From the NCBI GenBank assembly GCA_965231015.1, contig OZ246408.1:280158-344157 (forward strand): a DNA stretch of 64,000 nt. Direction: 5' to 3'. This stretch comes from an uncultured Gammaproteobacteria bacterium (GTDB lineage: Bacteria; Patescibacteriota; Patescibacteriia; UBA9934; CAZDDW01). Of the stretch, positions 1 to 64,000 are shown one piece after another. The translations under genes and the position numbers were made by a program. The notes under the pieces were generated by a model that saw nothing but the letters and a program-made list of their open reading frames with translations, made no database searches and had not been told where the DNA came from. Numbering within the stretch: position 1 is the stretch's first letter; each line of letters opens with the position of its first letter.

Positions 1-254
1 ATGAACAAATGATTAATGAAGGAATTGCTGCCAGTGTAGAGGTGAATTTCTTCCCGTTTTTCTTGAATAAAGTACCAGGGCTGAAAGACCATATTGAGAT
101 TAATGTGCAAGAACCATAAATTGAATTGCTGAAATTACTCCAACTGCTGCGTCATGGGAGCCCGATAACTTAGTCAACGTACGTTTAGTACGTATCCTCG
201 TTATCACCCCATTCCTTGAATTTGAGGTTTTTTAATAATTTTATAATTTGACAG

Positions 255-452
255 CTGAGATAATAGTGATAAGATGATTTTAGTTGCAGTGAAAGGGAGT
301 ACCGCCCCTGGAGCGACTCGCTGGCTTGCGTAAAGCCGAAATTGAGTGGTGTTTGACCGGAGAAAAGGCAAACACAATTCGGGTGGAACCACCTCGCGTC
401 ACAGCGGGGTCCCGAGAACTTCACGTTTGTGAGGTTCTTTTGTCTCTTAACC
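255..452 (+). promoter_or_regulatory. Candidate T-box leader upstream of thrS. A T-box-like motif AATTCGGGTGGAACCACCTCGCG lies at 376-398 and an ACC (Thr) codon at about 301. A terminator hairpin GAACTTCAC/GTGAGGTTC followed by TTTTG lies at 415-442.
   Basis: Seen in sequence: similarity to the AAUUAGGGUGGNACCGCG T-box consensus, and an intrinsic terminator directly before the thrS RBS/ATG at 460. aaRS genes are classic T-box targets. Confidence 0.4.
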
Positions 453-459
453 AATATTT

Positions 460-2244
460 ATGAAAAAGAATAACGAAAAATTAGACATGATGCGGCATTC
501 AGCGGCTCATGTTCTAGCCGCTGCGGTGGTCGAGCTTTGGCCGGACGCCAAATTTGGAGTTGGTCCAGTAATTGAAAATGGTTTCTATTATGACATTCTT
601 ACCAAGAAACCAATCAGTGAAGAAGACCTTCCGAAAATCGAGGACAAGATGTCTGAAATCATCAAACGTGATGAAAAGTTTTTGCGTGAAGAAATGCCGA
701 TTGATGAGGCCATTAAACTGTTTGAGGGAATGAGCCAGGACTTCAAAGTTGAATTACTTACTGATCTAAAAGAAAAGGGTAGTACTAAGATCTCGGAAGA
801 AGAGGCTCAAGACGTGGGGGAAAAACCGAATGAAGCTTCAGTTTACAAGACCGGTGAGTTTGTTGATTTGTGTCGTGGTCCGCACATGAAGTCAGCTGGG
901 AAGATCGGACCGTTTAAGTTGCTTTCGGTTGCCGGGGCTTATTGGCGGGGCAGTGAAGAAAATCAGATGTTAACTCGCATCTACGGAACCGCCTTCCAAA
1001 AACAAAAGGAATTGGACGAACACTTGGCCATGCTCGAGGCGGCTAAAGAACGTGATCACCGCAAGATCGGGAAAGATCAAGAGTTGTTTTTGATTGATCC
1101 TGAAGTTGGGCTTGGTTTACCGCTATGGTTCCCCAAAGGTGCTCGAATTTGGCGCATCATTGAGGATTTCTGGTATGAGCAGCATTACGCACATGGTTAT
1201 GAGTTAGTTCGCTCACCACATATTGGAAATGTTGAGTTGTGGGAAACCTCAGGACATACTCAGTTTTACAAGGATGATATGTATTCGGAAATTACTGTTG
1301 ATGATGAACGATACTTGTTAAAACCAATGAACTGTCCTTTTCATGTAAAACTTTATAACTCTCGGCCTCATTCCTACCGAGAAATGCCTTTGCGGTGGGC
1401 TGAGTGTGCTACAGTTTATCGATATGAAAAGTCTGGTCAGTTGTCAGGATTGACTCGCGTTCGAGGTTTTACGCAGGATGATGCACATATTATTTGTCGA
1501 AAAGAGCAGGTTGAAGATGAACTGCGTGCCGTTGTTGATTTTATTCAGGAATACTTTAAAGCTTTTGGATTGACCGAGTACAACGTGTATCTATCACTAC
1601 GGGATCCAAACAATAAGGAGAAGTATGCGGGCGATGATGCTGGTTGGGAGTTTACTGAGGGGATTCTTAGGAAGATAGCAGAGGAGTCTGGTATGGATTA
1701 TGAATCTGAAGAAGGTGAAGCGGCTTTTTATGGTCCAAAACTGGATTTCAAATTTAAAGATATGTTGGGAAGAGAGTGGCAGTGTCCAACCCTGCAGTTT
1801 GATTTCAACTTACCTGAACGTTTTGATATGACTTTTATTAATGAGAAAGGTAAGGAAGAACGTCCATACATGTTACACCGAACAATCATGGGCTCATTTG
1901 AGCGTTTCCTGGCAGTGTTAATGGAACACTACAATGGAGCTTGGCCAATGTGGCTGGCGCCGGTGCAGGTGCAATTGATTAGTGTTGGGGAAGGGCATAT
2001 TGAGTTTGCTCAAGAAATTGAAGCTGAATTGAAAGCGGCCGGTGTTCGAGCCGAAGTTGATGCCGGGGACGATACTGTTGGAAACAAGATTCGCAAAGCT
2101 GCTAAAGAAAAAATCCCTTGGACTATTGTGCTTGGCGATAAAGAGGTTGGCGGTGAACCGTTCAAGGTTCGAGTCTTTGGACAAGAAGATGAACTCGAGA
2201 TAAAACGGGAAGAGTTGGTTGATCGGATCAAACAAGAGGTATAA
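460..2244 (+). CDS. thrS: Threonyl-tRNA synthetase (short form starting at the editing/N2 domain)
   Basis: The 594-aa ORF has the HSAAHVL editing motif, class II catalytic core motifs and a C-terminal anticodon-binding region. Confidence 0.9.
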   Translation: MKKNNEKLDMMRHSAAHVLAAAVVELWPDAKFGVGPVIENGFYYDILTKKPISEEDLPKIEDKMSEIIKRDEKFLREEMPIDEAIKLFEGMSQDFKVELLTDLKEKGSTKISEEEAQDVGEKPNEASVYKTGEFVDLCRGPHMKSAGKIGPFKLLSVAGAYWRGSEENQMLTRIYGTAFQKQKELDEHLAMLEAAKERDHRKIGKDQELFLIDPEVGLGLPLWFPKGARIWRIIEDFWYEQHYAHGYELVRSPHIGNVELWETSGHTQFYKDDMYSEITVDDERYLLKPMNCPFHVKLYNSRPHSYREMPLRWAECATVYRYEKSGQLSGLTRVRGFTQDDAHIICRKEQVEDELRAVVDFIQEYFKAFGLTEYNVYLSLRDPNNKEKYAGDDAGWEFTEGILRKIAEESGMDYESEEGEAAFYGPKLDFKFKDMLGREWQCPTLQFDFNLPERFDMTFINEKGKEERPYMLHRTIMGSFERFLAVLMEHYNGAWPMWLAPVQVQLISVGEGHIEFAQEIEAELKAAGVRAEVDAGDDTVGNKIRKAAKEKIPWTIVLGDKEVGGEPFKVRVFGQEDELEIKREELVDRIKQEV

Positions 2245-2251
2245 TCGAATA

Positions 2252-2286
2252 ATAAAAAAGAGTGGGTTTAACCCGCTCTTTTTGTC
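2252..2286. terminator. Bidirectional intrinsic terminator between convergent thrS and the 2294-3157 ORF
   Basis: AAAAAGAGTGGGTTTAACCCGCTCTTTTT: 8-10 bp stem with a G.U pair, flanked by A-run and T-run. Confidence 0.5.
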
Positions 2287-2293
2287 TCTCAAT

Positions 2294-3157
2294 TTATTTA
2301 CCTCCAAACAGTCCTCGAAGGAATCCCATAATTCCCCCCGTTTTCTTTGTTGGTTCCTTTTTTGCTGAGACCACCTCGCCGGTTTTTGGCAGACGGTTCG
2401 TTTTCGGATCATCTTCATTCTCAGATTCTGTCAATACCCCACTTGTTTTGGTTTTACCAATACCTCCTTGACGCACATCTTCCAAAAACGCTTCGTGAAC
2501 AGCAATAGCATTGGCTTCCGCCTTGCCATCATTGAAAAATTTTTCTGAGTTGGAAAGCATTTGTGCTTGTTCTTCCGGGGTACTGCTTTGGTATTGCTCG
2601 ATTAGATTTCCGTAAGCCTTGGCATGATCAACGAAGTCCTTGTCTCGCATCATATCCAGTAACTTGGCGGTAGCGTCAGCTTCAGGGGCGGCTTGGCGAG
2701 CCAAAGCATTCTTACGCTCCAGCATAGCTTTTTTCCAGTAATTCATTTCCAGTCCATCAAGACCCAACTCGTCACCGATTTCATCTACTGAAGATTCAAC
2801 AACATGTTCGTATGAACGAAGTTTGCTTTCAGGAATTGATTCTCCAGTGACATCTCGTCCATGAAGCTCGGCGATTAAGGTTGCGCCTGGTTTTTTGGTT
2901 TCCAGAGCCTTGGCAATAATCTTGTCTTTATAGGCCTGCATGGTCTCTCTATATTTTTCAGCCTGCTGACCTTCAAGACCAAGCTCATGAGCGGCCTCCT
3001 CAATAGTTTCGTCAAACATTTCCTCCAAGGCTTTTTCCTCACTACCGATTTCACTTGCCATTTGTTCTAATTCAGATTCAAATTTTGTATCTTCTGGACT
3101 TACTTTTGGTGCTTCCGCACCTTTATTTTTTGCCATAAATTTATGAATATTTAGCAT
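2294..3157 (-). CDS. Hypothetical acidic, largely helical protein (287 aa)
   Basis: Long ORF with host-like composition, Glu/Ala/Lys-rich. No recognisable motifs. Confidence 0.55.
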   Translation of the reverse strand: MLNIHKFMAKNKGAEAPKVSPEDTKFESELEQMASEIGSEEKALEEMFDETIEEAAHELGLEGQQAEKYRETMQAYKDKIIAKALETKKPGATLIAELHGRDVTGESIPESKLRSYEHVVESSVDEIGDELGLDGLEMNYWKKAMLERKNALARQAAPEADATAKLLDMMRDKDFVDHAKAYGNLIEQYQSSTPEEQAQMLSNSEKFFNDGKAEANAIAVHEAFLEDVRQGGIGKTKTSGVLTESENEDDPKTNRLPKTGEVVSAKKEPTKKTGGIMGFLRGLFGGK

Positions 3158-3192
3158 GGTTAACCCTTAAATCGTAGTAAAAATAGGCATTT

Positions 3193-3236
3193 TTGTCAAT
3201 TTGGAGGTTGACAAATTTATTTTTTTCGGCTAATCT
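3193..3236 (+). promoter_or_regulatory. Sigma-70-like promoter (TTGACA at 3208-3213, 17-bp spacer, TAATCT at 3231-3236) overlapped by the inverted repeat TTGTCAA-N8-TTGACAA (candidate operator)
   Basis: Read directly. It sits ahead of a strong RBS (AGGAGG) and the ATG at 3281. Confidence 0.45.
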
Positions 3237-3280
3237 GAGGTCTTCTTCTGGATATCAGCGGAAGAGGAGAAGGAGGCGGT

Positions 3281-3751
3281 ATGGTGGCAACAGTGAGTCC
3301 GCTCGTAGGTCAAGACAGCAGTGTCGAACACACACTCGCGTGTACGCTTCAGGGGAACGACATCCTGGTCGACTACTTGGCCACGGAGCTGGTCGCGATC
3401 GGCGCTGGCAGTGAGGCGGCCGTGGTGATCCTGAACGTGATCGGGCGTTCGATCGGTTCGTCCGTGATTCGGGTGATGCCGAGCGACCTCGGTCGTCTGG
3501 CATCGCTGGACGATCAGGAGGCCATGACAAGGCTCAAGAGCCACCTGTATGACAGGCACCCCGATTTCGGACGTGCTTTCATGCAGTGTCTACTGGCTTT
3601 GAAGATGTGTGGTCCGGCTGACCAGATCGCTGCTGGCATCGAGGAACCGGAGGATGCCAGGGTCAGCGCGTATCGACCGCTACTCGACATCTTCACGGTC
3701 GCCTACGCACTGCTCGCCGGCTGCTCCTTCGACGCGCGCAGTAACGACTGA
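3281..3751 (+). CDS. Hypothetical protein (156 aa), first gene of a GC-rich island
   Basis: Strong promoter, RBS and downstream terminator. About 60% GC versus about 45% for the flanks. No recognisable domain. Confidence 0.5.
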   Translation: MVATVSPLVGQDSSVEHTLACTLQGNDILVDYLATELVAIGAGSEAAVVILNVIGRSIGSSVIRVMPSDLGRLASLDDQEAMTRLKSHLYDRHPDFGRAFMQCLLALKMCGPADQIAAGIEEPEDARVSAYRPLLDIFTVAYALLAGCSFDARSND

Positions 3752-3769
3752 GCGCCATCCACTTCTACG

Positions 3770-3808
3770 ACGGACAGAACCCCCTCGGGTCCTGTCCGTT
3801 TTTGTTTT
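3770..3808 (+). terminator. Intrinsic terminator after the 3281-3751 ORF
   Basis: ACGGACAG/CTGTCCGT 8-bp stem followed by TTTTTGTTTT. Confidence 0.55.
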
Positions 3809-3850
3809 GGTAAAAGTAAGACCGGCCATTCATTGGGCCGGTCTGAGAGG
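3805..3850 (-). terminator. Intrinsic terminator for the minus-strand helicase gene
   Basis: AGACCGGCC/GGCCGGTCT 9-bp stem. On the minus strand it is followed by a T-rich stretch. Confidence 0.4.
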
Positions 3851-3869
3851 TGTGTTTTATGAGGTGGGA

Positions 3870-4915
3870 CTACTTTTTCTTCTTGTTGGCGGTGCCGAGG
3901 AACTCCAGCCAGCTGATCCAGTCCTCCTTGTAGTACGAGTTGGGGTTCGAGGGGAGTCGTGGATCATCTGTCTTACGGTTACCCTTGTACTGCCCGACAG
4001 CTTTGTACCCAAGTGACCGAGTGGCGGTTCGGGCTTCCTGGTAAGTAGAATACAGTTCTGGGCTTGTTGGTCTTTCTAAGAACTCATCCCAGCTGACCCA
4101 ATCGGAAGCGTACTTTTGCTGCGGGTGACCAGGGAGTCTTGGGTCAGTATTACGACCTTGGAGATATCCTGGATATGTTGTTATCCCGAGAGCACGAACA
4201 GCAGCTCGAGCTTCTTGGTAGGTGGCATACAGTTGAGATTTATTCTTCCTTCCGAGGAAGTCATCCCAACTAACCCAGGTTGCCTTATAGGTCTGCCTTG
4301 GTTCTGAAGGCAATCTTGGGTCGATCCGACGTTTATTCGTATATTCTTTGCTTGTTTGCACTCCGAGCCTCTGTACCGCTGCTCGAGCTTTTTCGTACGA
4401 TTCATACAACGGCAGCTTGGCAGTTCTTCCCAGAAAGTCATCCCAGCTGATCCAAGATTCGTAGAAGGAGTTGGGGTTGGAAGGAAGTAAGGGATCCTCG
4501 TTATACCGCTTTCCATATTCAGTGGTGTTGGTAACACCACCAAGAGCTTGGACAGCAGCACGAGCCTCTTCATAGGTTTTGTAGAAGGTCTTTTTTTGAG
4601 TTCCTAGGAAGTCATCACCGCTGACCCATTCATTCGCATATTTTTTATATGGACTTGCCGGAAGACGAGGGTCTTGTTTGTATCCCGCCTTGTATTCCTT
4701 CATGTCCTTGAACCCGAGGGCCTGTGCGGCAGCCTGAGCCTCAGCGTAGGTGGGGTATTTTATCCGTTTGTTTTCAGTCCCCAAGTAGTCAGGCCAATTT
4801 GTCCAATCGGATGGATATGCCATGCGAGGGGAACACGGAAGTTTGGGATCAGTTTTATATAGAGATTGATACTCCATACAATTTTTTGGTCCCAGCGCTT
4901 GCGCAGCAGCTTGAG
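3870..4915 (-). repeat. Six imperfect tandem repeats of about 175 bp encoding the helicase C-terminal repeat module
   Basis: Periodic recurrence of GTCATCCCAGCTGA[CT]CCA-like cores at about 180-bp spacing (near 4085, 4262, 4440, 4620, 4800) and of the protein motif. Confidence 0.7.
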
Positions 4916-6176
4916 CCTCTTCGTAAGTCTCATAAGGTGTGGTGTTGAGCCGGTCAAGTACCTTCAGGAGGTCCAGGATCTCGGTGGTGAAACCGAGCTT
5001 GAACTGGTTACTCGTGATGTCGATCGTCTTAGGCTTGTCGTCACCTCCACCGTAGTGGGTGACGTCGAGGCCGAGTTCATGAACCGCCAGAATGCGGTCG
5101 CAGTTGGCCACGAAGTCGAGGACCGTGACGTTCAGCTTTTCGGCAGTGCGGCGCAGGCCGCGGCCGAGTTGCTGAAGCCAGATGGTCTTCGAGTCCGTTG
5201 CCCGCAGGAACACGATCAGTTCCGCGTCCGGGATGTCGATACCCTCGTTGAACTTGTCGATAACGAGGAGGGTCTTCAGCTTTCCGGAACGGAAATCGCG
5301 CATCCGTTGCTCGAGGCCACTCTTTCCCACCTTGGAGTGGTACTGACGAGCCTCGGGCATGAGCTTGGCAACACGCCGGGCGTGCTTGATCGAACGACAG
5401 AAGATGATGGTCTTCTTGCAAGCCCTACCGGGCTGTCGTTGATGCTCACGGATGATCCGGACCTGCTCTTCCATCCTCTCCTTAAGGAAGATAGTGTCGT
5501 CTAGCTGCTTGCGCGAAACTGTGCGGTCACCATCTCCAACTCGTCGAATCAGTTCGTGGAGCTGTCGGATATCCAGGTTGTCGGTCAAAAGGTGATAGTC
5601 CACCCGCGCCAGCCATTCATCAGCCGCGATTGCCTTGGCGAGGTCATAGGTGTAAACCTCGTCGCCGAAGATATCGCGAATGTCTCGACCGTCCGCACGT
5701 TCACGTGTGGCGGTCAGGCCAACGAGAAGCAGAGGGTCGAAGTGTCGGATAGCAGGCTCGTAGGTCACAGCCTTGCCGTGATGAGCTTCATCTACCACGA
5801 TGAGATCGAACATGTCGGCCGGGAGGCTCTTGTAGGCAGTGCGCATGGTCTGTAGAGTCGTGAAGACCACTTCAGCACCATTGCAGCGCGCCTGGAAGTT
5901 GTTGGATCCGATGACCACGTGGGTCTCGTGTCCGTGCTCTTCCAAGCTCTCCTTGAACTCGTCGGCATTCTGGGTCGTGATGTCGAGACTATCGACCATG
6001 CACAGAACGCGGTTGATCCCCTCGTTGTGATTGAGAAGCAGTTCAGTAACATGGCTCGCGAGCACGGTCTTACCGAGCCCGGTGGCCATAACGATGAGGG
6101 CCTTGCTAAGACCCTCACTAACCGTCCGCCACAGATTATCTGCAGCTTCTTGCTGGTAGGGTCGTAGAGTTTTCAT
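3870..6176 (-). CDS. SF2 (DEAD/DEAH, SSL2/type-III-res-like) helicase fused to six C-terminal tandem 58-aa aromatic repeats. The ORF extends to 6251, but the likely start is the Met at 6176 (MKTLRPYQ).
   Basis: Motif I GLGKT, motif II VVDEAHH, motif VI QQLGRGLRR. Six repeats follow with consensus Y-x-[ST]-Y-[EQ]-E-A-[RQ]-A-A-[VA]-x-x-L-G ... DPRLP-x-x-P ... W-[VI]-S-W-D-[DE]-F-L-G. Confidence 0.8.
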   Translation of the reverse strand: MKTLRPYQQEAADNLWRTVSEGLSKALIVMATGLGKTVLASHVTELLLNHNEGINRVLCMVDSLDITTQNADEFKESLEEHGHETHVVIGSNNFQARCNGAEVVFTTLQTMRTAYKSLPADMFDLIVVDEAHHGKAVTYEPAIRHFDPLLLVGLTATRERADGRDIRDIFGDEVYTYDLAKAIAADEWLARVDYHLLTDNLDIRQLHELIRRVGDGDRTVSRKQLDDTIFLKERMEEQVRIIREHQRQPGRACKKTIIFCRSIKHARRVAKLMPEARQYHSKVGKSGLEQRMRDFRSGKLKTLLVIDKFNEGIDIPDAELIVFLRATDSKTIWLQQLGRGLRRTAEKLNVTVLDFVANCDRILAVHELGLDVTHYGGGDDKPKTIDITSNQFKLGFTTEILDLLKVLDRLNTTPYETYEEAQAAAQALGPKNCMEYQSLYKTDPKLPCSPRMAYPSDWTNWPDYLGTENKRIKYPTYAEAQAAAQALGFKDMKEYKAGYKQDPRLPASPYKKYANEWVSGDDFLGTQKKTFYKTYEEARAAVQALGGVTNTTEYGKRYNEDPLLPSNPNSFYESWISWDDFLGRTAKLPLYESYEKARAAVQRLGVQTSKEYTNKRRIDPRLPSEPRQTYKATWVSWDDFLGRKNKSQLYATYQEARAAVRALGITTYPGYLQGRNTDPRLPGHPQQKYASDWVSWDEFLERPTSPELYSTYQEARTATRSLGYKAVGQYKGNRKTDDPRLPSNPNSYYKEDWISWLEFLGTANKKKK

Positions 6177-6296
6177 TGTGTAGCCCTTTTGTTGTTTGTT
6201 AAATTGTGAAGAACAAGGGCGTAATTTAGTATAAAAATGGCTTATTGTCAATGGTCTATTGTAATTTTAGCCAAATTTTGATATTATCCTGTCATT

Positions 6297-7619
6297 ATGG
6301 AGCCAAAGAAATACCACATCATCACTTACGGGTGCCAAATGAACAAAAACGATTCAGAACGGATCGCGAGTTTGTTATCGGATCTTGGAATGGAATGTAC
6401 GGATGATGAGCACAAGGCTGATCTGGTTCTGTTGAATTCTTGTTCGGTAAGACAGACTGCAGAGGATAGAGTTATGGGAAAGGTTCGAACTTTGAATAAA
6501 GCTCGAAAAAAGAAGCCCGAGCTTGTGATTAGTGTGACTGGCTGTATGGCCGGGCGGGATAAAGACGGCAAGCTCAAGAAGAAAGTTCAGGGGGCTGATT
6601 TGTGGTTTGCCACGGCTGACGCAGTCAACTTGCCACGTTGGATCGCCGAGCTCAGGCCGGGTTGGGTAAAAGCCACTGAATCGGTTGAAGAATTTTTAAA
6701 GCTCAAGCCACATTATCACTCAAACAAGCAGGCCTTTGTGACCATTCAAACCGGATGCAGTAATTTTTGTACTTACTGTGTGGTCCCATCAGCGCGAGGA
6801 ATGGAAGAGAATCGGCCGCTGGCTGATATCATGAATGAGATTCGCGAACTCGCAACAAACGGTTGTCTCGAGATCACTTTGCTCGGTCAGGTGGTAAATG
6901 CCTATGTGGCCCCGGATCCTGAAAACTTTTCCAAAGACAATCCGTATCAGGATCATTTTGCGGCCTTACTGTGGGAGATAAATCAGATTGACGGACTTGA
7001 ACGAATTCACTTTACTGCCCCGCACCCTCGCCACATGACCGACGAGCAGATCGATGCCCTGGCTTTGTCGAAACAGCTAAACTTTTTACATCTTCCAGTT
7101 CAGTCAGGCTCGAACGAGATCTTGGCTCGCATGAATCGTAAACACACCCGTGAGGAGTATCTTGAACTCATCAAAAAGATCAAGGCTCGGGTTCCTGGAA
7201 TTGCCCTGGGGACAGATTTGATCGTAGGGTTTTGTGGTGAAACAAAAGAACAGTTTGAGGAAACCGTGAGTTTGTATAAGGAAGTCGAGTTTGATATTAG
7301 CTACACCGCGCAGTATTCGGAGCGTTCAGGAACGGTGGCGGACAAGGTGTTTAATGATGACGTGACTCGAGAAGAAAAAAAGCGGCGTTGGGAAGTGATA
7401 CAGGATTTGATGGAAGGAATTACCCTCAAAAAGAACCAAGCCTATCTTGATCAGGTTGTCTCGGTCATGGTTGAAGGGTGCAATAACGGTATATGTTTTG
7501 GAAACTCGCGCGAAATGAAAGTAGTCAAATTTCCAGGGGGCGAAAAAATAGTAGGAACCATTCAAGATGTAAAAATATCTGAAGTACAAACTTGGATTTT
7601 GAAAGGAGAAAAAATATGA
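6297..7619 (+). CDS. miaB: tRNA methylthiotransferase (radical SAM, MiaB/RimO family; probably MiaB)
   Basis: N-terminal MTTase Cys motif, radical-SAM CxxxCxxC (CSNFCTYC), C-terminal TRAM region. Located upstream of miaA. Confidence 0.8.
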   Translation: MEPKKYHIITYGCQMNKNDSERIASLLSDLGMECTDDEHKADLVLLNSCSVRQTAEDRVMGKVRTLNKARKKKPELVISVTGCMAGRDKDGKLKKKVQGADLWFATADAVNLPRWIAELRPGWVKATESVEEFLKLKPHYHSNKQAFVTIQTGCSNFCTYCVVPSARGMEENRPLADIMNEIRELATNGCLEITLLGQVVNAYVAPDPENFSKDNPYQDHFAALLWEINQIDGLERIHFTAPHPRHMTDEQIDALALSKQLNFLHLPVQSGSNEILARMNRKHTREEYLELIKKIKARVPGIALGTDLIVGFCGETKEQFEETVSLYKEVEFDISYTAQYSERSGTVADKVFNDDVTREEKKRRWEVIQDLMEGITLKKNQAYLDQVVSVMVEGCNNGICFGNSREMKVVKFPGGEKIVGTIQDVKISEVQTWILKGEKI

Positions 7620-8548
7620 AACCAAAAATAGTTGCGGTGCTTGGACCAACCGCGTCCGGAAAAACTAGTACAGCTATTGCTCTGGCTAAAGAATTTAACG
7701 GCGAGGTGATTAGTGTTGACTCGCGTCAGATTTATAAAGGAATGGATATTGGTACTGCCAAAGAACCGGGGCAGTGGCAAGAGTATGAGGGTGATCGGGT
7801 TCTAATGATCGAAGGGATTCCGCACTGGGGGATCGATTTAGTAGAACCGAATAAAGAAATGAGTGTGGCCGAGTTTAAAGAATATGCCGAGGGCAAGATT
7901 GATGAAATTATTGCTCGAGGCAAATTGCCGATTTTGGCCGGTGGTACTGGTTTTTGGGTTCAGGCGATTGTTGAAAATCTGAAGATTCCTGAAGTTGAAC
8001 CGGACATTGTTTTACGAAAAACCTTAGAAAACAAATCTGTTGACGAATTATTTGCCATGTATCGGGAAAAAGATCCAGTCGGAGCCGAAGCGATCGATCA
8101 AAACAACAAAGCTCGGTTGGTTCGCGCTCTTGAGGTTTGTTTTAAAACCGGACACCCATTCTCCGAACAACAAAAAAAAGGAGAACCAAAATATGATACC
8201 CTGCAGTTGGCAATTGAAGTTGATCGGGATGTGTTATACGACCGGATTAATACCCGGGTCGAACAAATGATTGAAGAAGGGCTGGTCGAAGAGGTTAAAG
8301 GGTTAATTGAAAAATATGGTTCTGTACCAATTGCCATGACCGGCATTGGCTACCGGCAAATAATTGAACATCTAGAAACCGTAGGGGAAAATCATGCTGT
8401 TTCCCTGCAAGACGCGATTGAGAAAATCAAAAAGGACACCCGGAATTACGCTAAGCGTCAGGTGTCCTGGTTTCGTCGTGATGAATCGATTAAATGGGTT
8501 AAGGATGTCGATGAGGCACGGGAAATCTGTAGGGATTACCGCAGGTAA
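7616..8548 (+). CDS. miaA: tRNA dimethylallyltransferase
   Basis: P-loop GPTASGKT followed by the SVDSRQIYKGMDIGTAK motif. RBS AAAGGAG before the ATG at 7616. The ORF-track start 7592 is an upstream extension. Confidence 0.9.
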   Translation: MKPKIVAVLGPTASGKTSTAIALAKEFNGEVISVDSRQIYKGMDIGTAKEPGQWQEYEGDRVLMIEGIPHWGIDLVEPNKEMSVAEFKEYAEGKIDEIIARGKLPILAGGTGFWVQAIVENLKIPEVEPDIVLRKTLENKSVDELFAMYREKDPVGAEAIDQNNKARLVRALEVCFKTGHPFSEQQKKGEPKYDTLQLAIEVDRDVLYDRINTRVEQMIEEGLVEEVKGLIEKYGSVPIAMTGIGYRQIIEHLETVGENHAVSLQDAIEKIKKDTRNYAKRQVSWFRRDESIKWVKDVDEAREICRDYRR

Positions 8549-8557
8549 TCCCTACGA
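8528..8557. terminator. Perfect 12-bp inverted repeat hairpin (GTAGGGATTACC gca GGTAATCCCTAC) covering the convergent stop codons of miaA and gatB
   Basis: Read directly. No strong U-tract on either side, so it may act as a stabiliser or an inefficient terminator. Confidence 0.4.
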
Positions 8558-10078
8558 GTTTAATTTTACTCCCAAAATATTTTTAGCAGTACCAGCGTCG
8601 GCGTTGCCCTCGGTTTCCTTCATGACCATGCCGATGAAAAATTGCATTAGTTCAGTTTTGCCGTCCTTGTAGCGAGCCACCTCATCCGGGTGGTTTTTGA
8701 TTACGGTATCAACTGCGGCCGCAATAGCGTCTTCATCATCCAGTTTGCCTAGTCGCTTGTCTTCCATAATATGGCTTGGGTCAGCCCCGGCTTCTAACAT
8801 TTCTTCAAGTACTGGTAGGCCGTTTTTGGTTGATAGTTTACCCTTAGCAATTAAAGTAATAAACTCGGCAAAGTTCTCTGGAGTAATTTTAATGATTCGA
8901 ATATCAATACTCTTAGCTTTCATAAGTCCACCAAGTTTTGAAAGTAACCATCCAGAAACCAGTTTAGCCAGTTTGGCTCGTTCTTTGTATAGAGCCTCCA
9001 TTTCGGCTTCAGCAATCTCCGGTTGAGCCTCGAGCCAAGCTAACAGTTCTGAAAAAACATGTTCCAGATAGTCGGCTAGGGCAGGGTCTTCACAGACTTG
9101 CTTAGCGTCCAATGGTTTCATTTTATACTCATCAACAAAACGACGACGACGGGCATCCGGCAGCTCTGGAATTTTATTTCGTAACTCGTCGGTCATAGCG
9201 GTCAGATCAAGCACAGGTAAATCCGGATCAGGGAAGTAGCGGTAGTCACTTGATTCTTCTTTAACGCGCTGCTCAACCGTCACTTGCTTGTTATCATCCC
9301 AACCGCGAGTGGTTTGTTTATCCGGTAGAGTACCGGCTTCCCATAGCTTGGTTTGCCGCTGAATCTCGTGCTCTAGTGCCCTTTCCACCATTTTAAACGA
9401 GTTCAGGTTCTTGATCTCAGTCTTCGGGTTTAAATTAGCACTCTTGTAGTTTCCGTCCTCGTCTAACTCTCGGAGTGAAATATTGGCGTCACAGCGCAAG
9501 TGCCCTTTTTCCATATCAGCATCAGATATTCCAAGATACCGCGCAATCAATCGAAGCTCCTGCAAGAATACCTTGGCTTCGGACGGAGTTCGTAAATCCG
9601 GATCTGTCACAATTTCCACGAGTGGGGTTCCGCCACGGTTGAAATCAACGTAGGTCTTTCCGTTGTCTGCGTGTACATTCTTAGCAGCATCTTCTTCCAA
9701 GTGCAAACGGGTTATTCCGATTTCTACATTTGGTCGCGGACCGTCTGGAACATGAATAACTAAACTGCCACGCTCCATAACCGGCATATCAAACTGGGAG
9801 ATTTGGTATCCCTTAGGTAGGTCAGGGTAAAAATAATTTTTGCGATCGAATTTACTGTTAGTGGCAATTTGACCTCGTAAAGCAAGACCAGTCAGAATAG
9901 CCCAACGTACAGCTTGCTCGTTTGGAACCGGAAGCGAGCCCGGGTGACCCATGCACACTGGGCAGATGTTGGTGTTCGGCGCGACCGCACTGTTGTGTGT
10001 GGCACAACTGCAAAACATTTTGGTCTTGGTTTTCAGTTGGATATGGATTTCTAATCCAATGACCGGTTCCAATTTCAT
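8552..10078 (-). CDS. gatB: Asp-tRNA(Asn)/Glu-tRNA(Gln) amidotransferase subunit B
   Basis: N-terminus MKLEPVIGLEIHIQL...CSC...CPVCMG is typical of GatB. Length 508 aa. Confidence 0.9.
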   Translation of the reverse strand: MKLEPVIGLEIHIQLKTKTKMFCSCATHNSAVAPNTNICPVCMGHPGSLPVPNEQAVRWAILTGLALRGQIATNSKFDRKNYFYPDLPKGYQISQFDMPVMERGSLVIHVPDGPRPNVEIGITRLHLEEDAAKNVHADNGKTYVDFNRGGTPLVEIVTDPDLRTPSEAKVFLQELRLIARYLGISDADMEKGHLRCDANISLRELDEDGNYKSANLNPKTEIKNLNSFKMVERALEHEIQRQTKLWEAGTLPDKQTTRGWDDNKQVTVEQRVKEESSDYRYFPDPDLPVLDLTAMTDELRNKIPELPDARRRRFVDEYKMKPLDAKQVCEDPALADYLEHVFSELLAWLEAQPEIAEAEMEALYKERAKLAKLVSGWLLSKLGGLMKAKSIDIRIIKITPENFAEFITLIAKGKLSTKNGLPVLEEMLEAGADPSHIMEDKRLGKLDDEDAIAAAVDTVIKNHPDEVARYKDGKTELMQFFIGMVMKETEGNADAGTAKNILGVKLNS

Positions 10079-10080
10079 AA

Positions 10081-10953
10081 CTATTTTTCTTTAGAAGCTT
10101 TAGCACTTTCAAAGACCAGATAATCAGCTGTTAAAACCAGAGGGTTAATGAGAGCAGTAACCACAATTACAATTACAGCATTTGAGATGCGGAGTAATTT
10201 TTCTGCTATTTCTATGTTTAGTCCAGCCGCTCCAGTGACAACATAATTAATAATTAGAGTGATAAAAAATTGTAGCAGGGCAAAGGCAGAGAAGAAAACT
10301 AGTTTTGGAATCACCAGTCGCCAGAACACTGGCCAGAATCGTCCTTTGACAAGATCAGAACTGTGACGGAAAGCCTTTTTGCCTTTTTCGTTTTCAAGCA
10401 CTACCGAATAACCGATGAAGAAGTATTTAATTGCCCACCAGATCACAAGGATTAATAGAGTAATAGTACCCGCTACAGCCAGGATTGAGCCGAGCAAACC
10501 AAGAATTGGTACAGTAGGAGCTAATATGGACATCAGGAGACCTGGCAGAACCAATAGTATCGGGGCCAGAATCAGTAAAGTGAACAAAATATTAACAATC
10601 AACAACGGCCAGAAGTATTTCCAGCTACCCATGGCGATTTCTTTCAAGTCAACCTTTTTTTCTTTCATTTCCGCATCAATTAGTTTGACGAGGGTAATGA
10701 AAAGCCAGATTCCGAGCACGGGTCCAACAATAAAGGAGCTAAACATGGCCAGGTATATTCCGATGTTTTCCATGGTTGAAAGTTCAACACCGGTGACCAA
10801 GTCCAAGGTGGTGGGGTAGAGCAGGAAACTGATGGTGTAGAGGGCGGCCAGAATCAGAAACCAGGCTGAGATACTCACGAGCTCTACAAAGTGCTTGCGG
10901 TAGTGTTCCCAGGCAATATCAATAATCTGTCCGACAGATAACATTTGTTTCAT
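10081..10953 (-). CDS. Polytopic membrane protein (hypothetical)
   Basis: 290 aa with at least 6 hydrophobic helices. Confidence 0.55.
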   Translation of the reverse strand: MKQMLSVGQIIDIAWEHYRKHFVELVSISAWFLILAALYTISFLLYPTTLDLVTGVELSTMENIGIYLAMFSSFIVGPVLGIWLFITLVKLIDAEMKEKKVDLKEIAMGSWKYFWPLLIVNILFTLLILAPILLVLPGLLMSILAPTVPILGLLGSILAVAGTITLLILVIWWAIKYFFIGYSVVLENEKGKKAFRHSSDLVKGRFWPVFWRLVIPKLVFFSAFALLQFFITLIINYVVTGAAGLNIEIAEKLLRISNAVIVIVVTALINPLVLTADYLVFESAKASKEK

Positions 10954-10961
10954 ATTTTTGT

Positions 10962-11672
10962 TTAAATAAGTTTTTCTAAAAGTTTTATAAAATTGATTGT
11001 CATGGCTTGTTTTGGTATTCGAGTATCGAAAGTGTGAACTGAGGTTCCTTGTTTGAAAAAGATCTCGGAGTACCAGTCGGATCTATATCTTTCGGCTACT
11101 TTTTTCAAGAACTCAAGATTTTCGAAAACACCTTTTGAATCATCATCTCTGTTTTTGATGCGCTCGATAATAGCTTCTGGATCAAGGTCTGTCAGAACAA
11201 GTAAGTCAGGTTTATTTTCGAGGGCTAGCTTGTTGCCAGGCAGATTCATGACTTCGTCGAGAGTGATTGTCTCATCCATGATTGGTTGGTAGGCGATTGA
11301 AGTGGATACTGATCGGTCTTGGATGATAATTTTGTTGTCTACAAGTGCCGGCAAGATCAATCTTTTGTACATAATTAGCCGGTCGAGGGAAAGGGCTTGG
11401 GCAAGAACAATGCCCGGATACGGGTCGTCTGTTCTTGAAAGTTCGTAACGAATTGCGGCACCAGTCCATGCTTTATTTGGTTCAAAAGTGAAATAAATGT
11501 CGTAGTCTTTTACCTGGTCGTAAGTTGGTGGCTCGACGTGATCTTTGTTCCACTCAAGCAGATCAAAAATTTTATAGTCCCGCGATTCAGCCCAAAATTT
11601 AGCTGCTTTCATCAATGTTGATTTGCCTGATCCGGCAATTCCGTCAATGACAACAAATTTACTCTCTTTCAT
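10962..11672 (-). CDS. P-loop nucleotide kinase, thymidylate-kinase-like
   Basis: The VIDGIAGSGKST P-loop resembles Tmk or deoxynucleoside kinases. Context is the dut/folA/thyA cluster. Confidence 0.5.
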   Translation of the reverse strand: MKESKFVVIDGIAGSGKSTLMKAAKFWAESRDYKIFDLLEWNKDHVEPPTYDQVKDYDIYFTFEPNKAWTGAAIRYELSRTDDPYPGIVLAQALSLDRLIMYKRLILPALVDNKIIIQDRSVSTSIAYQPIMDETITLDEVMNLPGNKLALENKPDLLVLTDLDPEAIIERIKNRDDDSKGVFENLEFLKKVAERYRSDWYSEIFFKQGTSVHTFDTRIPKQAMTINFIKLLEKLI

Positions 11673-11689
11673 AGCCTAATTATAGCAAA

Positions 11690-12115
11690 TTATCCGGTAG
11701 TTCCGAAGCCGCCGCGGTTAGGGCCGGTCATTTCTTGAACTTCCTCGAATTCGGCGACTGAAATCGGAACAAACAGGCCTTGTCCAAGTCTCTCGTAAGC
11801 CTCAACTGTGTAGGGTTCACTACCGTGGTTGTGTAAAGCAAGTCGGAGCTCGTCTTCCGGTCCGCAATAGTCTTGATCAATCACCCCGACTCCGTTACCA
11901 AACGAGATTTGTTTTTTTGCGTTTGATGATCGAGGGAATAGGAGCAAGGCATGTCCTTCCGGAACGGTCATAACATAGCCAGTTTTGACGAGCTTGCTTT
12001 CGCCCGGCTCGATCGTCACTGCTTCTCGAACATGCAAATCAAAAGCAACTGAACCCGGAGTTTTGTACTCGGGCATGGGGACGTTTGGATCGATTCTTTT
12101 TATCTTTACCCTCAT
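11690..12115 (-). CDS. dut: dUTP diphosphatase (trimeric dUTPase)
   Basis: Motifs GVIDQDYCG and C-terminal GGFGTTG. Confidence 0.85.
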   Translation of the reverse strand: MRVKIKRIDPNVPMPEYKTPGSVAFDLHVREAVTIEPGESKLVKTGYVMTVPEGHALLLFPRSSNAKKQISFGNGVGVIDQDYCGPEDELRLALHNHGSEPYTVEAYERLGQGLFVPISVAEFEEVQEMTGPNRGGFGTTG

Positions 12116-12585
12116 ACTTTTTTATAAGTCACAAATTTATATCCGTCGTAGATGTCTTCTTCGGTCACTTCCCATCTCTCAGGATCGATAGTAGGGAAGT
12201 AAGTGTCACCTGCGTATTCATTATCAAGGTGAGTGATCTCGAGTTCGTCGGCCAAGTTCATACTAGCCTGATAAATTGAAGCGCCGCCGATGATAAAGAT
12301 GTGCTCGTTTTTGTGTTTGGCAACTGCGTCTTCAATGCTACTGTGTACGCGGCAACCGTTCGGGACCGGATAATCGGTTTGACGAGTTATGACGAGGCTA
12401 GTTCGATTAGGGAGTGGTTTACCAAGTCGATCCATGATCGACTCGAACGTCTTTCGGCCCATCAATACTGTATTTCCAGTGGTCAGTTTTTTGAACCGCT
12501 TCAAGTCTTCTGGTAAATGCCAGGGCAGATCATTATCTTTTCCAATAACATTATTTTTTGCTATTGCGGCAATAATCGTGATCAT
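12112..12585 (-). CDS. folA: Dihydrofolate reductase
   Basis: IIAAIAKNNVIGKDNDLPWHLPEDLKRFKKLT matches the classic DHFR N-terminal region. Confidence 0.85.
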   Translation of the reverse strand: MITIIAAIAKNNVIGKDNDLPWHLPEDLKRFKKLTTGNTVLMGRKTFESIMDRLGKPLPNRTSLVITRQTDYPVPNGCRVHSSIEDAVAKHKNEHIFIIGGASIYQASMNLADELEITHLDNEYAGDTYFPTIDPERWEVTEEDIYDGYKFVTYKKV

Positions 12586-13454
12586 ACTGCGATGTCAAAT
12601 TCAATCTTTGGATAAGATTCGTAACCAACCAGCTTAGTATTTAGTGGTTTCCAATCAAAGATCGATGTGAAGTTCTCGGTTTCAAGACGCGGGTTCGAAT
12701 ACCTTTCAGGGTCCCGAGTCAATTGCTCCTTAGCACCGTCAAGATGGTTTTCGTAAATGTGTGTATCAGCCAAGAAACCAACCAACTTTCCTTCTTCAAA
12801 GCCGGATTCTTTAGCGAGCAAGTGCAAAAGTAGGGCGTAAGAAGCAATGTTGAACGGAAGGCCGAGCATGGTATCGACTGAGCGTTGGTTCCAAAGCAAG
12901 TTAAGCTTGCCGTTGATGACGGTCACTTGGAAGGCATAGTGGCACGGAGGCAGAGCCATTTCATGTAAAAACGATGGGTTCCAGGCTGAGACGATCATGC
13001 GTCGGTCGTGCGGATTCTTCTTCAACATGTCGACCATGTTTTGTAATTGATCAACCCCTTTACCGGTATGGTCAACATTATGTCCTTCATATTCGCCATT
13101 AAAATTTCGCCATTGAAAACCGTAAATCGGACCCAGATCTCGTTCCTCCATCATGCGACGTTTTGATTCCTCGTCGTGCCCATACGGTGCTTTCTTTGGT
13201 GTTGCCCATTCATCCCAAATATGATTTTTCCGTTTTTGTAACCAGTGTTTATCCGTAATGCCATTGATAAAAAAAGCCAGCTCTGTGGCAATACATTTGA
13301 ACGGCATCTTTTTTGTAGTCAAAAGTGGGAAGCCTTCGGACATGTCATGTTCAAACATGGCTCCGGCTACGGCCATGGTGTCGATTCCGGTGCGATTTTC
13401 TTTACGTTCCCCCTTTTCTAGGACAGTTTTAACAATGTCTAGGTATCCTTTCAT
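12582..13454 (-). CDS. thyA: Thymidylate synthase (ThyA). The likely start is the internal Met (MKGYLDIV).
   Basis: RTG(I/T)DT and the catalytic PPCH motif (LPPCHYAFQ). The ORF-track start 13517 adds 21 aa upstream. Confidence 0.85.
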   Translation of the reverse strand: MKGYLDIVKTVLEKGERKENRTGIDTMAVAGAMFEHDMSEGFPLLTTKKMPFKCIATELAFFINGITDKHWLQKRKNHIWDEWATPKKAPYGHDEESKRRMMEERDLGPIYGFQWRNFNGEYEGHNVDHTGKGVDQLQNMVDMLKKNPHDRRMIVSAWNPSFLHEMALPPCHYAFQVTVINGKLNLLWNQRSVDTMLGLPFNIASYALLLHLLAKESGFEEGKLVGFLADTHIYENHLDGAKEQLTRDPERYSNPRLETENFTSIFDWKPLNTKLVGYESYPKIEFDIAV

Positions 13455-13567
13455 AGCAATTTTATTACATATAACGTCCTTACAATTTAGCAGAAAACGG
13501 CTCTGAAAACAAACCAAAAAACCACAGGTTTTACACCTATGGTTTTGGTTTATTTTTAGGTAAATAT

Positions 13568-14173
13568 TTATTTCGCCACCTGTATTTCTCCAGCTTCGAT
13601 CTTGGCAATAAATTCGGCAATTTTGGTTTGGTATTCTTCAAGCGTGCCGTCGTTCACGATATAGTAATCTGCCATAGCAATCGGCCCGCCTTTTTCAATG
13701 TTCTCAATTTCAGCCTTGTCTCGGGCTTTGGCTTCGTCGCGTGAAAATTTCCGGTTTCTCAGGTCTGGATCATCTGCTCCTGAAACGCGAGCCTCGAGCC
13801 GTTGATACCGCAGTTCTGGCGGAGTTGCGATCGCGACCACAATCATGTTCTCGCCATACTTTTCTCGCAAAACTTTGTACTCTGACCAGCTGTAGAGCCC
13901 ATCACCAACCACATTGCCTTTTTCAAGTTCGGCATCAAACTTCGGCATGTTCAGAATTGCAAAAGCGGCCATGCCATGTTCAGCTCGGAATCCCTCACGA
14001 ATCTCTTTTTCAAGGGCCTCACTTGGTTCTTCACCCCTGCGCTTTACCTCATCGAGTGTGATTTGCCCAAAACGAATAAACTCAAATCCTTTTTCAACTA
14101 ACGCATCAGCCAGAACACTTTTTCCAGCCCCACACATTCCGACAATACAAACTAACTTATTCATATTATTCAA
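13568..14173 (-). CDS. P-loop (d)NMP kinase-like protein
   Basis: GMCGAGKS P-loop, adenylate/dNMP-kinase-like size (201 aa). It lies between thyA and dCMP deaminase. Confidence 0.45.
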   Translation of the reverse strand: MNNMNKLVCIVGMCGAGKSVLADALVEKGFEFIRFGQITLDEVKRRGEEPSEALEKEIREGFRAEHGMAAFAILNMPKFDAELEKGNVVGDGLYSWSEYKVLREKYGENMIVVAIATPPELRYQRLEARVSGADDPDLRNRKFSRDEAKARDKAEIENIEKGGPIAMADYYIVNDGTLEEYQTKIAEFIAKIEAGEIQVAK

Positions 14174-14642
14174 CCGGTTTTAGTTCCTTAGATTCATATT
14201 GGTGGTACTTGACTCCAGCCATGTCGAGCATGCGTCGTGAGGCCTGACAGATTTCAGTATCATGATATTTGTCACTGGCGTAAATTACCTCTGTGATTCC
14301 ATTCTGAATAATAGTTTTAGTGCATTCGTTGCAGGGGAACAATGTGCAGTAGATTTTACAACCGTTAGTTTTTGCATTTGAGTTATAAATGGCATTTTCT
14401 TCTGCGTGACAAACGTAGGCGTACTTGGTTTCTAAAAATCCCCCTTCGCGAGACCATGGTAATTCGTCGTCTGAACAACCTCGTGGAAAACCGTTGTAGC
14501 CGAGCCCGACAACCACTTGATCTGGGTTAACCACGACTGCACCGGCCTGGGTACTTGGATCTTTTGATCGATCCGCCATTACGTGGGCAATTCGCATGAA
14601 GCATTCGTCCCATGAGATGTAATCTTGTCTTTTTTCATTCAT
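14166..14642 (-). CDS. dCMP deaminase (cytidine/deoxycytidylate deaminase family)
   Basis: Zinc-binding HAEENAI ... PCNECTK motifs. Confidence 0.85.
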   Translation of the reverse strand: MNEKRQDYISWDECFMRIAHVMADRSKDPSTQAGAVVVNPDQVVVGLGYNGFPRGCSDDELPWSREGGFLETKYAYVCHAEENAIYNSNAKTNGCKIYCTLFPCNECTKTIIQNGITEVIYASDKYHDTEICQASRRMLDMAGVKYHQYESKELKPVE

Positions 14643-14751
14643 AGCAATTGTTTAATTCTCCTCTAATTTAACAGATTAGGCGGGGAGAGGCAAATCAAAA
14701 GACCCGCCGTTTAAGCGAGTCCCTGATCCTTTATACTTTGTCCGCTGTCCT

Positions 14752-15429
14752 TTATTCAACCTCGAGCTTGATACTTGGTCCCATGCTGGTGGTAAGATAC
14801 ATTGCCTTGAGGTAGATCCCCTTGGCTGTGGCTGGTTTGGCCTTTTTAACAGCGTCCATCATGGCATCGAAGTTGGCTTTGATTTCACCTTCATCCTGTG
14901 AGACCTTTCCGATTTTCACATGCAGGTTGCCGCCGTTGTCATTACGGAAACTCAACTTTCCGGCCTTCTGCTCCTTGATCATTTTTTCCAGGTCGTCACT
15001 GACGGTATCAGTCTTTGGATTTGGCATTAATCCTTTTGGGCCCAATACTCTTGCCGCTTTGGCAACTTTTGGCATCATGCTTGGTGTTGCTACCATGACA
15101 TCGAAGTCAGCTTTTCCTGTTTTAACAATCTCGTTGATAATATCTTCACCACCAGCCATATCAGCTCCGGCCTTTTTGGCAGCATTTACTTTATCGTCTT
15201 CTACGATAGCGGCTACACGTTTACTCTCACCTTTCATGTGGGGAAGAGCAATAGTACCACGAACGATCTGGTCGGTTTTTTCAACATCGATTCCGAGTCG
15301 AATATGTAGTTCGATTGAGGCATCAAACTTCACGGTGGAAGTTTCTTTGGAGAGCTTAATCGCTTCATCAATGGCGTAATTTTTGTCCTCTTCAAGTTTA
15401 GCCTTGGCCTCCTTGATTCGCTTTGACAT
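14752..15429 (-). CDS. rplA: 50S ribosomal protein L1
   Basis: Full-length similarity to uL1 (KFDASIELHIRLGIDVEKTDQIVRGT...). Confidence 0.9.
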   Translation of the reverse strand: MSKRIKEAKAKLEEDKNYAIDEAIKLSKETSTVKFDASIELHIRLGIDVEKTDQIVRGTIALPHMKGESKRVAAIVEDDKVNAAKKAGADMAGGEDIINEIVKTGKADFDVMVATPSMMPKVAKAARVLGPKGLMPNPKTDTVSDDLEKMIKEQKAGKLSFRNDNGGNLHVKIGKVSQDEGEIKANFDAMMDAVKKAKPATAKGIYLKAMYLTTSMGPSIKLEVE

Positions 15430-15444
15430 ATGTTTTGTGGTGCA

Positions 15445-15580
15445 GTCGACCTAAACGGCCTCCCACAGGTTAATTTTCAATTTTGCAATTTTCAATTTTC
15501 AGTTTTCATTGAATTTTCAAATCCCATTTTCAATTTGGTCATTGGATATTCAATCGAAAATTGTAAAATTAAACATTGTA
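15445..15580. repeat. AT-rich intergenic array of TTTTCAATTTT-like units between rplK and rplA
   Basis: At least six degenerate copies of AATTTTCAATTTTCA. The same motif recurs at 51795-51815. Confidence 0.4.
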
Positions 15581-15582
15581 AA

Positions 15583-16002
15583 TTATTTCACCTCCACTCC
15601 CATCTGACGAGCGGTTCCGGCAATAATTTTAGCGCCTTGCTCCAGGTCGTCGGTGTTAAGGTCTGGCATCTTCTTTTCAGCGATTTCTTTAGCTTGATCC
15701 CAAGTAATTGAGCCAACTTTATCTGAAAGTGGCTTTCCCGAACCCTTTTTAAGTCCAGCCGCTTTCATGATGAGAGCTGAAGCCGGAGGGGTCTTGGTGA
15801 CAAAACTAAATGATCGATCTTCATACACGGTAATCACTACCGGCACAATATCCCCCTTTTTGTCCTGGGTTGCAGCATTAAACTGAGTACAGAAATCCTG
15901 AATGTTCAGTCCATGCTGACCAAGAGCTGGTCCAACAGGTGGTGCTGGGTTAGCTCCGCCGGCTGGAATCTGTAATTTGATTTGGGTTAGTACTTTTGGC
16001 AT
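15583..16002 (-). CDS. rplK: 50S ribosomal protein L11
   Basis: The [22 protein letters not shown] motif is typical of uL11. Confidence 0.9.
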
Positions 16003-16033
16003 AGAATAGATTTAATATGCGTAACAGCTCAAA

Positions 16034-16579
16034 TTAAATCTTTTTAATCTGTAAGAAGTCGAGTTCCACCGGAGTCTCACGACCAAACATACTGACGAGA
16101 ACCTTGATCTTGCCGCGGGCTTCATCGATTTCATCAACCTTGCCCTCGAAGTTCTTAAACGGTCCGTCAATGATGTTGACCGGGTCGCCCGGTTCGACAT
16201 CAACTTTATATTCTGGTTCCTCAACACCCATTCGCTTCTGAAGTGAAGCAATTTCTTCAGGGGCGAGCGGTGTTGGAATGGTTCCAGTTCCAATGAATCC
16301 AGTTACGTTTGGTGTATTTCGCACCACGTACCAAGAGTCATCGGTTACTACCATCTCCACCAGCACGTAGCCGGGGAAGATTTTTTCTTCAACAATCTTT
16401 CGCTTTCCGTTTCGAATCTTAATCTTTTTTTCCTTCGGGATCAAAACATTAAAAATTTTATCCTCCATGTCCATGGATTCAATACGTTGGTGTAAGTTTT
16501 CTGAAACGTTTTCTTCGTATCCTGAGTAGGTGTGAATGGCATACCAACGTCGGCCTTGTTTTGCTGTTTGTTTTGGCAT
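16034..16579 (-). CDS. nusG: Transcription antitermination factor NusG
   Basis: NGN domain (WYAIHTYSGYE) and C-terminal KOW region. Confidence 0.9.
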   Translation of the reverse strand: MPKQTAKQGRRWYAIHTYSGYEENVSENLHQRIESMDMEDKIFNVLIPKEKKIKIRNGKRKIVEEKIFPGYVLVEMVVTDDSWYVVRNTPNVTGFIGTGTIPTPLAPEEIASLQKRMGVEEPEYKVDVEPGDPVNIIDGPFKNFEGKVDEIDEARGKIKVLVSMFGRETPVELDFLQIKKI

Positions 16580-16584
16580 ATGTG

Positions 16585-16660
16585 TAGGGCGCGTCGCACG
16601 TTGCTCGTGGCACGTCGTCTCAGAACGACGAGCGATTTGCGACGAGCGATTTGCTAAATA
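16585..16660. repeat. Intergenic copy of a GC-rich repeat element (GCGTCGCACGT...TCAGAACGACGAGCGA...GCGATTTGC). Related copies lie inside queA (30172-30245) and dinB (50330-50360).
   Basis: Shares a 16-bp exact core TCAGAACGACGAGCGA plus the CGCACGT and GCGATTTGC parts with the queA copy. Confidence 0.5.
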
Positions 16661-16851
16661 TTTATCAATGCGTTCAGACCCTGGTTAAACAACCAGTCCA
16701 GAACGAAAAAGAAAACCCCAACTGCCAAACTAATCCCAATAACCATCAGGGAGTAGCGGGTGGTATCTTTGCGGTTTGGCCAGGTAACTTTACTAAGTTC
16801 CTGCTTTGACTCACTAAAGTATGAGACAATTTTTTGGGCAAAATTAGCCAT
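16654..16851 (-). CDS. secE: Preprotein translocase subunit SecE
   Basis: 65 aa with a single C-terminal TM helix, conserved position upstream of nusG, KVTWP motif. Confidence 0.75.
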   Translation of the reverse strand: MANFAQKIVSYFSESKQELSKVTWPNRKDTTRYSLMVIGISLAVGVFFFVLDWLFNQGLNALINI

Positions 16852-17030
16852 AAATACAGTTTTTTCTATCTTAAAACCCCCTTCGGGGGGTCAGTTGCAC
16901 GTAAACTATAATATATATACGATTTTTTGGCAAGTTTCAGATCAATATCCACATTTCGTACACAACGAGCTTAAGCTTCCCGTGTTATACTTTAAGCACA
17001 AGGACAAAACGCTAAGCAAGGAGGGATCCT

Positions 17031-17420
17031 GTGCTGGCTCTGCTCATTGAACGCATAGAACGCACAACCGAGGAGTGTCTGACGCTTTCGAGCGATCCGG
17101 ACTCTGAAGAAGAGCTGCCTTTCACTCGGGTGATCATCAACAACGAGCCCACCAGGAATATGGTGGAGGGGATTGGTGGATTTATCGCGGAAAAAACCGG
17201 TCAAGAGCCCCAGATCGTCAGACCCGACAGTAAAACCTGGTTCGGGTTCACCTTTCCTGACGAGGAAGCCATCAACATTCGGGAGCTGTATCAGCAGTTT
17301 CGGACGGCCTTCCCCCCGGATGGGAAGTACAGCATCAGAATGATCGAACTCGACATGGCAACCCCAGAGGAAATCTCATTGAGTCTTTCACAGGGAATCG
17401 ATCTTGATCTTGGGGCGTGA
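17031..17420 (+). CDS. Hypothetical protein (129 aa, GTG start)
   Basis: RBS AAGGAGG 6 nt upstream of the GTG. Downstream terminator. Slightly raised GC. Confidence 0.45.
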   Translation: MLALLIERIERTTEECLTLSSDPDSEEELPFTRVIINNEPTRNMVEGIGGFIAEKTGQEPQIVRPDSKTWFGFTFPDEEAINIRELYQQFRTAFPPDGKYSIRMIELDMATPEEISLSLSQGIDLDLGA

Positions 17421-17427
17421 TGCGTCG

Positions 17428-17482
17428 TAAAGAGTGATGTTAGGAGGACGTCTGCATTACTCTTTTTTGTTTTTGAACAACC
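17428..17482 (+). terminator. Intrinsic terminator after the 17031-17420 ORF
   Basis: AAGAGTGATG/CATTACTCTT stem followed by TTTTTTGTTTTT. Confidence 0.5.
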
Positions 17483-17491
17483 CTTTGGTTT

Positions 17492-18319
17492 CTAGTACAC
17501 AACAATACTGCCACAGGTGTGAGTTTCCGGAGCAGTGGTGTCGGTTGCGTTGTGGCAAGAGTAGTGATAAAAACCCATTTCTGAAAATTTAATTACCCAG
17601 TCAGCCCCACCTTCAATCACTCCACTGCCCCAGGTTCCAGAGTCTCCGGTCAGAACTACCTCAGGTATCCAGTCAGATGAGTTGTTTATAAAATGAACCG
17701 GTTCCCCAACCTTAACGGAAACATAATTATTTGAAACATATATGTTTCGAGTTTCTTCCTGAGTTAGAATTTCCACTTGTTCTGGAGAAAGCAAATTCTT
17801 GTCTTCATCAATTGATTTTGCGGTTTCATCATCAAATTCTAAGTTGGGATTGAAGATGTCAACCGGAATACCAATAGTATACCCGGCAAAAACCGTATCC
17901 GGTAAATCAATGATTCGGTCAGCCCAATTGTCTCCTCCAAGAGACTCGGCCGCTGCTTCAGTGGGAATCCAGTGCAAAAAACCACCATTTGAAACAGCAT
18001 AGACTTTTGGATCGGATTGAATTTTAACCCAGGTTTCACCGTCAGGGTTCACGGTGACCAGACCGCCGATTGGTGTTTGGTTAATGATTTCATTTTCAAC
18101 CGAGACCACGTTATCAAAATCATCGTACCAACTTAAAAAAGTGGCTTCGTTTGGAAAAATATAACGATGGTAGTCTTCGCCAAGGTAGAAGAGCGAAGAC
18201 GAATTATCAGTTTGGTAAACAGTACCTGGGATTAATATTTCGTCAAAGGCGAGGGTGGTGCTTGGGGCGAGCATTAGCAAAACAAAAATTAAGCCTGTAA
18301 CGGTTTTTATTACGTGCAT
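17492..18319 (-). CDS. Secreted or membrane-anchored hypothetical protein. The likely start is MHVIKTV, followed by a signal peptide.
   Basis: Hydrophobic N-terminal segment ending AFD. The ORF-track start 18385 would overlap gyrB. Confidence 0.55.
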   Translation of the reverse strand: MHVIKTVTGLIFVLLMLAPSTTLAFDEILIPGTVYQTDNSSSLFYLGEDYHRYIFPNEATFLSWYDDFDNVVSVENEIINQTPIGGLVTVNPDGETWVKIQSDPKVYAVSNGGFLHWIPTEAAAESLGGDNWADRIIDLPDTVFAGYTIGIPVDIFNPNLEFDDETAKSIDEDKNLLSPEQVEILTQEETRNIYVSNNYVSVKVGEPVHFINNSSDWIPEVVLTGDSGTWGSGVIEGGADWVIKFSEMGFYHYSCHNATDTTAPETHTCGSIVVY

Positions 18320-18323
18320 ATTA

Positions 18324-20417
<2,094 letters not shown>

Positions 20418-20499
20418 CTAAAAAATTCCACGTATTTTTCAAATTTAAACTGACCTTATTTTACCATGAATCAATGTTTCTGGGAAGGGGTGTTAGTAC

Positions 20500-20528
20500 T
20501 TGACATAAGGACGGTTTTCTGGTTAAAT
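20500..20528 (+). promoter_or_regulatory. Sigma-70-like promoter (TTGACA, 17-bp spacer, TTAAAT)
   Basis: Read directly upstream of the RBS GGAGG and the ATG at 20562. Confidence 0.4.
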
Positions 20529-20561
20529 ATCTTCTTCATGTAAGGGATAGGAGGCTCCAAG

Positions 20562-20921
20562 ATGGAGTTCAAATATATTGATAAGTTTTACCATTCTTTC
20601 GAAGAAACCAGGCTGAAGACGACCCTGTCAGGTGACGAGCGTGGTTTGCACCTGTTGAATCGGATGGGGAGTTTGGCCGAGGGTATCGTTCGGGACAACT
20701 TGTCTCACGGCATGTCGGGGCTACTCGATACTCCGCATGACACCTCGGCCAGTCAGGGTCGGATCAACCAGTTCTTGGAGATCATTCTTTGTGTCAAGGA
20801 TCATTTTGGCTCTTCGGCTCCGGCTTTGGTGGCCCATCTTGATTCAAGCGACACAAGGGGTTTGGCCGACCTGGTTTACACACTCGATCGCGGATCATTA
20901 GGTCCGCGTCGGAATCTCTAG
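20562..20921 (+). CDS. Hypothetical protein (119 aa)
   Basis: ORF with RBS and promoter. No recognisable motifs. Confidence 0.45.
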   Translation: MEFKYIDKFYHSFEETRLKTTLSGDERGLHLLNRMGSLAEGIVRDNLSHGMSGLLDTPHDTSASQGRINQFLEIILCVKDHFGSSAPALVAHLDSSDTRGLADLVYTLDRGSLGPRRNL

Positions 20922-20961
20922 CGGATCGCTTTCTTTACAAGCGGTCCGCTCTTTCGTATCA

Positions 20962-21603
20962 TTGATATGTATGAGAAAAGAAGGTCAATTTGAACAAGTG
21001 GTCGATAATTTTAAGGAAACTCCCCGTGTTTTGGTTAGACACCTAACCAGTGTCATTGATCAGGTTAAATCAATCAACCCATCTCAAGACGCCACCGGGG
21101 AAGAACGAAGGGAATTGCAAAAGATGAAAGAAGATTTTTTTAAATCTGTGCATGATGCAATTATGGCCGCGAAAAATTATGGTCAGGCTAAAGCACAACA
21201 TGTCCATGATGTTCAGTATTACCGATATTTGTTGAATGAGCCGGGGCCGGAAGCTCGGTCGAGGTATAAAAAACACATCACAAATGCTGATTCTCGTCGT
21301 CGCACAGCGCATGAAAGAATGATGAGCGAGTTTAATCGTGCCAACCGTTTAGCTAAATTGTTTTTTGATGCCTCAGTTGATCCGGATGAAATTCCTGAAC
21401 AATTTTCTAAAATTAAAGATAGGGTCTTGGAGACTGATTTTGAGAGAGTGGGTTTGCCAAAGAATATTTTTACCCCAAATTCAATCGGCTTAACAACACG
21501 TGAACGCTATGCAGAGGTTGCTGACGGATTAATTGAGGGCTTGGTGGATAAAGAAGAATTATTTGAAAATTTGAAAAAGGGGATTGAGAAGCAAGATCTG
21601 TGA
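20962..21603 (+). CDS. Hypothetical protein (213 aa)
   Basis: ORF with host-like composition. Confidence 0.5.
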   Translation: MICMRKEGQFEQVVDNFKETPRVLVRHLTSVIDQVKSINPSQDATGEERRELQKMKEDFFKSVHDAIMAAKNYGQAKAQHVHDVQYYRYLLNEPGPEARSRYKKHITNADSRRRTAHERMMSEFNRANRLAKLFFDASVDPDEIPEQFSKIKDRVLETDFERVGLPKNIFTPNSIGLTTRERYAEVADGLIEGLVDKEELFENLKKGIEKQDL

Positions 21604-21634
21604 TTGCTCGGTCAAACCTAGACTGCTATAATGC

Positions 21635-22534
21635 TTGCGTATGCCAAACGGAGGTTTTTTAGATTACAAGACCCCAGAATACAAACAAACCGAAAAGCGG
21701 TATAAGCTTTCGGTCTGGTGGGTTAACAACCGGGCTCTCTTAAAGAAGATCGGGCTAATTATTTGGGCGGTGATTGATGCGGTCTTGATTTTGTTTGCCC
21801 TTTGGGTAGTGGTTGATACTTATTTAATCAGTTATGAAAACGAGCGAGCCCTCTCATTTGGTTTTGGAATCAATCAGGAAACCAGGAGGGCGGTGAATGA
21901 GTTAAGTGCTCCGGAACCGGTGATTGTTTCTTCTGACGTTTCAGTTTTTTCCACCGGAGATGGACGATATGATTTTTACGGAACCATTGAGAACACCAAT
22001 GATGATTATTGGATGGAGTTTACATATCATTTTTCTTATTCAGGTGGTCAAACAGATATCCAAACCGGTTTTGTCTATCCGCTTGAGCAAAAACCGGTCA
22101 TAGAGCTCGCTTATGAAAGTGAGTCTCGACCAACTTCAGCAACCTTAGTAATAGAGGACTATGATTGGAACTTTATCGATCCACATGAGATTGCCGACTT
22201 TGATTCCTGGCGCGCGGAACGGATTGATTTTGACGTGTCAGACTCTGAATACACTACGGCTCTTGATCTTGAGGAAGTGGTGGGGCGAAGCACTTTTACG
22301 ATTTTAAATGACAGTGCTTACAGTTATTGGGAGCCGGAGTTTTATGTGTTGCTTTACCGGGGCGGGTCGGTTGTGGCAGTGACCAAGACGGCGATTCCGG
22401 AATGTATAGCCGGGGAAAGCCGAACTATTGATCAAAATTGGTTTGGTTCGATTTCGTCGGTTACCAAGGTTGAGGTGGTTCCGGAGATTCAGCTTTTTGA
22501 TTTTTCCGCGTACATGAGCCCGCCAACTCGATGA
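21635..22534 (+). CDS. Membrane-anchored hypothetical protein (299 aa)
   Basis: Single N-terminal TM segment followed by an extracytoplasmic domain. Confidence 0.5.
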   Translation: MRMPNGGFLDYKTPEYKQTEKRYKLSVWWVNNRALLKKIGLIIWAVIDAVLILFALWVVVDTYLISYENERALSFGFGINQETRRAVNELSAPEPVIVSSDVSVFSTGDGRYDFYGTIENTNDDYWMEFTYHFSYSGGQTDIQTGFVYPLEQKPVIELAYESESRPTSATLVIEDYDWNFIDPHEIADFDSWRAERIDFDVSDSEYTTALDLEEVVGRSTFTILNDSAYSYWEPEFYVLLYRGGSVVAVTKTAIPECIAGESRTIDQNWFGSISSVTKVEVVPEIQLFDFSAYMSPPTR

Positions 22535-22556
22535 CAATCCGGTCTTGAGAAAAAGA

Positions 22557-22585
22557 CAACCGCTCGACAGCGAGCGGTTTTTGCA
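22557..22585 (+). terminator. Intrinsic terminator
   Basis: CCGCTCG acag CGAGCGG followed by TTTTT. Confidence 0.5.
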
Positions 22586-22600
22586 TTAATCTCAAAGTAC

Positions 22601-23719
22601 ATGAATCGATTATCAAGTTATTGGCGACAATTTGATTGGCCGTTATTCGTAGCGGTTTTTGCTCTTATTGCCATGGGTTTGGCCGCAATTTATTCTGTGG
22701 CTTTATCTCAAGAAAGCACTAATTTTCTATTTGTTAAAAAACAATTGGTGGCTCTGGCTCTCGGAGTACTTGTCTTTGGAGTGTTGGCTTTTAGTAATTA
22801 TCGATTTCTTCGTAGTTATAGTTTGGTACTGTATGTTTTTGCTATTTTATTACTGGTAGCGGTCTTGTTTTTTGGTGCCACCTTGCGAGGCACTACGGGA
22901 TGGTTCACCCTGTTTGGCTTTAGCTTCCAACCTGTTGAGTTGGTTAAGTTTATTTTGGTGATTGTTTTAGCTCGGTATTTTGCTGAACGTGCACGACGCA
23001 GAATTGGAATACGTGAGATTATTGAAAGCGGGATCATTGCCTTGGTGCCGGCGAGCCTGGTTCTGTTACAACCAGACCTTGGGTCAGCCATGGTGCTTGT
23101 GGTTGCATGGGCTCTGATGCTTTTAGTGACTGGGGTCAAGAAGAGTCATTTGATTGCCTTAGCAGCTATAGCAGTTCTGGTAGCCGGACTCGGGTGGTTT
23201 TTTGTGTTGGCGGATTATCAGAAAGAACGATTAGTAACTTTTGTGGATCCGGCCAGTGATCCGCTTGATCAAGGTTATAATGTGACTCAGGCCATGATTG
23301 CCATTGGTTCAGGTCAGTGGTTTGGCAGAGGGCTTGGTTTTGGATCCCAAAGCCAGCTAAAGTTTTTACCCGCAGCCCAGACTGATTTTATTTTTGCTGT
23401 TATTGCCGAAGAGCTTGGCTTTTTAGGGGTCATGTTAGTGCTTGTGGCCTTTGGACTATTGTTTTTTAGAATTTGGCGTTTAGCCAAGTTGGCCATGGAC
23501 GATTTTACGACTTATATACTGCTTGGGTTTGGTTTTGTGTTACTTTTTGAATTTGTGGTGAACGTGGGTATGAACCTAGGCCTTATGCCTGTTACCGGGA
23601 TTGCTCTTCCACTGGTCAGCTACGGTGGATCATCTCTGCTTGTCACTTTGGCCATGCTTGGGATTATTGAGAGCATTGCCCTGCGTACCCGGTCTACCAA
23701 AGCTCGTCTGGCATCGTAG
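22601..23719 (+). CDS. SEDS-family peptidoglycan glycosyltransferase (RodA/FtsW)
   Basis: 10-TM protein with the conserved GSGQWFGRGLG and PAAQTDFIFAVIAEELGF motifs. Confidence 0.85.
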   Translation: MNRLSSYWRQFDWPLFVAVFALIAMGLAAIYSVALSQESTNFLFVKKQLVALALGVLVFGVLAFSNYRFLRSYSLVLYVFAILLLVAVLFFGATLRGTTGWFTLFGFSFQPVELVKFILVIVLARYFAERARRRIGIREIIESGIIALVPASLVLLQPDLGSAMVLVVAWALMLLVTGVKKSHLIALAAIAVLVAGLGWFFVLADYQKERLVTFVDPASDPLDQGYNVTQAMIAIGSGQWFGRGLGFGSQSQLKFLPAAQTDFIFAVIAEELGFLGVMLVLVAFGLLFFRIWRLAKLAMDDFTTYILLGFGFVLLFEFVVNVGMNLGLMPVTGIALPLVSYGGSSLLVTLAMLGIIESIALRTRSTKARLAS

Positions 23720-23804
23720 AAGGTGGTATAATTTAGGGGTCAAAAATGCAAAAATATGATTGGTGAGCAAAATAACCATCTCTCTGATAAAGGATTAAAA
23801 GTAA

Positions 23805-24094
23805 TGTCACGTTGCCCGATTTGTCATACCGCCTATGACCAGATTGAGGCTAGAATTCTTGGAGAAGATGCTGATACACGTTTGATTCATTTAACATGTC
23901 ATGAATGTTCTAATGCCTTACTGGCTTTGGTGCTTGTCACACCGGCTGGAATCAGTTCAGTGGGACTGTTAACTGATTTAAGCTATGATGACGTGCTTCG
24001 TTTTGGCCAATCAAGTGTTATCACTACGAATGACGTAATTTTAGCTCATCAGGAATTAAAGGAGGCGGGGTTCTTGACAAAATTGCCCCATTAA
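23805..24094 (+). CDS. Small hypothetical protein with a CxxC...CxxC zinc-ribbon-like pair
   Basis: CPICH ... CHEC. The start is uncertain (23756 or 23805). Confidence 0.35.
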
Positions 24095-24126
24095 GGCAAA
24101 ATACTGCCGTTATTGAATTACGAAAT

Positions 24127-24843
24127 ATGGCAACAATTACTCTAAAAGCTGAACCAAGGGAGGTAAAAGGGCGCGCCACCCACGGGTTGCGCGAGGCCGG
24201 CCTAGTGCCGGTGGTGGTTTATGGACCCAAAACTGAACCAACCATGGCTACAGTTAATGAAAACGAACTTAGGTCTGCGCTAAAAGAGGCCGGCCACAGT
24301 TCTTTGGTTGATCTTGTAATTGAAGGACAAGATCCAGTAAAAGTGATTATTCAAGATTTGCAAGAAGATCCGGTCAAGGATGAATTTTTGCACGCTGACT
24401 TGTATCAGGTGGATATGACTAAAAAGGTTGGTGCTACCGTGAAACTTGTTTTTTCAGGTATCGCTCCAGCGGTAAAAGAGCTTGGGGGAACTTTGGTTAA
24501 GGCTCGCACCACGGTAGAGGTAAAAGGTTTACCCGATAAACTGGTTCCATCTTTAGAAGTTGATTTGACCAAACTGGCCACCTTTGATGATGTGATTCAT
24601 ATTAAAGATATTACTCTTCCGGAAGGATTAGAGTGGGGTGTTGACGCTGAACGATCAGTAGCTGTGGTAAACCCACCACGAACTGAAGAAGAAATGGCTG
24701 CCCTTGATGAGGTTCCTGAAGAAGGAGAATTACCAGAAGGGGCTGAGGAAGATAAAGAAGGTGAAGAGGGTGAGGAAGGTGAAGAGAAAAAGTCTGAAGA
24801 TGGTGAAGGGGATAAAAATAAAGAAGAGGAAAAGTCTGAATAA
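24127..24843 (+). CDS. rplY: 50S ribosomal protein L25/general stress protein Ctc with an acidic C-terminal tail
   Basis: N-terminal bL25 fold sequence (TLKAEPREVKGRATHGLREAG..PVVVYG). The E/G/K-rich tail is encoded by GAAGGT-type repeats. Confidence 0.8.
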   Translation: MATITLKAEPREVKGRATHGLREAGLVPVVVYGPKTEPTMATVNENELRSALKEAGHSSLVDLVIEGQDPVKVIIQDLQEDPVKDEFLHADLYQVDMTKKVGATVKLVFSGIAPAVKELGGTLVKARTTVEVKGLPDKLVPSLEVDLTKLATFDDVIHIKDITLPEGLEWGVDAERSVAVVNPPRTEEEMAALDEVPEEGELPEGAEEDKEGEEGEEGEEKKSEDGEGDKNKEEEKSE

Positions 24844-24865
24844 GAATCACATGCAGGAGGCATAC

Positions 24866-25936
24866 ATGAAAAAAGTGTTAATTGGAGTAGGAGCGGCGAG
24901 TGGAATCATCGCCGTTCTTTTGGTACTTGTTATTTTTCGTGAGCCCATCTTTGGCCAGAATAAGGACTTTGAGTTTGAGCCGTTTGCGGAAAATACTGAA
25001 ACGGAGTTATTGTATCGGCATCCGCTGACTGGTGAGTCCTTAGAACAAGAACTGGCTGACCCACGGGTTTTGGCAGTTATGGTAGAAAATATGGTTGAGG
25101 CTTGGCCGCTTTCTGGGATCGATGAAGCGTATTTGATCATTGAGGCCCCGGTGGAAGCCGCAATTCCTCGCTTAATAGCTTATTTTTACGAAGGACAAGA
25201 GGTGGATGTTGTGGGTCCAGTTCGCTCGGCTCGTCCGTACTATGTTGATTGGGCCGAGGGGCTCGACGCTTTGTATGCCCATGTAGGTGGTTCGCCTGAA
25301 GCTCTGGAGTTGATTGCTTCGCGCGATATCTTGGATCTTAATGAATTTTATAACGGTTGGTACTTCTGGCGCGACGAATCTCGTGGTGCTCCGCATAATG
25401 TTTACACGTCAACTGAATTGTTGTTTGAGGCATATGATGATTATGAAGAACGAAACGGAAATTGGACGGTCGATTATGAAGCATGGCAATTTAGACAGGG
25501 AGAAGCAAGACCGATGCAGGATGGTCAACTTATCAAAATGGAATTTTCACCGACTTACGGAAGACTTTATGAGGCTCGTTGGAAATATGACGCAGGAGAA
25601 AATCGTTATTTACGTTATCAAAATGGTGAATTATTCACCACCGCTCATGGGGAATGGATTTGGGCAGATAACGTAGTAGTGATTGAGACTGAAATTGAAG
25701 TTATAGACGCTATTGGCCGGCGTCATATTGAGACCATTTCAGAGGGTGATGGATTGTTGTTTAAAAACGGGGAACGGATCGAGATTACTTGGAGCAAAGA
25801 GAGTCCAGAAGATCGAATTAAATTTTTAGAAAAAGAAACCGGCGAGGAGATCGCCGTTAATGTTGGTAAAACTTGGATTGAAGTGTTGCCGGACTTAGAA
25901 AGAGTACAGGTTGAGGATCCTATCGAAGAAGAATAG
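24866..25936 (+). CDS. Membrane-anchored hypothetical protein (about 356 aa)
   Basis: RBS GCAGGAGG before the ATG at 24866 (MKKVLIGV), one TM segment. The ORF-track start 24704 overlaps rplY and is rejected. Confidence 0.55.
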   Translation: MKKVLIGVGAASGIIAVLLVLVIFREPIFGQNKDFEFEPFAENTETELLYRHPLTGESLEQELADPRVLAVMVENMVEAWPLSGIDEAYLIIEAPVEAAIPRLIAYFYEGQEVDVVGPVRSARPYYVDWAEGLDALYAHVGGSPEALELIASRDILDLNEFYNGWYFWRDESRGAPHNVYTSTELLFEAYDDYEERNGNWTVDYEAWQFRQGEARPMQDGQLIKMEFSPTYGRLYEARWKYDAGENRYLRYQNGELFTTAHGEWIWADNVVVIETEIEVIDAIGRRHIETISEGDGLLFKNGERIEITWSKESPEDRIKFLEKETGEEIAVNVGKTWIEVLPDLERVQVEDPIEEE

Positions 25937-26857
25937 TTATTTGATTTTAGAAATCACGACCCGATCAAGACCACCAAGGTCTTTTTTGATTTCCGGTTTG
26001 CTTCCAGGAAAATAATGCTGTATCAAAGACACAATGGCTTTACTTTGTTGTGGGTCAATTTCAATGATGGTGTAGGTATTTTTGGGTAGAGTATTTTCAG
26101 CTCGAACCAGATCCTTATACAGCTTCCAATATTCATCTAATCCGTCTGCCCCGGCCACCAGAGCCTCAAGCGGCTCCCAGTCACGAACTTCAGGTTGAGC
26201 TTCAGTCACTTGTTCAGTGGTCAAGTAAGGCAGGTTAGCGGTAATAATGAGATTGTCTGGTAAAAGTCGCGGATCTTTTTCTTGAAGTTTGACCAGTGTT
26301 TTATTGACGGGTTCAAATCCCGGACCGGTTTTAAATTCAATCAGGTCACTGACTTTGTGTTTACGAGCGTTTTGTTTGGCCAGGGTTACAGTCCGTTCGT
26401 TGATATCATTGGCGATTACAGGTTGTCCGGTTTCTGCGGCTATGGTCACAGCAATCGCGCCAGAACCAACCCCGATGTCAGCAAACCAAGTTTCACCCTT
26501 TAGTTCAGACAGAGTATTCAAGGCTGACTCAATCAAGCTTTCTGTTTCTGGGCGGGGAATCAAAACAAATCTGTTCACACTAAAGTCCCGACCATAGAAA
26601 AATTTCCGGCCTGTTATGTAGGCCAACGGTTCGTTTTTGATTCTTCGTTTTATCATTTTACGAAAGGCATCGGCTTTGGCTTCTGGGACGTCATGGTAAA
26701 GATTCGAAAAAAGATAGGCCTTTGGTTGACCTAAGCTAGCCGCCAACATGAGTTCACTATCAAGCATGGGGGCCTCGAGTTTGGCAAAGTCAGGATTAGT
26801 CTCTTGGGCTTCCTTGAGCTTTTTGTTTCCCCATTCCATTAATTCCATGATTTTCAT
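25937..26857 (-). CDS. prmC: Release-factor glutamine N5-methyltransferase-like (PrmC/HemK family)
   Basis: SAM-binding GxGxG (DIGVGSGAIAV) and an NLPY variant of the NPPY motif. Same orientation as prfA nearby. Confidence 0.65.
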   Translation of the reverse strand: MKIMELMEWGNKKLKEAQETNPDFAKLEAPMLDSELMLAASLGQPKAYLFSNLYHDVPEAKADAFRKMIKRRIKNEPLAYITGRKFFYGRDFSVNRFVLIPRPETESLIESALNTLSELKGETWFADIGVGSGAIAVTIAAETGQPVIANDINERTVTLAKQNARKHKVSDLIEFKTGPGFEPVNKTLVKLQEKDPRLLPDNLIITANLPYLTTEQVTEAQPEVRDWEPLEALVAGADGLDEYWKLYKDLVRAENTLPKNTYTIIEIDPQQSKAIVSLIQHYFPGSKPEIKKDLGGLDRVVISKIK

Positions 26858-26884
26858 AACGCCTTGAGATTACCTTAAGTTTTT

Positions 26885-27125
26885 ATTTTTGTAAAAGAAA
26901 AAGGACCACGCCGCTTCGCTCGGGCGGTGGCGATGCCGAGGGGGCGGTGGTCCTTGCGGGGATGAACCGGGTTGACCCCGATGAGGGAATTCAGACGATC
27001 AGGGACTATCCACAGATCGCCGCATTAGCGGGGAGATCAACCCGGTTCAATTTGAGCCGGTAATTCGGCAAGGAAAGAACAGATTTGGAGGGTCGCCTTT
27101 ACTATTTTTAGGTTAGCAAGCCCGT
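26885..27125 (-). ncRNA. Candidate structured ncRNA, or a long terminator element, of unknown family
   Basis: About 62% GC in an AT-rich context. Long-range 12+5 bp pairing GAACCGGGTTGA..CCCCG / CGGGG..TCAACCCGGTTC. On the minus strand it ends in a 50-nt hairpin (GGACCACCGCC...GGCGTGGTCC) followed by TTTTTCTTTT. Confidence 0.3.
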
Positions 27126-27134
27126 TTTTGAGTG

Positions 27135-27809
27135 TCAAACCGTTTTATTGGCTACCTCGAGTTCTTCCTGGGTTCCGACCGGTAACCAAAAATCAGCCTT
27201 TATAACTTTTAACCCACACTCATCAACCATGTGGTTGAAGGTGTGGGGAAGGGAGTATTCGGTCTTACCGTGTACTTTTATCTTTTCAAGAGGGTAGTTG
27301 AAAAATTCTGGAGTGAGCACGTAAGCTCCGGTGTTGCGTAAAATTGGCTCGTCTTCGTCCGGGTTGTGTCGAATACCTAAAAAGCACCCAATGGCATCAG
27401 CCTCAATCGTTGATGGTGCCGGACCTTTTGTTTCAAAAACCAGCATTCCGTTATCCAGATCTATTAATCTCCTTAGGTCGTCTTGGTGATAAAGGTCATC
27501 TCCATTAACAACCAGGAATTTTTCCTCGAGATCATCTTTTAACAGGTGTAAGGCGGCCCCGGTGCCGTTTAGTTTAGGCTGATCAACGTAACGAATTGGT
27601 TTATCTTGAAAGGTGTCTCCCAGGTGATCGATTATTTGCTCTTTCAGATGGTGTACCACAATGATAATCTCATCGACACATTCAGGAAGGGATTCCAGGG
27701 TATGCTCGATTAAGGGCTTGTCTCCAATTGTCACCATGGCCTTGGGGGTGGTTTCAGTTAATGGGCGTAGTCGGAGTCCGGTCCCGGCCGCAAGAATGAT
27801 TGCTTTCAT
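27135..27809 (-). CDS. Sugar-phosphate nucleotidyltransferase (NTP-transferase fold)
   Basis: MKAIILAAGTGLRLRPLT matches the nucleotidyltransferase signature G-x-G-T-R-L. Confidence 0.7.
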   Translation of the reverse strand: MKAIILAAGTGLRLRPLTETTPKAMVTIGDKPLIEHTLESLPECVDEIIIVVHHLKEQIIDHLGDTFQDKPIRYVDQPKLNGTGAALHLLKDDLEEKFLVVNGDDLYHQDDLRRLIDLDNGMLVFETKGPAPSTIEADAIGCFLGIRHNPDEDEPILRNTGAYVLTPEFFNYPLEKIKVHGKTEYSLPHTFNHMVDECGLKVIKADFWLPVGTQEELEVANKTV

Positions 27810-27812
27810 AGT

Positions 27813-28877
27813 TTAAGATAGTTGTTCTTCAATGTTTTTTTGTTTTAGTTCTTCGATGATATCGGCTATATCACCATCCATTATTTTAGGCAGGTCAGAC
27901 CAGTTTTTGTTCACACGATGATCAGTAAGCCTGTCTTGCGGGTAGTTGTAGGTGCGAATTTTTTCGCTCCGACCCCCTGAGCCAATTTGTCCCCGGCGTT
28001 TTTCTTCAAGTTCAGCTCGTCGTTTTTCTTCTTCCATGGCAAAGATTCGGGCTCGAATGATTGAGAGAGCTCGTTCTTTGTTTTGTTTTTGCGAACGTTC
28101 GTCCTGGCAATAAACCATGAGTCCTGATGGAAGGTGGGTAATTCGGATCGCTGAATAGGTGGTGTTGACAGATTGCCCCCCGCTTCCGGTGGACGTAGTA
28201 GCCTCTATTTTTAGGTTTTTTGGATCAATTGTAATTTCAGTTTCTTCGATTTCAGGAAGCACGGCTACGGTTGCGGTGGAGGTGTGAATCCGTCCCTGTT
28301 TTTCCGTTTCCGGAACGCGTTGCACTCGATGCACCCCGGACTCAAATTTCATTTGTCCATAAACTCCATCACCTTGTATGCCAAAGATGACTTCCTTGAA
28401 TCCACCAAGGTCGTTTTGTGAACTTGAGATCAGTTTGGTTTTCCAATTCATCCGCTCTGCATAACGTGAATACATGCGGAACAGGTCTGCGGCAAACAAG
28501 GCGGCCTCGTCCCCGCCCGTTCCGGCGCGTATCTCAATGATCACATCTTTTTTATCAAGTGGGTCCGGTGGAACCAAGGCGATAATTACATCCGCCTCAA
28601 GTTTGGCTATCTTTTCCGAAAGATCAGCAATTTCCGTTTCAGCCAACTCTTTCATTTCTGGATCAGCAGATTCTTCCAGCGTACTTTTGGCCCCTGCCAA
28701 ATCGTGAATCAACTTATCGTATTCATCGATAACTTCCATCTTATCTTTTAAGACAGAGTATTCAGTACTCACTTCCTTCATTTTTTTGGGATCAAAAACC
28801 AGGCTCGGGTCAGCCAGTTTCTGTTCGAGCTCGGCAAAGTGTTTTTTTCTGTTGTCGATTTCTTTTTGGATGTCCAT
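27813..28877 (-). CDS. prfA: Peptide chain release factor 1
   Basis: GGQ motif (SGGQSVNTT) and PxT-type domain. 354 aa. Confidence 0.9.
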
Positions 28878-28935
28878 ATATTACTCAATACAAAAAGCGT
28901 CTTCCGAAAGGGAAGAACGCTCCAATTTTGCGAAT

Positions 28936-29280
28936 CTAATTTTTGGCAACAGCTTTTTTAACGGTTGCCCCTTTGGCTTCTTCAACCTCATACTTAGGGC
29001 CTTTTTCCGCTCGCTTAGCGCGTTTGGCAGCTTTTTTGGCCGCCCTGCTTTGTACAGCATCTGCTGCTTTTTTGGCATCGCGGGCTTTGAATTTTTCAAC
29101 TCGACGAGCCGTGTCCACAATTTTTTGAGTTCCGGTAAAGAAAGGATGACAGGCAGAACAAAGCTCAATTTGAATATCCTGCTTGGTGGAACCGGTTTCG
29201 TATTGGGCTCCGCATGAGCAGGTAATAGTCACATTGTTGTTGTAATCTGGGTGTAGATCTTTTTTCATAAATTTGGGCAA
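28936..29280 (-). CDS. rpmE: 50S ribosomal protein L31 with a Lys/Ala-rich C-terminal extension
   Basis: MKKDLHPDY...C.C...C..CHPF-type bL31 core (about 70 aa) followed by a 40-aa basic extension. Confidence 0.8.
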
Positions 29281-29354
29281 TATCAGTACGGCGGAAGTTT
29301 ATCAAACCGAGTAAAACTTGTCAATCCCTGTAATTTCGCTATGATAAGCGTCGT

Positions 29355-30458
29355 ATGAGTACTTCAACTAGCCAATTTGACTACGATTTACCTCCTGATT
29401 GTATCGCTCAAGAGCCAATTGAACCTAAAGATCAATCGAAATTATTGGTTTTAGATAAGGAAACCGGTGATATTCAACACAGCCATTTTTATAAAATTGG
29501 AAGTTTTTTGCGTGACGATGACGTGCTTGTGTTCAATAAGACCAAAGTTTTTAAAGCTCGGTTACAAGGGAAGGCTTGGAAGGCTCGGAAGGCTCGGAAG
29601 GCCGGGGAGGCTCGGAAGGCTTCTGACGTCGAAGTGTTCCTGTTACGCGCTCGCAATAACGGTTGGGAAGCTATGATTCGTCCTGGGCGGAAGGTGCCGG
29701 TAGGATCGAGTATTGAGCTCGAAAGCATGTCTGGAAAAGTGCTCGAGAAACATGAAAACGGATCTGTGTTAATTGATTTCGGAGTTGGAGTCGACGAGGT
29801 ACTCGAATACTGTGACAAGTATGGGGAAGTTCCGACACCGCCTTACGTCAAACAGGCTACAGATGAGGCAAAGTATCAAACAGTTTATGCTGAAGAGGTC
29901 GGTTCTGTGGCCGCTCCAACGGCCGGGTTTCATTTTACGGATCGGCTAATAGGTGAATTACGGGCCCGAGGGATTCAGATGGAATTTGTGACCTTGCACG
30001 TTGGGATCGGGACGTTTCAGCCGGTGAAAACTGAAACACTTGAAGAGCATGTCATGCATGCGGAGTTTGTAGAGATTGATGCAGGAACCGCTATGCGATT
30101 AAATCAAGTTAAAGAACAGGGAAGACGAGTTGTTGCCGTTGGCACGACAACGACTCGGGCGCTTGAGGGTGCCAGCCGCACGTCGCACGTCGCACGTGGC
30201 AAATCGTTTCAGAACGACGAGCGACGAGCGACATGCGATTTGCAGGCTTTTTCCGGTGACGTGAATATCTTTATCACTCCGGGGTATGATTTTAAAATGA
30301 TCGACGCGCTAATAACCAATTTTCATTTGCCAAAATCAACTTTAATCGCCATGGTTTCAGCCCTGTCAGATCGAAAAAACATCCTCAATGCCTACGAAGA
30401 GGCAAAAAAGCATAATTACCGATTCTATTCTTTCGGCGACGCCATGTTTTTACAATAA
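29355..30458 (+). CDS. queA: S-adenosylmethionine:tRNA ribosyltransferase-isomerase, carrying two in-frame repeat insertions
   Basis: FDYDLP...IAQEP N-terminus, C-terminal ITNFHLPKSTL...FYSFGDAM. Insertions sit at about aa 74-90 (KAR repeats) and about aa 275-296 (repeat element). Confidence 0.85.
   Translation: MSTSTSQFDYDLPPDCIAQEPIEPKDQSKLLVLDKETGDIQHSHFYKIGSFLRDDDVLVFNKTKVFKARLQGKAWKARKARKAGEARKASDVEVFLLRARNNGWEAMIRPGRKVPVGSSIELESMSGKVLEKHENGSVLIDFGVGVDEVLEYCDKYGEVPTPPYVKQATDEAKYQTVYAEEVGSVAAPTAGFHFTDRLIGELRARGIQMEFVTLHVGIGTFQPVKTETLEEHVMHAEFVEIDAGTAMRLNQVKEQGRRVVAVGTTTTRALEGASRTSHVARGKSFQNDERRATCDLQAFSGDVNIFITPGYDFKMIDALITNFHLPKSTLIAMVSALSDRKNILNAYEEAKKHNYRFYSFGDAMFLQ
29572..29628 (+). 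repeat. In-frame 9-bp microsatellite (GGCTCGGAA-like, about 6 units) encoding (K-A-R/W/G)n within queA
   Basis: ggcttggaa ggctcggaa ggctcggaa ggccgggga ggctcggaa ggcttctga. Confidence 0.6.
30172..30245 (+). repeat. Copy of the GC-rich repeat element inserted in-frame in queA ((CGCACGT)x3 - GGCAAATCG - TCAGAACGACGAGCGA - CGATTTGC)
   Basis: Shares its core with the intergenic copy at 16585-16660. Contains an 8-bp inverted repeat GCAAATCG/CGATTTGC. Encodes RTSHVARGKSFQNDERRATCD, which is absent from canonical QueA. Confidence 0.55.
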
Positions 30459-30464
30459 AAATTA

Positions 30465-30502
30465 ACCCCAACAGCGAACGTAGCTCGCGGTCGGGGTTAT
30501 TG
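30465..30502. terminator. Hairpin between convergent queA and the 30497-31288 ORF
   Basis: AACCCC ... GGGGTT stem with a structured loop, followed by ATTGAGTTTT. Confidence 0.35.
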
Positions 30503-31288
30503 AGTTTTGGCTCCCTCAGGGATGTCGTCGAGGAAATCGGTTTCTTCAAGATCTTCTGCGTCCTCTTCGGACAATTCCTCCCAGACAATGAATGATTCAT
30601 CGATTACTTCCAGATCCTCTTCTGCCGGTTCGTCGGGTTTGTCTGGTTTTGGCCGTCTGGCAGGTGAGCTAAGGTCAGTGACAGTGTCTTCAGTTGGTTC
30701 GTCTCCCATGTCATCATCTAAGCTTGAGTGCACTGGCGGAGCCGAGGTCATGTTGGGAGCACGTTCAGCCAGTGGGGTACGCAAGTGGTCAAACACGAGC
30801 TTCAGAGTTCGCTCACTGCAACCAAGAGCCGCATACTCTGTGGCACGCCGCAGGCTTGTGTCGTTGTTTTCTCGGAGCAGTCGTTCGATGGCTCGGTCCA
30901 TTTCCGGCCAACAGTCCATGTTCTCGATTTGCTGGGTTGTTCCACCCAAGGCCTCAATAGCCGCTTCTGCTTCCTGAGGGCTATGGCTTTCACGGAGGGA
31001 CAATTTAAGTAGCCGTTTGATCGCCTCCCATTGGCGCTCTCCCAAAAAACTATGCATTCCAAGCGCTTCGGTGATTTCGCCCTGTCGGGCCAGGCTTCTG
31101 GCACGACTGGACATGTGTTGAGTTCGTGCCGGAGAAAGTGAAAGAGTATTGAAGCGAGCGATCAAGTAATCCCACTCTTCTTGATCGCCGTATAAGACTG
31201 ATAGACTGTCAGCGATCTGCTGCCACAGCCTAATGCGCAGATCAGTTCGCCGCATGCCTTGCTTACCCCTGTTTAGGTTAATTACCAA
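30497..31288 (-). CDS. Hypothetical protein with an acidic disordered C-terminus (263 aa)
   Basis: ORF at about 55% GC. No recognisable motifs. Confidence 0.5.
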   Translation of the reverse strand: MVINLNRGKQGMRRTDLRIRLWQQIADSLSVLYGDQEEWDYLIARFNTLSLSPARTQHMSSRARSLARQGEITEALGMHSFLGERQWEAIKRLLKLSLRESHSPQEAEAAIEALGGTTQQIENMDCWPEMDRAIERLLRENNDTSLRRATEYAALGCSERTLKLVFDHLRTPLAERAPNMTSAPPVHSSLDDDMGDEPTEDTVTDLSSPARRPKPDKPDEPAEEDLEVIDESFIVWEELSEEDAEDLEETDFLDDIPEGAKTQ

Positions 31289-31339
31289 CCGTTTGGTTGG
31301 TATTACTTTTTACCAGTTTTAAGGTTGATTCGTCAAATA

Positions 31340-31368
31340 AGGTTCTTGCTTGACAATTTTTGCCAAGT
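31340..31368 (+). promoter_or_regulatory. Sigma-70-like promoter for rpsB-tsf (TTGACA, 17-bp spacer, TATTAT)
   Basis: Read directly. The roughly 130-nt leader that follows is GC-rich and may be structured. Confidence 0.35.
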
Positions 31369-31500
31369 TTAGTATTATTCTGCGCGTAATTAACACACAG
31401 GTGGTTTAGCAATTTAAGCACAGCGAGGTCCTGCCAATTTGGCCCCTGGCTGATACCACCGAGGCACGTCCGGTCGAATCCGGGCTAAAAGGAACTAAAT

Positions 31501-32340
31501 ATGCCAAATATTCCAAGTTTGGAGGAAATGCTGGCGGCTGGTGTTCATTTTGGACATCGTACCCGCGGATGGCACCCAAAAATGGAGCCGTTTATTTTTA
31601 CGGCTCGTGGTGGGGTGCACATCATTAACCTGGAAAAAACCCAGGAACAACTTAAGGAGGTTTTAGATTATGTGAAGGACATTGCCGCTCGCGGTGGTGT
31701 TGTTTTGTTTGTTGGAACGAAACGACAAGCTCGAAAGGTAATCAAAGAAACAGCTGAAGCGGTAGAGATGCCATACGTTACTGAACGTTGGCTCGGTGGA
31801 ACATTGACCAACTTTGGTGAAATTCGAAAGCGGGTTAAACACTACCTGAAACTAAAAGACATGCAGGAAAAAGGAGAGCTTAAGAAGTATACTAAAAAGG
31901 AACGTTTGATGATTGCTCGTCAGATTGAGGACATGGAAACAAAGTTTTATGGTGTTCGGAATATGGAGGCTAAGCCTGATGCTGTTTTTGTGCTTGACGT
32001 TCGAAAAGAAAAAACCGCTGTTGAAGAGGCCGGTGTCACCAATATTCCTGTAGTAGCGGTTTGTGATACTAATGTAAATCCAACCAAAATTAAGAAAATT
32101 ATTCCGGGAAATGATGACGCTGTAAAATCAATTGAAATGATGGTTGAGCTGGTCGGTGAGGCCATTAAAGAAGGGAAGGCCGAGGGAAATAAATTGACCA
32201 ATGCTGCGGCAAAAAAGGCGGATAAAAAAGATGAAAATTTGTCTGTGGCCGCAAAGTCAAAAGAAGATGTAGAAGAATTGGATTTGCAGATTCACGATGC
32301 TTTAGCTGCTGAGAAGCAAGAACAGGAGAAAAATAAATAA
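31501..32340 (+). CDS. rpsB: 30S ribosomal protein S2
   Basis: LEEMLAAGVHFGHRTRGWHPKM matches the typical uS2 N-terminus. Confidence 0.9.
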   Translation: MPNIPSLEEMLAAGVHFGHRTRGWHPKMEPFIFTARGGVHIINLEKTQEQLKEVLDYVKDIAARGGVVLFVGTKRQARKVIKETAEAVEMPYVTERWLGGTLTNFGEIRKRVKHYLKLKDMQEKGELKKYTKKERLMIARQIEDMETKFYGVRNMEAKPDAVFVLDVRKEKTAVEEAGVTNIPVVAVCDTNVNPTKIKKIIPGNDDAVKSIEMMVELVGEAIKEGKAEGNKLTNAAAKKADKKDENLSVAAKSKEDVEELDLQIHDALAAEKQEQEKNK

Positions 32341-32352
32341 AGAAAACCTATT

Positions 32353-32967
32353 ATGTCAATTGATGCCAAAACTGTGGCCGAGCTTCGCAAAATGACCGGG
32401 GCCGGCATGATGGATGCTAAAAAAGCTTTATCTCAGGCTGATGGTGATTTAGAAAAAGCGGCTGAAGAACTTAGAAAGCAGGGTATTGCCAAGGCGGCAA
32501 AACGTTCTGACCGTGAAGCCCAGGAAGGGTTGGTGCACGCCTATATTCACGCTGGTGGAAAAGTTGGGGCTTTGGTCAAAGTAAACTGTGAAACTGATTT
32601 TGTGGCGCGCAATGATGAGTTTAAAGAACTTTGTAACGATTTGGCCATGCAAGTGGCCGCGGCTGATCCGGAATATCTCAACCCAGAAGACGTGCCAGAA
32701 GATGTAGTGGCCAAAGAAAAAGAATTGTTTTCTGAAGAGCTCAAAAACGAAGGCAAACCTGAAGATATTATTGGGAAGATTGTGGAAGGAAAGATGGAAA
32801 AGTATTACTCGGAAGTGTGCTTGATGAAGCAAGCCTTCATCAAGGATGATAGTGTGATAATTGAAGATTTGGTGAAAGAGAGGAGTGGAACTATTGGAGA
32901 AAAGATTGAGGTAGCTGGATTTTGTCGCATGAATGTGGCTGGGTCTGACGTTGCCTGCGGTGTTTAG
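32353..32967 (+). CDS. tsf: Elongation factor Ts
   Basis: AELRKMTGAGMMDAKKAL N-terminal UBA-like motif. Confidence 0.9.
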   Translation: MSIDAKTVAELRKMTGAGMMDAKKALSQADGDLEKAAEELRKQGIAKAAKRSDREAQEGLVHAYIHAGGKVGALVKVNCETDFVARNDEFKELCNDLAMQVAAADPEYLNPEDVPEDVVAKEKELFSEELKNEGKPEDIIGKIVEGKMEKYYSEVCLMKQAFIKDDSVIIEDLVKERSGTIGEKIEVAGFCRMNVAGSDVACGV

Positions 32968-32983
32968 TTAGAAACAAGATGTA

Positions 32984-33012
32984 GGGGCGGCCCCATGTGG
33001 CCGCCCTTTTTG
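32984..33012 (+). terminator. Intrinsic terminator after tsf
   Basis: GGGCGGCC ccatgt GGCCGCCC followed by TTTTTG. Confidence 0.55.
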
Positions 33013-33034
33013 ATTCCATGCTTGAGGGAGAGGT

Positions 33035-33058
33035 GTGCCAATATTATATTTCCTCGCT
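33035..33058 (+). promoter_or_regulatory. Conserved promoter-like motif GTGCCAATATTATATTTCCTCGCT. Related copies at 46972-46990 (inverted) and 47106-47129.
   Basis: Near-identical 19-24-mer at three loci. It contains a TATAAT-like -10 box. Two copies lie 25-50 nt upstream of gap and of the uvrD-like start. Confidence 0.4.
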
Positions 33059-33108
33059 AAGGAGGGGTGGAATGTGGTAAAATAGGGTCGATATTAAAAA
33101 CAAATTCT

Positions 33109-34125
33109 ATGATTCGAGTGGCAATTAACGGTTTTGGTCGGATTGGGCGCAATACGCTCAAGGCTGGCTGGAATAACAAGAACATAAAGTTCGTGGCAGT
33201 TAATGATTTAACCGAGCCCAAAATTCTGGCTCACCTTTTGAAGTACGATTCAGTTTTTGGTCCGTGGGACAAAGAAGTGAAAGCAACGGACAAGGAGCTG
33301 GTTATTGCTGGCAAGAAACTGCCAGTTTATTCGATCAAAGACCCGGTTGAGATTCCGTGGGATAAACATGATGTTGATGTCGTGATTGAATCAACCGGTT
33401 TTTTTACCAACAAGACAGACGCCAGCAAGCATCTTAAAGCTGGAGCCAAGAAAGTGGTTGTTTCTGCTCCGGCCAAAGAGACCCCGACTTACTTAATGGG
33501 AGTCAATCATAAAAATTTAAAGCCCAAACAACACGTCATCAATAATGCTTCTTGTACTACTAATTCAATTGCTCCAGTGGCTCAGATTATTGATGAAGCC
33601 TTTGGAATTAAAAAAGCCATGATGACCACAATTCATTCGGTCACAGCCGGTCAGAGTACGGTCGATAATGTCCCCAAGCCCCCCAAGAATGATTTACGTC
33701 GCTCTCGCTCCGCTCTTGTTAATATGATTCCAACTACTACGGGTGCGGCCAAGGCGACTTCCAAAGCAATCCCAAAATTAAAAAACAAATTTGATGGAGT
33801 GGCGGTTCGGGTGCCAACCGTGGATGTTTCGCTTTCTGACTTTACTTTTGTGGTGCGCAAGAAAACTACGGTTGAGGATGTTAATAAAGCTTTGAAGAAA
33901 GCCGCGCGACTCGCTCGTTGGAAAGAGATCTTTACTGTTACTGATGAGCCACTGGTCTCTATGGATTTCCGGCAAAATCCTTACTCTTCAGTAGCTGATC
34001 TTGGCATGACTCGTGTAGTTGATGGAGACTTAGTGAAGGTCATGGCTTGGTATGACAACGAGTGGGGGTACTCAGTGCATTTGGTGCAAATGGTAGAAAA
34101 CGTAGCGCGTTTTATCCGAAAGTAG
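33109..34125 (+). CDS. gap: Glyceraldehyde-3-phosphate dehydrogenase
   Basis: INGFGRIGR NAD-binding motif, catalytic SCTTN. The true start is the ATG at 33109 (MIRVAING). Confidence 0.9.
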   Translation: MIRVAINGFGRIGRNTLKAGWNNKNIKFVAVNDLTEPKILAHLLKYDSVFGPWDKEVKATDKELVIAGKKLPVYSIKDPVEIPWDKHDVDVVIESTGFFTNKTDASKHLKAGAKKVVVSAPAKETPTYLMGVNHKNLKPKQHVINNASCTTNSIAPVAQIIDEAFGIKKAMMTTIHSVTAGQSTVDNVPKPPKNDLRRSRSALVNMIPTTTGAAKATSKAIPKLKNKFDGVAVRVPTVDVSLSDFTFVVRKKTTVEDVNKALKKAARLARWKEIFTVTDEPLVSMDFRQNPYSSVADLGMTRVVDGDLVKVMAWYDNEWGYSVHLVQMVENVARFIRK

Positions 34126-34129
34126 TCAC

Positions 34130-35032
34130 ATGAATTACATTTTTGATTTTGTTATACATTTTTTTCTGATCGGAGTAGGGGCGTTCATGATTGAACTGGC
34201 TCTGTCGCTCAAGCAGTGGAAACACAAACGCTTGGGCGTCTTTTTGCTAATTGTTTGTGTTGTTAGCTGGTCAGTTATTTTTTATGGAAGTTTTATTGAG
34301 TCACGGTTGATTGTTCAAAAGACAGTAGAAATTGAATTTGGAAGTGACGGTCAGGAATTAGAGATGGTTGTGGTGGCTGATATTCATAGTGGGCCCTACA
34401 AAAAAGACAAGTGGGTGCAACAGGTGGTTGAAGAAATTAATCAGGTTGATCCAGACATAGTACTGATGATTGGGGATTATGTTTTTGATCATTCTTCACA
34501 AATTAAGTATCTGTCACCGTTAGCTGAAATCAAAGCACCGCTTGGGGTATTCGGAGTGACAGGGAATCACGACTATACTGACGAAAATATTGAGCACGTG
34601 ATTGAGTCTTTGGAAAGTTATGGAGTTCGAATGTTGCAAAACGAGTCGATTGAAGTCGGGATCAATGGTTCCAAAATTGTGATTGCAGGAATGGATGATC
34701 TTTGGAATCAGGGAAGTGCCCTGCTGGCTCTCAAAGGAACAACCGAAGAGGATAATGTTATCCTTCTTTCTCACAATCCAGACGTAGTTATTTCACTTGA
34801 TCCCGGACGAGTGGATTGGGTGTTTTCAGGTCACACTCATGGTGGCCAAATTCGCCTTCCTCTTTTAGGTTCTGTTTCTGAATTACCAACGGTTTTAAAT
34901 CGTCCGTATGATCGATGGTTTAAACAATATGGTGAACAAAATTTGTTCATCACACAGGGAGCCGGAGAAACCGGACCACGAGCCAGATTGTTTTGTCCGC
35001 CGGAAATTGTGGTTGTTGATATAAAGTTATAA
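34130..35032 (+). CDS. Membrane-anchored calcineurin-like metallophosphoesterase
   Basis: Two N-terminal TM segments, then the D-x-H...GDxx...GNHD...GHxH motif series. Confidence 0.7.
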   Translation: MNYIFDFVIHFFLIGVGAFMIELALSLKQWKHKRLGVFLLIVCVVSWSVIFYGSFIESRLIVQKTVEIEFGSDGQELEMVVVADIHSGPYKKDKWVQQVVEEINQVDPDIVLMIGDYVFDHSSQIKYLSPLAEIKAPLGVFGVTGNHDYTDENIEHVIESLESYGVRMLQNESIEVGINGSKIVIAGMDDLWNQGSALLALKGTTEEDNVILLSHNPDVVISLDPGRVDWVFSGHTHGGQIRLPLLGSVSELPTVLNRPYDRWFKQYGEQNLFITQGAGETGPRARLFCPPEIVVVDIKL

Positions 35033-35080
35033 ACCATGCTCGAAAATAAGGCTCCTTTCTGTTAAAATAAGGACACTGCT

Positions 35081-36265
35081 ATGCGTTTAAAAACCTTACC
35101 TGGTTCAACCAATCTTGAAGGAAAAAAGGTCCTGGTTCGGATCGATGCTAACGTGCCTATTAAGCGCGGTCGAGCCGTGGATGGACAAAACGGGCGAATT
35201 GCTAAAGCTGCGGTTGGTTTAGAATGGCTGCGTCAGCGTAAAGCCAAAATAATTGTTATTACTCATCTTGGGCGACCGAAAGGTCGTAAAGTTGCGGCCT
35301 ATTCAACTGCCCCGGTTGCCAAGCGCTTAAAAGAGTTGATGGGTGGAAAGATTAAGCACGTTCGCCACTTAACCGGAAAAATGGTGGAAAAACAGACCAA
35401 AGCTATGGACTCGGGTGATATCTTGGTGCTTGAAAATCTACGTTTTGATCCAGGAGAAAAAAACAATGACGATGAATTAGCCAAAGAATTATCCGGTCTA
35501 GCTGACCTATATATCAACGACGCGTTTTCAAATTGTCACCGTAAACACGCTTCCATGGTTGCAATCACAAAGTTTTTACCAAGCTATGCCAGTCCCAGCC
35601 TGCTTCATGAGGTAATGGTTTTATCTAGTATTTTTGAAAAATCGAAACACCCGTTCATTTTGTTAATGGGAGGATTAAAAGCGGAAGGAAAAATTCCGGT
35701 CATGAAAAAAATGTTTGATCGAGCTGACCATATTGTGGTCGGGGGAGCATTAGCAACCTCTTTTTTAGTAGCCCAAGGTATTGAAGTCGGAAAGTCGGTT
35801 TATGATGAGGAAAGTGTAAGCCTGGCTCGACAAATGTACAGAAAAAAACCAGACAAGTTTTTGTTACCGGTTGATGTGCGGGTCGCGAAAAGTTTACGTA
35901 GTCGCACCCGCTCGGCTATTCGACCAGTAGAAAAATTATTAGAAAGGGATTACATCGTCGATGTGGGACCTAAGACTGTTCGTGAGATCAATCGTTTATT
36001 AAAGAAAGCTAAAATGATTGTTTGGAATGGTCCGTTTGGGCTTTGCGAAGTGGAATGTTTTTGTGCCGGAAGTGAAACGATTGCACGCTCGATTGCCCGT
36101 CGAACCGGAGCGGCCATATCGGTTGTTGGCGGCGGGGATACCATTCCGATAGCCGATAAACTTAACTTGGCTCACCGATACACCCTGCTTTCCACTGGTG
36201 GTGGAGCCATGTTAGAATTTTTGGCCGGCAAAAAGTTGCCTGCTCTTGAGGTTTTGAAAAAATAA
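35081..36265 (+). CDS. pgk: Phosphoglycerate kinase
   Basis: VRIDANVP ... hinge and C-terminal nucleotide-binding motifs. 394 aa. Confidence 0.9.
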   Translation: MRLKTLPGSTNLEGKKVLVRIDANVPIKRGRAVDGQNGRIAKAAVGLEWLRQRKAKIIVITHLGRPKGRKVAAYSTAPVAKRLKELMGGKIKHVRHLTGKMVEKQTKAMDSGDILVLENLRFDPGEKNNDDELAKELSGLADLYINDAFSNCHRKHASMVAITKFLPSYASPSLLHEVMVLSSIFEKSKHPFILLMGGLKAEGKIPVMKKMFDRADHIVVGGALATSFLVAQGIEVGKSVYDEESVSLARQMYRKKPDKFLLPVDVRVAKSLRSRTRSAIRPVEKLLERDYIVDVGPKTVREINRLLKKAKMIVWNGPFGLCEVECFCAGSETIARSIARRTGAAISVVGGGDTIPIADKLNLAHRYTLLSTGGGAMLEFLAGKKLPALEVLKK

Positions 36266-36274
36266 AATTTTTTT

Positions 36275-37537
36275 ATGTCATGTAAAATTGAAACTATTCA
36301 CGCTCATGAAATTTTAGATTCTCGTGGAAATCCGACCTTGTCAGTTGCTGTACTTTTAGAAAATGGTACAACCGGACACGCCATGGTACCATCCGGAGCC
36401 TCCACCGGGGTTCACGAGGCTTTGGAATTACGTGACAAAGACAAGAATCGTTATCACGGTAAGGGTGTTTTGAAGGCTGCCAAGAACGTGAATACAAAAA
36501 TTAATAAACATATTCGCGGCATGCGCGTGACTGAACAAATGAAGATTGATGAGGCCATGATTATGCTGGACGGTACTTTAAATAAAAGCAGGCTTGGGGC
36601 AAATGCTATTCTTGGAGTTTCTTTAGCATGCGCTCATGCAGGAGCTCGGCATAAACGAAAGCCGCTTTATGAATATTTGCGTTGGGTTTATGACATAAAA
36701 CACAAAACTTACAAGATGCCGCTTCCGACCATGAATGTGATGAACGGGGGAGCCCATGCCGGATGGATACTTGACTTTCAAGAGTTCATGATTGTGCCAC
36801 AACAGAAGAAATTCAGTGAACGGGTTCGGTGTGGTTCAGAAATTTTTCACACCCTTGGCAAGCTGCTTAAACAAAAAGGCTTTTCAACGCTCAAGGGTGA
36901 CGAAGGGGGGTATGCCGTGCCGCTTCCAAAGAACGAAGATGCACTCAAAGTGATGTCGCAAGCTGTGAAAAAGGCCGGTTACAAACTCGGCACAGATGTA
37001 GCTTTTGCCATGGATCCGGCGACCAGTGAGTTTTATGATAAAAAGACCAAGAAATATAATCTAAAGGTAGAAGATAAAACGCTAACCTCGAGTCAGATGG
37101 TTAAGCTTTTTGAAACTTGGGTGAAAAAGTATCCGATCATTTCTATTGAGGACGGTTTAGATCAAGATGATTGGACCGGGTGGCAGGAGCTTACTAAGAA
37201 GCTTGGTAAAAAGATTGCTCTGGTTGGCGATGACTTATTTGTGACTAATGTTGATCGCTTACAAAATGGAATCGATGAAAAAGTGGGAAACGCAATTTTG
37301 ATCAAAGTCAATCAAATTGGGACTCTTACCGAAGCCGTGCAAGCAATACGTTTGGCACAAATGAATGGTTATCAGATTTCTGTTTCTCACCGTTCAGGTG
37401 AAACATCAGACACTACAATTGCAGATCTTGCTGTGGCGGTTAATGCCGAGTACATAAAATCCGGGTCCTTATCTAGATCCGAACGCTTGGCAAAATATAA
37501 TCGTTTAATGGAAATTGAAGAGGAGGTAAAAGGGTAG
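36275..37537 (+). CDS. eno: Enolase
   Basis: [11 protein letters not shown]-terminus, SHRSGETED-type catalytic motif ([10 protein letters not shown]). Confidence 0.9.
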
Positions 37538-37562
37538 GGCAAAAATAAGCTTAAAACTGGGT

Positions 37563-37600
37563 CCGGCCATTGACAAATGGCCGGATTTGTTTTAAATTAA
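37563..37600 (+). terminator. Strong intrinsic terminator after eno
   Basis: TCCGGCCATT gaca AATGGCCGGA 10-bp stem followed by TTTGTTTT. Confidence 0.6.
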
Positions 37601-37750
37601 GCCTCCAGTGAGGTTGAATAGGTCAACCTTGTACCGTGCGCGGCGGTAACCGCGCCAGGCCCGTTTGGCGGGCCGAGTTTCTGTCCCAGGGTTACCAAAG
37701 CGCTGGCCGTCAGGCTGTCGCAAGGATCCCCAAGGATGGAGGGTTTTGGA

Positions 37751-38464
37751 ATGTCAGATTTGTTCAACGTGGGCCACGCGGCCCAACTGCATGAGATACA
37801 GAAGGCGCGCTTGGCGCGCAACGAGCCCGGGATCGGGCCGGAGGTGGAGGAGCTCATCCGGCGCTTGACCTCGGGCGGCGTGGCCGGCAAGGTCGTGGAT
37901 GACATCCGGCTGATCCAGGCCAAGCGGTTCTTCGACCGCGGCTTCGGCCGCGAGCTTGGCCTCAAGGACTTCGCGGCCTACCTCGCGACCATCCCGACCG
38001 TGCCCGAGACGCTCCTCGCGGACGACCCGAACTTCCCGCTCCTCGTCCTCGGCGAGCCCCGCCTCGGCCTTACTCGCGCTTGCGAGCTCATCGGCCTGCG
38101 CTACACGGGCAGCGACCAGACGCTAGTCCCGTTCGACAAGCGTCACGCCGAACCGACCAAGCCGTGGTGGTTCAGCATGCACGACGGCCGGCGCAACCGT
38201 AACCGCAAGCCGAGCGACTGCCGCACGAGCCTCGGTGCAAACGAGATCAGCGCCACGGCTTTGCGTGGAGTCTGCACCTTCCTGCACCACCCGGGCGTGA
38301 TCGTGCAGGGGGAACACTGTGTGGATCTGCCCGGCTCGGTCGACGCCGAGTACCGCGGCTACAACGCCGACCTCGGCATTTGGCGCGACGAGCCGAGGCT
38401 CTACAGAAGCATGAGCGGTTTCGCCGACCTGGACTACGGTTCGGCCTCCTGCCGGGAGTGCTGA
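37751..38464 (+). CDS. DGR target (variable) protein, GC-rich, no signal peptide. The C-terminal approximately 40 aa are encoded by the VR.
   Basis: About 62% GC ORF with RBS GGAGGG. Its 3' 122 bp align to the TR with mismatches confined to TR adenines. Confidence 0.7.
   Translation: MSDLFNVGHAAQLHEIQKARLARNEPGIGPEVEELIRRLTSGGVAGKVVDDIRLIQAKRFFDRGFGRELGLKDFAAYLATIPTVPETLLADDPNFPLLVLGEPRLGLTRACELIGLRYTGSDQTLVPFDKRHAEPTKPWWFSMHDGRRNRNRKPSDCRTSLGANEISATALRGVCTFLHHPGVIVQGEHCVDLPGSVDAEYRGYNADLGIWRDEPRLYRSMSGFADLDYGSASCREC
38338..38459 (+). repeat. DGR variable repeat (VR), 3' end of the target gene
   Basis: 122-bp alignment to 38781-38902. About 27 differences, essentially all at positions where the TR has A (for example TR AAC/AAG/AAC against VR GAC/GAG/CGC). 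The 3' 25 bp are identical, consistent with an IMH-like anchor. Confidence 0.75.
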
Positions 38465-38492
38465 ATCTCGATCCTGGTTCTCTTGTATCTTT

Positions 38493-38533
38493 CCGCCCCC
38501 AAGGCTAACCTCGGGGGCGGTATCTTTTTTCTT
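38493..38533 (+). terminator. Intrinsic terminator after the target gene
   Basis: CCGCCCCC aaggctaacct CGGGGGCGG followed by TATCTTTTTTCTT. Confidence 0.6.
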
Positions 38534-38780
38534 AAAACTTTGTTCAAATTTATTTGAAAGTAGGGTAATGAATTGCAGATTAAGGTTCGCAGTCCCCGAA
38601 ATCCTCGAAAGAGTTATCGCCAGAGTCATGTATTTTACGGAATACATGGGCGCGCGATTCGGACGAGTCACTCCTTGCTGAATTCTAGCGGGGATATGCC
38701 CCGGAATGAAATACAACAGCAACCTTCCCGGTGAAAGAAGCTGTGGTGAATGCGGGTGAGATTCAGCAATAAGTGAGGGC

Positions 38781-38902
38781 GGTCAACGCCAAGTACCGCG
38801 ACGACTGCGCCTACCTCAACATTTGGAACGACGAGCCGAAGCTCAACAGCAACAGGAACGACAACGCCAACCCGAACTACGGTTCGGCCTCCTGCCGGGA
38901 GT
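38781..38902 (+). repeat. DGR template repeat (TR), non-coding and adenine/AAC-rich
   Basis: Read in the VR frame it gives VNAKYRDDCAYLNIWNDEPKLNSNRNDNANPNYGSASCRE with many AAC codons. No ORF covers it. Confidence 0.75.
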
Positions 38903-38914
38903 AACTTGATCCGG

Positions 38915-38944
38915 AAAACGCTCCAAACAAGGGCGTTTTTTTAA
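38915..38944. terminator. Bidirectional intrinsic terminator between the TR and the 3' end of avd
   Basis: AAAACGC(T)CC aaacaa GGGCGTTTT, with A/T tracts on both sides. Confidence 0.5.
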
Positions 38945-39289
38945 CTATAATGACCGTTGCCAGCCGCCAAGCATTTGGCCGATTTTCTGCAGCCGTTCTT
39001 CAAAGTCAAGATATTGTTTTTCGGTTATGATCTTGATTTCGAAAGCCAGACGAAATAGCACTTTAAGGAGGTTATTTTTCAGAATAGCCTGTTTGATCGG
39101 CGCGATTTTGAACTCGCGCTTGGCGTTTCCGGCTTCGATGATTGAGACGAGCATATTTAGCACGGTTTCCTCGATCTTGCTGCCCAAGGTGTATTTTTCA
39201 GCCTTAGGGAATTTGGCGCGGATGAGATGAAAATCCTTGAGCAGGTCGAACGCCAGCTGAAAGACTGGCGCTTCATTGATTGAATACAT
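38945..39289 (-). CDS. avd: Avd-like accessory variability determinant (four-helix-bundle / 23S rRNA IVS protein family)
   Basis: 114 aa, helical. FPKAEKYTLGSKIEETVLNMLVSIIEAGN ... GGWQRSL matches the family pattern (FPK.E.Y.L..Q..R...SI..NIAEG ... GGW). Its start codon abuts the RT start on the opposite strand (CAT|ATG). Confidence 0.6.
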   Translation of the reverse strand: MYSINEAPVFQLAFDLLKDFHLIRAKFPKAEKYTLGSKIEETVLNMLVSIIEAGNAKREFKIAPIKQAILKNNLLKVLFRLAFEIKIITEKQYLDFEERLQKIGQMLGGWQRSL

Positions 39290-40279
39290 ATGTTTGAACA
39301 GATTATTTCTTCAGAGAATATGTTTTCCGCTTGGCGCGAATTCCGCCGCGGCAAGAGGGGGCGAAGAGACGTTGCCGAGTTTGAGTGTAGCCTTGAAGAT
39401 AACATCTTTGCTTTGCGTGAAGATTTGGCGAGTGGTCGGTACAAGCACGGGCCGTATCAGCGGTTCCATATTTTTGATCCCAAGCACCGCATTATTCATA
39501 AAGCCAGTGTGCGCGATCGGCTGGTGCACCATGCAGTTTATCGAGTCCTGTATCCTATCTTTGAACAATCTTTCATTTACGACAGTTATTCCTGTAGGAT
39601 CGGTAAAGGTACACATGCAGCTGTGAGCAGACTTCAGACCTTTGTTCGTAAAGTAAGCAAGAACTACACTAGTCCGTGTTGGGCCTTGAAGTTCGATATC
39701 AAAAAGTTCTTTGATTCCGTTGATCATAATATTTTGCTCAATGTGCTTAAACAAAAAATCTCCTGCCCTAAGACAAACCGTCTGTTGGCGGAGATCGTGA
39801 ACAGTTACTTAAGTTCAAATTCCGTTGGGGGGGGGGCGATACTTAGAACCATTCGCGCGAAAGGTCTACCGATAGGAAACCTAACTTCTCAATTATTTGC
39901 CAATGTTTATTTAAATGCATTTGACCATTTTATCAAAGAAACAGTCAGAACCAAGTATTGTCTAAGATACACTGATGACGCTCTTATCATCCACCAAGAT
40001 CCCCAATACCTCAAACTCCTCATCCCCTTCATCCAACACTGGCTTTGGCAAGAGAGAAGATTATGCTTGCACCCAAATAAAACCTCTGTCCGAAAATTAT
40101 CTCAAGGTATTGATTTCTTAGGTTATGTCACTATGCCACACTATAGAGTATTAAGGACTAAAACAAAAAGACGGATGTTAAACATTATTTGTGAGGATAA
40201 TTTGGTGTCGTATGCTGGCCTTCTCAAGCATTGCTCGGGGCATGAATTGATCAAGACAATTTATGGTATAATATCGTAG
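39290..40279 (+). CDS. Diversity-generating-retroelement reverse transcriptase
   Basis: N-terminus MFEQIISSENMFSAWREFRRGKRGR. RT motifs FIYDSYSCRIGKGTHAA, LPIGNLTSQLFANVYLN (DGR-specific SQ variant), the catalytic RYTDDALI box and QGIDFLGY. Confidence 0.85.
   Translation: MFEQIISSENMFSAWREFRRGKRGRRDVAEFECSLEDNIFALREDLASGRYKHGPYQRFHIFDPKHRIIHKASVRDRLVHHAVYRVLYPIFEQSFIYDSYSCRIGKGTHAAVSRLQTFVRKVSKNYTSPCWALKFDIKKFFDSVDHNILLNVLKQKISCPKTNRLLAEIVNSYLSSNSVGGGAILRTIRAKGLPIGNLTSQLFANVYLNAFDHFIKETVRTKYCLRYTDDALIIHQDPQYLKLLIPFIQHWLWQERRLCLHPNKTSVRKLSQGIDFLGYVTMPHYRVLRTKTKRRMLNIICEDNLVSYAGLLKHCSGHELIKTIYGIIS
39827..39836 (+). repeat. G10 homopolymer inside the RT ORF (encodes VGGGA)
   Basis: ccgttGGGGGGGGGGcgat, counted directly. 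Confidence 0.6.
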
Positions 40280-40281
40280 TT

Positions 40282-41871
40282 ATGAATATGGAAAACGAAC
40301 GTCCAAAACCAGTTGTGCTTTGTGTGGTAGATGGTTTTGGAGTTGCTCCGCCAAGTGACGGTAATGCTATAACCCGGGCCAATGCTCCAAACCTTCTCCG
40401 TTTTGTTCAGCACTACCCGGTTTTGACTCTTCGAGCGTCCGGAGAAGAGGTTGGTTTAAGTTGGGGTGAAATGGGAAATTCAGAGGTTGGGCATCTGGCG
40501 ATTGGAGCAGGGCGAGTTTATTATCAAACACTTCCGCGAATAAATAAGGAAATCGAAACAGGGGCTTTTTTTGAAAATGAAAAGTTATTACATGCAATCG
40601 AGTATGCGAAAAATAGTGGTGGAGCCCTGCACTTAGTTGGTTTAGTCAGTGAAGGCGGGATTCACTCCATGGATAAACACTGTTATGCCTTGTTAGAGAT
40701 GGCCGCACAACACAAATTAAAAAATGTGTATGTCCACGCCATTCTTGATGGTCGAGATACTTTGTATAACGCGGGGGTTGATTTTATTTCGAATTTACAA
40801 GAAAAAATTAAGGAGCTTAAAGTCGGACAGATAGCAACATTAGCCGGACGGTATTGGGCTATGGATCGTGATAAGCGTTGGGACAGAACGGAAAAAGCTT
40901 ATCAGGCTATGGTTTATGGTGAGGCTGATGAAAAGTGTGAGGACCCGATCGAAGCCATTAAGGCATCTTACGAAAATGAGGTGTATGACGAACAACTGGT
41001 TCCCACTGTTATCACTCAAAAAGGTGAACCGGTTGCTACTGTCACGAATGGAGATGCGGTTATCTTTTTCAATTTTCGCCCAGACCGAGCTCGTCAATTG
41101 ACCAAGGCTTTTGTCCTCCCGACTTTTGATAAGTTTGAACGTGGGTACATGAAGGACTTGGAATTTGTGACCATGACCGAGTATGAATCCGGCTTACCGG
41201 TTGAGGTGGCCTATCCACCGGTGGTACTAAACAACACTTTGGCGGAAGTGGTTTCAGAAGCTGGTTTAACCCAATTGCATATTGCTGAAACAGAAAAGTA
41301 TGCCCACATAACCTTTTTTATGAACGGTACCCGAGAGGATCCTTTTCTTGGTGAGGAACGGGTAATTATTCCGTCGCCCAGGGTATCCAGTTATGATGAA
41401 ACACCGGCTATGAGCTCTAAAGAGTTGACTGATAGGGTAGTAAAAGAAATAAAGGCAGACAAGTTTGATCTTGTGATTATGAACTTTGCTAATCCGGACA
41501 TGGTTGGTCACACCGGAAATTTACAGGCGACTATTAATGCGGTTGAAGCAGTTGATGAACAAGTGGGTCGAATTGCCGAGGCGGTGCTAGCTAAAGACGG
41601 GGTAATGTTTATCACGGCTGACCACGGAAACGCAGAGGAGCTTTTGAATGTTTCAACCGGAGAAATGAGCAAGGAACACTCCACAAATCCAGTTCCGCTT
41701 TATGTTATTGGTCGGCAGTTTGAAGGCACGAGTTCGCCAGCCGGTGAGGTTCCAGGTGGGGATTTATCATTATTACCCCCGATAGGAATGTTGGCTGATA
41801 TTGCCCCGACCGTCCTTAAAGTTATGAACTTACCGCAACCAGAAGAAATGACGGGGCAACCGTTAATATAA
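40282..41871 (+). CDS. gpmI: 2,3-bisphosphoglycerate-independent phosphoglycerate mutase
   Basis: VVLCVVDGFG ... SEVGHL N-terminus, C-terminal metal-binding ADHGNAE. Confidence 0.9.
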   Translation: MNMENERPKPVVLCVVDGFGVAPPSDGNAITRANAPNLLRFVQHYPVLTLRASGEEVGLSWGEMGNSEVGHLAIGAGRVYYQTLPRINKEIETGAFFENEKLLHAIEYAKNSGGALHLVGLVSEGGIHSMDKHCYALLEMAAQHKLKNVYVHAILDGRDTLYNAGVDFISNLQEKIKELKVGQIATLAGRYWAMDRDKRWDRTEKAYQAMVYGEADEKCEDPIEAIKASYENEVYDEQLVPTVITQKGEPVATVTNGDAVIFFNFRPDRARQLTKAFVLPTFDKFERGYMKDLEFVTMTEYESGLPVEVAYPPVVLNNTLAEVVSEAGLTQLHIAETEKYAHITFFMNGTREDPFLGEERVIIPSPRVSSYDETPAMSSKELTDRVVKEIKADKFDLVIMNFANPDMVGHTGNLQATINAVEAVDEQVGRIAEAVLAKDGVMFITADHGNAEELLNVSTGEMSKEHSTNPVPLYVIGRQFEGTSSPAGEVPGGDLSLLPPIGMLADIAPTVLKVMNLPQPEEMTGQPLI

Positions 41872-41873
41872 AT

Positions 41874-42701
41874 ATGCCTGAATTACCAGAAGTTGAAACA
41901 ATTCGTCGCCAGCTTGATAAGGCCATCGTTAATAAAAAAATTAACGATGTTGTTGTCAGATGGGGGAAAAGACTTGAGCCGAGTAAGACAAAGTTTGTCA
42001 ATATGGCCCAGGGTCGAACGGTAAAATCTATCGAACGGCGCGGTAAGTTGCTTCGAATTAATCTCAGCGGCGGTTGGTCCATTTTTGTGCATTTAAAAAT
42101 GACCGGTAAGCTCATGATTAAGCCCAAAGGATCTGTTCCAACTAAACATACCCATGTCATTTTTGTGTTGAGCGGAAAGCATGATTTGCACTGGGAAGAC
42201 GTCAGGAAGTTTGGTTTTCTCAAGTTGCTCTCGAGTAAGGGGGCCGATGAATATGTTGAGTCTTGGCACTTTGGACCCGAGCCGCTTGATCCGAATTTTA
42301 CTTTTGACAAATTTAAAATGTGTCTCGCGGCTTATCCAAAGGCCAAAATTAAACCCAAGTTACTTGAACAAACTTGTATTGCCGGAATTGGAAATATTTA
42401 TGCTGTGGAGTCACTCTGGTCAGCCAAGATCCATCCTTTGGCTCGCATCAAAGATATTCCTGAAGCAAAACTTAAAAAATTATTTCAGGATTTAAAACGG
42501 ATTTTAAAAACTGCTATAGCCGATGGTGGTACTTCAGCTGACAATTATTTTGATGCTTTTGGCGGCGAAGGAAAATATGTACACAAATTAAAGGCCTACA
42601 AACAAGAAGGGAAACCGTGCAAACATTGTCAAACTAAACTAGTCAAAGAAAGGATTGGGGGTCGTGGAACTGTATTTTGCCCCAAGTGTCAAAAAGTATG
42701 A
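41874..42701 (+). CDS. mutM: Formamidopyrimidine-DNA glycosylase
   Basis: MPELPEVE N-terminus, helix-two-turn-helix region and C-terminal CxxC...CxxC zinc finger. Confidence 0.85.
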   Translation: MPELPEVETIRRQLDKAIVNKKINDVVVRWGKRLEPSKTKFVNMAQGRTVKSIERRGKLLRINLSGGWSIFVHLKMTGKLMIKPKGSVPTKHTHVIFVLSGKHDLHWEDVRKFGFLKLLSSKGADEYVESWHFGPEPLDPNFTFDKFKMCLAAYPKAKIKPKLLEQTCIAGIGNIYAVESLWSAKIHPLARIKDIPEAKLKKLFQDLKRILKTAIADGGTSADNYFDAFGGEGKYVHKLKAYKQEGKPCKHCQTKLVKERIGGRGTVFCPKCQKV

Positions 42702-43204
42702 ATGATAAAACCGTTGAAAAAGCATTTATAAAATTTGCTTCATCTGGTGTGTTAACCAGGGGGGTGAGTATTTTTGCCGCCCGGTTTTTACTTATCATTA
42801 TGGTAGTCCTGCTGCTGTGTTTTGTGGTTTTGCGGTCTGAAAATTGGTTTTGGCAGGCAGCTTTGGTTTTCGGTGTTTTACTTGTAACCTGGGGTATGAC
42901 CACCCTGATGCAATTTTTCTTTGCTCGACACCGACCTTTTGATGCTGGTTTTAAACCTTTGATCAAACCCTGGATCACCTCACCTTCATTCCCCTCAAAT
43001 CACAGTAGCATCTCTTTTGCGGCGGCTACCTATGGGACATTAATGGTTCCGGAATGGGGATTTTGGCTTTTCCCTCTGGCAACCGTAATTGCACTTTCAA
43101 GAATCGCGGTTGGCGTACATTATTTAAGCGATATTGTTGTTGGGGCTGGATTTGGGGTCACGGTTGCCATTGTTGTCAAAATCATGTTAAATCTAGGTAC
43201 ATGA
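42698..43204 (+). CDS. PAP2-family phosphatase (undecaprenyl-diphosphatase-like) membrane protein
   Basis: KxxxxxxRP, PSNH(S) and SRxxxxxHxxxD PAP2 motifs (RHRPF, PSNHSS, SRIAVGVHYLSD). Confidence 0.6.
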   Translation: MNDKTVEKAFIKFASSGVLTRGVSIFAARFLLIIMVVLLLCFVVLRSENWFWQAALVFGVLLVTWGMTTLMQFFFARHRPFDAGFKPLIKPWITSPSFPSNHSSISFAAATYGTLMVPEWGFWLFPLATVIALSRIAVGVHYLSDIVVGAGFGVTVAIVVKIMLNLGT

Positions 43205-44286
43205 AAGCAGTAATTTTAGCAGGTGGTGGAGGAACCAGACTTTGGCCAATTAGCCGAAAGCAAAGACCAAAGCAATTTTTTAGTTTGATTTCTAAAGAAC
43301 CGCTTGTTCGGGACACTTACCGTCGCCTTTTGCGGAAGTTTTCGAGCGAAGACATTTATTTTGCCGTGAGTCCCGATTTTGTGGAAATGCTCCGTGAGGC
43401 TTTCCCAGAAATTGAGGACGATCACATTATAGTTGAGCCGGCAAAACGTGATACTGGTCCGGCCATGGGATACGCTGCAGCTATTTTAGAGCTCACGGCT
43501 CCGGATGAACCTTTTGTTTTCATTCCTTCAGACCATTGGATCGGGGATGAAGAAAAGTTTCTAAGATCTTTTGATATAGCGGATGACTTGATTAAAAAGA
43601 CAGGCAAGATGTTAGATATTGCCATTGCACCTAACTTTCCTTCGACTGTAGTAGGATACACGAAAATTGGAGAATTAAATCAACAAACAGCCGACGGGAT
43701 TGAGGTTTTTGAGTTTGCCGGACATGTTGAAAAGCCGGACTATGAAACTGCCAAACAATTTTTAGAAGATGGTTCATATCTTTGGCACGCCAATTACTAC
43801 ATGTGGACGCCAAAGTTGTTTATGAATTCATTGGAAGATCATGCACCCAACATTGGTCGCGTTTTACGACATATTCAAACTCGATTGAAAGACGGGGACA
43901 AGGCTGGAGCCGCAGAGCTTTTTGAAGATATCCCGGCCATTTCCATTGACTATGCCATGACTGAAAAAATGGATCCGAAAAACGTATTGATCATAAAAGG
44001 AGATTTTGGCTGGAGTGATATTGGAGCTTGGGATACACTCCATGACCAACTCAAGGGTGAAGCGGATGAATCAGATAATGTAACCCGTGGGCAAGTGGTT
44101 AGTGTTGAATCAAAGAATAATTTGTTTTTTGCTTCAGACGGTAGAATGATTGGTGCGGTAGGAGTTTCTGATTTAGTGGTGGTAGATGAAGGAGATGCAG
44201 TTTTAGTTTGTCCACGGTGTGAAGCACAAAAAGTCAAAGAACTCTTAAGCGCTATTCGTAAAAGTGGCCGCGAAGATCTATTATGA
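43201..44286 (+). CDS. Mannose-1-phosphate guanylyltransferase-like NDP-sugar pyrophosphorylase
   Basis: MKAVILAGGGGTRLWP N-terminus. The upstream part of the track ORF (from 43054) overlaps the PAP2 gene and is rejected. Confidence 0.7.
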   Translation: MKAVILAGGGGTRLWPISRKQRPKQFFSLISKEPLVRDTYRRLLRKFSSEDIYFAVSPDFVEMLREAFPEIEDDHIIVEPAKRDTGPAMGYAAAILELTAPDEPFVFIPSDHWIGDEEKFLRSFDIADDLIKKTGKMLDIAIAPNFPSTVVGYTKIGELNQQTADGIEVFEFAGHVEKPDYETAKQFLEDGSYLWHANYYMWTPKLFMNSLEDHAPNIGRVLRHIQTRLKDGDKAGAAELFEDIPAISIDYAMTEKMDPKNVLIIKGDFGWSDIGAWDTLHDQLKGEADESDNVTRGQVVSVESKNNLFFASDGRMIGAVGVSDLVVVDEGDAVLVCPRCEAQKVKELLSAIRKSGREDLL

Positions 44287-45317
44287 AATTTATCAAACTA
44301 ACTTTATTGGCTGGCTTGTTGGCTTTCGTTGCCTATGTGGCCATTAGCTCGCAAGTGTATTGGCGAAGTTATGATTCGGAAACAGAACCAGTTTTGATCA
44401 ATGTAGAATCTGGATCTAGTCTCACCCAGGTAGCTCAAATATTAAAAGAGGCTGAGGTGATCGACAGTGTCTTTTTGTTTAAGGCCTACGCAAAGTGGCA
44501 AGGGTTGGATGCGTCCATTCAGGCCGGTGAATTTGTACTGTACCCGGGCATGAGTATTACCGGTGCTTTAGACAGTTTAACTCGAGCAGAGGATAAGGAG
44601 CGGTCTTTAACTTTTCTTGAGGGATGGAGTATGCGTGAAATGGGTTTCTATTTAGAAAATCAAGGAATAGAACAGGCCGAAGGGTTATGGGAGACAGTGG
44701 GATTTCCGGCTCAAGTGGCATCAGAAACCGAGTTCGTGGCTGGGTTACGTGATCAATATGATTTTTTGAAAAGCAAACCAACTAATGTGGGACTGGAAGG
44801 ATATCTTTTTCCTGACACCTATCGATTTTTTACTGATGCCACAGTTGATCAGATTGTTATGAAGATGTTAGCTAATTTTGATATTAAATTAACCGAAGAG
44901 TTGCGGACAGAAATTTACCAGCAGGGCAAGACTATTCATGAGGTTATTACCATGGCTTCGATTATAGAACGTGAAGTACGTGGAGAAGAGGACAGAAAGA
45001 TGGTTTCAGATATTTTTTGGAAGCGCTACGAGGTTGGGATGGCTCTGCAAGCTGATTCCACAGTGAATTATGTCACGGGAAAAGATACTCCGGCAATTAG
45101 TTTTGAGGATCGAGATATTGATGACCCATACAATACTTATCAATACCCAGGATTACCTCCTGGACCAATATCTAATCCAAGCCTTGAAGCGATCGAGGCT
45201 GCTGTTTATCCAACGGACAATGACTATTGGTATTTTTTAACAGACCCGGAAGGGACCGTTTATTATGCTTCAACAAATGATGAGCACGCCACTAATAAGG
45301 CGTTGTATCTTCGCTAG
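44283..45317 (+). CDS. mltG: Endolytic murein transglycosylase MltG (YceG family)
   Basis: N-terminal TM segment followed by a YceG-like domain (LTFLEGWSMREM ... YNTYQYPGLPPGPISNP). Confidence 0.8.
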   Translation: MKFIKLTLLAGLLAFVAYVAISSQVYWRSYDSETEPVLINVESGSSLTQVAQILKEAEVIDSVFLFKAYAKWQGLDASIQAGEFVLYPGMSITGALDSLTRAEDKERSLTFLEGWSMREMGFYLENQGIEQAEGLWETVGFPAQVASETEFVAGLRDQYDFLKSKPTNVGLEGYLFPDTYRFFTDATVDQIVMKMLANFDIKLTEELRTEIYQQGKTIHEVITMASIIEREVRGEEDRKMVSDIFWKRYEVGMALQADSTVNYVTGKDTPAISFEDRDIDDPYNTYQYPGLPPGPISNPSLEAIEAAVYPTDNDYWYFLTDPEGTVYYASTNDEHATNKALYLR

Positions 45318-46962
45318 CGCTTTGCTGGCACTACTAGTTTTACCAACTCAAGTTGCTCAAGCTCAAGATTATTCCTTTGATGATTTTCGAGTAGGGATTG
45401 TTGTTAACGAAGACGGATCCATGAACGTGACTGAGCAGATTCGGGTTCAATTTTGGGCGGAACGTCATGGAATTTTTAGAGAAATTCCTGTTAAATATGA
45501 CGGCCGGTTTGGTAGTCGCGTCAGCATTGACCTGGAGGTTATTTCGGTTACGGATGATACGGGTAAAGAATGGAATTATGAAACTTATAAAGAAGGGAAC
45601 AATCAGGTAATCAAAATAGGAGATGCTGATACGTTGATTTACGGAACTCAAGAATACAACATTAAGTATCGGGTTGATCGAGCCCTTCTTTTCTTTGATG
45701 ACCATGACGAGCTTTACTGGAACGTGACCGGGACAGATTGGGGTGTGACCATTCCGCGCTCCTCGGTTGCTATTCAGCTTCCGGAGAGTATAAAAAGTGG
45801 AGTTCAAGTTATTTGCTTTACTGGCAGTTATGGAGCAACTACAGAGGGGTGCGATAAAGCGGCCATTGGAAATCTGGTCACGGTAAGCGCAGAAGATAAT
45901 TTAACCGTGGCTGTTTCTTTTCCCAAAGGCCATGTTCAGGAACCGGCTGTTTGGGAAATTATTTTTTGGTTTTTAATTATGAATTGGATTATTTGTGTGC
46001 CGCTTGTGGTTGGCGCAGTTTTACTCTGGTATTGGTGGAAGCATGGACGTGATGAAAGTGGGCGCAAGACAATCATTCCAGAATATGATGCACCCAAAGA
46101 TTTAGGGCCAATGGAGATGGGGACCCTGGTTGATGGAAAGGTACACCCAAGAGATATCTCGTCGGGGGTGGTCAGTTTAGCTGTTAAGGGTTATCTCAAA
46201 ATCAAAGAAGAAGAAAAGAAGAAACTTGTTGGGAAGAAAACAGAATTCAGTTTTGAAAAGTTGAAACCGGCCGATGATAAGTTGAGTTCAATAGAAAAAG
46301 AATTGTTTTCAGGGATTTTTGGAAAAAAGGATCAAGTTGATCTTGATGATCTAAAAACATCTTTTTATAAGACCAAGAATGAAATCCAAAGACAGCTTTA
46401 CAAAGAGATGGCGACTAAGAAATATTTTGTCAAAAATCCAAATACAGTACGGACTACTTTTTTGGTGATTGGCTTGGTCTGTATTTTCGGTTCCTTTATG
46501 ACAGGAGTTTTTGGACTGCCATTTGTTGCTTCCATGATTTTGACAGGAGTGTTGTTCATTGGTTTTGGAGTAATCATGCCCAAGAAAACCAAGTCAGGAA
46601 CACTTGCATACGAGCACGCCAAAGGGTTTAAGATGTTTTTAGAAAAAGCTGAGCGGTATCGAATTCAGTGGCAGGAGCGTCAGAATATGTTTGAAGAGTA
46701 CTTACCTTACGCTATGGTTTTTGGAGTGGCAGATAAGTGGGTCAAGGCTTTCAGCGACAAGCTTTCACAGAGTCCTGATTGGTACGAAGGAAATGTTTCA
46801 ACGTTTAATGCCGCAACATTTGCTAGTTCACTAAACAGTTTCACAAACAATATGAACACCACTACCAGACCCCCAAGTTCAGGAGCGTCTGGCGGGTCAT
46901 CCGGATTTAGTGGTGGGTTTTCCGGTGGTGGATTTGGAGGTGGAGGAGGCGGATCTTGGTAA
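45265..46962 (+). CDS. DUF2207-like membrane protein with a Gly-rich C-terminal tail
   Basis: Signal/TM segment, extracytoplasmic domain, 3 TM segments, then C-terminal GFSGGFSGGGFGGGGGGSW. Confidence 0.6.
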   Translation: MLQQMMSTPLIRRCIFASALLALLVLPTQVAQAQDYSFDDFRVGIVVNEDGSMNVTEQIRVQFWAERHGIFREIPVKYDGRFGSRVSIDLEVISVTDDTGKEWNYETYKEGNNQVIKIGDADTLIYGTQEYNIKYRVDRALLFFDDHDELYWNVTGTDWGVTIPRSSVAIQLPESIKSGVQVICFTGSYGATTEGCDKAAIGNLVTVSAEDNLTVAVSFPKGHVQEPAVWEIIFWFLIMNWIICVPLVVGAVLLWYWWKHGRDESGRKTIIPEYDAPKDLGPMEMGTLVDGKVHPRDISSGVVSLAVKGYLKIKEEEKKKLVGKKTEFSFEKLKPADDKLSSIEKELFSGIFGKKDQVDLDDLKTSFYKTKNEIQRQLYKEMATKKYFVKNPNTVRTTFLVIGLVCIFGSFMTGVFGLPFVASMILTGVLFIGFGVIMPKKTKSGTLAYEHAKGFKMFLEKAERYRIQWQERQNMFEEYLPYAMVFGVADKWVKAFSDKLSQSPDWYEGNVSTFNAATFASSLNSFTNNMNTTTRPPSSGASGGSSGFSGGFSGGGFGGGGGGSW

Positions 46963-46986
46963 AGGGCGCTCGGAAATATAATATTG

Positions 46987-47022
46987 GCACCGTTCGGTCC
47001 GGACGGTGCTTTTGTTTTTTGA
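46987..47022 (+). terminator. Intrinsic terminator after the DUF2207 gene
   Basis: GCACCGT tcggtccgg ACGGTGC followed by TTTTGTTTTTT. Confidence 0.55.
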
Positions 47023-47155
47023 TGGTGTCAGACCTCACTCATACGTCGACCAAACAAGACCGAATTAGTTAATCAACGATTGATCTGGCAGTTTGGTCTC
47101 CGAATGTGCCTATAATATATTTCCTCGCTTGTGGGGATAGGTGAGGTGAGTTATA

Positions 47156-49276
47156 ATGAGCTCCACTATGGCCAAGGAATTTGTTATAAAAAAGAGTGGA
47201 CCGGCGAGCTCGAAAGTTGATTATGCGACCGAGTTAAATCCGGCGCAGCTAGAAGCAGTCAGGGGAGGGGACGGCCCTTGTTTAGTTTTGGCAGGCGCTG
47301 GTTCAGGTAAAACCAGAACAATCACATACCGAGTTGCATATTTAATCGAACACGGTGTTGATCCGTCGAATATCCTACTACTGACTTTCACGAACAAAGC
47401 CGCGAACGAAATGCTTTCCCGAGTCGAGCAGTTGCTCGAAACTTATCCGGCTGACCTTTGGGGTGGAACATTTCATTCAGTAGCCAATCGAATTTTAAGG
47501 AAATATGCCAAGAAGATCGGATACGATTCTAATTTTACAATTTTGGATCAAGAAGACAGTAAAGATTTGATTAAAGTGTGTATCAAAGATCTCAAAATCG
47601 ATACCAAGGCTAAGCGTTTTCCGTCCCCGGCCGTGATTCAGGGTTTAATCAGCTTTTCTCGCAATGCTTCGGTCTCTCTCGAGCAAGCTATTGAGAAAAA
47701 GCAGCCGAACTTTATCGAGCTCACCGAAACAATTGGTCGGGTAGCTGATTTATACGCTGAGCGAAAGAAACAGGCTAACGCCATGGATTTTGATGACATG
47801 CTCTTGAATTTGCTCGAGTTGTTACGTGAACATGAAGAAGTAAAAGCTAAACTCTCGGAACAGTTCAAGTATATTTTAGTTGATGAGTTTCAGGATACCA
47901 ACACCGTGCAGGCTGAGATTGTGAAACACTTGGCATCGAAGCACCAGAATATTCTTGTGGTCGGAGACGATGCTCAGAGTATTTACTCGTTCCGTGCAGC
48001 AGAGATTCGCAATATTCTAGATTTCCCAAAAAGTTTCGAAGACACTAAAACATATCGGCTTACCACCAACTATCGTTCTACCCCCCAAGTTCTTAAAGTA
48101 GCTAACGCGGTCATCAAACAAAACGCGAATCAGTTTCAAAAAGATCTTGAGGCTGTGGTCGATAATTTCGAAAAGCCAAACCTGGTCCCAACTTCGAACG
48201 CGAAACAAGAGGCAGAATATATTGCTGAACAATTGCTCAGGCTACGGGATGAAGGGGTGCAACTTTCTGATATGGCGGTCTTATTTCGAGCTGCCTTTCA
48301 TTCGCAGGCTTTAGAAATGGAGCTTATGAAGCGTGACGTTCCGTATGAATATCGGGGAGGACTCAAGTTTTTCGAGCGGGCTCATGTTAAAGACGTGGTG
48401 GCACACCTCAAGCTTTACTCGAATCCAAAGGATGAAACTGCCTGGATGAGAGTGCTTGGTCATCAGCCGGGTATTGGACTTGTGACTGCGGGCAAGATCA
48501 TTAATCTTGTAAAAGGACATGACAGTTTGAAGGAAATTGTTCAGGCCGAGATTGACTCCCAGTTGCCAGCTCGAGCCGCTTCGGGTTGGCTCGGGCACAC
48601 ACGTATTGCTAGAAAGCTTGCTTTTGCTAACCCTATGCCGGCTGATCTGATTAGGGCCATCGCGGCGTCAGATTACTACCTGTATCTTGAAGCCGAATAT
48701 CCTGATTATAAAGATCGGTTAGATGACATTGAGCAGATGGCAGTTTATGCAGAAGGGTATGATGATCTTGGAAAGTTCTTGCAAGAGGTAACGTTGAAAG
48801 ATGATTATGGGACAGTGCGAGAAAAGGAAGTTTATGATGATGAATGCCTGGTGTTGTCCACAATCCATCAGGCTAAAGGCTTAGAGTGGAACGCGGTTTT
48901 TATTATGAATCTGACGCAAGGAGGGTTTCCGAATCAACGGGCCATGAATGAGGATAAAGGAGTAGAGGAAGAACGGCGGTTATTTTATGTAGCAGCTACT
49001 CGTGCCCGCAAACATCTATTTTTCACCTATCCTTTAACGAGCGGATATGATACTCTGGTCTTAAACCAGCCTTCCATGTTTTTGGGCGAGATTCCAGAGG
49101 ATTTAATCGAGCAAGTGAAAGTAAAAGAAGAGTTCAGCACATCACGAAGTACGAATAAAGGGTTCAGTAGAAGCGCAGATGATTGGGATGAACCAACCAT
49201 TGTTTTGGATGATGATGGGGAGCGGGTTTCCAAGCCAGTGCCAACTTCATTTTTAAGAGATGTTGATGAGTTATGA
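47156..49276 (+). CDS. UvrD/PcrA/Rep-family SF1 DNA helicase
   Basis: LNPAQLEAV ... AGAGSGKTRTIT (motif I), DEFQDTN (motif II), C-terminal motifs. 706 aa. Confidence 0.85.
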   Translation: MSSTMAKEFVIKKSGPASSKVDYATELNPAQLEAVRGGDGPCLVLAGAGSGKTRTITYRVAYLIEHGVDPSNILLLTFTNKAANEMLSRVEQLLETYPADLWGGTFHSVANRILRKYAKKIGYDSNFTILDQEDSKDLIKVCIKDLKIDTKAKRFPSPAVIQGLISFSRNASVSLEQAIEKKQPNFIELTETIGRVADLYAERKKQANAMDFDDMLLNLLELLREHEEVKAKLSEQFKYILVDEFQDTNTVQAEIVKHLASKHQNILVVGDDAQSIYSFRAAEIRNILDFPKSFEDTKTYRLTTNYRSTPQVLKVANAVIKQNANQFQKDLEAVVDNFEKPNLVPTSNAKQEAEYIAEQLLRLRDEGVQLSDMAVLFRAAFHSQALEMELMKRDVPYEYRGGLKFFERAHVKDVVAHLKLYSNPKDETAWMRVLGHQPGIGLVTAGKIINLVKGHDSLKEIVQAEIDSQLPARAASGWLGHTRIARKLAFANPMPADLIRAIAASDYYLYLEAEYPDYKDRLDDIEQMAVYAEGYDDLGKFLQEVTLKDDYGTVREKEVYDDECLVLSTIHQAKGLEWNAVFIMNLTQGGFPNQRAMNEDKGVEEERRLFYVAATRARKHLFFTYPLTSGYDTLVLNQPSMFLGEIPEDLIEQVKVKEEFSTSRSTNKGFSRSADDWDEPTIVLDDDGERVSKPVPTSFLRDVDEL

Positions 49277-49854
49277 GACGTATTCAAAGTTATAAGGGGA
49301 TGAGTCGTCCAAAAAAGAAAAAATTGCCATGGTACTATTTGGTAATTGCTTTAGGAGTTGTTTTGTTTGTGATCGGTTTTGTTTGGTTGCGTTCCGGTGA
49401 CAGAAAACAAGATGTGATTGACGAAATGACAGATGATTTATTCGCCGGTTCAACCGAAACCTTGGAAACTGATATTGAGCCTTCTGTACCAACCATGGAA
49501 GCAAAAGAAACCATTGATTTAGAGGATGTCACCGGAGGAGATTCAGTTGGTATTGCTACTCGAGAAATTCAAGATGGACTATTTAGACATACTGTAAAAG
49601 CAACTTTACCAGATTCAGCTGAAGACGAGTTTTACGAGGGGTGGTTGGTTCGAGGTACACCGTTTGATTTCTTTTCTACCGGTGATATGGTTACAATTTC
49701 AACCGGAGAGTATGTTTTAGAGTGGTTTTCCGGCGAAGCCGGACCAGGCTCTGCCTGGGGTGAATACGCGGACTACACGCAAGTTGTGATTACTTTAGAG
49801 CCGGACGACGGTGACCCAGCTCCGGCCGCCCATGTACTCGAAGGTGAGTTTTAA
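49273..49854 (+). CDS. Membrane-anchored hypothetical protein (193 aa)
   Basis: Basic N-terminus, one TM segment, acidic extracytoplasmic region. Confidence 0.5.
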   Translation: MRRIQSYKGMSRPKKKKLPWYYLVIALGVVLFVIGFVWLRSGDRKQDVIDEMTDDLFAGSTETLETDIEPSVPTMEAKETIDLEDVTGGDSVGIATREIQDGLFRHTVKATLPDSAEDEFYEGWLVRGTPFDFFSTGDMVTISTGEYVLEWFSGEAGPGSAWGEYADYTQVVITLEPDDGDPAPAAHVLEGEF

Positions 49855-51071
49855 GCCCAGTCGTCAAAGTGAAAGCCGCTGGAGCGTTCCTTGAACTCGA
49901 CTTTAAGTAAAGAGGCCCGAGTCCAGGAATGGTTGCCGTACCGAGTTTGAATTTTATCCAATGCAGAAACAACCTTCTGCATTTTTTGGTCTTTGGGGAA
50001 CAGATGTATTTGTTCCGGGCCTTGAGTTAGTCGTCCAGCCGTGAGTCCGAGTAGACGAACCGGTTTATTAGGATCTCGAAATTTAGAAATAAGTGACCAA
50101 GCAATTTGAAACAATCTAAGCCCATCGCTTATGGGTGCCGAAAAGCGTTTTATTTGTCCACTACCGGTGAAATCAGCGTAACGCACGTAGGCCGCAATTT
50201 CTCGGCAAAAATAACCTTCACGACGCAGCCGCCACCCAACTTTGTCAGCCAGTCCAAGCAAATTTCGTTTCATCTCGAGCGGATCCCACACGTCGCTCGG
50301 CAGAGTGTAAGAGTGCCCCATGGATTTGGGCTCGTCGCACGTCGCACGTCGCACGTCGATCGGGGCATCATCTCGCCCGTGCGCGGCTTCATGTAACCAA
50401 AAACCGTAACTTTTAAATTCGGATACAAGATCATTGAGCGGATAAGCTCGCAACTGCTCGACCGAGTATATGCCGAGCATATGTAAACGCCTCTCGATCT
50501 TTCGTCCGATTCCACAAAAGTCACTAAGCTCGACCGAATCGAGTAGTTTGGGTACGTCACGCGGTTTGACCACGATTAGTCCGTCCGGTTTTTCTATTTC
50601 TGAGGCCAGCTTGGCAATTAGCTTGTTTGGTCCAATTCCAACCGAGCAGGTGACACGAACTCCACATTCTTCACGGATTCGAGCTTTAATCATCCTGGCT
50701 ATTAATGTTGCACCCATATAATCATGAGCCTGGTGTGTGACGTCGAGAAAAGCTTCATCAACAGAAAATTGTTCAACCTGATCAGTGAACTCGTGAAAGA
50801 TATTGAGAAACGTATTCGTGATGTGGTAGTACTTACTCGAGTCTCCGGAAACCAAAATAAGACTCGGAATAATTTTTCGCGCTTCCCAGTTACTCATGGC
50901 AGTTTTTACACCCATTCGTTTAGCCTCGATTGAGGCCGCTGCTACCACCGCTCGGGACTCTCGTTTCCCGGTGACACCAATAGGTTTTCCACGCAAAAAC
51001 GGATTCGCTTGTTGCTCTACACTCGCGAAGTAACTATTCATATCCACATGCATAATTATCCGTTCATTCAT
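49851..51071 (-). CDS. dinB: DNA polymerase IV (Y-family), carrying an in-frame repeat insertion
   Basis: IMHVDMNSYFASVE N-terminus, SIDEAFLD catalytic motif. The (CGCACGT)x3 repeat at 50335-50355 encodes VRRATCD. The start is probably at MNERII. Confidence 0.85.
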   Translation of the reverse strand: MNERIIMHVDMNSYFASVEQQANPFLRGKPIGVTGKRESRAVVAAASIEAKRMGVKTAMSNWEARKIIPSLILVSGDSSKYYHITNTFLNIFHEFTDQVEQFSVDEAFLDVTHQAHDYMGATLIARMIKARIREECGVRVTCSVGIGPNKLIAKLASEIEKPDGLIVVKPRDVPKLLDSVELSDFCGIGRKIERRLHMLGIYSVEQLRAYPLNDLVSEFKSYGFWLHEAAHGRDDAPIDVRRATCDEPKSMGHSYTLPSDVWDPLEMKRNLLGLADKVGWRLRREGYFCREIAAYVRYADFTGSGQIKRFSAPISDGLRLFQIAWSLISKFRDPNKPVRLLGLTAGRLTQGPEQIHLFPKDQKMQKVVSALDKIQTRYGNHSWTRASLLKVEFKERSSGFHFDDWA

Positions 51072-51134
51072 ATCTGTGTGTTCATATCTGCCCACTGAAG
51101 CTTTAGCGAGGGTGGGTCGATGTGCATGATGATT

Positions 51135-51383
51135 CTATCCATCCGTGTATAGTTCCACAATTCGCCATTCTAAAAATTCCGGGTCGAAACGAAGTTTAAA
51201 ATAATTAGTTAGATCTGAAACCGAGAAATAAAAAACTCGCTTAGTGCCTTCGCGAGCGTGGTGCACCATGTTGACCTGCTTAACTTGATATTTTTTTCCA
51301 TTCCATTTAAAAACTCGCGGGGCAACACGTTTACCCGCAAATATAACAGATACATCGATTGGGTCATTGATTATTTCGTACAT
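51135..51383 (-). CDS. Small hypothetical protein (82 aa), first gene of the dinB operon
   Basis: ORF directly upstream of dinB on the same strand. Confidence 0.45.
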   Translation of the reverse strand: MYEIINDPIDVSVIFAGKRVAPRVFKWNGKKYQVKQVNMVHHAREGTKRVFYFSVSDLTNYFKLRFDPEFLEWRIVELYTDG

Positions 51384-51608
51384 GTGATGTAGGGGTTAAT
51401 TGCATTAACCCTTTAGACACAGAAACCGCAGATAAAAGATCTACGATTTCGTGTTACCCCTGTCCGACCGGTTTTGCCGGGCGGAAGAAAGTCCGTCATC
51501 ATGTTCTGGTCCAGACCCAAGTGGGAGGAGATGAACCCGGGCAGAACAAGAGATAACAGACTTCCTCCCGCCCTCAATAAATGACTTTATTGGCGGAGGC
51601 TCCCAAGA

Positions 51609-51767
51609 TTAAAAAGAACGAGTGAGCAAAGTACGGGTCATTTGTTTAAAACGACGTCGACTCAGCCGAACATTCATGCGACGGCGCACGCGTTCTGCTT
51701 TACGGACACTGCGCAAGGGCATAAAGGACATGGTGGCGTCATAATGACGCATGGTAGTGGATGACAT
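51609..51767 (-). CDS. Unannotated small basic protein (52 aa, MSSTTMRHYDATMSFMPLRSVRKAERVRRRMNVRLSRRRFKQMTRTLLTRSF)
   Basis: Perfect RBS AGGAGG 5 nt upstream of the ATG. Below the 60-aa cutoff of the ORF track. Arg-rich. Confidence 0.4.
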   Translation of the reverse strand: MSSTTMRHYDATMSFMPLRSVRKAERVRRRMNVRLSRRRFKQMTRTLLTRSF

Positions 51768-51883
51768 AGGCCTCCTAAATTAATTATCAATTTACAAATT
51801 TTCAATTTTCAATGAAGGTGGGTGGCTTTAAACAACCGTGAGTGCTCGGAAATCTCAACAGTTATTAATTTTTAATTATTAGT

Positions 51884-52525
51884 TTACACGGTTGCGAATT
51901 TACGAATCACAGCGCGGACAATTCCTTGAATGTTTAGGTCACCCTTAACAATAATCGGTTGCATGGTTGAATTAGCCGGTTGTAAACGAATACTGTTGCC
52001 TTCTCGGTAAAATCTTTTTAAAGTTGCGTAAGCATTATCAAGAAGAGCAACGACAACGTCTCCGTTTTTTGGTGATGGATTACGTTCAATGACTACATAA
52101 TCGCCATCAAAAATTCCGTCTTCGATCATGGAGCGACCCTTTACCTTTAAAACATATGAATTGTCAGAATCAACCACGAAATCACTTGGTACGGCCATGG
52201 CTTCCTTATCTTCAATCGCTTCAATCGGTTCACCCGCAGTAATTATGCCAGCCAAAGGAAGCATTAGGGCTGGAGCTGTGTTGGTTGCAGCTTTGCTTTC
52301 TGGATTTTCATCAACTATTTCCAGATTACGGGCACAACCGTCTGCACTGGCCTCGAGAACACCTTTTTCGCAAAGGGCTTGAACATGTTGGTGAATGGTT
52401 GATGGGGAAGAGACACCAATGTTGGTAGCGATTTCTCGGTATGATGGAGCGTACCCGCGGTCTTCACTGTATTTTTTAATAAAGTCCAGAACCTCTTTTT
52501 GTTTTTTAGTAAGTGGGGGAGTCAT
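51884..52525 (-). CDS. lexA: LexA repressor
   Basis: N-terminal winged HTH (LTKKQKEVLDFI), Ala-Gly cleavage region, S24 peptidase Ser/Lys (VKGRSM ... KRF). Confidence 0.85.
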   Translation of the reverse strand: MTPPLTKKQKEVLDFIKKYSEDRGYAPSYREIATNIGVSSPSTIHQHVQALCEKGVLEASADGCARNLEIVDENPESKAATNTAPALMLPLAGIITAGEPIEAIEDKEAMAVPSDFVVDSDNSYVLKVKGRSMIEDGIFDGDYVVIERNPSPKNGDVVVALLDNAYATLKRFYREGNSIRLQPANSTMQPIIVKGDLNIQGIVRAVIRKFATV

Positions 52526-52569
52526 ATGTTTTTTTGATTATTTCTTAGGGGTCAAAGAAATACGGCTTG

Positions 52570-52610
52570 TTCGCCTTATGTTCGTATGATAACACGAACA
52601 AAAACCGAAC
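52570..52610. promoter_or_regulatory. Candidate SOS operator: palindrome TGTTCG-N10-CGAACA (52579-52600) plus flanking TTCG/CGAAC half-sites upstream of lexA
   Basis: GTTCGTATGATAACACGAAC is a perfect 5-6-bp-arm palindrome in the lexA promoter region. Gram-positive-type LexA boxes are CGAAC-N4-GTTCG, so this would be a spacing variant. Confidence 0.35.
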
Positions 52611-52639
52611 ACAAGAGGTTGGTTTTAAGCTTAAAATGT

Positions 52640-52680
52640 GGATAAGTTTTAAAGAAAAAACCTCTAATGCATAAAGCGAT
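52640..52680 (-). terminator. Intrinsic terminator after the dipeptidase gene
   Basis: AACCTCTA ... TAGAGGTT stem. On the minus strand it is followed by TTTTTCTTT. Confidence 0.45.
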
Positions 52681-52689
52681 AGAGGTTGT

Positions 52690-53619
52690 TCAGAGAAGAT
52701 TGGCTCGCAGGACTCGTTCCCAGTTGCCGCAGGCGATAAGGTCAAGTTCATGCTCTCTCAGGCCCCGTCGTTCCAGGGTATAGAGCAAGAGGTCAAGTTC
52801 CTCAACCCGGCTGGCGCGTGGAATCAGCTGTTTAGATTCAATACCGCCGAAATCCGAACCAAGAGCAACGTGTTGTAAACCAATCAGGTCAATCACGTAC
52901 ATGATATGGTCGGCAAAATCATCAAGATTTGGTAGGCGGTTTTTGAGTACAAAGCCGGGTACCAAAGAGATTCCGATCAATCCACCATGGTCAGCCAAAA
53001 TCCGTAGTTGGTCATTAGTGTAGTTGCGGCGTCGATTGGATTTTGCTCGAGCGTTGCCGTGGCTGATTACAGGAGGCTTGGTGACCACGTTTATTATATC
53101 GAAGAAGGTTTCAGGATTGGCGTGTGCCAGATCAACGATCATTTGGTTGCGGTTCATCCAGTGTATTACGTCACGGCCGAGTGGGGTGAGGCGACCATAA
53201 TCTTTACATCCACCACCAAGGCGATTACTCTCATTACCAACAATGCCAGCACTCAAGACTCCGTACATACGCCAGATGACAAGCTGATCCTGCCAGTTGT
53301 CTTGATTCAGACAGCAAAGCCCTTCGAGGTGCAGCACGAGTCCGGTTTGATCACCTTGGTGCATAACTCGATCAAAGTCTCCGAAGGTCTTGATCAGAAC
53401 CAGGGTCGGATGCGTGTAAGTTAAATGTTGGTAGGCATGAATATCCCGCTCAACATAACCGCACTTTTTTCGTTCATTCGGATCATCCGTGAAGATGCTG
53501 GCAAAGAGGGCTCTGACCTGGCTTCGATCGAGCTGGCGTGGAGAAGTCTGGTACACCTTCGGTTTTTTCCTCAGGTGGTCCAGTAGATCCTGATGGCCAT
53601 CCATTATTTGAAAGGACAT
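52690..53619 (-). CDS. Membrane dipeptidase (peptidase M19 family)
   Basis: DGHQDL N-terminus, DLAHANPETF, ALGSDFGG motifs. About 58% GC. Confidence 0.7.
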   Translation of the reverse strand: MSFQIMDGHQDLLDHLRKKPKVYQTSPRQLDRSQVRALFASIFTDDPNERKKCGYVERDIHAYQHLTYTHPTLVLIKTFGDFDRVMHQGDQTGLVLHLEGLCCLNQDNWQDQLVIWRMYGVLSAGIVGNESNRLGGGCKDYGRLTPLGRDVIHWMNRNQMIVDLAHANPETFFDIINVVTKPPVISHGNARAKSNRRRNYTNDQLRILADHGGLIGISLVPGFVLKNRLPNLDDFADHIMYVIDLIGLQHVALGSDFGGIESKQLIPRASRVEELDLLLYTLERRGLREHELDLIACGNWERVLRANLL

Positions 53620-53731
53620 TGGTTAATCCTCCGTGAGCGATCTTAGCGCAATTACGTAATTTTGGCCAGAAAAAGAAAAACCGCTCGCCTTGGGAGTTAC
53701 CCATTAGCAAGCGGCCGCGTTGGGTGTCGAT

Positions 53732-54214
53732 TTAGCTGTCACTACGACTGATCGGAACCACATCCGAGTTGGCGTCCCTCATATCCATGCACACATCGTG
53801 CATTGTTTTCAATATATCAAATGCGTGACTTCGCCCTTCTCGGTTGTAGTAGAACTGGCCAGGCTTCCAGCTAACGTGGAAGCTGAATCGGTTCATGGGC
53901 GTTTCTTTGTCCAGATCGATCCAGTCAGGTTTCTCATCCTTGGGTTCGATCTTGCCGCCCCAGCTCCTGACTTCCTGGAGTGCGGTCAGGAAGAGTGTTT
54001 CTCTCCAAGAAACGAACCGTTCCGTTCCAATCAGTTCGGCCAACCTCTTCAGGTTCACGCATACCCGTTCCTGTTCACAGAATTCCCCTCGTATCTGTCG
54101 AAAAGCAACCTGGACAGCCACTCCCTCCGTGATCCAGTCACCTGGTTCCGGTTTCGGATTACCCGGTCCCATTGGAACTATTGCTTCAGCTTTTCTGGCT
54201 GCATCAGCGATCAT
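53732..54214 (-). CDS. Hypothetical protein (160 aa)
   Basis: Same strand as its neighbours, GAGGGGG RBS. The overlapping plus-strand ORF is judged spurious (GC-rich region). Confidence 0.4.
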   Translation of the reverse strand: MIADAARKAEAIVPMGPGNPKPEPGDWITEGVAVQVAFRQIRGEFCEQERVCVNLKRLAELIGTERFVSWRETLFLTALQEVRSWGGKIEPKDEKPDWIDLDKETPMNRFSFHVSWKPGQFYYNREGRSHAFDILKTMHDVCMDMRDANSDVVPISRSDS

Positions 54215-54368
54215 GACGTTTTGGCCCCCTCTCTCAAACAGCTTTTAGAACGAACTGATGCGGATTTTATCAATTATGTTTAAGTATGTCAAGATGAATG
54301 CTTTTTAAACTAAATCCCGCTGGCGGCCGAGTGGCTACCAGCGGGGTTTTTGGTTTGGAGGGAAAGGG

Positions 54369-55889
54369 CTAGAGGAGGGGGAGGACCCACTCGGGTACGT
54401 GACCGATCTGGAGCGGGGTACAGGCGAACTCGGCCATTTCCGCGTAGCGGTTGCGGTAGTTTAGGCTCACTTTCTGGCAGACCCGACGGAGAACACGCTT
54501 GATCTCGTCCATGTCCTCGTCAGTGAGGCTTGGAACGCGGTCGCGTAGTTCAGTTTCCGAGTTCAAGAGTAAATCAGCCCAGATCCAGATGCCGGCCTGG
54601 TCGAGCTTGATTTCGACCTCCGGACTCGGGTGGTCGGATCGTTGAGCATCGTGGCGGTGGCACCGGCAGGTCAGCGAGCTCTTGAGTACGCGCCAGGCCA
54701 GCAAGTCCTCCACGAACATCGTAGGCAGGTTCATGCCCAATGATAGACCGAGCTCGGCCAAGATATCCTTGAGCTCGTTCAAGCTCTTGCGGCCAAAATT
54801 TTTGGTGCGCAACATGTCAGCCTCGCGGCGGATCACCACTTCGAAGAGGAACATGACGTTCTGGTTCTCGAGGCAGTTATGGGTGCGTCGCGAGAGTTCG
54901 AGGCCACTGACCGGCTTCATCAGGTTCTGGATTATGGCCGGATCGAGGTTGACCTTGGGAGTGGACACGGTCCGGCCGGGCTGCCACAGCTCGAGGCGCA
55001 GAACCTGTTGTTCCAGCTTCTCAACCTGTGCCCGGGTCTGATCCAGGCTCCAGCGCAGGCTTCGCATCTCGTTCGGCTCCGGCGTCCACCACAGGTCCTC
55101 AAAGTGCTGCTTGTCCGTTGGACGGCGCAGCTTGCGCAAAGCCTTGGCCCGGAACTGCCGGACGCGCTCGCTCGAGTAGTTCATTTCGCGAGCGAGCTCG
55201 CTCTGCTTCGTGGGTGGGTTGCCGTCGAGGCCGTAGAGCTCGGTGATCACAATGAATTCCCGCGGCGTCAGTCTCGAGCGGAGGCACTCATCGATCCACT
55301 CGTGGTCGTCGATCCGCCAGTGCGGACAGATCTTGCTGCCCGCCATCAGATCATGATCTTCCTTGACGATCAGGTCCTTCAGCTCGATGACGTTGATTGG
55401 GCTCGGGTACTCGCCGAGCTCGATGGCCCGCAGGACCATGTCGAGCAGGTCCGGAGCGGGTTCGTTCTCAAGATTGATCCCGAGCACCGCGGCCACGAGG
55501 GGCACGTACGGCTCCTGCTCCGGGTACACCCGCGGACGCAGGAAGGGCCGCAAGCCCCGGGTCACACCGTGCGCGAAGTCGACCATACCGAGCTCCTCGA
55601 AGACGTACTCCTGAAGGGCGCAGAACAGCTTGGCCTCGACGCTGTCGACCGCGGGAGTCTCGACCGTGAACTTGGCCAGACGCTGCACGATACCCGTGAG
55701 GCGTTCACTTTTGCCCGGTCGGTCCGGGAAGCACTTGGTCATGCCGCCACGGGCCTGAACGTCGTTGCGGATCGCTCCATCCGACCAGCCGACGTACTTG
55801 GCGGTCTCCGGATAGGTGAAGCCCAGCTTAACGAGTTCGTGAACCAGAGGCCAGCGCTCGCGGCGATTCTGATGGTAATCTCGTCTCAT
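54369..55889 (-). CDS. Transcription-factor-like protein combining a sigma-70 region-4 HTH and an RNAP alpha-subunit C-terminal-domain-like (alpha-CTD) segment
   Basis: LTPREFIVITELYGLDGNPPTKQSELAREMNYSSERVRQFRAKALRKLR matches sigma region 4. LELSRRTHNCLENQNVMFLFEVVIRREADMLRTKNFGRKSLNELKDILAELGLSLG matches the alpha-CTD HhH. About 58% GC. Confidence 0.55.
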   Translation of the reverse strand: MRRDYHQNRRERWPLVHELVKLGFTYPETAKYVGWSDGAIRNDVQARGGMTKCFPDRPGKSERLTGIVQRLAKFTVETPAVDSVEAKLFCALQEYVFEELGMVDFAHGVTRGLRPFLRPRVYPEQEPYVPLVAAVLGINLENEPAPDLLDMVLRAIELGEYPSPINVIELKDLIVKEDHDLMAGSKICPHWRIDDHEWIDECLRSRLTPREFIVITELYGLDGNPPTKQSELAREMNYSSERVRQFRAKALRKLRRPTDKQHFEDLWWTPEPNEMRSLRWSLDQTRAQVEKLEQQVLRLELWQPGRTVSTPKVNLDPAIIQNLMKPVSGLELSRRTHNCLENQNVMFLFEVVIRREADMLRTKNFGRKSLNELKDILAELGLSLGMNLPTMFVEDLLAWRVLKSSLTCRCHRHDAQRSDHPSPEVEIKLDQAGIWIWADLLLNSETELRDRVPSLTDEDMDEIKRVLRRVCQKVSLNYRNRYAEMAEFACTPLQIGHVPEWVLPLL

Positions 55890-56065
55890 GACTCCCTAGT
55901 CCTTTCCTGGGTTGTGTTTTTGGGAAGGAGCAAGACTGTAAAGACTAGCAATTTCAAGCTTAGTTGTCAAGGTTTTTAGCTGTCTTCAGCCTAATATCTT
56001 GACAAAAGCTTGTTTTTTGTGTAGGTTGTTTTCTTGCCAAATGACTGGCAAAACCAGGGTGAACC

Positions 56066-56314
56066 ATGGGAAAAGTAAGTCAGGTTCGCAGAAGAGTGAG
56101 GGTTCGTTTGAATGATGGACGGTCCCTGTTCGTCTACAGAATGGACTACAGCAGTCTGGACTATGCCTGGAAGATGCTCAGACATCTGCAAAAGACACAC
56201 CCGGATGATCTGGTCAACTTGAGCCAGGGCTGGGACCATGGTTCGGAAGAGTTCCAATACAAAGATATCGACCTTTCTTCCAAGGACGACTTCATGGCAC
56301 TCAACGCTATGTAG
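56066..56314 (+). CDS. Small hypothetical protein (82 aa)
   Basis: ORF divergent from the sigma/alpha-CTD gene. Weak RBS. Confidence 0.35.
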   Translation: MGKVSQVRRRVRVRLNDGRSLFVYRMDYSSLDYAWKMLRHLQKTHPDDLVNLSQGWDHGSEEFQYKDIDLSSKDDFMALNAM

Positions 56315-56393
56315 TCATGACATCACACTCTCGGGGTACGAAAGTTTTTCGTACCTTTTTAGTTTCTCTTTGATCGTGATAGAATACATAAGT

Positions 56394-57158
56394 ATGAATC
56401 CCATGCGATCAACTTTGGTGGTTTTTGTAACCCTGCTTGTTTTAATTGGTACGGTCTTTTTGACGTTTACTCGTCTGCCTGAAGAACAGTTTGTTATTTC
56501 CGAGGACGGAATATTCAGCATAGAAGCCATGACCGGCAGTGACGTAACCATTGACGTTACAGAAGCCGGGGTAGGGCGCGAGGCCGGTGCGGCCGTGATA
56601 GGCAATGTTTATTATGTGACCCCATCGGAAGCCCGATTGTCTGAAGTGGCCACCATTCGAATTCGCTACACCGAGGAGCAGGTTAAGGAGTTGAATTTGT
56701 CTAATCTCTCCATTGCTTATTATGATTTGGATGTTGAGGCCTGGCACAGGGTTCCAACCAGCCTAGACCGTACTCGACAAATATTTTCAGCTGAAACCGG
56801 GCACCTATCCAGTTGGGCTCTGATCCAGACTCACCAAATTGTTAAACCAAACCTGGTTAATGATGCGGCATCTCGTTTGCGCGAATTGCCTCCCTCTGGC
56901 GCTACTGGATATGTGATGGAGTTGGCATATTCAATTGAGGGCGATGATTATATATTGCTTGAGGAAACTATAACAAGCGGTGGGTGCGGTGGAATATATC
57001 AGGTGGGTGAGCATACCGCACAAACCGATGATTCTTTTACCACAACCGCCCAGGTGGATGGAGTTGATCAAGAAGTAGAATTTAAACTGGTGGCTACCTG
57101 GGAGATTGGGCAAGGTTGTGTAGAGGATGCTCCACTTAGTCCAACTTCAACTCGGTAG
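56394..57158 (+). CDS. Secreted hypothetical protein (about 255 aa)
   Basis: Start at MNPMRSTLVVFVTLLVLIG (signal/TM). The track ORF start 56238 is an upstream extension. Confidence 0.5.
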   Translation: MNPMRSTLVVFVTLLVLIGTVFLTFTRLPEEQFVISEDGIFSIEAMTGSDVTIDVTEAGVGREAGAAVIGNVYYVTPSEARLSEVATIRIRYTEEQVKELNLSNLSIAYYDLDVEAWHRVPTSLDRTRQIFSAETGHLSSWALIQTHQIVKPNLVNDAASRLRELPPSGATGYVMELAYSIEGDDYILLEETITSGGCGGIYQVGEHTAQTDDSFTTTAQVDGVDQEVEFKLVATWEIGQGCVEDAPLSPTSTR

Positions 57159-57214
57159 CCTTGCCAGTGGCAAATTATTAAGATAAAATAGAATTGTTTT
57201 AAAGGAGGAAAAAT

Positions 57215-57442
57215 ATGCCAACCAAAAAAACTGCTAAAAAGAAACCAGCTAAAAGAAAGACTAAAACAAAGTCGCCTGACTGTTTTCATTGTGACCATTT
57301 GCCGTTAAAAAGCGGTGAGTTGGTGGCAATTCTTGTTTGTCTGGTTGTGTCACTGTCTGCGGTTTTGCTGACTTCAATGACCATTATAGAGGATCAGCAA
57401 CATCAAATTGCTCAATATCAAGAACTATTCACACGACGATAA
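57215..57442 (+). CDS. Small basic membrane protein (75 aa)
   Basis: RBS AAAGGAGG. Lys-rich N-terminus, CxxC pair, one TM segment. Confidence 0.4.
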   Translation: MPTKKTAKKKPAKRKTKTKSPDCFHCDHLPLKSGELVAILVCLVVSLSAVLLTSMTIIEDQQHQIAQYQELFTRR

Positions 57443-57443
57443 T

Positions 57444-58079
57444 ATGAAATACACTGTAGCTTTTCTGGCTCTTTTTATTTTTCTTGGAGCCGGCTGTGCC
57501 AACTCTTTTGATGACACTGTAAGTATGGAGGACGTATCATTACCAAGCGGAAAAGAAGCCGCTTCTGATTTAGAAAGTGAAACTAAGACAACTGAACCTA
57601 TGACCCAAACCTGGACTTTCCCGGGAGTTCTACCGGATGAAGAAATTAAAAATAAACAAATTCGAATCAAGACCGACAAGGGTGATATTGTGTTTGATCT
57701 GTTTGCTGACACAGCCCCAATGACCGTTTCCAACTTCGTATACTTGACTTCAGGTGGGTACTACAACGGTTTGACCTTTCACCGTCGAGAAGAAGGATTC
57801 GTAATTCAAGGAGGTGATCCTAACGGGAACGGAACCGGTGGTCCAGGATATAAGTTTGAAGATGAACTTGATGATGAGTATGGTTATGACCGTGGGATTG
57901 TGGCTATGGCCAACTCCGGAGCTAACACCAATGGTAGTCAGTTTTTTGTGATGCTTGAAGACACACCATTGCCTAAAGCTTATACGATTTTTGGTCGCGT
58001 GACCGAGGGAATTGATGTAGTGGATCAGATCATGGTAGGTGACACCATGACCGAAGTGGTGGTCGAAGACAAGGAATAA
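57444..58079 (+). CDS. Cyclophilin-type peptidyl-prolyl cis-trans isomerase, lipoprotein
   Basis: Lipobox LGAGC, then cyclophilin motifs (FHRREEGFVIQGGD, MANSGANTNGSQFF). Confidence 0.8.
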   Translation: MKYTVAFLALFIFLGAGCANSFDDTVSMEDVSLPSGKEAASDLESETKTTEPMTQTWTFPGVLPDEEIKNKQIRIKTDKGDIVFDLFADTAPMTVSNFVYLTSGGYYNGLTFHRREEGFVIQGGDPNGNGTGGPGYKFEDELDDEYGYDRGIVAMANSGANTNGSQFFVMLEDTPLPKAYTIFGRVTEGIDVVDQIMVGDTMTEVVVEDKE

Positions 58080-58081
58080 CC

Positions 58082-58303
58082 ATGATTTCAAAAGGGATCT
58101 ACAAACACTATAAAGGAGGGGAGTATGAGGTGATGAGAGTTGGTCGTGACTCAGAGAATTTAGAGCTCGTAGTTATCTACCGAGCTCTTTATGAATCTGA
58201 AGAATTCGGTCCAAATGCCATTTGGGTTCGTCCTTTAAAGATGTTTGAGGAAAAGGTGGTCGTGGACGGGGTCAAACAACCACGTTTTCGTAAGGTTGAT
58301 TGA
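58082..58303 (+). CDS. Small conserved protein (DUF1653-like)
   Basis: GIYKHYKGGEYEV motif. 73 aa. Confidence 0.45.
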   Translation: MISKGIYKHYKGGEYEVMRVGRDSENLELVVIYRALYESEEFGPNAIWVRPLKMFEEKVVVDGVKQPRFRKVD

Positions 58304-58435
58304 ATTTTTGTGCTATAATAGGCACATGCTCGGTAGTCCAACCTTAATGAAACCAAACAAGTTTTGATTAGTTTTATTGAGTAGATAACTATTGGGTTGA
58401 TATTATAGATTCTCTTTTAAGTTGTACTATCGAGT

Positions 58436-59848
58436 ATGCCGAAGTTAACTGAAAAACATTTTTTTAAGTACGCCAAATGTCCGCTTTGGTTATATTTTGA
58501 TGAGCATGAGGAAGAACAGAAGCTTGTTGATCCTCTTATCGACAAATTGGCTGATGATGGTTTGATTCCGGAAATCGAACTCGAGATTCTAAAAAGGACA
58601 AAGGATAAAGGACAAGGTATTAAAGAAATCGAGATCGAAGATATCGAAGAGGCTTTTCGCGAAACGCTCGAAGCAATGCGTGAAGGTGTACAAACTATTT
58701 ATCACGGTGTACTTGTGAACGGTCACTGGGTAGCGCGGCCGGATTTGCTTGAACGAGTAGAAGGCAAGTCTCGGTTTGGTGATTATTATTATGTAGCGTG
58801 TGACGTTAAGCGTGGTCGTAAAGTAACCCGTGAGTATATGTTCCAGGGTTCGTTTTATGCCGAGTTGTTAATGTTGATACAAGGAATTCGTCCGGTACGT
58901 GGATATGTGATTGATCCGGATGGTGTAACTCGAGATTATTTGCTCGAAGACTATCGTTCCCGGTTCCATCTTTCGCTCGATGAAATTGAACGCATCATGG
59001 CCGGTAAACGCCCGGCTCACTTTATGACGGCCGGGTGCAAGCATTCTCCCTGGTTTGACGAGTGCAAGCTTGAGGCGGAAAGTTGTGATGACGTGTCGCT
59101 TTTAAACAGGATCTACGCTCGCGAAGTGACTGCCTTGCGCGAGGCAGGGTATGGCACCATTTCTCGTTTAGCAAACACTGGTTTACTGGAGCTCGAAGCT
59201 GAGGTCTCCTCGGTTTCAGGTGAGAGACTGATGATGCTCCACAATCAAGCCAAGTCCATTATTGAAGATAAGATTGTGGTTAAAGACGTTATGGATTTTC
59301 CTGAATCCGAGACCGAGCTTTATTTTGATATTGAGTCAGACCCGTTGCGTGATTTGGATTATCTGTTTGGTGTACTTGAAGTGAAAAAAGGAAAAGAAAA
59401 GTACCATGCCTTTGTGGCCAAGAAACCGGAAGACGAACAAAAAGCCTTTGAACAATTCCTGAAGTTCATGGGCAAACATCCGGACGTTCCGGTTTACCAC
59501 TACGGTTGGTATGAGGTCGAGGTGTTGCGTCGGCTCGGGGAGAAGTACGATGTTGATCCGGTAGTCGTCGCAAAAATTGAATCGCAAATGATCGATCTTA
59601 TGGTTATTTTGCGTGATAACGTAATTTTCCCGTTGTATTTTTACTCGCTCAAAGATCTGGCTAAGCACCTCGGGTTCAAGTGGAGAAATGCTGACGCTAC
59701 GGGAATTCAATCTGTGCTTTGGTATGAAGAATATTTGCAAAATCGGCGCAAAAAGTCTAAATTAGATGAAATTCTTAAATATAACGAAGACGATGTGTTA
59801 GCCACTAAATTTTTAAAAGAGTGGGCGACTAAACAAGACACTACTTAA
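58436..59848 (+). CDS. Putative RecB-family/RNase-H-like nuclease (TM0106-like)
   Basis: N-terminal Cys-containing region, central acidic LYFDIESDP motif, about 470 aa. Family assignment is tentative. Confidence 0.4.
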   Translation: MPKLTEKHFFKYAKCPLWLYFDEHEEEQKLVDPLIDKLADDGLIPEIELEILKRTKDKGQGIKEIEIEDIEEAFRETLEAMREGVQTIYHGVLVNGHWVARPDLLERVEGKSRFGDYYYVACDVKRGRKVTREYMFQGSFYAELLMLIQGIRPVRGYVIDPDGVTRDYLLEDYRSRFHLSLDEIERIMAGKRPAHFMTAGCKHSPWFDECKLEAESCDDVSLLNRIYAREVTALREAGYGTISRLANTGLLELEAEVSSVSGERLMMLHNQAKSIIEDKIVVKDVMDFPESETELYFDIESDPLRDLDYLFGVLEVKKGKEKYHAFVAKKPEDEQKAFEQFLKFMGKHPDVPVYHYGWYEVEVLRRLGEKYDVDPVVVAKIESQMIDLMVILRDNVIFPLYFYSLKDLAKHLGFKWRNADATGIQSVLWYEEYLQNRRKKSKLDEILKYNEDDVLATKFLKEWATKQDTT

Positions 59849-59849
59849 T

Positions 59850-60782
59850 ATGTTTCGGAGATTATTTCCAATTTTTTTATTCTTTCTGATCATCGGAGGA
59901 GTTTATGCTTACATGAACCGAATTCAGATTGCTGAAATGTTAATGGGTGAAGAGCAGGTGGATGTACCGGCTTTTACTTTTGCTGAGATTCAGGGAACTT
60001 CTAATGAAGTCGAAGAAGAAGAACCGGAAAGTCATGTGGTCAGGGAAGAAGGGAGCATGGTGGCCGGAGAAATTGAGGTTGATAATGAAGTACGAGACGA
60101 AGAGAATATAGCAGATCCGGGTGATACGGATCAAGTAACAGAGATTAGAGGAACAGATTCTTCAGATGAAGCTGACATTGTTGATACTGCAGAGGTTGAC
60201 GTTGCAGAATATGATGAATGGAATTTGGCGATTCCATGGACCACTCAAGCCCCATTTGCTAATTGGGATGAAACTCATGAAGATACCTGCGAAGAAGCTT
60301 CGGTTTACATGGCCTATTTATACTTTGAGGGATATCCGGAAGGATTGGTTGATCCTACCACTGCTGATGAGGCCTTGCTTGAAATGGTGCGTGAGCAAAA
60401 TGAATATTTTGGTTTTTTCAAAGACACCACGGCCGCTCAAACCGCAGACTTTGTAAAACAATTTTACAATCTTGACTATGATTTGATTTATAATCCGTCC
60501 GTAGAGGATATGAAAGAAGCAATTGTGCAGGGGTACCCGGTAGTAGCTCCGATGGCTGGGCAGATCTTGGCGAACCCTTACTTTACTCCACCCGGGCCGG
60601 ATTATCACATGTTAATTGTGAAGGGCTTTACCAGCGAGGGCTTTATCACCAATGATCCAGGAACGCGGCACGGAGAAAATTGGTTATATAAATACGATCA
60701 TTTTATGGATTCAATTCATGATTATAACGCCGGAAATGTTGAGACCGGACAGAAAGTTATAATTGTGTTTAAACCTTTGTAA
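59850..60782 (+). CDS. Secreted papain-like (C39-like) peptidase-domain protein
   Basis: N-terminal TM segment, acidic linker, then a Cys (DTCEEASVYMA) and a His (DYHMLIVKGF) in papain-like order. Tentative. Confidence 0.4.
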   Translation: MFRRLFPIFLFFLIIGGVYAYMNRIQIAEMLMGEEQVDVPAFTFAEIQGTSNEVEEEEPESHVVREEGSMVAGEIEVDNEVRDEENIADPGDTDQVTEIRGTDSSDEADIVDTAEVDVAEYDEWNLAIPWTTQAPFANWDETHEDTCEEASVYMAYLYFEGYPEGLVDPTTADEALLEMVREQNEYFGFFKDTTAAQTADFVKQFYNLDYDLIYNPSVEDMKEAIVQGYPVVAPMAGQILANPYFTPPGPDYHMLIVKGFTSEGFITNDPGTRHGENWLYKYDHFMDSIHDYNAGNVETGQKVIIVFKPL

Positions 60783-60783
60783 T

Positions 60784-61245
60784 ATGGATTTTTGGCTTGG
60801 GGCTTCTTTGGCCGGGTTGGCTGCCTTTGCTCTATCGATTCCAGCTATTGTGGTTGAGCTAGCTGACCGTCAACATAAAATAAACCTGCCACTGCTCGTT
60901 GATGTGCGAGAGATTTTTGGTCGCAAGATTGCTCCTACAGAAATGTTTTGGATTGCCTTGTTGGTACATCTGGTGCTTGGAACCTTGTTTGGACTTGCTT
61001 ATGAGGTTTTTGTAGGACTTGGTTGGATTGAACCTTATACAGTTCCTTCAATGTTGATCTTTGTTGTGTTATTTTGGCTTGTGGTTGGTGCGGTTTTATT
61101 TCCGCTGATTGGATTTGGAATTTTTGCCGTTAAAGAAGGAAGATGGGTCTGGCTCGAAGTTCTGATTACGTATTTGTTGATTGGAACAATCATGTTTCTT
61201 GGCATCGATTGGTTCCGACCGTTTTTCTTTGCCTTACCAGTATAA
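60784..61245 (+). CDS. Small polytopic membrane protein
   Basis: 4 predicted TM helices. Confidence 0.45.
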   Translation: MDFWLGASLAGLAAFALSIPAIVVELADRQHKINLPLLVDVREIFGRKIAPTEMFWIALLVHLVLGTLFGLAYEVFVGLGWIEPYTVPSMLIFVVLFWLVVGAVLFPLIGFGIFAVKEGRWVWLEVLITYLLIGTIMFLGIDWFRPFFFALPV

Positions 61246-61261
61246 ATTCTTTGTGGTGGAT

Positions 61262-61335
61262 ATGTCCCGATCGGACTTTTTTCACCACGAATTTAAGCTT
61301 AAAGTAGATACATTTTTGTCCCGATCGGGACGTTT
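61262..61335. repeat. Two copies about 48 bp apart of TGTCCCGATCGG(G)AC..TTTT, containing the 14-bp perfect palindrome GTCCCGATCGGGAC
   Basis: Read directly between convergent genes. Confidence 0.4.
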
Positions 61336-61352
61336 TATCACCAAAGAAAAAA

Positions 61353-61392
61353 AACCCGGAGCTGACGAGTGCCAGCTCCGGGTTTTGGAGTA
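61353..61392. terminator. Bidirectional intrinsic terminator
   Basis: AAAAAAAA CCCGGAGCTG acgagtgc CAGCTCCGGG TTTTGG. Confidence 0.6.
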
Positions 61393-61408
61393 GTAGGAGT
61401 TAGGGGGT

Positions 61409-62554
61409 CTAGAGGTATTCGCCGATCTCGGAGTCCTCCTCGATCCTCTGGATGATCTCGCGGATGCGGACCGCTTCCACGTCCCAGTTGTCCGTGACGT
61501 GGAACCCGGCCTCGATCAAGCGCTCTTGCAGCGCCTTGATGATCTCGTCCGGAATGTCCCAGCAGGTCTGAGCAGATTCGCGATCACTGCGCAGCAACGC
61601 CAGGCCCATGACCGTGTGGCAGGTTCGTTTCAAATGGATGATGTACACAGGGCCGATCTTGAGCCGAATGAACAGCTGCTTGACCGTCGTCTCATTCTTC
61701 ATCAGTTGCTCGACAAGTTCTCGCTGCAGATTTTTCCGCCGTTCGATCCGGTCGACTTCGCGCTGGCGCTCGTGCTCCGCGGCCAGCTTCACGGCCTCGT
61801 GGTAGCTCTCGGGCGGCTCGCTCGGCAGGGACTCGACGAGCCCCGGCGGCACCAGCACGCAGGCGTGCAGGTCGTACTCACCACTGTACTGCTGCTTGCG
61901 CACCGCTTTCTCGCTCCAGAGCTTTCCGGATTTTTGAACTTCTTGCTCGAACGGACCTTTGCGTCGGTTCCACTCGATGAACTGAGCGATGTAGTACACG
62001 TCGTACTCCTCACCCATCATCACGATCCACCCGGCGTCGTCATATGTAATAGCCCCGGAATCCTGACAAACATCCCACTGAGCGAGCGGCAGGCGCATGA
62101 TGCGCCGGAACTTCGGGTCGCTCCAGTACACCGGCTGGACCAAGTCGAAGTCGATGTTCATATCCCGCGGCAGTCCCAGATGTTCGTTCAGGAAGCTGCG
62201 GATGGCCTCGACCGTCTTGAAGCTCTTCGAGAAGCACACCACGTACCACTCGATGACGTACTTGATGCCGTACTTGCGGCAGAAAGTCTTGGCACGCTTC
62301 GGGAGCGGCAGGTCATCGAACTTGAGGTTCACGAGCTCCTGCAGCTTCTCGTGGCTGAGCTCGGTTCCGGGCTCATTGCGCTCGATCACCGCACCCAGGC
62401 GGTTCTCCTTGAACATCTGGAGCGCTCTCACCAGCACCTCAATCATCTCGACCGAACGCTTGCCGCGCTCGATCAGGCCGTAGGCGTAGGCGTACAGACT
62501 CGCCATTCTTTTCAGAAGCTTGGTCATCTTGGCCTTGCCGGTCTTAGCGGTCAT
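61409..62554 (-). CDS. Hypothetical protein (381 aa), GC-rich
   Basis: About 60% GC. The overlapping plus-strand ORFs are judged spurious. Confidence 0.5.
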   Translation of the reverse strand: MTAKTGKAKMTKLLKRMASLYAYAYGLIERGKRSVEMIEVLVRALQMFKENRLGAVIERNEPGTELSHEKLQELVNLKFDDLPLPKRAKTFCRKYGIKYVIEWYVVCFSKSFKTVEAIRSFLNEHLGLPRDMNIDFDLVQPVYWSDPKFRRIMRLPLAQWDVCQDSGAITYDDAGWIVMMGEEYDVYYIAQFIEWNRRKGPFEQEVQKSGKLWSEKAVRKQQYSGEYDLHACVLVPPGLVESLPSEPPESYHEAVKLAAEHERQREVDRIERRKNLQRELVEQLMKNETTVKQLFIRLKIGPVYIIHLKRTCHTVMGLALLRSDRESAQTCWDIPDEIIKALQERLIEAGFHVTDNWDVEAVRIREIIQRIEEDSEIGEYL

Positions 62555-62727
62555 GGCTTTCTCCTAGAAATGGAAGGTTCTGTTTCACACTGTGGTGCTA
62601 GCACAGCGAGTTTCCCCAGGCTCAGCATATGCCGGTATTCGCAGTCATATTAAAGCTGAACACGAGTAAGTCAACCCCCATGGTTAACTGCCGTAGCGTA
62701 GCTTATATAAGCTATTTTGTCAAGCAA

Positions 62728-62765
62728 TACAAAAGACAGGACTGATTGGCCCTGTCTTTTAGTTT
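62728..62765 (-). terminator. Intrinsic terminator after the peptidase gene
   Basis: AAGACAGG ... CCTGTCTT stem. On the minus strand it is followed by TTTTGTATT. Confidence 0.45.
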
Positions 62766-62783
62766 TATTGCTGATCAGCTGTT

Positions 62784-64000
62784 TTACATAATCATCAGAG
62801 CCTCGACCTGCACCTCGCTTGACCAATCACCCTCACCTTCGTCGTTTACGCCACGCACTTGAAAAATCAGGTCTGAGCCAAGATACGGGAAGTCATTGAT
62901 CTGCATCAAGTGTTCGCCGGTGTTATCTCCTTCGGCCGTAAAACTGCTGTAGGTGGTTCCATCTCCCTCGTCCCACCGGTAGCGGATTTCATAGTTCTTG
63001 GCCTCAGGTACCGGACTCCAGTTGACCGTAAAGGCCATGTGCTGCAAGACCGGATCCGTCACCACCACGTTTTCCACCTGTGGTGGCACGTCATTCTCTT
63101 CCGGCCAGAGTTCCAGGCTGTATTCCCAGTTGGCAAACGGTACGGCCACGTTTTCCGGGGTCGAATCCCAAGTATCATGCACAATCACCCAGTCCTGCTC
63201 CCCATTGCCATCTCCGGCATCGTAGCCAATCAGGTAGCCGACCACGGTCACGGCATGGCCCACGTCGCCGCTGGCCCAAACTTCGTACGGCGCTTCCATG
63301 GTGGCGTCACCCGAGTTACTGATGCTCGGACCCCAGCCGTAAAAGTGCACAGTCTCGCCGTCCGGCGCCTCTTCGTTTACACCAAGGTCCCGCGGGTTCC
63401 AATAGGTGAACGCCATTACCAGCGGATGCTCGTCATCCACCGCGTCCACGGCGTGATCCCAGGCGTCTTCATCGCTAGTGTCACTCCAGAAATGCTCTTC
63501 AGCTCCCCAGTTGTTGTAGCTGGTTTTGCCGGCCAGGTTAGCCGGTACGCTAAATCCGTAATCGCTCGGGTCATTACCTCCCCAGGTTAGGAACTCGTCC
63601 AGCCCCGGAAAAATATCCCAGTGAATAGTACCGCTCATGCCGGAATTGCCCCGAGCCGTACTACCGACGTTATTGGTATCCATGAACCATCCCAGGTAAT
63701 CGGAAATCACAGCCTCGTTATTGCCGGCGGTAACTCCGTTCGTGTAATCCTCGTTGGCATCTTCCCAGTACTCCAGCACATTGGCCGTGGCCAGCGGAGT
63801 GCACCAGTTGCCGACGTTGGCGGAAGCCAAAGTATTGGGCGGCGGCTGGACGCCGTTTGGCACTTTACGGGTCATTTTCATGTAAGGGTGCACGGTAATT
63901 TCCTCAACATTGCTCCAGTCACCCTCAGTGCTACCCTCGAGTGCTTTAACCCGATAATGATAAGTGGTGGAGATTTTGACGTATTTAACAAAACCAGTGT
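62784..64000 (-). CDS. Large secreted multidomain protein fragment (continues beyond the window end): papain-like cysteine peptidase domain flanked by FN3-like domains
   Basis: Cys motif NVGNWCTPLATANVLEYW, His motif GHAVTVVGY, DWVIVHDTWD, C-terminal FN3-like module. The reading frame stays open upstream of the listed GTG start to position 64000. Confidence 0.5.
   Translation of the reverse strand, partial: TGFVKYVKISTTYHYRVKALEGSTEGDWSNVEEITVHPYMKMTRKVPNGVQPPPNTLASANVGNWCTPLATANVLEYWEDANEDYTNGVTAGNNEAVISDYLGWFMDTNNVGSTARGNSGMSGTIHWDIFPGLDEFLTWGGNDPSDYGFSVPANLAGKTSYNNWGAEEHFWSDTSDEDAWDHAVDAVDDEHPLVMAFTYWNPRDLGVNEEAPDGETVHFYGWGPSISNSGDATMEAPYEVWASGDVGHAVTVVGYLIGYDAGDGNGEQDWVIVHDTWDSTPENVAVPFANWEYSLELWPEENDVPPQVENVVVTDPVLQHMAFTVNWSPVPEAKNYEIRYRWDEGDGTTYSSFTAEGDNTGEHLMQINDFPYLGSDLIFQVRGVNDEGEGDWSSEVQVEALMIM

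Follow-up and report, generated by a model that had tools for sequence, protein, structure and literature searches.

The window is the whole 64,000-nt stretch of DNA that was analysed. Its region 3190-6260 consisted of two independent transcription units, unrelated to each other: a small ORF on the forward strand and a helicase gene on the reverse strand, followed by miaB. The preliminary description had treated this region as one island flanked by bidirectional terminators. Two convergent intrinsic terminators were found, both between the small ORF and the helicase gene, while the outer edges of the segment were promoter regions. The features were as follows.

3192..3215, no strand: inverted repeat TTGTCAA-N8-TTGACAA, with TTTGTCAA at 3192-3199 and TTGACAAA at 3208-3215
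3231..3236, plus: putative -10 TAATCT of the small ORF, 17-nt spacer after the -35, 3/6 consensus bases
3281..3751, plus: gene of a 156-aa acidic protein, lineage-restricted, upstream of miaB, GC3 0.73, outside the insertion
3770..3809, plus: small-ORF intrinsic terminator (stem 3770-3799, 13 bp, 4-nt loop, then a T-run), conserved in relatives
3815..6296, no strand: segment of about 2.48 kb found in this lineage only, delimited by alignments with relatives; holds the helicase gene, its own terminator and promoter, and a new miaB promoter
3819..3844, minus: helicase-gene intrinsic terminator, 9-bp stem with 7 GC pairs, then TACTTTTACC
3870..6176, minus: helicase + INT_rpt gene, 768 aa, start ATG 6176, 100% identical to database copy P0001 (768 aa)
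3891..4934, minus: six tandem INT_rpt (PF14882) units, aa 415-762, Pfam E 3.2e-36, 6 stretches
4758-4934, minus: INT_rpt r1
4584-4757, minus: INT_rpt r2
4407-4583, minus: INT_rpt r3
4230-4406, minus: INT_rpt r4
4053-4229, minus: INT_rpt r5
3891-4052, minus: INT_rpt r6
5022..6176, minus: SF2 motor core, aa 1-385, ResIII/DEAD + Helicase_C, motifs I, II (DEAH), III and VI, GC3 about 0.70
6223..6251, minus: helicase promoter TTGACA-17-TAAATT, 10/12 consensus bases
6259..6287, plus: miaB promoter-like site TTGTAA-17-TATTAT with TG extension, 7 nt from the helicase -35 and back to back with it

The base composition of the region was investigated in 400-nt windows. Two stretches, 3200-4000 (GC 0.57-0.62) and 4800-6200 (0.54-0.60), stood out from the flanks (0.40-0.47). 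The repeat-coding third (4000-4800) had a GC of only 0.48-0.50. A segment of about 3 kb richer in GC than its flanks was thus confirmed, but not the uniform 58-60% GC first assigned to it. The GC3 of the small ORF was 0.73, and that of the helicase core was 0.70, against about 0.42 for the host; the 40-odd other ORFs of the window ranged from 0.33 to 0.49. Repeats 1-5 had a GC3 of 0.37-0.53, so there was a sharp GC3 step within the helicase gene.

The small ORF starts at ATG 3281, preceded by an AGGAGG Shine-Dalgarno sequence. It adjoined miaB upstream in three related genomes, all without the helicase there: homologues P0122 (85% identity), P0123 (46%), and the distant P0125 occupied the same slot in L003, L005, and L096, respectively. 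The changes relative to L003 were mostly synonymous. These homologues and substitutions identified the ORF as a real coding sequence. The protein had no match in Pfam, NCBIfam, or PHROG. In the two closest relatives, L003 and L005 (MiaB 82-86% identical among them and the window), the small ORF had the same promoter, the same terminator, and a GC3 of 0.70-0.78. Its four-fold sites were 49% identical between the window and L003, as diverged as those of its neighbours, yet their GC was still about 0.68. The GC bias is therefore maintained and is no relic of recent transfer. GC-richness therefore failed as a mark of recent transfer, and the small ORF, its promoter, the inverted repeat, and its terminator were resident rather than part of one island. 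The small ORF is transcribed from the conserved sigma-70-type promoter, and its unit ends at the conserved intrinsic terminator, with high GC3 as a maintained property of the gene.

The promoter of the small ORF had been called textbook. Its -35 TTGACA at 3208-3213 (plus strand) was indeed a perfect consensus. Its -10 matched only three of six bases and fell below the threshold of the promoter scanner, although it was conserved in L003 and L005, where 'GCTAATCT' is kept. On the minus strand, the scan found the promoter of the divergent 287-aa gene (TTGACA-17-TACGAT, 3199..3171), with its -35 TTGACA at 3199-3194. The inverted repeat is thus most simply read as two back-to-back divergent -35 boxes. 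The earlier interpretation was a dedicated operator, at which a dimeric repressor would control the small ORF, the divergent 287-aa gene, or both. The perfect 8-bp palindrome overlaps both -35 boxes, and the window had 3 matches to the pattern where chance would give 0.6. In four genomes the hexamer cores of the arms were invariant and the 8-nt spacer varied freely; in L003 the flanking bases changed symmetrically (AATTGTCAA...TTGACAATT). However, the arms coincide exactly with consensus -35 hexamers, each properly spaced from a -10 on the strand it serves. Symmetry outside TTGAC was lost in L005 and L096, no regulator gene adjoined, and no repressor was evident. At 6246-6264 there is a second back-to-back -35 pair, where palindromic symmetry does not extend past the hexamers. 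The data are compatible with both readings; an operator appears rather unlikely.

In the alignments, homology with the relatives stopped just past the small-ORF terminator, at about 3812. The inserted segment, which the alignments limit to about 3815-6296, replaced about 75 nt of the ancestral miaB leader. In L003 and L005 this leader carries a conserved hairpin, CTCGGGCAACCACGAGGGGTTGC, which was absent from the window. Synteny comparison placed the small ORF in the slot in 3/3 related genomes and the helicase in 0/3. The relatives therefore shared the GC-rich small-ORF half of the region and lacked the helicase. The proposed horizontal acquisition was upheld for the helicase gene, which was missing from this slot in three related genomes and was compositionally deviant. 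The gene most likely reached the genome laterally, the likeliest donor being a GC-richer patescibacterium. An ancestral helicase gene lost three times would be less parsimonious. The small ORF is an example of a high GC3 that persists in this lineage, so the GC of the helicase gene was weak evidence for recency. No flanking direct or inverted repeats, tRNA, integrase, or transposase were found around the inserted segment, and the transfer route would thus have left no such scars.

The true start of the helicase is ATG 6176, where the database copy and all homologues begin. A 793-aa ORF starting at TTG 6251 was rejected; that TTG belongs to the -35 box of the helicase promoter. Pfam assigned ResIII, DEAD, and Helicase_C domains to aa 28-385 (793-aa numbering). 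Motifs I (GLGKT), II (DEAH), III (TAT), and VI (QQLGRGLR) occupied columns that hardly vary among 115 aligned sequences. The DEAD/DEAH helicase recognised earlier by motifs I, II, and VI was confirmed, with motif III in addition. The AlphaFold2 model of the full-length protein had a mean pLDDT of 91.5. The PDB sequence matches of the motor were SauUSI (7clg, 2e-32), HsdR (3h1t), RadD, and XPB, and Foldseek ranked them likewise. No nuclease domain was found in the protein; Pfam, NCBIfam, and PADLOC matches were confined to the motor region, aa 16-406.

The six tandem repeats of 58 aa were confirmed as diverged copies that recur every 58-59 aa (174-180 nt in the DNA), starting at aa 415, 474, 532, 591, 650, and 709. 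They were mutually 34-53% identical in amino acids and about 50% in nucleotides, so Tandem Repeats Finder reported nothing. An identical helicase protein was encoded in three independent assemblies; repeat number thus did not vary among them. The repeat, first described as suggestive of a nucleic-acid- or glycan-binding array, matched a catalogued Pfam family, PF14882 (INT_rpt, 'integrase repeat unit'). In the literature, PF14882 serves only as an 'integrase' marker, and no experiment on INT_rpt was found. A two-repeat AlphaFold2 model (pLDDT 93.3) predicted each module as a small confident unit of two helices of about 10 residues and two short helices. INT_rpt occurs elsewhere with HA, DUF4379 zinc-finger, and sigma-70 domains. 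INT_rpt arrays were basic, with a median pI of 9.4 and a net charge of about +2.6 per repeat. From these partners, the equivalent arrays on sister helicases, and the basic charge, we infer that the array serves as a DNA-binding tether, which makes the suggested nucleic-acid binding plausible. Against this, three of the six repeats of the window helicase were acidic.

The architecture had been considered non-standard. However, all of the best 120 homologues were helicase + INT_rpt proteins with 1-8 repeats and 33-53% identity (53% for the best core), and every named one belonged to Patescibacteria. The named groups were Uhrbacteria, Magasanikbacteria, Sungbacteria, Paceibacterota, and 'Patescibacteria group'. 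Examples are P0008 (Uhrbacteria), P0046 and P0058 ('Patescibacteria group'), P0068 (Sungbacteria), and P0086 (Magasanikbacteria). The design is already common in tiny-genome bacteria of the Patescibacteria type.

A transcription-coupled motor was also considered. Two homologues, P0079 and P0114, naturally combine sigma-70 (r1.2-r4), a DnaA_C-like HTH, the helicase, and INT_rpt in one fusion protein. The motor would then work with RNA polymerase or sigma as an XPB/TFIIH-like opener or a RapA/Mfd-like recycler, with INT_rpt binding promoter DNA or the polymerase. In Rhizobium phage 16-3 the helicase homologue has a sigma factor gene as its direct neighbour, and in L099 such a gene is nearby. XPB was among the nearest characterised motors, and the FF domain, a binder of the RNA polymerase II CTD, was the best, though weak, match to the fold of the repeat. 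But sigma fusions made up only 2/120 of the best homologues, no RNA polymerase or sigma gene adjoined the helicase in the window, and the NCBIfam XPB score was 49.9 bits with a cut-off of 610. This role is very unlikely.

The preliminary description also suggested a defence-related or phage-derived module. As a defence motor, against phages or plasmids, the protein would be the ATPase/translocase of a restriction-like system akin to type IV SauUSI, type I HsdR, or PbeA, with the nuclease encoded elsewhere or with a block without cleavage, and INT_rpt would recognise the target. The best PADLOC matches were mREase_IV (2.6e-42), PbeA, and REase_I, but all defence-model matches fell within the generic motor, with aa 46-383 aligned to profile positions 237-568 of 945. 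SauUSI was the nearest solved structure to the motor, and core relatives fused to PLD or Mrr nucleases occur; the window helicase, however, had no nuclease domain. INT_rpt is found on GMT islands, which bear defence cargo, but there the array is part of the integrase and not of the cargo. The gene was accessory at the miaB locus, and a small HNH gene adjoined one homologue. Nevertheless, no methyltransferase, nuclease, or other defence gene adjoined the helicase here or in most homologue loci, which had housekeeping neighbourhoods, and no gene was common to the eight homologue neighbourhoods compared. With neither nuclease domain, partner genes, nor conserved neighbourhood, the defence assignment was not supported, and a role of this kind is unlikely.

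A phage or mobile-element remnant or 'moron' is improbable as well. The gene would then encode a replication or recombination helicase or be a selfish gene hopping among Patescibacteria intergenic sites. The protein matched phrog_16 'DNA helicase' (9e-63), and core homologues occurred in 2052 phage records and at least 472 IMG/VR stretches; the viral relatives share the layout of a motor with a C-terminal DNA-binding array. Among the matches listed, however, no phage or IMG/VR record had helicase + INT_rpt, and these matches covered at most about 50-55% of the query with 26-39% identity. INT_rpt-like tails occur on giant-virus SF2 helicases and in jumbo phages, and the repeat types are those of integrases and homing endonucleases. 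Homologues were solitary or tandem genes wedged in conserved operons. The gene was usually richer in GC than its flanks, but its GC equalled that of the flanks in 2/5 genomes. The locus had no other phage genes, integrase, att-like repeats, or tRNA, and nothing phage-like surrounded the helicase gene in the window, although the deep ancestry of the motor could be phage.

The best explanation, to which a probability of roughly 0.6 is given, combines a resident small ORF with an inserted helicase cassette whose DNA-tethered motor serves DNA maintenance. A monocistronic cassette of about 2.5 kb is inserted between the small-ORF terminator and miaB and codes for a member of a Patescibacteria-wide helicase + INT_rpt family. 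The N-terminal RecA-like pair, with intact Walker A, DEAH, and arginine-finger motifs, would act as an ATP-driven dsDNA translocase or helicase. This motor appears to come from the same clade as those of SauUSI-type and Mrr-type restriction enzymes and phage 'DNA helicases', here without a nuclease. The six INT_rpt modules, as beads on a string, may bind DNA multivalently and so form a tether through which the motor is recruited to DNA or anchored there. The cellular role, at a guess, is most likely DNA maintenance (repair, recombination, or remodelling or clearing of protein-DNA complexes) rather than restriction.

SauUSI was the nearest solved motor by sequence (E 2e-32) and Foldseek (E 3.5e-19). 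SauUSI has a C-terminal DNA-recognition region behind the motor, as is predicted for the window helicase. The PLD nuclease at the N-terminus of SauUSI and the DUF3427 target-recognition domain at its C-terminus are both missing from the window helicase, whose architecture is therefore not that of a restriction enzyme. RadD and XPB/Rad25, repair helicases that likewise have no nuclease of their own, were the next-nearest characterised motors (E 2e-16 to 2e-13). The window helicase was far under the NCBIfam equivalog cut-offs (RadD 91.7 against 720; XPB as above), and accessory domains of the RadD and XPB families were not detected in it.

For the array, GmtZ/VPA1269, the integrase of Gamma-Mobile-Trio islands (bioRxiv 10.1101/2023.03.28.534373), has eight INT_rpt units, and its Marinobacter copy was 42% identical to the window helicase over all six repeats. 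The GmtZ array is N-terminal and fused to Integrase_2/Phage_integrase catalytic domains, while that of the window helicase is C-terminal without these domains. GmtZ works with GmtY and GmtX; all three were absent at the window locus. The FF domain (Prp40, TCERG1) was close by the weak fold match.

In nuclease-less sister helicases of the same motor clade (34-39% identical cores), too, the motor precedes a tandem array of small helical modules, each of 45-60 aa. The arrays at this C-terminal position are of the HNH_repeat (PF18780), HTH/NUMOD-like, or zinc-finger type. Helicases with HNH_repeat came from Saccharibacteria, Nomurabacteria, and one IMG/VR contig; those with HTH_50/NUMOD-like repeats came from IMG/VR contigs. 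The INT_rpt array stands where the sister helicases have these arrays and SauUSI has its target-recognition domain. The repeat families differ: INT_rpt and HNH_repeat had a profile-profile probability of 0.55%, so the arrays are analogous swaps and not detectable homologues.

The patescibacterial 'DEAD/DEAH box helicase family protein' or 'integrase repeat-containing protein' had an architecture identical to that of the window helicase. The window copy differed in having six repeats, where the mode is four or five, in a motor unusually GC3-rich for its host genome, and in its absence from the syntenic locus of relatives. It shared the family layout of a motor from residue 1, a linker of about 30 aa, 1-8 C-terminal INT_rpt units, and conserved motifs.

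Between the 287-aa ORF and miaB, the ORF listing and base composition gave two GC-rich coding units: a small ORF, and a long ORF encoding an SF2 helicase with a C-terminal array of INT_rpt units (PF14882, the Pfam "integrase repeat unit"). The layout was as follows.

2294–3157, minus strand: 287-aa ORF, divergent neighbour of the small ORF
3281–3751, plus strand: small ORF, 156 aa, GC 0.61 and GC3 0.73, with an AGGAGG ribosome-binding site before its ATG
3770–3809, plus strand: terminator on the small-ORF side, convergent with the minus-strand terminator
3844–3819, minus strand: terminator on the helicase side, convergent with the plus-strand terminator
3870–6251, minus strand: long ORF as listed, true start ATG 6176, 768 aa (helicase gene)
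6297–7619, plus strand: miaB

The start at 6176 is used in the database copy and in all homologues. The TTG at 6251 was not a start codon; the promoter scan placed it in the -35 hexamer of the helicase promoter, TTGACA-17-TAAATT. The GC3 of host genes across the 64-kb window was 0.33–0.49, and the source contig (1,002,985 bp) had a GC content of ~44%. Its size, together with the named helicase homologues, suggests a host within the Patescibacteria (CPR). In the repeat-coding third of the helicase gene, GC was only 48–50%, with a GC3 of 0.37–0.53 in repeats 1–5. The segment was therefore compositionally mosaic. The preliminary description had read 3190–6260 as one GC-rich island of 58–60% GC flanked by terminators. 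All of the features it named were found in the sequence, but the start codon, the uniform GC, and the terminator placement needed correction: both terminators sit between the small ORF and the helicase gene, not at the edges.

Among 5.8 billion clusters, the 156-aa protein had just two clear homologues, with identities of 85% and 46%. A profile search of 1.84 billion representatives returned its own lineage only, together with two weak matches of the same length, one of which proved syntenic and added one distant relative. A PADLOC match of the small ORF to HEAT_CxxC_PD-DEXK (E 0.0037) was dismissed as noise. In all three related loci (L003, L005, and L096), the order was thrS, divergent hypothetical gene(s), small ORF, and miaB, and miaB came directly after the small ORF, without the helicase. 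The positions of the small ORF were as follows.

Window: 3281–3751
L003: 4777–5250
L005: 408–887
L096: 4025–4489

Across the window, L003, and L005, MiaB shared 82–86% identity. L003 and L005 also kept the divergent promoter region of the small ORF, with its inverted repeat, -10 box, and terminator hairpin. The small ORF is thus a resident gene in the same slot in all three relatives and only the helicase cassette is absent there, so the segment is not a single island. Elsewhere in the syntenic region, ThrRS was 65% identical between the window (460–2244) and L003 (1978–3768), with flanking genes at 72–92%; judged from these sequences, either replacement or rapid evolution of thrS is possible. 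The window also carried a thymidylate module of thyA and DHFR at ~11700–14200 (equal to L001 1535–4487), and the corresponding place in L003 (10856–14864) held a 600-aa ThyX (Thy1) and a Y1 transposase.

The GC3 of the small ORF was 0.70 in L003 and 0.78 in L005, compared with 0.31–0.46 in the core neighbours (thrS, miaB, miaA, gatB, and hypothetical genes). In the more distant, 39%-GC L096 it was 0.46 against 0.28–0.34, still raised. At four-fold sites of conserved codons, the small ORFs of the window and L003 were 49% identical and the neighbouring genes 41–49%, so the synonymous sites of the small ORF have been largely randomised. GC at these sites was 0.69 and 0.67 in the window and L003, respectively. 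Since GC was kept high despite this randomisation, the bias has been maintained and was not left from a recent transfer. The L005 allele was 46% identical in protein, and the adjacent MiaB was 86% identical. These comparisons pointed to a maintained gene-specific GC bias combined with fast evolution or allele replacement. In this lineage, high GC3 is a poor guide to recent transfer: one small gene kept it through near-saturating synonymous divergence.

The GC3 of the window genome was around 0.42. At least four GC-rich patches occurred in the 64 kb, and at least four other ORFs were similarly GC3-rich (0.67–0.88), including the following.

37736–38464, plus strand: GC3 0.88, no Pfam match
54369–55889, minus strand: 506-aa ORF, GC3 0.81, Sigma70_r4 (aa 206–255) and RNA polymerase alpha C-terminal domain (aa 321–379), an odd transcription-factor fusion in another GC-rich patch
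61409–62554, minus strand: GC3 0.83, no Pfam match
62784–63893, minus strand: GC3 0.67, weak fn3 match

The tRNA scan and the Rfam scan of the whole window returned no matches; the GC-rich patches were therefore not RNA genes.

The inverted repeat upstream of the small ORF was TTTGTCAA-N8-TTGACAAA at 3192–3215. Its right arm forms a perfect -35 box. The accompanying -10 box, TAATCT, has only three of the six consensus bases and fell below the threshold of the promoter scanner, so "textbook promoter" overstated the case. On the minus strand, the left arm reads TTGACA, the consensus, and TACGAT follows after a 17-nt spacer; this promoter is correctly placed for the divergent 287-aa gene. The TTGAC cores of both arms were invariant in four genomes, and the 8-nt spacer varied freely. 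The opposite edge of the insert carried a second back-to-back pair (TGTCAA at 6246–6251 and TTGTAA at 6259–6264), serving the helicase gene and miaB. The simplest reading from sequence is a divergent promoter pair with abutting -35 boxes. A repressor site, as first proposed, is a possible second reading, as the arms are conserved and the symmetry runs 1–3 nt past the hexamers in the window and L003; however, each arm is also one of a divergent pair of -35 boxes, and no regulator was evident. Two divergent promoters are enough to give a perfect palindrome across a -35 box. A looser divergent pair was seen at 55965–55970 (minus strand) and 55999–56004 (plus strand). TTGACA was depleted across the whole window (29 occurrences, 45.5 ± 7.5 expected), and many of the occurrences lay just upstream of ORF starts. 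This pattern is consistent with use as a -35 signal that is avoided elsewhere.

In the alignment, homology with the relatives ended at ~3812, just past the small-ORF terminator, and returned at the start codon of miaB; ~3815–6296 is therefore a lineage-specific segment. Besides the helicase gene with its own promoter and terminator, it holds a replacement promoter for miaB. In the relatives, the small-ORF terminator and miaB are separated by ~75 nt with a conserved hairpin (CTCGGGCAACCACGAGGGGTTGC) that is missing from the window, where the insert has replaced it. The hairpin, CTCGGGCAACC-ACGA-GGGGTTGC, lies at 5325–5365 in L003 and 975–1010 in L005, where it follows a TATAYT -10-like box, and may be a 5'-UTR element of miaB. 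As expected of a genomic island, the helicase cassette, and only this cassette, was absent from the same locus in relatives. No target-site duplications, terminal inverted repeats, or other bounding repeats were found around the insert, nor an integrase or transposase; it thus had no mobility gene, tRNA target, or flanking repeats. The case for lateral origin was drawn mainly from the absence of the helicase gene at three related loci and only secondarily from composition, because GC is no clean signal of horizontal transfer here. Horizontal acquisition can thus be retained as likely for the helicase cassette and not for the resident small ORF.

A sharp GC3 step was observed in the helicase gene near residue 400 (~4975): GC3 was 0.62–0.87 in the motor, 0.37–0.53 in repeats 1–5, and 0.69 in repeat 6. 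In helicase homologues, the difference between core and repeats was at most 0.11. It is possible that the gene is a recombinant of a GC-rich core and host-like repeats. The core and the repeats had different best homologues, neither with a close donor. The donor of the helicase gene was probably a GC-richer patescibacterium.

The SF2 helicase with six tandem repeats was confirmed by Pfam. A ResIII/DEAD plus Helicase_C core (PF04851 at 2.1e-32 and PF00271 at 4.1e-12) was followed by INT_rpt in six stretches (123.8 bits, E 3.2e-36; gathering score 26.5 bits). Over 4,000 relatives came up in the protein search; the top 120 were 33–53% identical, and all combined the helicase with INT_rpt (1–8 units, mode 4–5, by a custom HMM). 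The helicase belongs to this patescibacterial family, defined by full-length alignment with the same domain order; for most of the 120, E ranged from 0 to 1e-96 and coverage of the query was 65–97%. All of the source names among them were Patescibacteria/CPR (Uhrbacteria, Magasanikbacteria, Sungbacteria, Paceibacterota, and "Patescibacteria group"), and some carried the NCBI label "integrase repeat-containing protein". The architecture had been called non-standard; it is in fact standard for the phylum. The helicase is one more copy of a catalogued combination that is abundant in Patescibacteria, in a family that is uncharacterised. Little changes as things stand, the combination being catalogued and the "island" being partly a resident gene.

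GLGKT (motif I), DEAH (II), TAT (III), and QQLGRGLR (VI) all lay in nearly invariant alignment columns, and the AlphaFold2 model of the helicase had a mean pLDDT of 91.5. The nearest solved relatives by sequence and Foldseek were SauUSI (7CLG), a Vibrio HsdR fragment, RadD, and XPB. The strongest family-level match was phrog_16 "DNA helicase" (9e-63). The best PADLOC models (mREase_IV, PbeA, and REase_I) matched the motor segment only, and the NCBIfam scores were far under every equivalog cut-off. Pfam found no nuclease domain in the helicase, whose motor starts at residue 3–5. True SauUSI-like relatives at three further loci (L034, L052, and L078) consisted of PLDc_2, motor, and DUF3427, and SauUSI-like and Mrr_cat-plus-motor proteins of other phyla had cores 32–36% identical to the helicase. 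The helicase therefore belongs to a branch of this motor clade that lacks a nuclease. The rival reading of a split defence motor had no direct support at the locus.

The six repeats were 58–59 aa long, starting at residues 415, 474, 532, 591, 650, and 709, and shared 34–53% amino acid and ~50% nucleotide identity. Nucleotide divergence among the repeats was too great for Tandem Repeats Finder, which reported nothing on 3700–6300. The repeats are old. Variation in repeat number, which the preliminary description had raised, is unlikely with repeats so diverged and a helicase protein identical in three independent assemblies. INT_rpt was formerly named PHINT_rpt; in the literature found, its sole use was to mark integrases in virome pipelines, with no function stated, and one list of repeat families lacking a structure includes it. 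Searching PDB sequences with the repeat array yielded no match even at E 10. The AlphaFold2 model of two repeats (61 sequences) had a pLDDT of 93.3 and showed two ~10-residue helices followed by two short helices; its pTM (0.60) suggests units strung together flexibly, like beads. INT_rpt, with a confident in silico fold and no solved relative, is thus an inexpensive subject for structural and biochemical work. The best BFVD fold matches of this model were giant-virus SF2 helicases of ~550–780 aa (E 1.8e-4 to 0.28): A0A2H4UVX6 (Bodo saltans virus), A0A3G4ZSX7 (Terrestrivirus), and A0A1V0S9X9 (Catovirus). The predicted fold thus leaves room for a similar helicase-plus-repeat layout in Klosneuvirus-type viruses, and such tails may occur outside bacteria.

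In GmtZ/VPA1269, an Integrase_2-type recombinase, the INT_rpt array forms the N-terminus, and a Marinobacter copy was 42% identical over all six repeats. Other partners of INT_rpt were HA "helicase-associated" domains and DUF4379 treble-clef zinc fingers. INT_rpt arrays were basic overall (median pI 9.4). The nearest nuclease-less sister helicases carried other tandem arrays of small modules at the same C-terminal position. In Saccharibacteria, Nomurabacteria, and one viral contig, these were HNH_repeat (PF18780) units; the two closest IMG/VR contigs among the matches listed had HTH_50/NUMOD-like helix-turn-helix repeats. The tail is thus a slot in which one DNA-binding array can replace another. 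A common ancestry of INT_rpt and HNH_repeat was not supported (hhalign probability 0.55%, no detectable homology). By analogy, the GmtZ arrays, the co-occurring domains, and the sister-helicase arrays point to a DNA-binding INT_rpt tail. A clade with a plug-in C-terminal slot for INT_rpt, HNH_repeat, HTH/NUMOD-like, or zinc-finger arrays provides the first comparative argument for INT_rpt as a DNA-binding module. PF14882 should not count as evidence of an integrase, despite its use in virome studies as an "integrase marker".

No neighbour gene was shared among eight homologue loci. Their settings included holA and rpsT; Gmad2 with a zeta-toxin-like kinase; glycosyltransferases; a ParB-methylase and nuclease region (sigma fusion); and Der GTPase with a small HNH. 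Tandem helicase paralogues between khpA/Wzy_C and trmD occurred twice among the eight: L100 (6001–11419) and L101 (6001–10098) each have two tandem helicase-INT_rpt paralogues there, and L100 also has a 267-aa INT_rpt-only gene. In L011, a 0.9-Mb contig that also has a helicase-INT_rpt gene, an 82-aa GIY-YIG gene was present five times in tandem at even spacing (16519–18007). The helicase gene was usually somewhat GC-richer than its flanks, and it behaves as a solitary, self-contained cassette. The full architecture was found in no phage or IMG/VR record among the matches listed. The IMG/VR scan with the single helicase protein gave no relative, the scan with the family alignment gave core-only matches among those listed, and the phage collection gave core-only matches of 27–34% identity. 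The repeats alone matched three jumbo/huge phages, in unannotated or hypothetical ORFs unrecognised by Pfam. A remnant of a phage or selfish gene had no direct support at the locus, nor did the defence-related or phage-derived module suggested earlier; no nuclease domain or partner gene was present.

The helicase is predicted to be an ATP-driven dsDNA translocase or helicase. The multivalent INT_rpt tail would bind DNA and anchor or target the motor, which would act alone, with no nuclease and no partner gene, probably in DNA maintenance. In two homologues, INT_rpt occurred alongside a complete sigma-70 and a DnaA_C-like HTH. These fusions suggest a transcription-coupled motor as an alternative to DNA maintenance, but this had no direct support at the locus. 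In the two proteins, P0079 and P0114 (L014 8001–11381), sigma-70 (r1.2, r2, r3, and r4) and the HTH are joined to the helicase and INT_rpt. A sigma-70 gene lies next to the helicase homologue of Rhizobium phage 16-3. A bolder and improbable proposal is that GmtZ integrases, Patescibacteria SF2 motors, and sigma-factor-helicase fusions all use INT_rpt arrays as a modular device for DNA targeting, possibly with sequence selectivity, and that the Patescibacteria family is a site-directed motor at promoters or origins. If so, the family would be a bacterial counterpart to the XPB/TFIIH type of DNA opening, in which FF-like repeats make the contacts to DNA or RNA polymerase, and INT_rpt would be a new DNA-recognition fold without a solved structure.

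The helicase was compared with known systems. The Gamma-Mobile-Trio (GMT-island mechanism: bioRxiv 10.1101/2023.03.28.534373) combines the GmtY recombinase, GmtZ (Integrase_2), and GmtX; in contrast, the helicase has no integrase domain, and no GmtY, GmtZ, or GmtX gene lay within 10 kb on either side. Scores at the equivalog level were low for RadD (91.7, cut-off 720) and XPB (49.9, cut-off 610). The same held for HsdR (EcoAI-type 138.7, cut-off 550; TIGR00348 32.5, cut-off 284.55). Type I restriction-modification systems have hsdM and hsdS beside an HsdR with HSDR_N, whereas the neighbours of the helicase are miaB and the 156-aa ORF. The match to the SauUSI type (PADLOC mREase_IV) spanned only profile positions 237–568 of 945. 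SauUSI-type enzymes have an N-terminal PLD (or other) nuclease, which the helicase does not have, and a C-terminal DUF3427/SRA-like domain that recognises modified bases, in place of which the helicase carries six INT_rpt units.

Follow-up and report, generated by a model that had tools for sequence, protein, structure and literature searches.

A palindromic repeat with heptamer-array arms, resembling REP and RPE elements, in an operon spacer and inside queA of a Candidatus Uhrbacteria genome

The genomes of CPR bacteria (Patescibacteria) are tiny and thought to be streamlined. We asked what a short repeat is doing in such a genome, that of a Candidatus Uhrbacteria member (Patescibacteria/CPR; genome ~1 Mb, GC ~45%), where it turns up between secE and nusG, inside queA and, in part, inside dinB. 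In the 64-kb stretch of DNA that we analysed (hereafter the window), there are exactly two occurrences of the 16-mer TCAGAACGACGAGCGA, at 16620 and 30209, in the two places where long copies had originally been noted; shuffled sequence is expected to give 0.04 matches even with two mismatches allowed. These positions fall in two full copies of one element that are 83% identical in an ungapped alignment (16589-16654 versus 30178-30243). Copy A (16592..16654, + strand; nhmmer E=1.5e-19) fills the spacer between secE (16654..16851, - strand) and nusG (16034..16579, - strand). Copy B (30175..30243, + strand; nhmmer E=1.9e-18) lies in frame within queA (29355..30458, + strand; PF02547), the gene for tRNA preQ1(34) S-adenosylmethionine ribosyltransferase-isomerase, and encodes SRTSHVARGKSFQNDERRATCD(L). 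At a third place, 50330..50358, a solo heptamer tract, (CGTCGCA)x3.7, matches the left arm of the element (E=3.4e-6) and encodes IDVRRATCDE within dinB (Y-family DNA polymerase IV; 49851..51095). The + strand is thus the common orientation of all three sequences, and since dinB, like secE and nusG, is on the - strand and queA on the + strand, the tract is antisense to dinB; this orientation had been predicted, as had the preservation of the reading frame at both coding sites.

The original prediction had also placed three CGCACGT units at the core of every copy, which holds for the queA copy and dinB but not cleanly for copy A, whose heptamers read CGCACGT TGCTCGT GGCACGT, with the left-hand GCAAATCG missing. 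Tandem Repeats Finder reported (CGCACGT)x3.6 and (CGACGAG)x2.6 in the queA copy (period-7 arrays at 30177 and 30215), a 14-nt unit x2.1 in copy A with degenerate heptamer units at 16595, and (CGTCGCA)x3.7 at 50333-50358 in dinB, so that tandem 7-nt units are present at several unlinked loci of one genome. A search of the window for (CGCACGT)2 with up to two mismatches gave 9 matches against 0.20 expected, all of them at the three reported places. A possible further copy at 21297-21358 (nhmmer E=0.014) was rejected, as it resembles ordinary coding sequence, and a profile search of the 9.5 kb upstream of the window found none. The tally is two full copies and one partial copy in 73.5 kb of the host genome and two full copies in 35 kb of a relative, the metagenome-assembled genome (MAG) GCA_018812725.1; the known full copies therefore number four, from two genomes.

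The repeat is real: two full copies share one interrupted hairpin, and a heptamer tract accompanies them. That the genome is metagenome-derived is all that speaks for an assembly or chimeric artefact, or for chance similarity, and we give this explanation practically no weight. Contigs from SRR7048225 and SRR7048221 (Logan) carry an identical queA with its element, an identical QueA protein is encoded on a 1,002,985-bp NCBI contig, and the copies of the second genome recur in GCA_018812725.1, GCA_018824525.1 and SRR2544004. Because identical queA copies occur in independent assemblies, the repeat is not an assembly artefact, and the shuffle statistics given above (0.04 and 0.20 expected) count against chance similarity.

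Each full copy is an imperfect palindrome in which the left arm, (CGCACGT)n, pairs over the whole element with units of the CGACGAG type in the right arm, written (CGACGAG)n or (CGACGAGCGATTTG)n, around a short loop (TCAGAA or similar); every heptamer contributes six Watson-Crick pairs and one A.A mismatch. The internal inverted repeats that had been noted are borne out by RNA folding, which gives a long imperfect hairpin for both long copies in the window, with z-scores of -2.9 and -3.9 on the + strand and of -5.6 for the queA copy on the - strand. The two copies from GCA_018812725.1 fold in the same way, and folding energies of the copies range from -36 to -46 kcal/mol. The consensus fold of the four copies is one hairpin of 20-25 pairs, interrupted every 7 nt, with a loop of 6-13 nt. 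No compensatory base changes were found in this consensus, so the hairpin rests on conservation rather than covariation. The copies are 69-83% identical in pairwise comparison and, bar single-base variants in the second genome, have in common a non-repetitive core and fixed ends: the core AACGACGAGCGA is present in three of four (a one-base variant, TTGACGAGCGA, being found in the nusG-side copy of GCA_018812725.1), and the ends are G(T/G)CGCACGT and GCGATTTGC, the latter again in three of four (a one-base variant, GCGCTTTGC, in the queA copy of that MAG). Across the element, four or five of its six frames are free of stop codons.

The secE-nusG-rplK region allowed filled and empty sites to be compared, in relatives whose secE-nusG regions were obtained through a NusG search. 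In gene orientation copy A starts right at the secE stop, the last base of the stop codon being also the first base of the copy as mapped, and ends 12 nt before the nusG ATG; the 74-nt spacer reads TAG|CAAATCG...GTGCGACG|CGCCCTACACAT-ATG. A close relative (L140; NusG 99% identical in protein and 88% in DNA) has an empty site of 10 nt, TAA-CGCCCTTTCT-ATG, and the insert in the window is therefore ~62 nt. A copy is thus present where the original prediction put it, at 16585-16660, but by the relative's empty site its extent is 16592-16653/4. The same spacer is 1 nt long in the more distant GCA_018812725.1 (contigs L147 and L003 both belong to this MAG), and in a sister-lineage contig (L144; NusG 98% identical) it is 57 nt long and holds an unrelated AT-rich inverted repeat. 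The next spacer, between nusG and rplK, is empty in the window (16003..16033, - strand; 31 nt) and measures 27 nt in L140 and L144; the homologous spacer of GCA_018812725.1 is 72 nt long and filled by the fourth full copy (L147 5562-5623; profile E=2e-14, later 2e-19), which begins directly past the stop codon with the GCAAATCG end (TAA|GCAAATCG). The filled or empty status therefore differs among relatives at two operon spacers, and the two genomes have the queA site in common and one private site each in the same operon. Copies have been gained or lost at individual sites. A check for target-site duplications had been proposed, and it came out negative: comparison of the filled and empty secE|nusG sites gave no duplicated bases beyond a possible CG, and neither flanking repeats at the other copies nor a flanking motif shared by the four junction pairs was found.

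The AT-rich repeat in the secE|nusG spacer of the sister lineage is an inverted array of another heptamer, (GTTAATG)n/(CATTAAC)n. It has GTTAATGGTTAATAGAT in common with a tandem array that precedes rpsB in that organism (the loci concerned are L144 2543-2599 and L006 9040-9075), and it may represent a family of repeats or else a promoter.

The clustering in one operon raises the alternative that the copies are old, vertically inherited functional hairpins of the secE-nusG-rplKA operon (mRNA stabilising or processing, or protein-binding) that have been selected and then lost in some lineages, with the queA copy as a by-product. Both intergenic copies do lie in this operon, right behind a stop codon and in the same orientation to transcription, and the sister lineage has a different inverted repeat in the very same secE|nusG spacer. 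Against this, the spacer that holds the operon copy is not the same in the two genomes, and in L140 both are short. The fold has no covariation, Rfam at gathering thresholds matched nothing anywhere in the window (which has no tRNA either), and no U-tract follows the hairpin, so that it is not a terminator. A history of gains takes 3-4 events, and ancestral presence with losses only takes roughly twice as many. One copy moreover lies within an ORF and another tract is antisense in dinB. We consider this alternative unlikely; a further point in its favour comes from queA.

In queA the ORF is intact with the element inside it, and the peptide had been predicted to be extra relative to canonical homologues, inserted in a tolerant surface loop. 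Solved structures (1yy3, 1vky) and the nearest relative agree on ~16 added residues (+15 to +17 and +16, respectively). In the AlphaFold model (mean pLDDT 79) residues 280-298 are coil, with pLDDT <50 at 282-292, so the segment is predicted to be disordered. The loop is also hypervariable, 9-47 aa long in the 118 proteins in which it was measurable among the 120 closest QueA proteins. Three relatives illustrate this range of states: in P0003 (78% identical; DNA L008) a short loop, GAASAPGKIESFSG, takes the place of the GASRTSHVARGKSFQNDERRATCDLQAFSG of the window; P0002 (76%; L006) carries a small perfect palindrome of another sequence, GGGCAAGG-CATA-CCTTGCCC; and P0004 (65%; L003, GCA_018812725.1) has a homologous element in the same place, frame and orientation as the window, with exactly 11 nt between its right junction and the conserved GGY GAC codons that follow. 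Counting the L006 sequence (7798-7860), palindromes unrelated to the element occur in the QueA loop of four other Uhrbacteria (the others at L137 10832-10912, L138 10814-10900 and L139 10793-10927), one of them folding at -69 kcal/mol. Hairpin DNA has repeatedly landed, or been retained, in this loop.

Many QueA-loop peptides resemble translated common GC-rich palindromic repeats (PFEGEGRGEV, FDFAQGKLRE, CHPERPKGVEGS). Possible traces of the element in the QueA loops of P0017 ('KTSHMGRSS'), P0007 and P0016 had weak local alignment scores that were not significant after multiple testing, and we regard them as no more than a lead. The queA of the window has a further in-frame repeat, (GGAAGGCTC)x5.9 at 29569-29621, which encodes KAWKARKARKAGEARKA and adds ~12 residues in another homologue-variable QueA loop; it is absent from the solved structures.

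The two genomes' queA copies agree in right junction, frame and orientation and are 77% identical, at a distance at which third codon positions of queA are 38% identical, that is, with synonymous sites saturated. This favours a selected hairpin, and the identical junction, frame and orientation fit one old insertion as well as they fit targeting. Sequence comparison indicates that the element has been kept far better than neutral DNA between the two diverged genomes; with copies 69-83% identical against 38% at queA third positions, it is either a recent arrival at each site or under constraint at the nucleotide level.

The dinB tract behaves differently. It encodes the linker between the HHH/thumb domain, which ends at residue 242, and the IMS_C little finger, which starts at 256. 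Compared with solved DinB structures this linker has 4 extra residues, which agrees in part with the prediction that VRRATCD is an insertion. Among the closest homologues obtained (<=63% identical), however, linkers are 10-20 aa long, mostly 1-3 aa shorter than the 14 aa of the window protein, and a clean 7-aa insertion is not apparent against them; because the length is within the homologue range, the heptamer run of 26-28 nt mostly replaces linker sequence. A comparable case occurs in another member of the Patescibacteria (STC_25; L084 1636-1667), where (CGCACGT)x4 lies in frame in pgi (glucose-6-phosphate isomerase) and encodes QRATCDVRRATT; relative to PDB 2q8n it brings no net increase in length. 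In a Saccharibacteria genome the same tract is found just after frr (L019 3028-3052).

The gene dinB belongs to an SOS-type cassette with lexA and a DUF6504 gene (49851-52525, - strand), and an arginine-rich ORF of 52 codons starts at ~51765, between lexA and the DUF6504 gene. Upstream of a small ORF that lies downstream of lexA, and upstream of rplA, there are (AATTTTC)n arrays (51780-51813 and 15470-15508, respectively) that are 88% alike. We rejected these as a second heptamer family, as in gene orientation TTGAAAATTGAAAATT...GGAGGCC resembles a sigma-70-type promoter followed by a ribosome-binding site.

Scanning the contigs of species-representative genomes with the left-arm pattern GTCGCACGTYGCWCGTSGCA showed that such heptamer arrays are widespread: among the matches listed there are >118 stretches in >100 species representatives of at least ten phyla, with Acidobacteriota, Gemmatimonadota, Planctomycetota, Chloroflexota, Bacteroidota, Actinomycetota, Proteobacteria, Saccharibacteria and Patescibacteria among the taxa and two other CPR genomes among the carriers. 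Most of the listed arrays are degenerate and direct (GCACGTC, GCACGTA, GCACGTG, GCACCTC) and apparently intergenic, often on several contigs of a genome; in Porticoccaceae such arrays make up inverted termini adjacent to REPs of the GTAG type. A profile check found the Uhrbacteria element core in none of the listed arrays, and the heptamer dimer did not occur in the literature searched. Heptamer repeats as such are over-represented in bacteria, in families like GGGAATC and TAACTGA that are sometimes inverted and whose dispersal mechanism is not known (PMC4692102, PMC4679880).

Such data invite the explanation that nothing transposed, the copies being heptanucleotide simple sequence repeats (SSRs) that arose by polymerase slippage at hairpin-prone sites and were homogenised by gene conversion or template switching, like STRR, GGGAATC and TAACTGA. 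The arms are indeed tandem 7-mers; the (GTCGCAC)n array recurs in the >118 listed stretches across many phyla and in the two other CPR genomes (in one of them in pgi); the dinB and pgi tracts replace sequence and do not add to it; heptamer SSRs are over-represented and at times inverted in bacteria (PMC4692102, PMC4679880); and the sister lineage has its inverted array of a different heptamer, GTTAATG, in the spacer. Slippage, however, cannot put the same 62-nt unit into unlinked spacers, and the dispersed copies have more than heptamers in common, namely the core AACGACGAGCGA in three of four, the 16-mer TCAGAACGACGAGCGA in both window copies, and the fixed end GCGATTTGC in three of four with GCGCTTTGC in the L003 copy. 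We regard this explanation as doubtful, to about the same degree as that of the functional hairpins. More doubtful still, and in our judgement quite improbable, is the idea that palindromes made of heptamer arrays, and solo tracts like (CGCACGT)3-4, are written across phyla by a dedicated sequence-specific process, a new class of templated or targeted deposition of repeats, rather than by REP/MITE-type transposition. It would accommodate the GTCGCAC arrays in >100 species representatives of at least ten phyla, the tracts held by loops in three CPR proteins with replacement instead of addition in DinB and Pgi, and the inverted array of another heptamer at the very same spacer in the sister lineage.

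No transposase of any kind and no insertion sequence (IS) was found in the 64-kb window, and no REP-associated tyrosine transposase (RAYT) in the window or the 9.5 kb upstream. In wider searches, a six-frame peptide query built from three copies matched only the two QueA proteins that carry the element among 5.8 billion proteins, in a search that diverged copies escape; a scan of JGI metagenomes with GTCGCACGTN{10,40}AACGACGAGCGA gave 9 chance-like matches with no likeness beyond the specified bases; and two pattern scans of viral contigs, re-scored with the element profile, gave no real copy. A RAYT was found in the sister Uhrbacteria lineage (L144 5651-6172, - strand; 96.7 bits against NCBIfam REP_Tyr_transpos, cut-off 80), flanked by inverted hairpins, GGCAGGGTCCCTTGACCCTGCC and AGCGGAGTCAAGGGACCCCGCT, that are unrelated to the window element. 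It has no counterpart at the syntenic place in the window, and it means that REP/RAYT systems exist in the Uhrbacteria clade.

Other repeats in the window belong to separate systems. A diversity-generating retroelement (DGR) occupies 37736-40279, with a variable repeat (38337-38459) at the 3' end of the ORF 37736-38464, a template repeat (38780-38902), bAvd (38945-39289, - strand) and a reverse transcriptase (39290-40279); 16 of the 24 mismatches between the repeats fall on template adenines. A link between the DGR and the element was rejected, as they have only a 7-mer in common. A helicase (ResIII / SWI2-SNF2; 3870-6251, - strand) ends in five C-terminal 'integrase repeat' units (PF14882), which recur in the DNA every 174-180 nt between 3895 and 4628.

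Taken together, the element probably represents a lineage-restricted family of non-autonomous palindromic repeats (~60-66 nt) that is mobile and REP/REPIN/RPE-like. The original reading of a REP/MITE-like miniature element that tolerates insertion into loops is supported by the filled and empty sites, the extra copy in the second genome, the common hairpin and the hypervariable QueA loop, as a matter of resemblance and not of membership. Such an element would spread as DNA through its own hairpin, moved in trans by the product of a gene elsewhere in the genome. The foremost candidate would be a REP-associated IS200-like Y1/HUH tyrosine transposase, which acts on single-stranded hairpins without target-site duplication; this type of mobilisation is suggested by the way the hairpin is built, by the lack of a target-site duplication and by the RAYT found in the sister lineage. 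Insertions would survive only at harmless positions: spacers directly after stops, the surface loop of QueA and the interdomain linker of DinB. The translated peptide would be a passenger and not an adaptation, and the dinB tract may be a solo or degenerated arm. Counting against a mobile family, the full copies number four in two genomes with no within-species insertion polymorphism seen, and tracts with little or no length gain, as in dinB and pgi, are not what simple insertion would lead one to expect. On the same side stand the junctions, with neither target-site duplication nor common flanking motif, the window without a transposase, the 9.5 kb upstream without another copy, the wider searches described above, the hairpin without compensatory changes and the unrelated hairpins around the RAYT of the sister lineage. 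Simple transposition does not fully account for the dinB and pgi tracts, for the identical queA junction or for the concentration of copies in one operon.

If the family is self-propagating, selfish hairpin DNA surviving in queA, dinB and the secE-nusG-rplKA operon would still be shaping CPR proteins, and the element may account for part of the lineage-specific insertions that hamper annotation and alignment of these proteins. The QueA loop would serve as a natural catalogue of palindromic elements and a ready marker to date their activity. Were a RAYT or another enzyme tied to the family, REPIN-type biology would extend to CPR, and there would be a second system besides Rickettsia for the absorption of palindrome-encoded peptides by proteins.

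Comparison with known systems shows where the element stands. The accounts we consulted document two precedents, the RPEs of Rickettsia and REPs within genes, repair genes among them (PMC10969869, PMC3733652). Like the RPEs as presented in PMC10969869 (after Ogata et al. 2000, 2002), the element is a dispersed palindrome in a small, reduced genome with no known transposase, having intergenic copies as well as in-frame copies in housekeeping genes that add peptide at fold-compatible positions. The RPE descriptions in that source, of alphaproteobacterial families of ~100-150 bp with dozens of intragenic copies per genome, set it apart, as the element is ~62 nt long, is made of heptamer arrays and has one clear in-frame full copy per genome seen. 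It is like REP/REPIN-RAYT systems (PMC3116915, PMC3337134, bioRxiv 10.1101/2021.07.10.451892) in that what may be a pair of inverted short repeats forms one long imperfect hairpin, lies just past stop codons in operon spacers, makes no target-site duplication and is conserved over long vertical descent (REPINs are known for long vertical persistence; bioRxiv 10.1101/2021.07.10.451892), and in that a RAYT exists in a sister Uhrbacteria lineage. Unlike them, it shows no GTAG tag or RAYT in 73.5 kb, and its arms are tandem heptamers in all four copies, not recognisable single REP palindromes. REP/REPIN-RAYT systems are further marked by tens to hundreds of copies in a genome and by a single-copy RAYT gene with the repeats on its flanks.

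CGTC-tagged and intragenic REPs (Di Nocera et al. 2013, PMC3733652) offer a further likeness, being CGTC-rich, located within genes and without a known dedicated transposase; intragenic REPs are often found in DNA replication and repair genes, and their dimers encode 20-30 aa in linkers and loops (PMC3733652). In the published definition of these REPs (PMC3733652) the terminal CGTC is unpaired, the stem measures 8-9 bp and opens with A-T pairs, the loop has 4-5 nt and the tail is CCA, whereas the element has an interrupted stem of 20-25 bp, a loop of 6-13 nt and no CCA tail. In the four copies GTAG is absent from the ends and CGTC occurs only inside paired heptamers. With MITEs (Correia, ERIC, BOX, Nezha; PMC10969869) it has in common that it is short and non-autonomous, with inverted ends and possible in-frame fusions; MITEs have target-site duplications and an identifiable parental IS (PMC10969869), neither of which was found for the element in the window. 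We therefore do not assign it to a named family, as it fits neither the GTAG or CGTC definitions of REPs, nor the size of RPEs, nor the duplications of MITEs. Like the dispersed heptamer families (cyanobacterial STRR, Xanthomonas GGGAATC, Beggiatoa TAACTGA; PMC4692102, PMC4679880), it has tandem 7-nt units at unlinked loci, which in those families are many. Arrays of those families are mostly intergenic, open-ended and direct, sometimes inverted (PMC4692102, PMC4679880); the element, in contrast, is a defined ~62-nt unit with a unique core and fixed ends that also occurs inside ORFs. Selfish palindromes are known from Rickettsia and from REP elements, and what is new here is the lineage and the form.

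Follow-up and report, generated by a model that had tools for sequence, protein, structure and literature searches.

The 277-nt gap that separates an NTP-transferase gene from prmC on the minus strand of the window (the whole stretch of 64,000 nucleotides that was analyzed) is non-coding and carries, in this order, a predicted sigma-70-type promoter, a predicted structured RNA of ~211 nt and a terminator-like hairpin with a U-tract, 35 nt ahead of the prmC start codon. We read the gap as a minus-strand non-coding transcription unit that may serve as a leader or attenuator of prmC, an interpretation that we prefer although our confidence in it stays a little short of even. The terminated RNA could possibly also be a free sRNA that acts in trans. 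We would place the element, as yet unclassified, in a known kind of RNA, namely bacterial leaders or small RNAs that end at an intrinsic terminator. If real, it would be a concrete promoter-to-terminator RNA that controls or accompanies prmC in the Candidate Phyla Radiation (CPR). The layout and its recurrence in relatives go beyond what the first-pass annotation of this DNA could see. That annotation had suggested that the element may be an sRNA specific to the lineage or a leader that regulates prmC in cis. The promoter- and terminator-like edges and the equal layout in six relatives speak for this proposal, whereas the lack of homologues of the element and its absence from the closest relative speak against it.

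The nearest named relatives of the PrmC encoded in the window belong to Candidatus Uhrbacteria (CPR). PrmC is a SAM-dependent methyltransferase that modifies release factors. To our knowledge almost nothing is known about gene regulation and non-coding RNAs in CPR/Patescibacteria, and a literature search on ncRNAs in CPR and on prmC leaders yielded nothing relevant. The operon on the minus strand starts with rpmE (L31), followed by prfA (RF1), the NTP-transferase gene, the gap and prmC; the identities of the NTP-transferase and of prmC were taken from Pfam. No ORF of at least 40 aa was found in the gap. The gap sequence recurs without any difference in two independent Logan assemblies and is therefore not an assembly artefact. 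The positions of all features are collected in Table 1.

Table 1. Genes, predicted signals and predicted RNA parts around the gap upstream of prmC (positions in the window)
Feature	Position	Strand	Description	Basis
prfA	27813-28877	minus	RF1
NTP-transferase gene	27135-27809	minus		Pfam
Gap	26858-27134	minus	277 nt, non-coding
prmC	25937-26857	minus		Pfam
Predicted sigma-70-type promoter	27110-27138	minus	TTGACA-17-TGcTAACCT	read from sequence
-35 element	27138-27133	minus	TTGACA; overlaps TGA stop of NTP-transferase gene	read from sequence
Extended -10 element	27118-27117 (TG); 27115-27110 (-10)	minus	TG and TAACCT, after 17-nt spacer	read from sequence
Hairpin H1	27090-27123	minus	GGGCUUGCU...GGCGACCC	folds
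C/U-rich 5′ segment	27070-27096	minus	GCGACCCUCCAAAUCUGUUCUUUCCUU, contains CCUCC; predicted mostly unpaired	transcript fold
Hairpin H2	27056-27069	minus	small; GCCG-AAUUAC-CGGC	folds
H3, four-way junction	26964-27048	minus	closed by 12+5-bp helix	fold
H3 closing helix	26964-26980 with 27029-27048	minus	GAACCGGGTTGA-CCCCG pairs with CGGGG-AGA-TCAACCCGGTTC	fold
H3 inner hairpins	27020-27031; 26996-27019; 26982-26993	minus		fold
Linker	26954-26963	minus	AUCCCCGCAA; unpaired	sequence and folds
Hairpin H4	26903-26953	minus	51 nt, irregular, GC-rich; base GGACCAC/GUGGUCC, C-rich interior CCGCCCCCUCGG	fold
U-tract	26893-26902	minus	UUUUUCUUUU; directly after H4, predicted 3′ end of ~211-nt RNA
U-tract-to-ATG stretch (35 nt) with prmC ATG	26855-26892 (ATG 26857-26855)	minus	AAGG Shine-Dalgarno-like motifs	L003 alignment
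Direct repeat, left copy	27142-27149	minus	AATAAAAC, imperfect	L003 junction comparison
Direct repeat, right copy	26879-26887	minus	AATAAAAAC, imperfect	L003 junction comparison

The predicted promoter at the 5′ edge of the gap has the -35 and -10 elements, the spacing of 16-18 nt and the position at the 5′ end of the unit that are expected of a sigma-70-type promoter, and it would place the start site at about 27103. The window contains 13 sites of the pattern TTGACA-N16-18-TANNNT where 1.83 are expected (~7-fold), a total that was reached in none of 100 shuffles, and the site at the 5′ edge of the gap is one of these 13. Of the sites whose position was compared with that of the ORFs, most lie a short way upstream of a gene; one of them fronts rpmE, the first gene of the operon. 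As the canonical pattern is both enriched and mostly located upstream of genes, it is a good predictor of promoters in this genome. A generic promoter scanner made no call at 27138-27110, because the -10 element matches the consensus at only 3/6 positions. No promoter-like match was seen in the 35 nt between the U-tract and the prmC start codon.

The first-pass annotation had described positions 26885-27125 as about 62% GC in an AT-rich setting. We measured 54.4% for this segment, and 65% is reached only in the core at 26903-27048; nor is the setting AT-rich, with 44-46% GC in the flanking genes and 46% in the window. About 10% of all 241-nt segments of the window equal or exceed the GC content of the element, mostly via GC-rich genes elsewhere. 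The structural description proved more accurate: the long-range helix of 12+5 bp is present and closes the four-way junction H3, and the minus-strand hairpin, given as 50 nt, measures 51 nt (H4) and runs directly into the U-tract.

Folding energies were compared with those of dinucleotide-shuffled sequences. The region 26870-27135 folds better than its shuffles on both strands (z = -4.5 on the minus and -3.5 on the plus strand; 0/200 shuffles as good), and the four-way junction alone reaches z = -5.6 in sense (-41.8 kcal/mol, 0/200 shuffles as good) and z = -5.1 in antisense orientation (-38.8 kcal/mol). For the predicted ~211-nt transcript a z of -4.1 was obtained. The fold score supports the element but is not distinctive for the gap, since values of z = -4 to -6.5 are also reached by several further intergenic regions, which fold equally well or better. 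Strong hairpins are common among the intergenic regions of this genome.

Among the predicted hairpins, H1 overlaps the promoter spacer, the -10 element and the start site, so that only RNA that reads through from the upstream operon could form it; its two G-U pairs on the minus strand are A-C mismatches on the plus strand. In the C/U-rich 5′ segment the nucleotides 27096-27094 take part in a short long-range helix of the MFE structure that is missing from the centroid. Alternatives exist for the closing helix of H3, which on the sense strand can also be drawn with 16 continuous pairs including two G-U pairs, and the linker in front of H4 offers the CGGGG in the 3′ arm of H3 another CCCCG as a possible partner. 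The stem of H4 with the following U-tract appears terminator-like, although the hairpin is long and irregular and, taken alone, is weak evidence with z = -2.1. It was not called by a simple, consensus-based terminator scanner, probably because the scanner takes only loops of 3-8 nt and H4 is long and has internal loops.

If the unit works as a leader of prmC, the internal promoter would re-initiate transcription at the end of the NTP-transferase gene, near position 27103, and the RNA would fold into an unpaired C/U-rich 5′ segment, H2, the H3 junction and finally H4 with its U-tract (26953-26893). Most transcripts, whether started at the internal promoter or in the rpmE-prfA-NTP-transferase operon, would then stop at the U-tract, and those from the internal promoter would yield a stable RNA of ~211 nt. 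prmC would be made only from read-through transcripts and at a low level, so that the effect in cis would be to uncouple prmC from the upstream genes and to lower its expression. The order of promoter, structure, terminator and gene is the reverse of a plain operon boundary, and it is from this order that we expect prmC to be reached only by read-through. Read-through could be constitutive; its regulation, for example through a factor that binds the H3 junction, is possible but unsupported: folds of the nascent transcript gave only one alternative to the terminator, a 5-bp pairing of GGCGA with UCGCC, and a convincing antiterminator was not found in the element. A reading as leader peptide, with an upstream ORF that senses stop codons, was rejected, as there is no consistent upstream ORF; on the sense strand none with a start signal was found in the window or in the relatives L094, L095 and L096.

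This layout resembles that of 5′ leader attenuators (riboswitch platforms and protein- or RNA-controlled leaders), which likewise consist of a promoter, a long structured leader and a hairpin with U-tract in front of a start codon and have no promoter after the terminator, so that the downstream gene would need read-through. The element of the window differs from them in that no conserved sensor domain, leader peptide or clear antiterminator was found, and regulation is something that we infer. Furthermore, the syntenic leaders in the relatives of the window share the layout but not the sequence. A riboswitch would be expected to have a sensor that is conserved upstream of the same gene; here the syntenic leaders have no sequence in common and L003 has no leader.

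In order to place the element in its lineage, the neighborhoods of prmC were compared in the relatives L003, L005, L007, L087, L089, L093, L094, L095, L096, L097 and L098. L007 was taken from a search of genome contigs with a PrmC profile, which was unspecific and also returned distant phyla. Four relatives do not carry the element: the gap measures 12 nt in L003, 16 nt in L087 and 5 nt in L089, and the genes overlap in L093. L003 is the closest relative, with a PrmC that is 82% identical, and its 12 nt lie between the NTP-transferase gene and prmC as well; the last 22 nt of the stretch 26855-26892 are kept in it. Given these four genomes, the element is dispensable.

Six relatives, however, appear to have the order of promoter, structured RNA (130-725 nt), terminator and prmC at the equal junction. 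The unit of L094 is ~230 nt long, has the promoter TTGACA-17-TATGCT (10/12) and folds with z = -9.7. That of L096 (~155 nt) has the same predicted promoter, with 19 nt identical around the -10 element, and has the same neighbors as that of the window, the NTP-transferase gene and prmC. L095 carries a unit of ~136 nt with the promoter TTGACA-18-TATAGT (11/12) and a terminator that was called by the scanner; it ends with CCUUUUUCUUUU, a 12-mer identical to the U-tract region of the window. For L005 we found ~426 nt with TTGACG-17-TAAATT, a terminator and z = -9.0; an explanation of this gap as the remnant of an NTP-transferase gene was ruled out with tblastn. The two largest units, in L007 (~650 nt) and L098 (~725 nt), have promoter-like sites, the latter recognized by eye. 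On their sense strands L007 shows many cUUCGg and GNRA hairpins, together with a classical terminator, and L098 is built likewise, with UUCG and GNRA tetraloops. The GC content lies 7-21 points above that of the locus in six of the seven units (window, L005, L094, L095, L096 and L007); the unit of L098 is not enriched (57% vs 57% for its locus). On the sense strand C outweighs G in every one of the seven, with a GC skew of -0.05 to -0.27, and the flanking genes are near 0. The other Uhrbacteria units are thus like that of the window in position, predicted promoter-to-terminator layout, C over G skew and, with the exception of L098, GC enrichment.

The same features would also suit a stand-alone trans-acting sRNA of ~211 nt whose adjacency to prmC is incidental, a somewhat unlikely alternative in our assessment. 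The unpaired C-rich motifs CCCUCC, AUCCCCGC and CCCCCUC would then pair with G-rich ribosome-binding sites, as do the C-rich-motif sRNAs of Gram-positive bacteria. Compared with RsaE/RoxS of Firmicutes and 6C RNA of Actinobacteria, the element would likewise be a small GC-rich RNA with its own predicted promoter and terminator and with C-runs that are unpaired or in loops. In the window, L094, L095, L096, L098 and L007 such runs occupy a loop or linker immediately ahead of the terminator, the sense strand is C-rich in every syntenic unit, and the variable sizes and sequences of the units would fit fast-evolving sRNAs. However, no C-rich seed is kept across the lineages, and CCUCC and CCCCUC are expected by chance ~0.2-0.6 times per element (a rough estimate from composition). 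The element differs from the known C-rich-motif sRNAs also in its phylum (CPR), in giving no match to the Rfam models of 6C, RsaE and similar RNAs, and in having no known targets; none were identified in our analysis. In the six relatives with a fully readable unit, its strict position before prmC speaks for a role in cis, as proposed in the preferred leader reading.

We regard it as unlikely that the gap is non-functional or selfish DNA, either a MITE-like or foreign GC-rich insertion or a hairpin-rich spacer, in which promoter- and terminator-like sequences arose fortuitously and which would at most stabilize the upstream mRNA in the manner of REP elements. The closest relative is without the element and has clean junctions, and the distribution within the clade is patchy. 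In addition, the GC content is above that of the host, the 12+5-bp arms are perfectly Watson-Crick paired like a DNA palindrome, and strong hairpins are frequent between the genes of this genome anyway. The likeness to REP/BIME hairpins lies in the GC-rich palindromic structure between operon genes, and the element could likewise stabilize the upstream mRNA and reduce downstream expression; it differs in being single-copy as far as seen and in having a four-way junction and its own predicted promoter. Terminal inverted repeats, as in a mobile element, are missing: the ends match by eye at 11/18 positions, which are A/T-rich, and the long helix is internal. blastn-short found a single copy in the 64-kb window with no match beyond 13 nt, and for the same reason a link to the TR/VR copy of the DGR in the window was rejected. 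No match was obtained with blastn in phage and plasmid collections. When the two 12-nt arms were used as a search pattern, viral contigs yielded no match and metagenome contigs two, both of which are unrelated, simple hairpins in unrelated genomes, and a PrmC search of viral contigs returned one irrelevant locus. The stop-free antisense translation (67 aa), which was searched in case homologous elements had been misannotated as ORFs, left no trace among 5.8 billion proteins. As far as these tools can see, the element of the window is an orphan sequence. The repetition of the predicted promoter-to-terminator layout in independent lineages also speaks against a chance assembly of signals. If the element were only a dispensable hairpin-rich spacer after all, it would be a warning that a good fold alone does not identify a functional RNA in this genome.

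The origin of the element bears on the same question. The segment that is missing in L003 is flanked in the window by the imperfect direct repeat AATAAAAC/AATAAAAAC, which is A-rich and could be a target-site duplication, a microhomology used for deletion or a chance match. In L096 the NTP-transferase has the same ANKT(V/I) C-terminus and an element is likewise present at that junction, which speaks mildly for an old element with losses in some lineages and against a recent insertion. By parsimony, about five gains stand against about four losses and neither is preferred.

Structure alone does not decide the strand of the element, as the main helices are almost purely Watson-Crick paired and H1 is better on the minus and H4 on the plus strand. 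Our assignment to the minus strand relies on the predicted promoter, on the U-tract and on the comparison with relatives, and we consider a functional plus-strand RNA in antisense orientation to the operon very unlikely. The plus strand is G-rich, as are most structured RNAs, and has lower free energies; H4 gains three G-U pairs there and reaches -30 kcal/mol against -23 kcal/mol in sense orientation. However, no promoter pattern was found on the plus strand near 26850-26900 and no good terminator either, H1 being weak in this orientation. Furthermore, the comparison with shuffles gives the stronger z-score for the minus strand, and in the relatives every canonical tetraloop, promoter and terminator is on the sense strand.

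The first-pass annotation could not match the element to SRP RNA, RNase P RNA, tmRNA or 6S RNA, and had recommended a check with Rfam; Rfam and ARAGORN agree with it. No family of Rfam 15 reached its gathering threshold in the whole window. At E<10 the region 26700-27300 gave only two chance matches with 14-15 bits against thresholds of 70-80, and nothing credible was found in five related regions. With ARAGORN, neither the window nor ten related loci yielded a tRNA or tmRNA. Resemblances noted by eye to the 5′ end of tmRNA, to CR-I/CR-V of RNase P RNA, to the hammerhead core and to the tRNA T-loop were incomplete and dismissed, as neither program backed them. A diverged known RNA, be it a riboswitch (for example a SAM-sensing one), 6S, RNase P, SRP RNA or tmRNA, would go with the GC-rich structure, with the position upstream of a gene for a SAM-dependent methyltransferase and with two short RNase P-like motifs (GGAUAGUCC and AACCCGGUUCA), but in addition to these searches the spacing of the motifs is incompatible with RNase P RNA, no aptamer-like sequence is common to the syntenic elements and the units range from 130 to 725 nt, so that this reading is already largely refuted and highly improbable.

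Within one sub-clade, the units in the relatives are homologous to each other. L094 and L096 have a 3′ three-way junction in common, in which compensatory pairs occur. A closing helix GGUG...CACC is present twice in L094 (L094-B and L094-C, a tandem duplication), in L095 (L095-A) and in L096 (L096-T), with double-sided changes at five pair positions and one U-G wobble on the sense strand. The type is defined by the helix GGUG-(N)-G...C-CACC with a U-rich tail behind it. The element of the window differs from these units in that no homology in sequence or structure is detectable. With blastn and nhmmer it has no similarity to any syntenic element apart from the short match to the U-tract of L095, and no 7-mer is common to four or more of six elements (L097 and L098 lying outside this set). 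The covariance model R1, built from L094 and L096, has no match in it, and no GGUG...CACC helix is visible. Covarying homologues in related genomes had been suggested as a further check; none of the window's sequence was found, and covariation is therefore not countable for its structure.

A wider proposal, which we put forward with low confidence, is that Uhrbacteria keep an independently transcribed, fast-evolving RNA of ~130 to ~700 nt upstream of prmC, of which the 211-nt RNA of the window would be a diverged member. If true, this would be a new lineage-specific class of RNA that is tied to translation termination via RF1 and its methyltransferase, and it would include the large tetraloop-rich RNAs (650-725 nt) that have no Rfam match. 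The series of units at the equal junction is a manageable starting point in the search for a CPR-specific RNA class. At this position L097 shows only a terminator module, which by eye resembles that of L095.

A closing helix of the form GGUG...CACC, followed by a U-rich tail, recurs at the prmC loci of three relatives (L094, L095 and L096, see table). The helix bears compensatory changes at five pair positions across the three loci, and L094 carries two tandem copies of the module. We found large non-coding regions between the NTP-transferase gene and prmC in two Uhrbacteria that are more distant, represented by the prmC loci L007 and L098. Both carry a promoter-like site at the 5′ edge and a classical terminator, and their sense strands contain numerous cUUCGg/GNRA hairpins. 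An Rfam search yielded no match for either region, and we regard them as candidate large ncRNAs. A near-perfect inverted repeat of ~126 nt (L007:1853-1978) lies 3′ of the large-RNA terminator in L007, directly before the ATG of prmC; matches of this repeat to microRNA precursors were judged spurious. In a further relative (prmC locus L005, PrmC 56% identical) the NTP-transferase gene is absent and its place is taken by a highly structured gap of 633 nt (L005:2138-2770), whose fold energy relative to shuffled sequences gives z = -9.0. Within this gap, a long-range helix of 24 bp includes several G-U pairs when the sense strand is read; no remnant of a lost NTP-transferase gene was found there.

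The two 12-nt arms of the long-range helix in the element upstream of prmC, GAACCGGGTTGA and TCAACCCGGTTC, also underlie intergenic hairpins in a pair of unrelated contigs from metagenomes (L091:5960-6033 and L092:1661-1738); one contig is AT-rich, the other GC-rich. Each arm contains the near-palindrome AACCSGGTT, and the sharing of the arms is probably coincidental.

Across the whole 64-kb window, we detected neither tRNA genes nor any Rfam family at the gathering threshold. A long and nearly perfect hairpin (GGGCGGGAGGAAGUCUGUUAUC...GAUGACGGACUUUCUUCCGCCC) is located at 51384-51633 on the minus strand, within a 500-nt gap that separates two minus-strand genes; its fold has z = -6.5, and an Rfam search with this hairpin returned no match. 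A perfect TTGACA -35 box combined with a TAnnnT -10 box at a distance of 16-18 nt occurs 13 times in the window (1.8 expected), with an extended -10 TG at several of these sites. The sites that were checked adjoin gene starts on the upstream side, for example 3171-3199, 29296-29324, 31350-31378 and 55942-55970. Judged from this pattern, the genome of this CPR bacterium seems to follow the canonical sigma-70 promoter consensus.

In a 506-aa ORF of the window with 61% GC (54369-55889, minus strand), Sigma70 region 4 occurs together with an RNA polymerase alpha C-terminal domain, which is an unusual pairing, and a ResIII/SNF2-type helicase of 793 aa (3870-6251, minus strand) contains six INT_rpt (integrase repeat) units. 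The window also harbors a complete diversity-generating retroelement (DGR) at 37570-40279, in which adenines of the template repeat are the site of most mismatches between the two repeats (A to G 14, A to T 7, A to C 2).

Table. Locations of the DGR components in the window and of RNA features at prmC loci of relatives
Feature	Location	Strand	Details
GGUG...CACC module	L094:2766-2925		
GGUG...CACC module	L095:2851-2937		
GGUG...CACC module	L096:304-382		
Non-coding region	L007:1204-1852		~650 nt, NTP-transferase gene to prmC
Non-coding region	L098:1735-2460		~725 nt, NTP-transferase gene to prmC
Predicted TTGACA promoter	37570-37598		followed by GC-rich structured leader 5′ of DGR target gene
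DGR target	37736-38464		242-aa ORF, 67% GC
DGR variable repeat	~38336-38459		inside target ORF
DGR template repeat	~38779-38902		
bAvd gene of DGR	38945-39289	minus	
DGR reverse transcriptase	39290-40279		RVT_1, E = 1e-25
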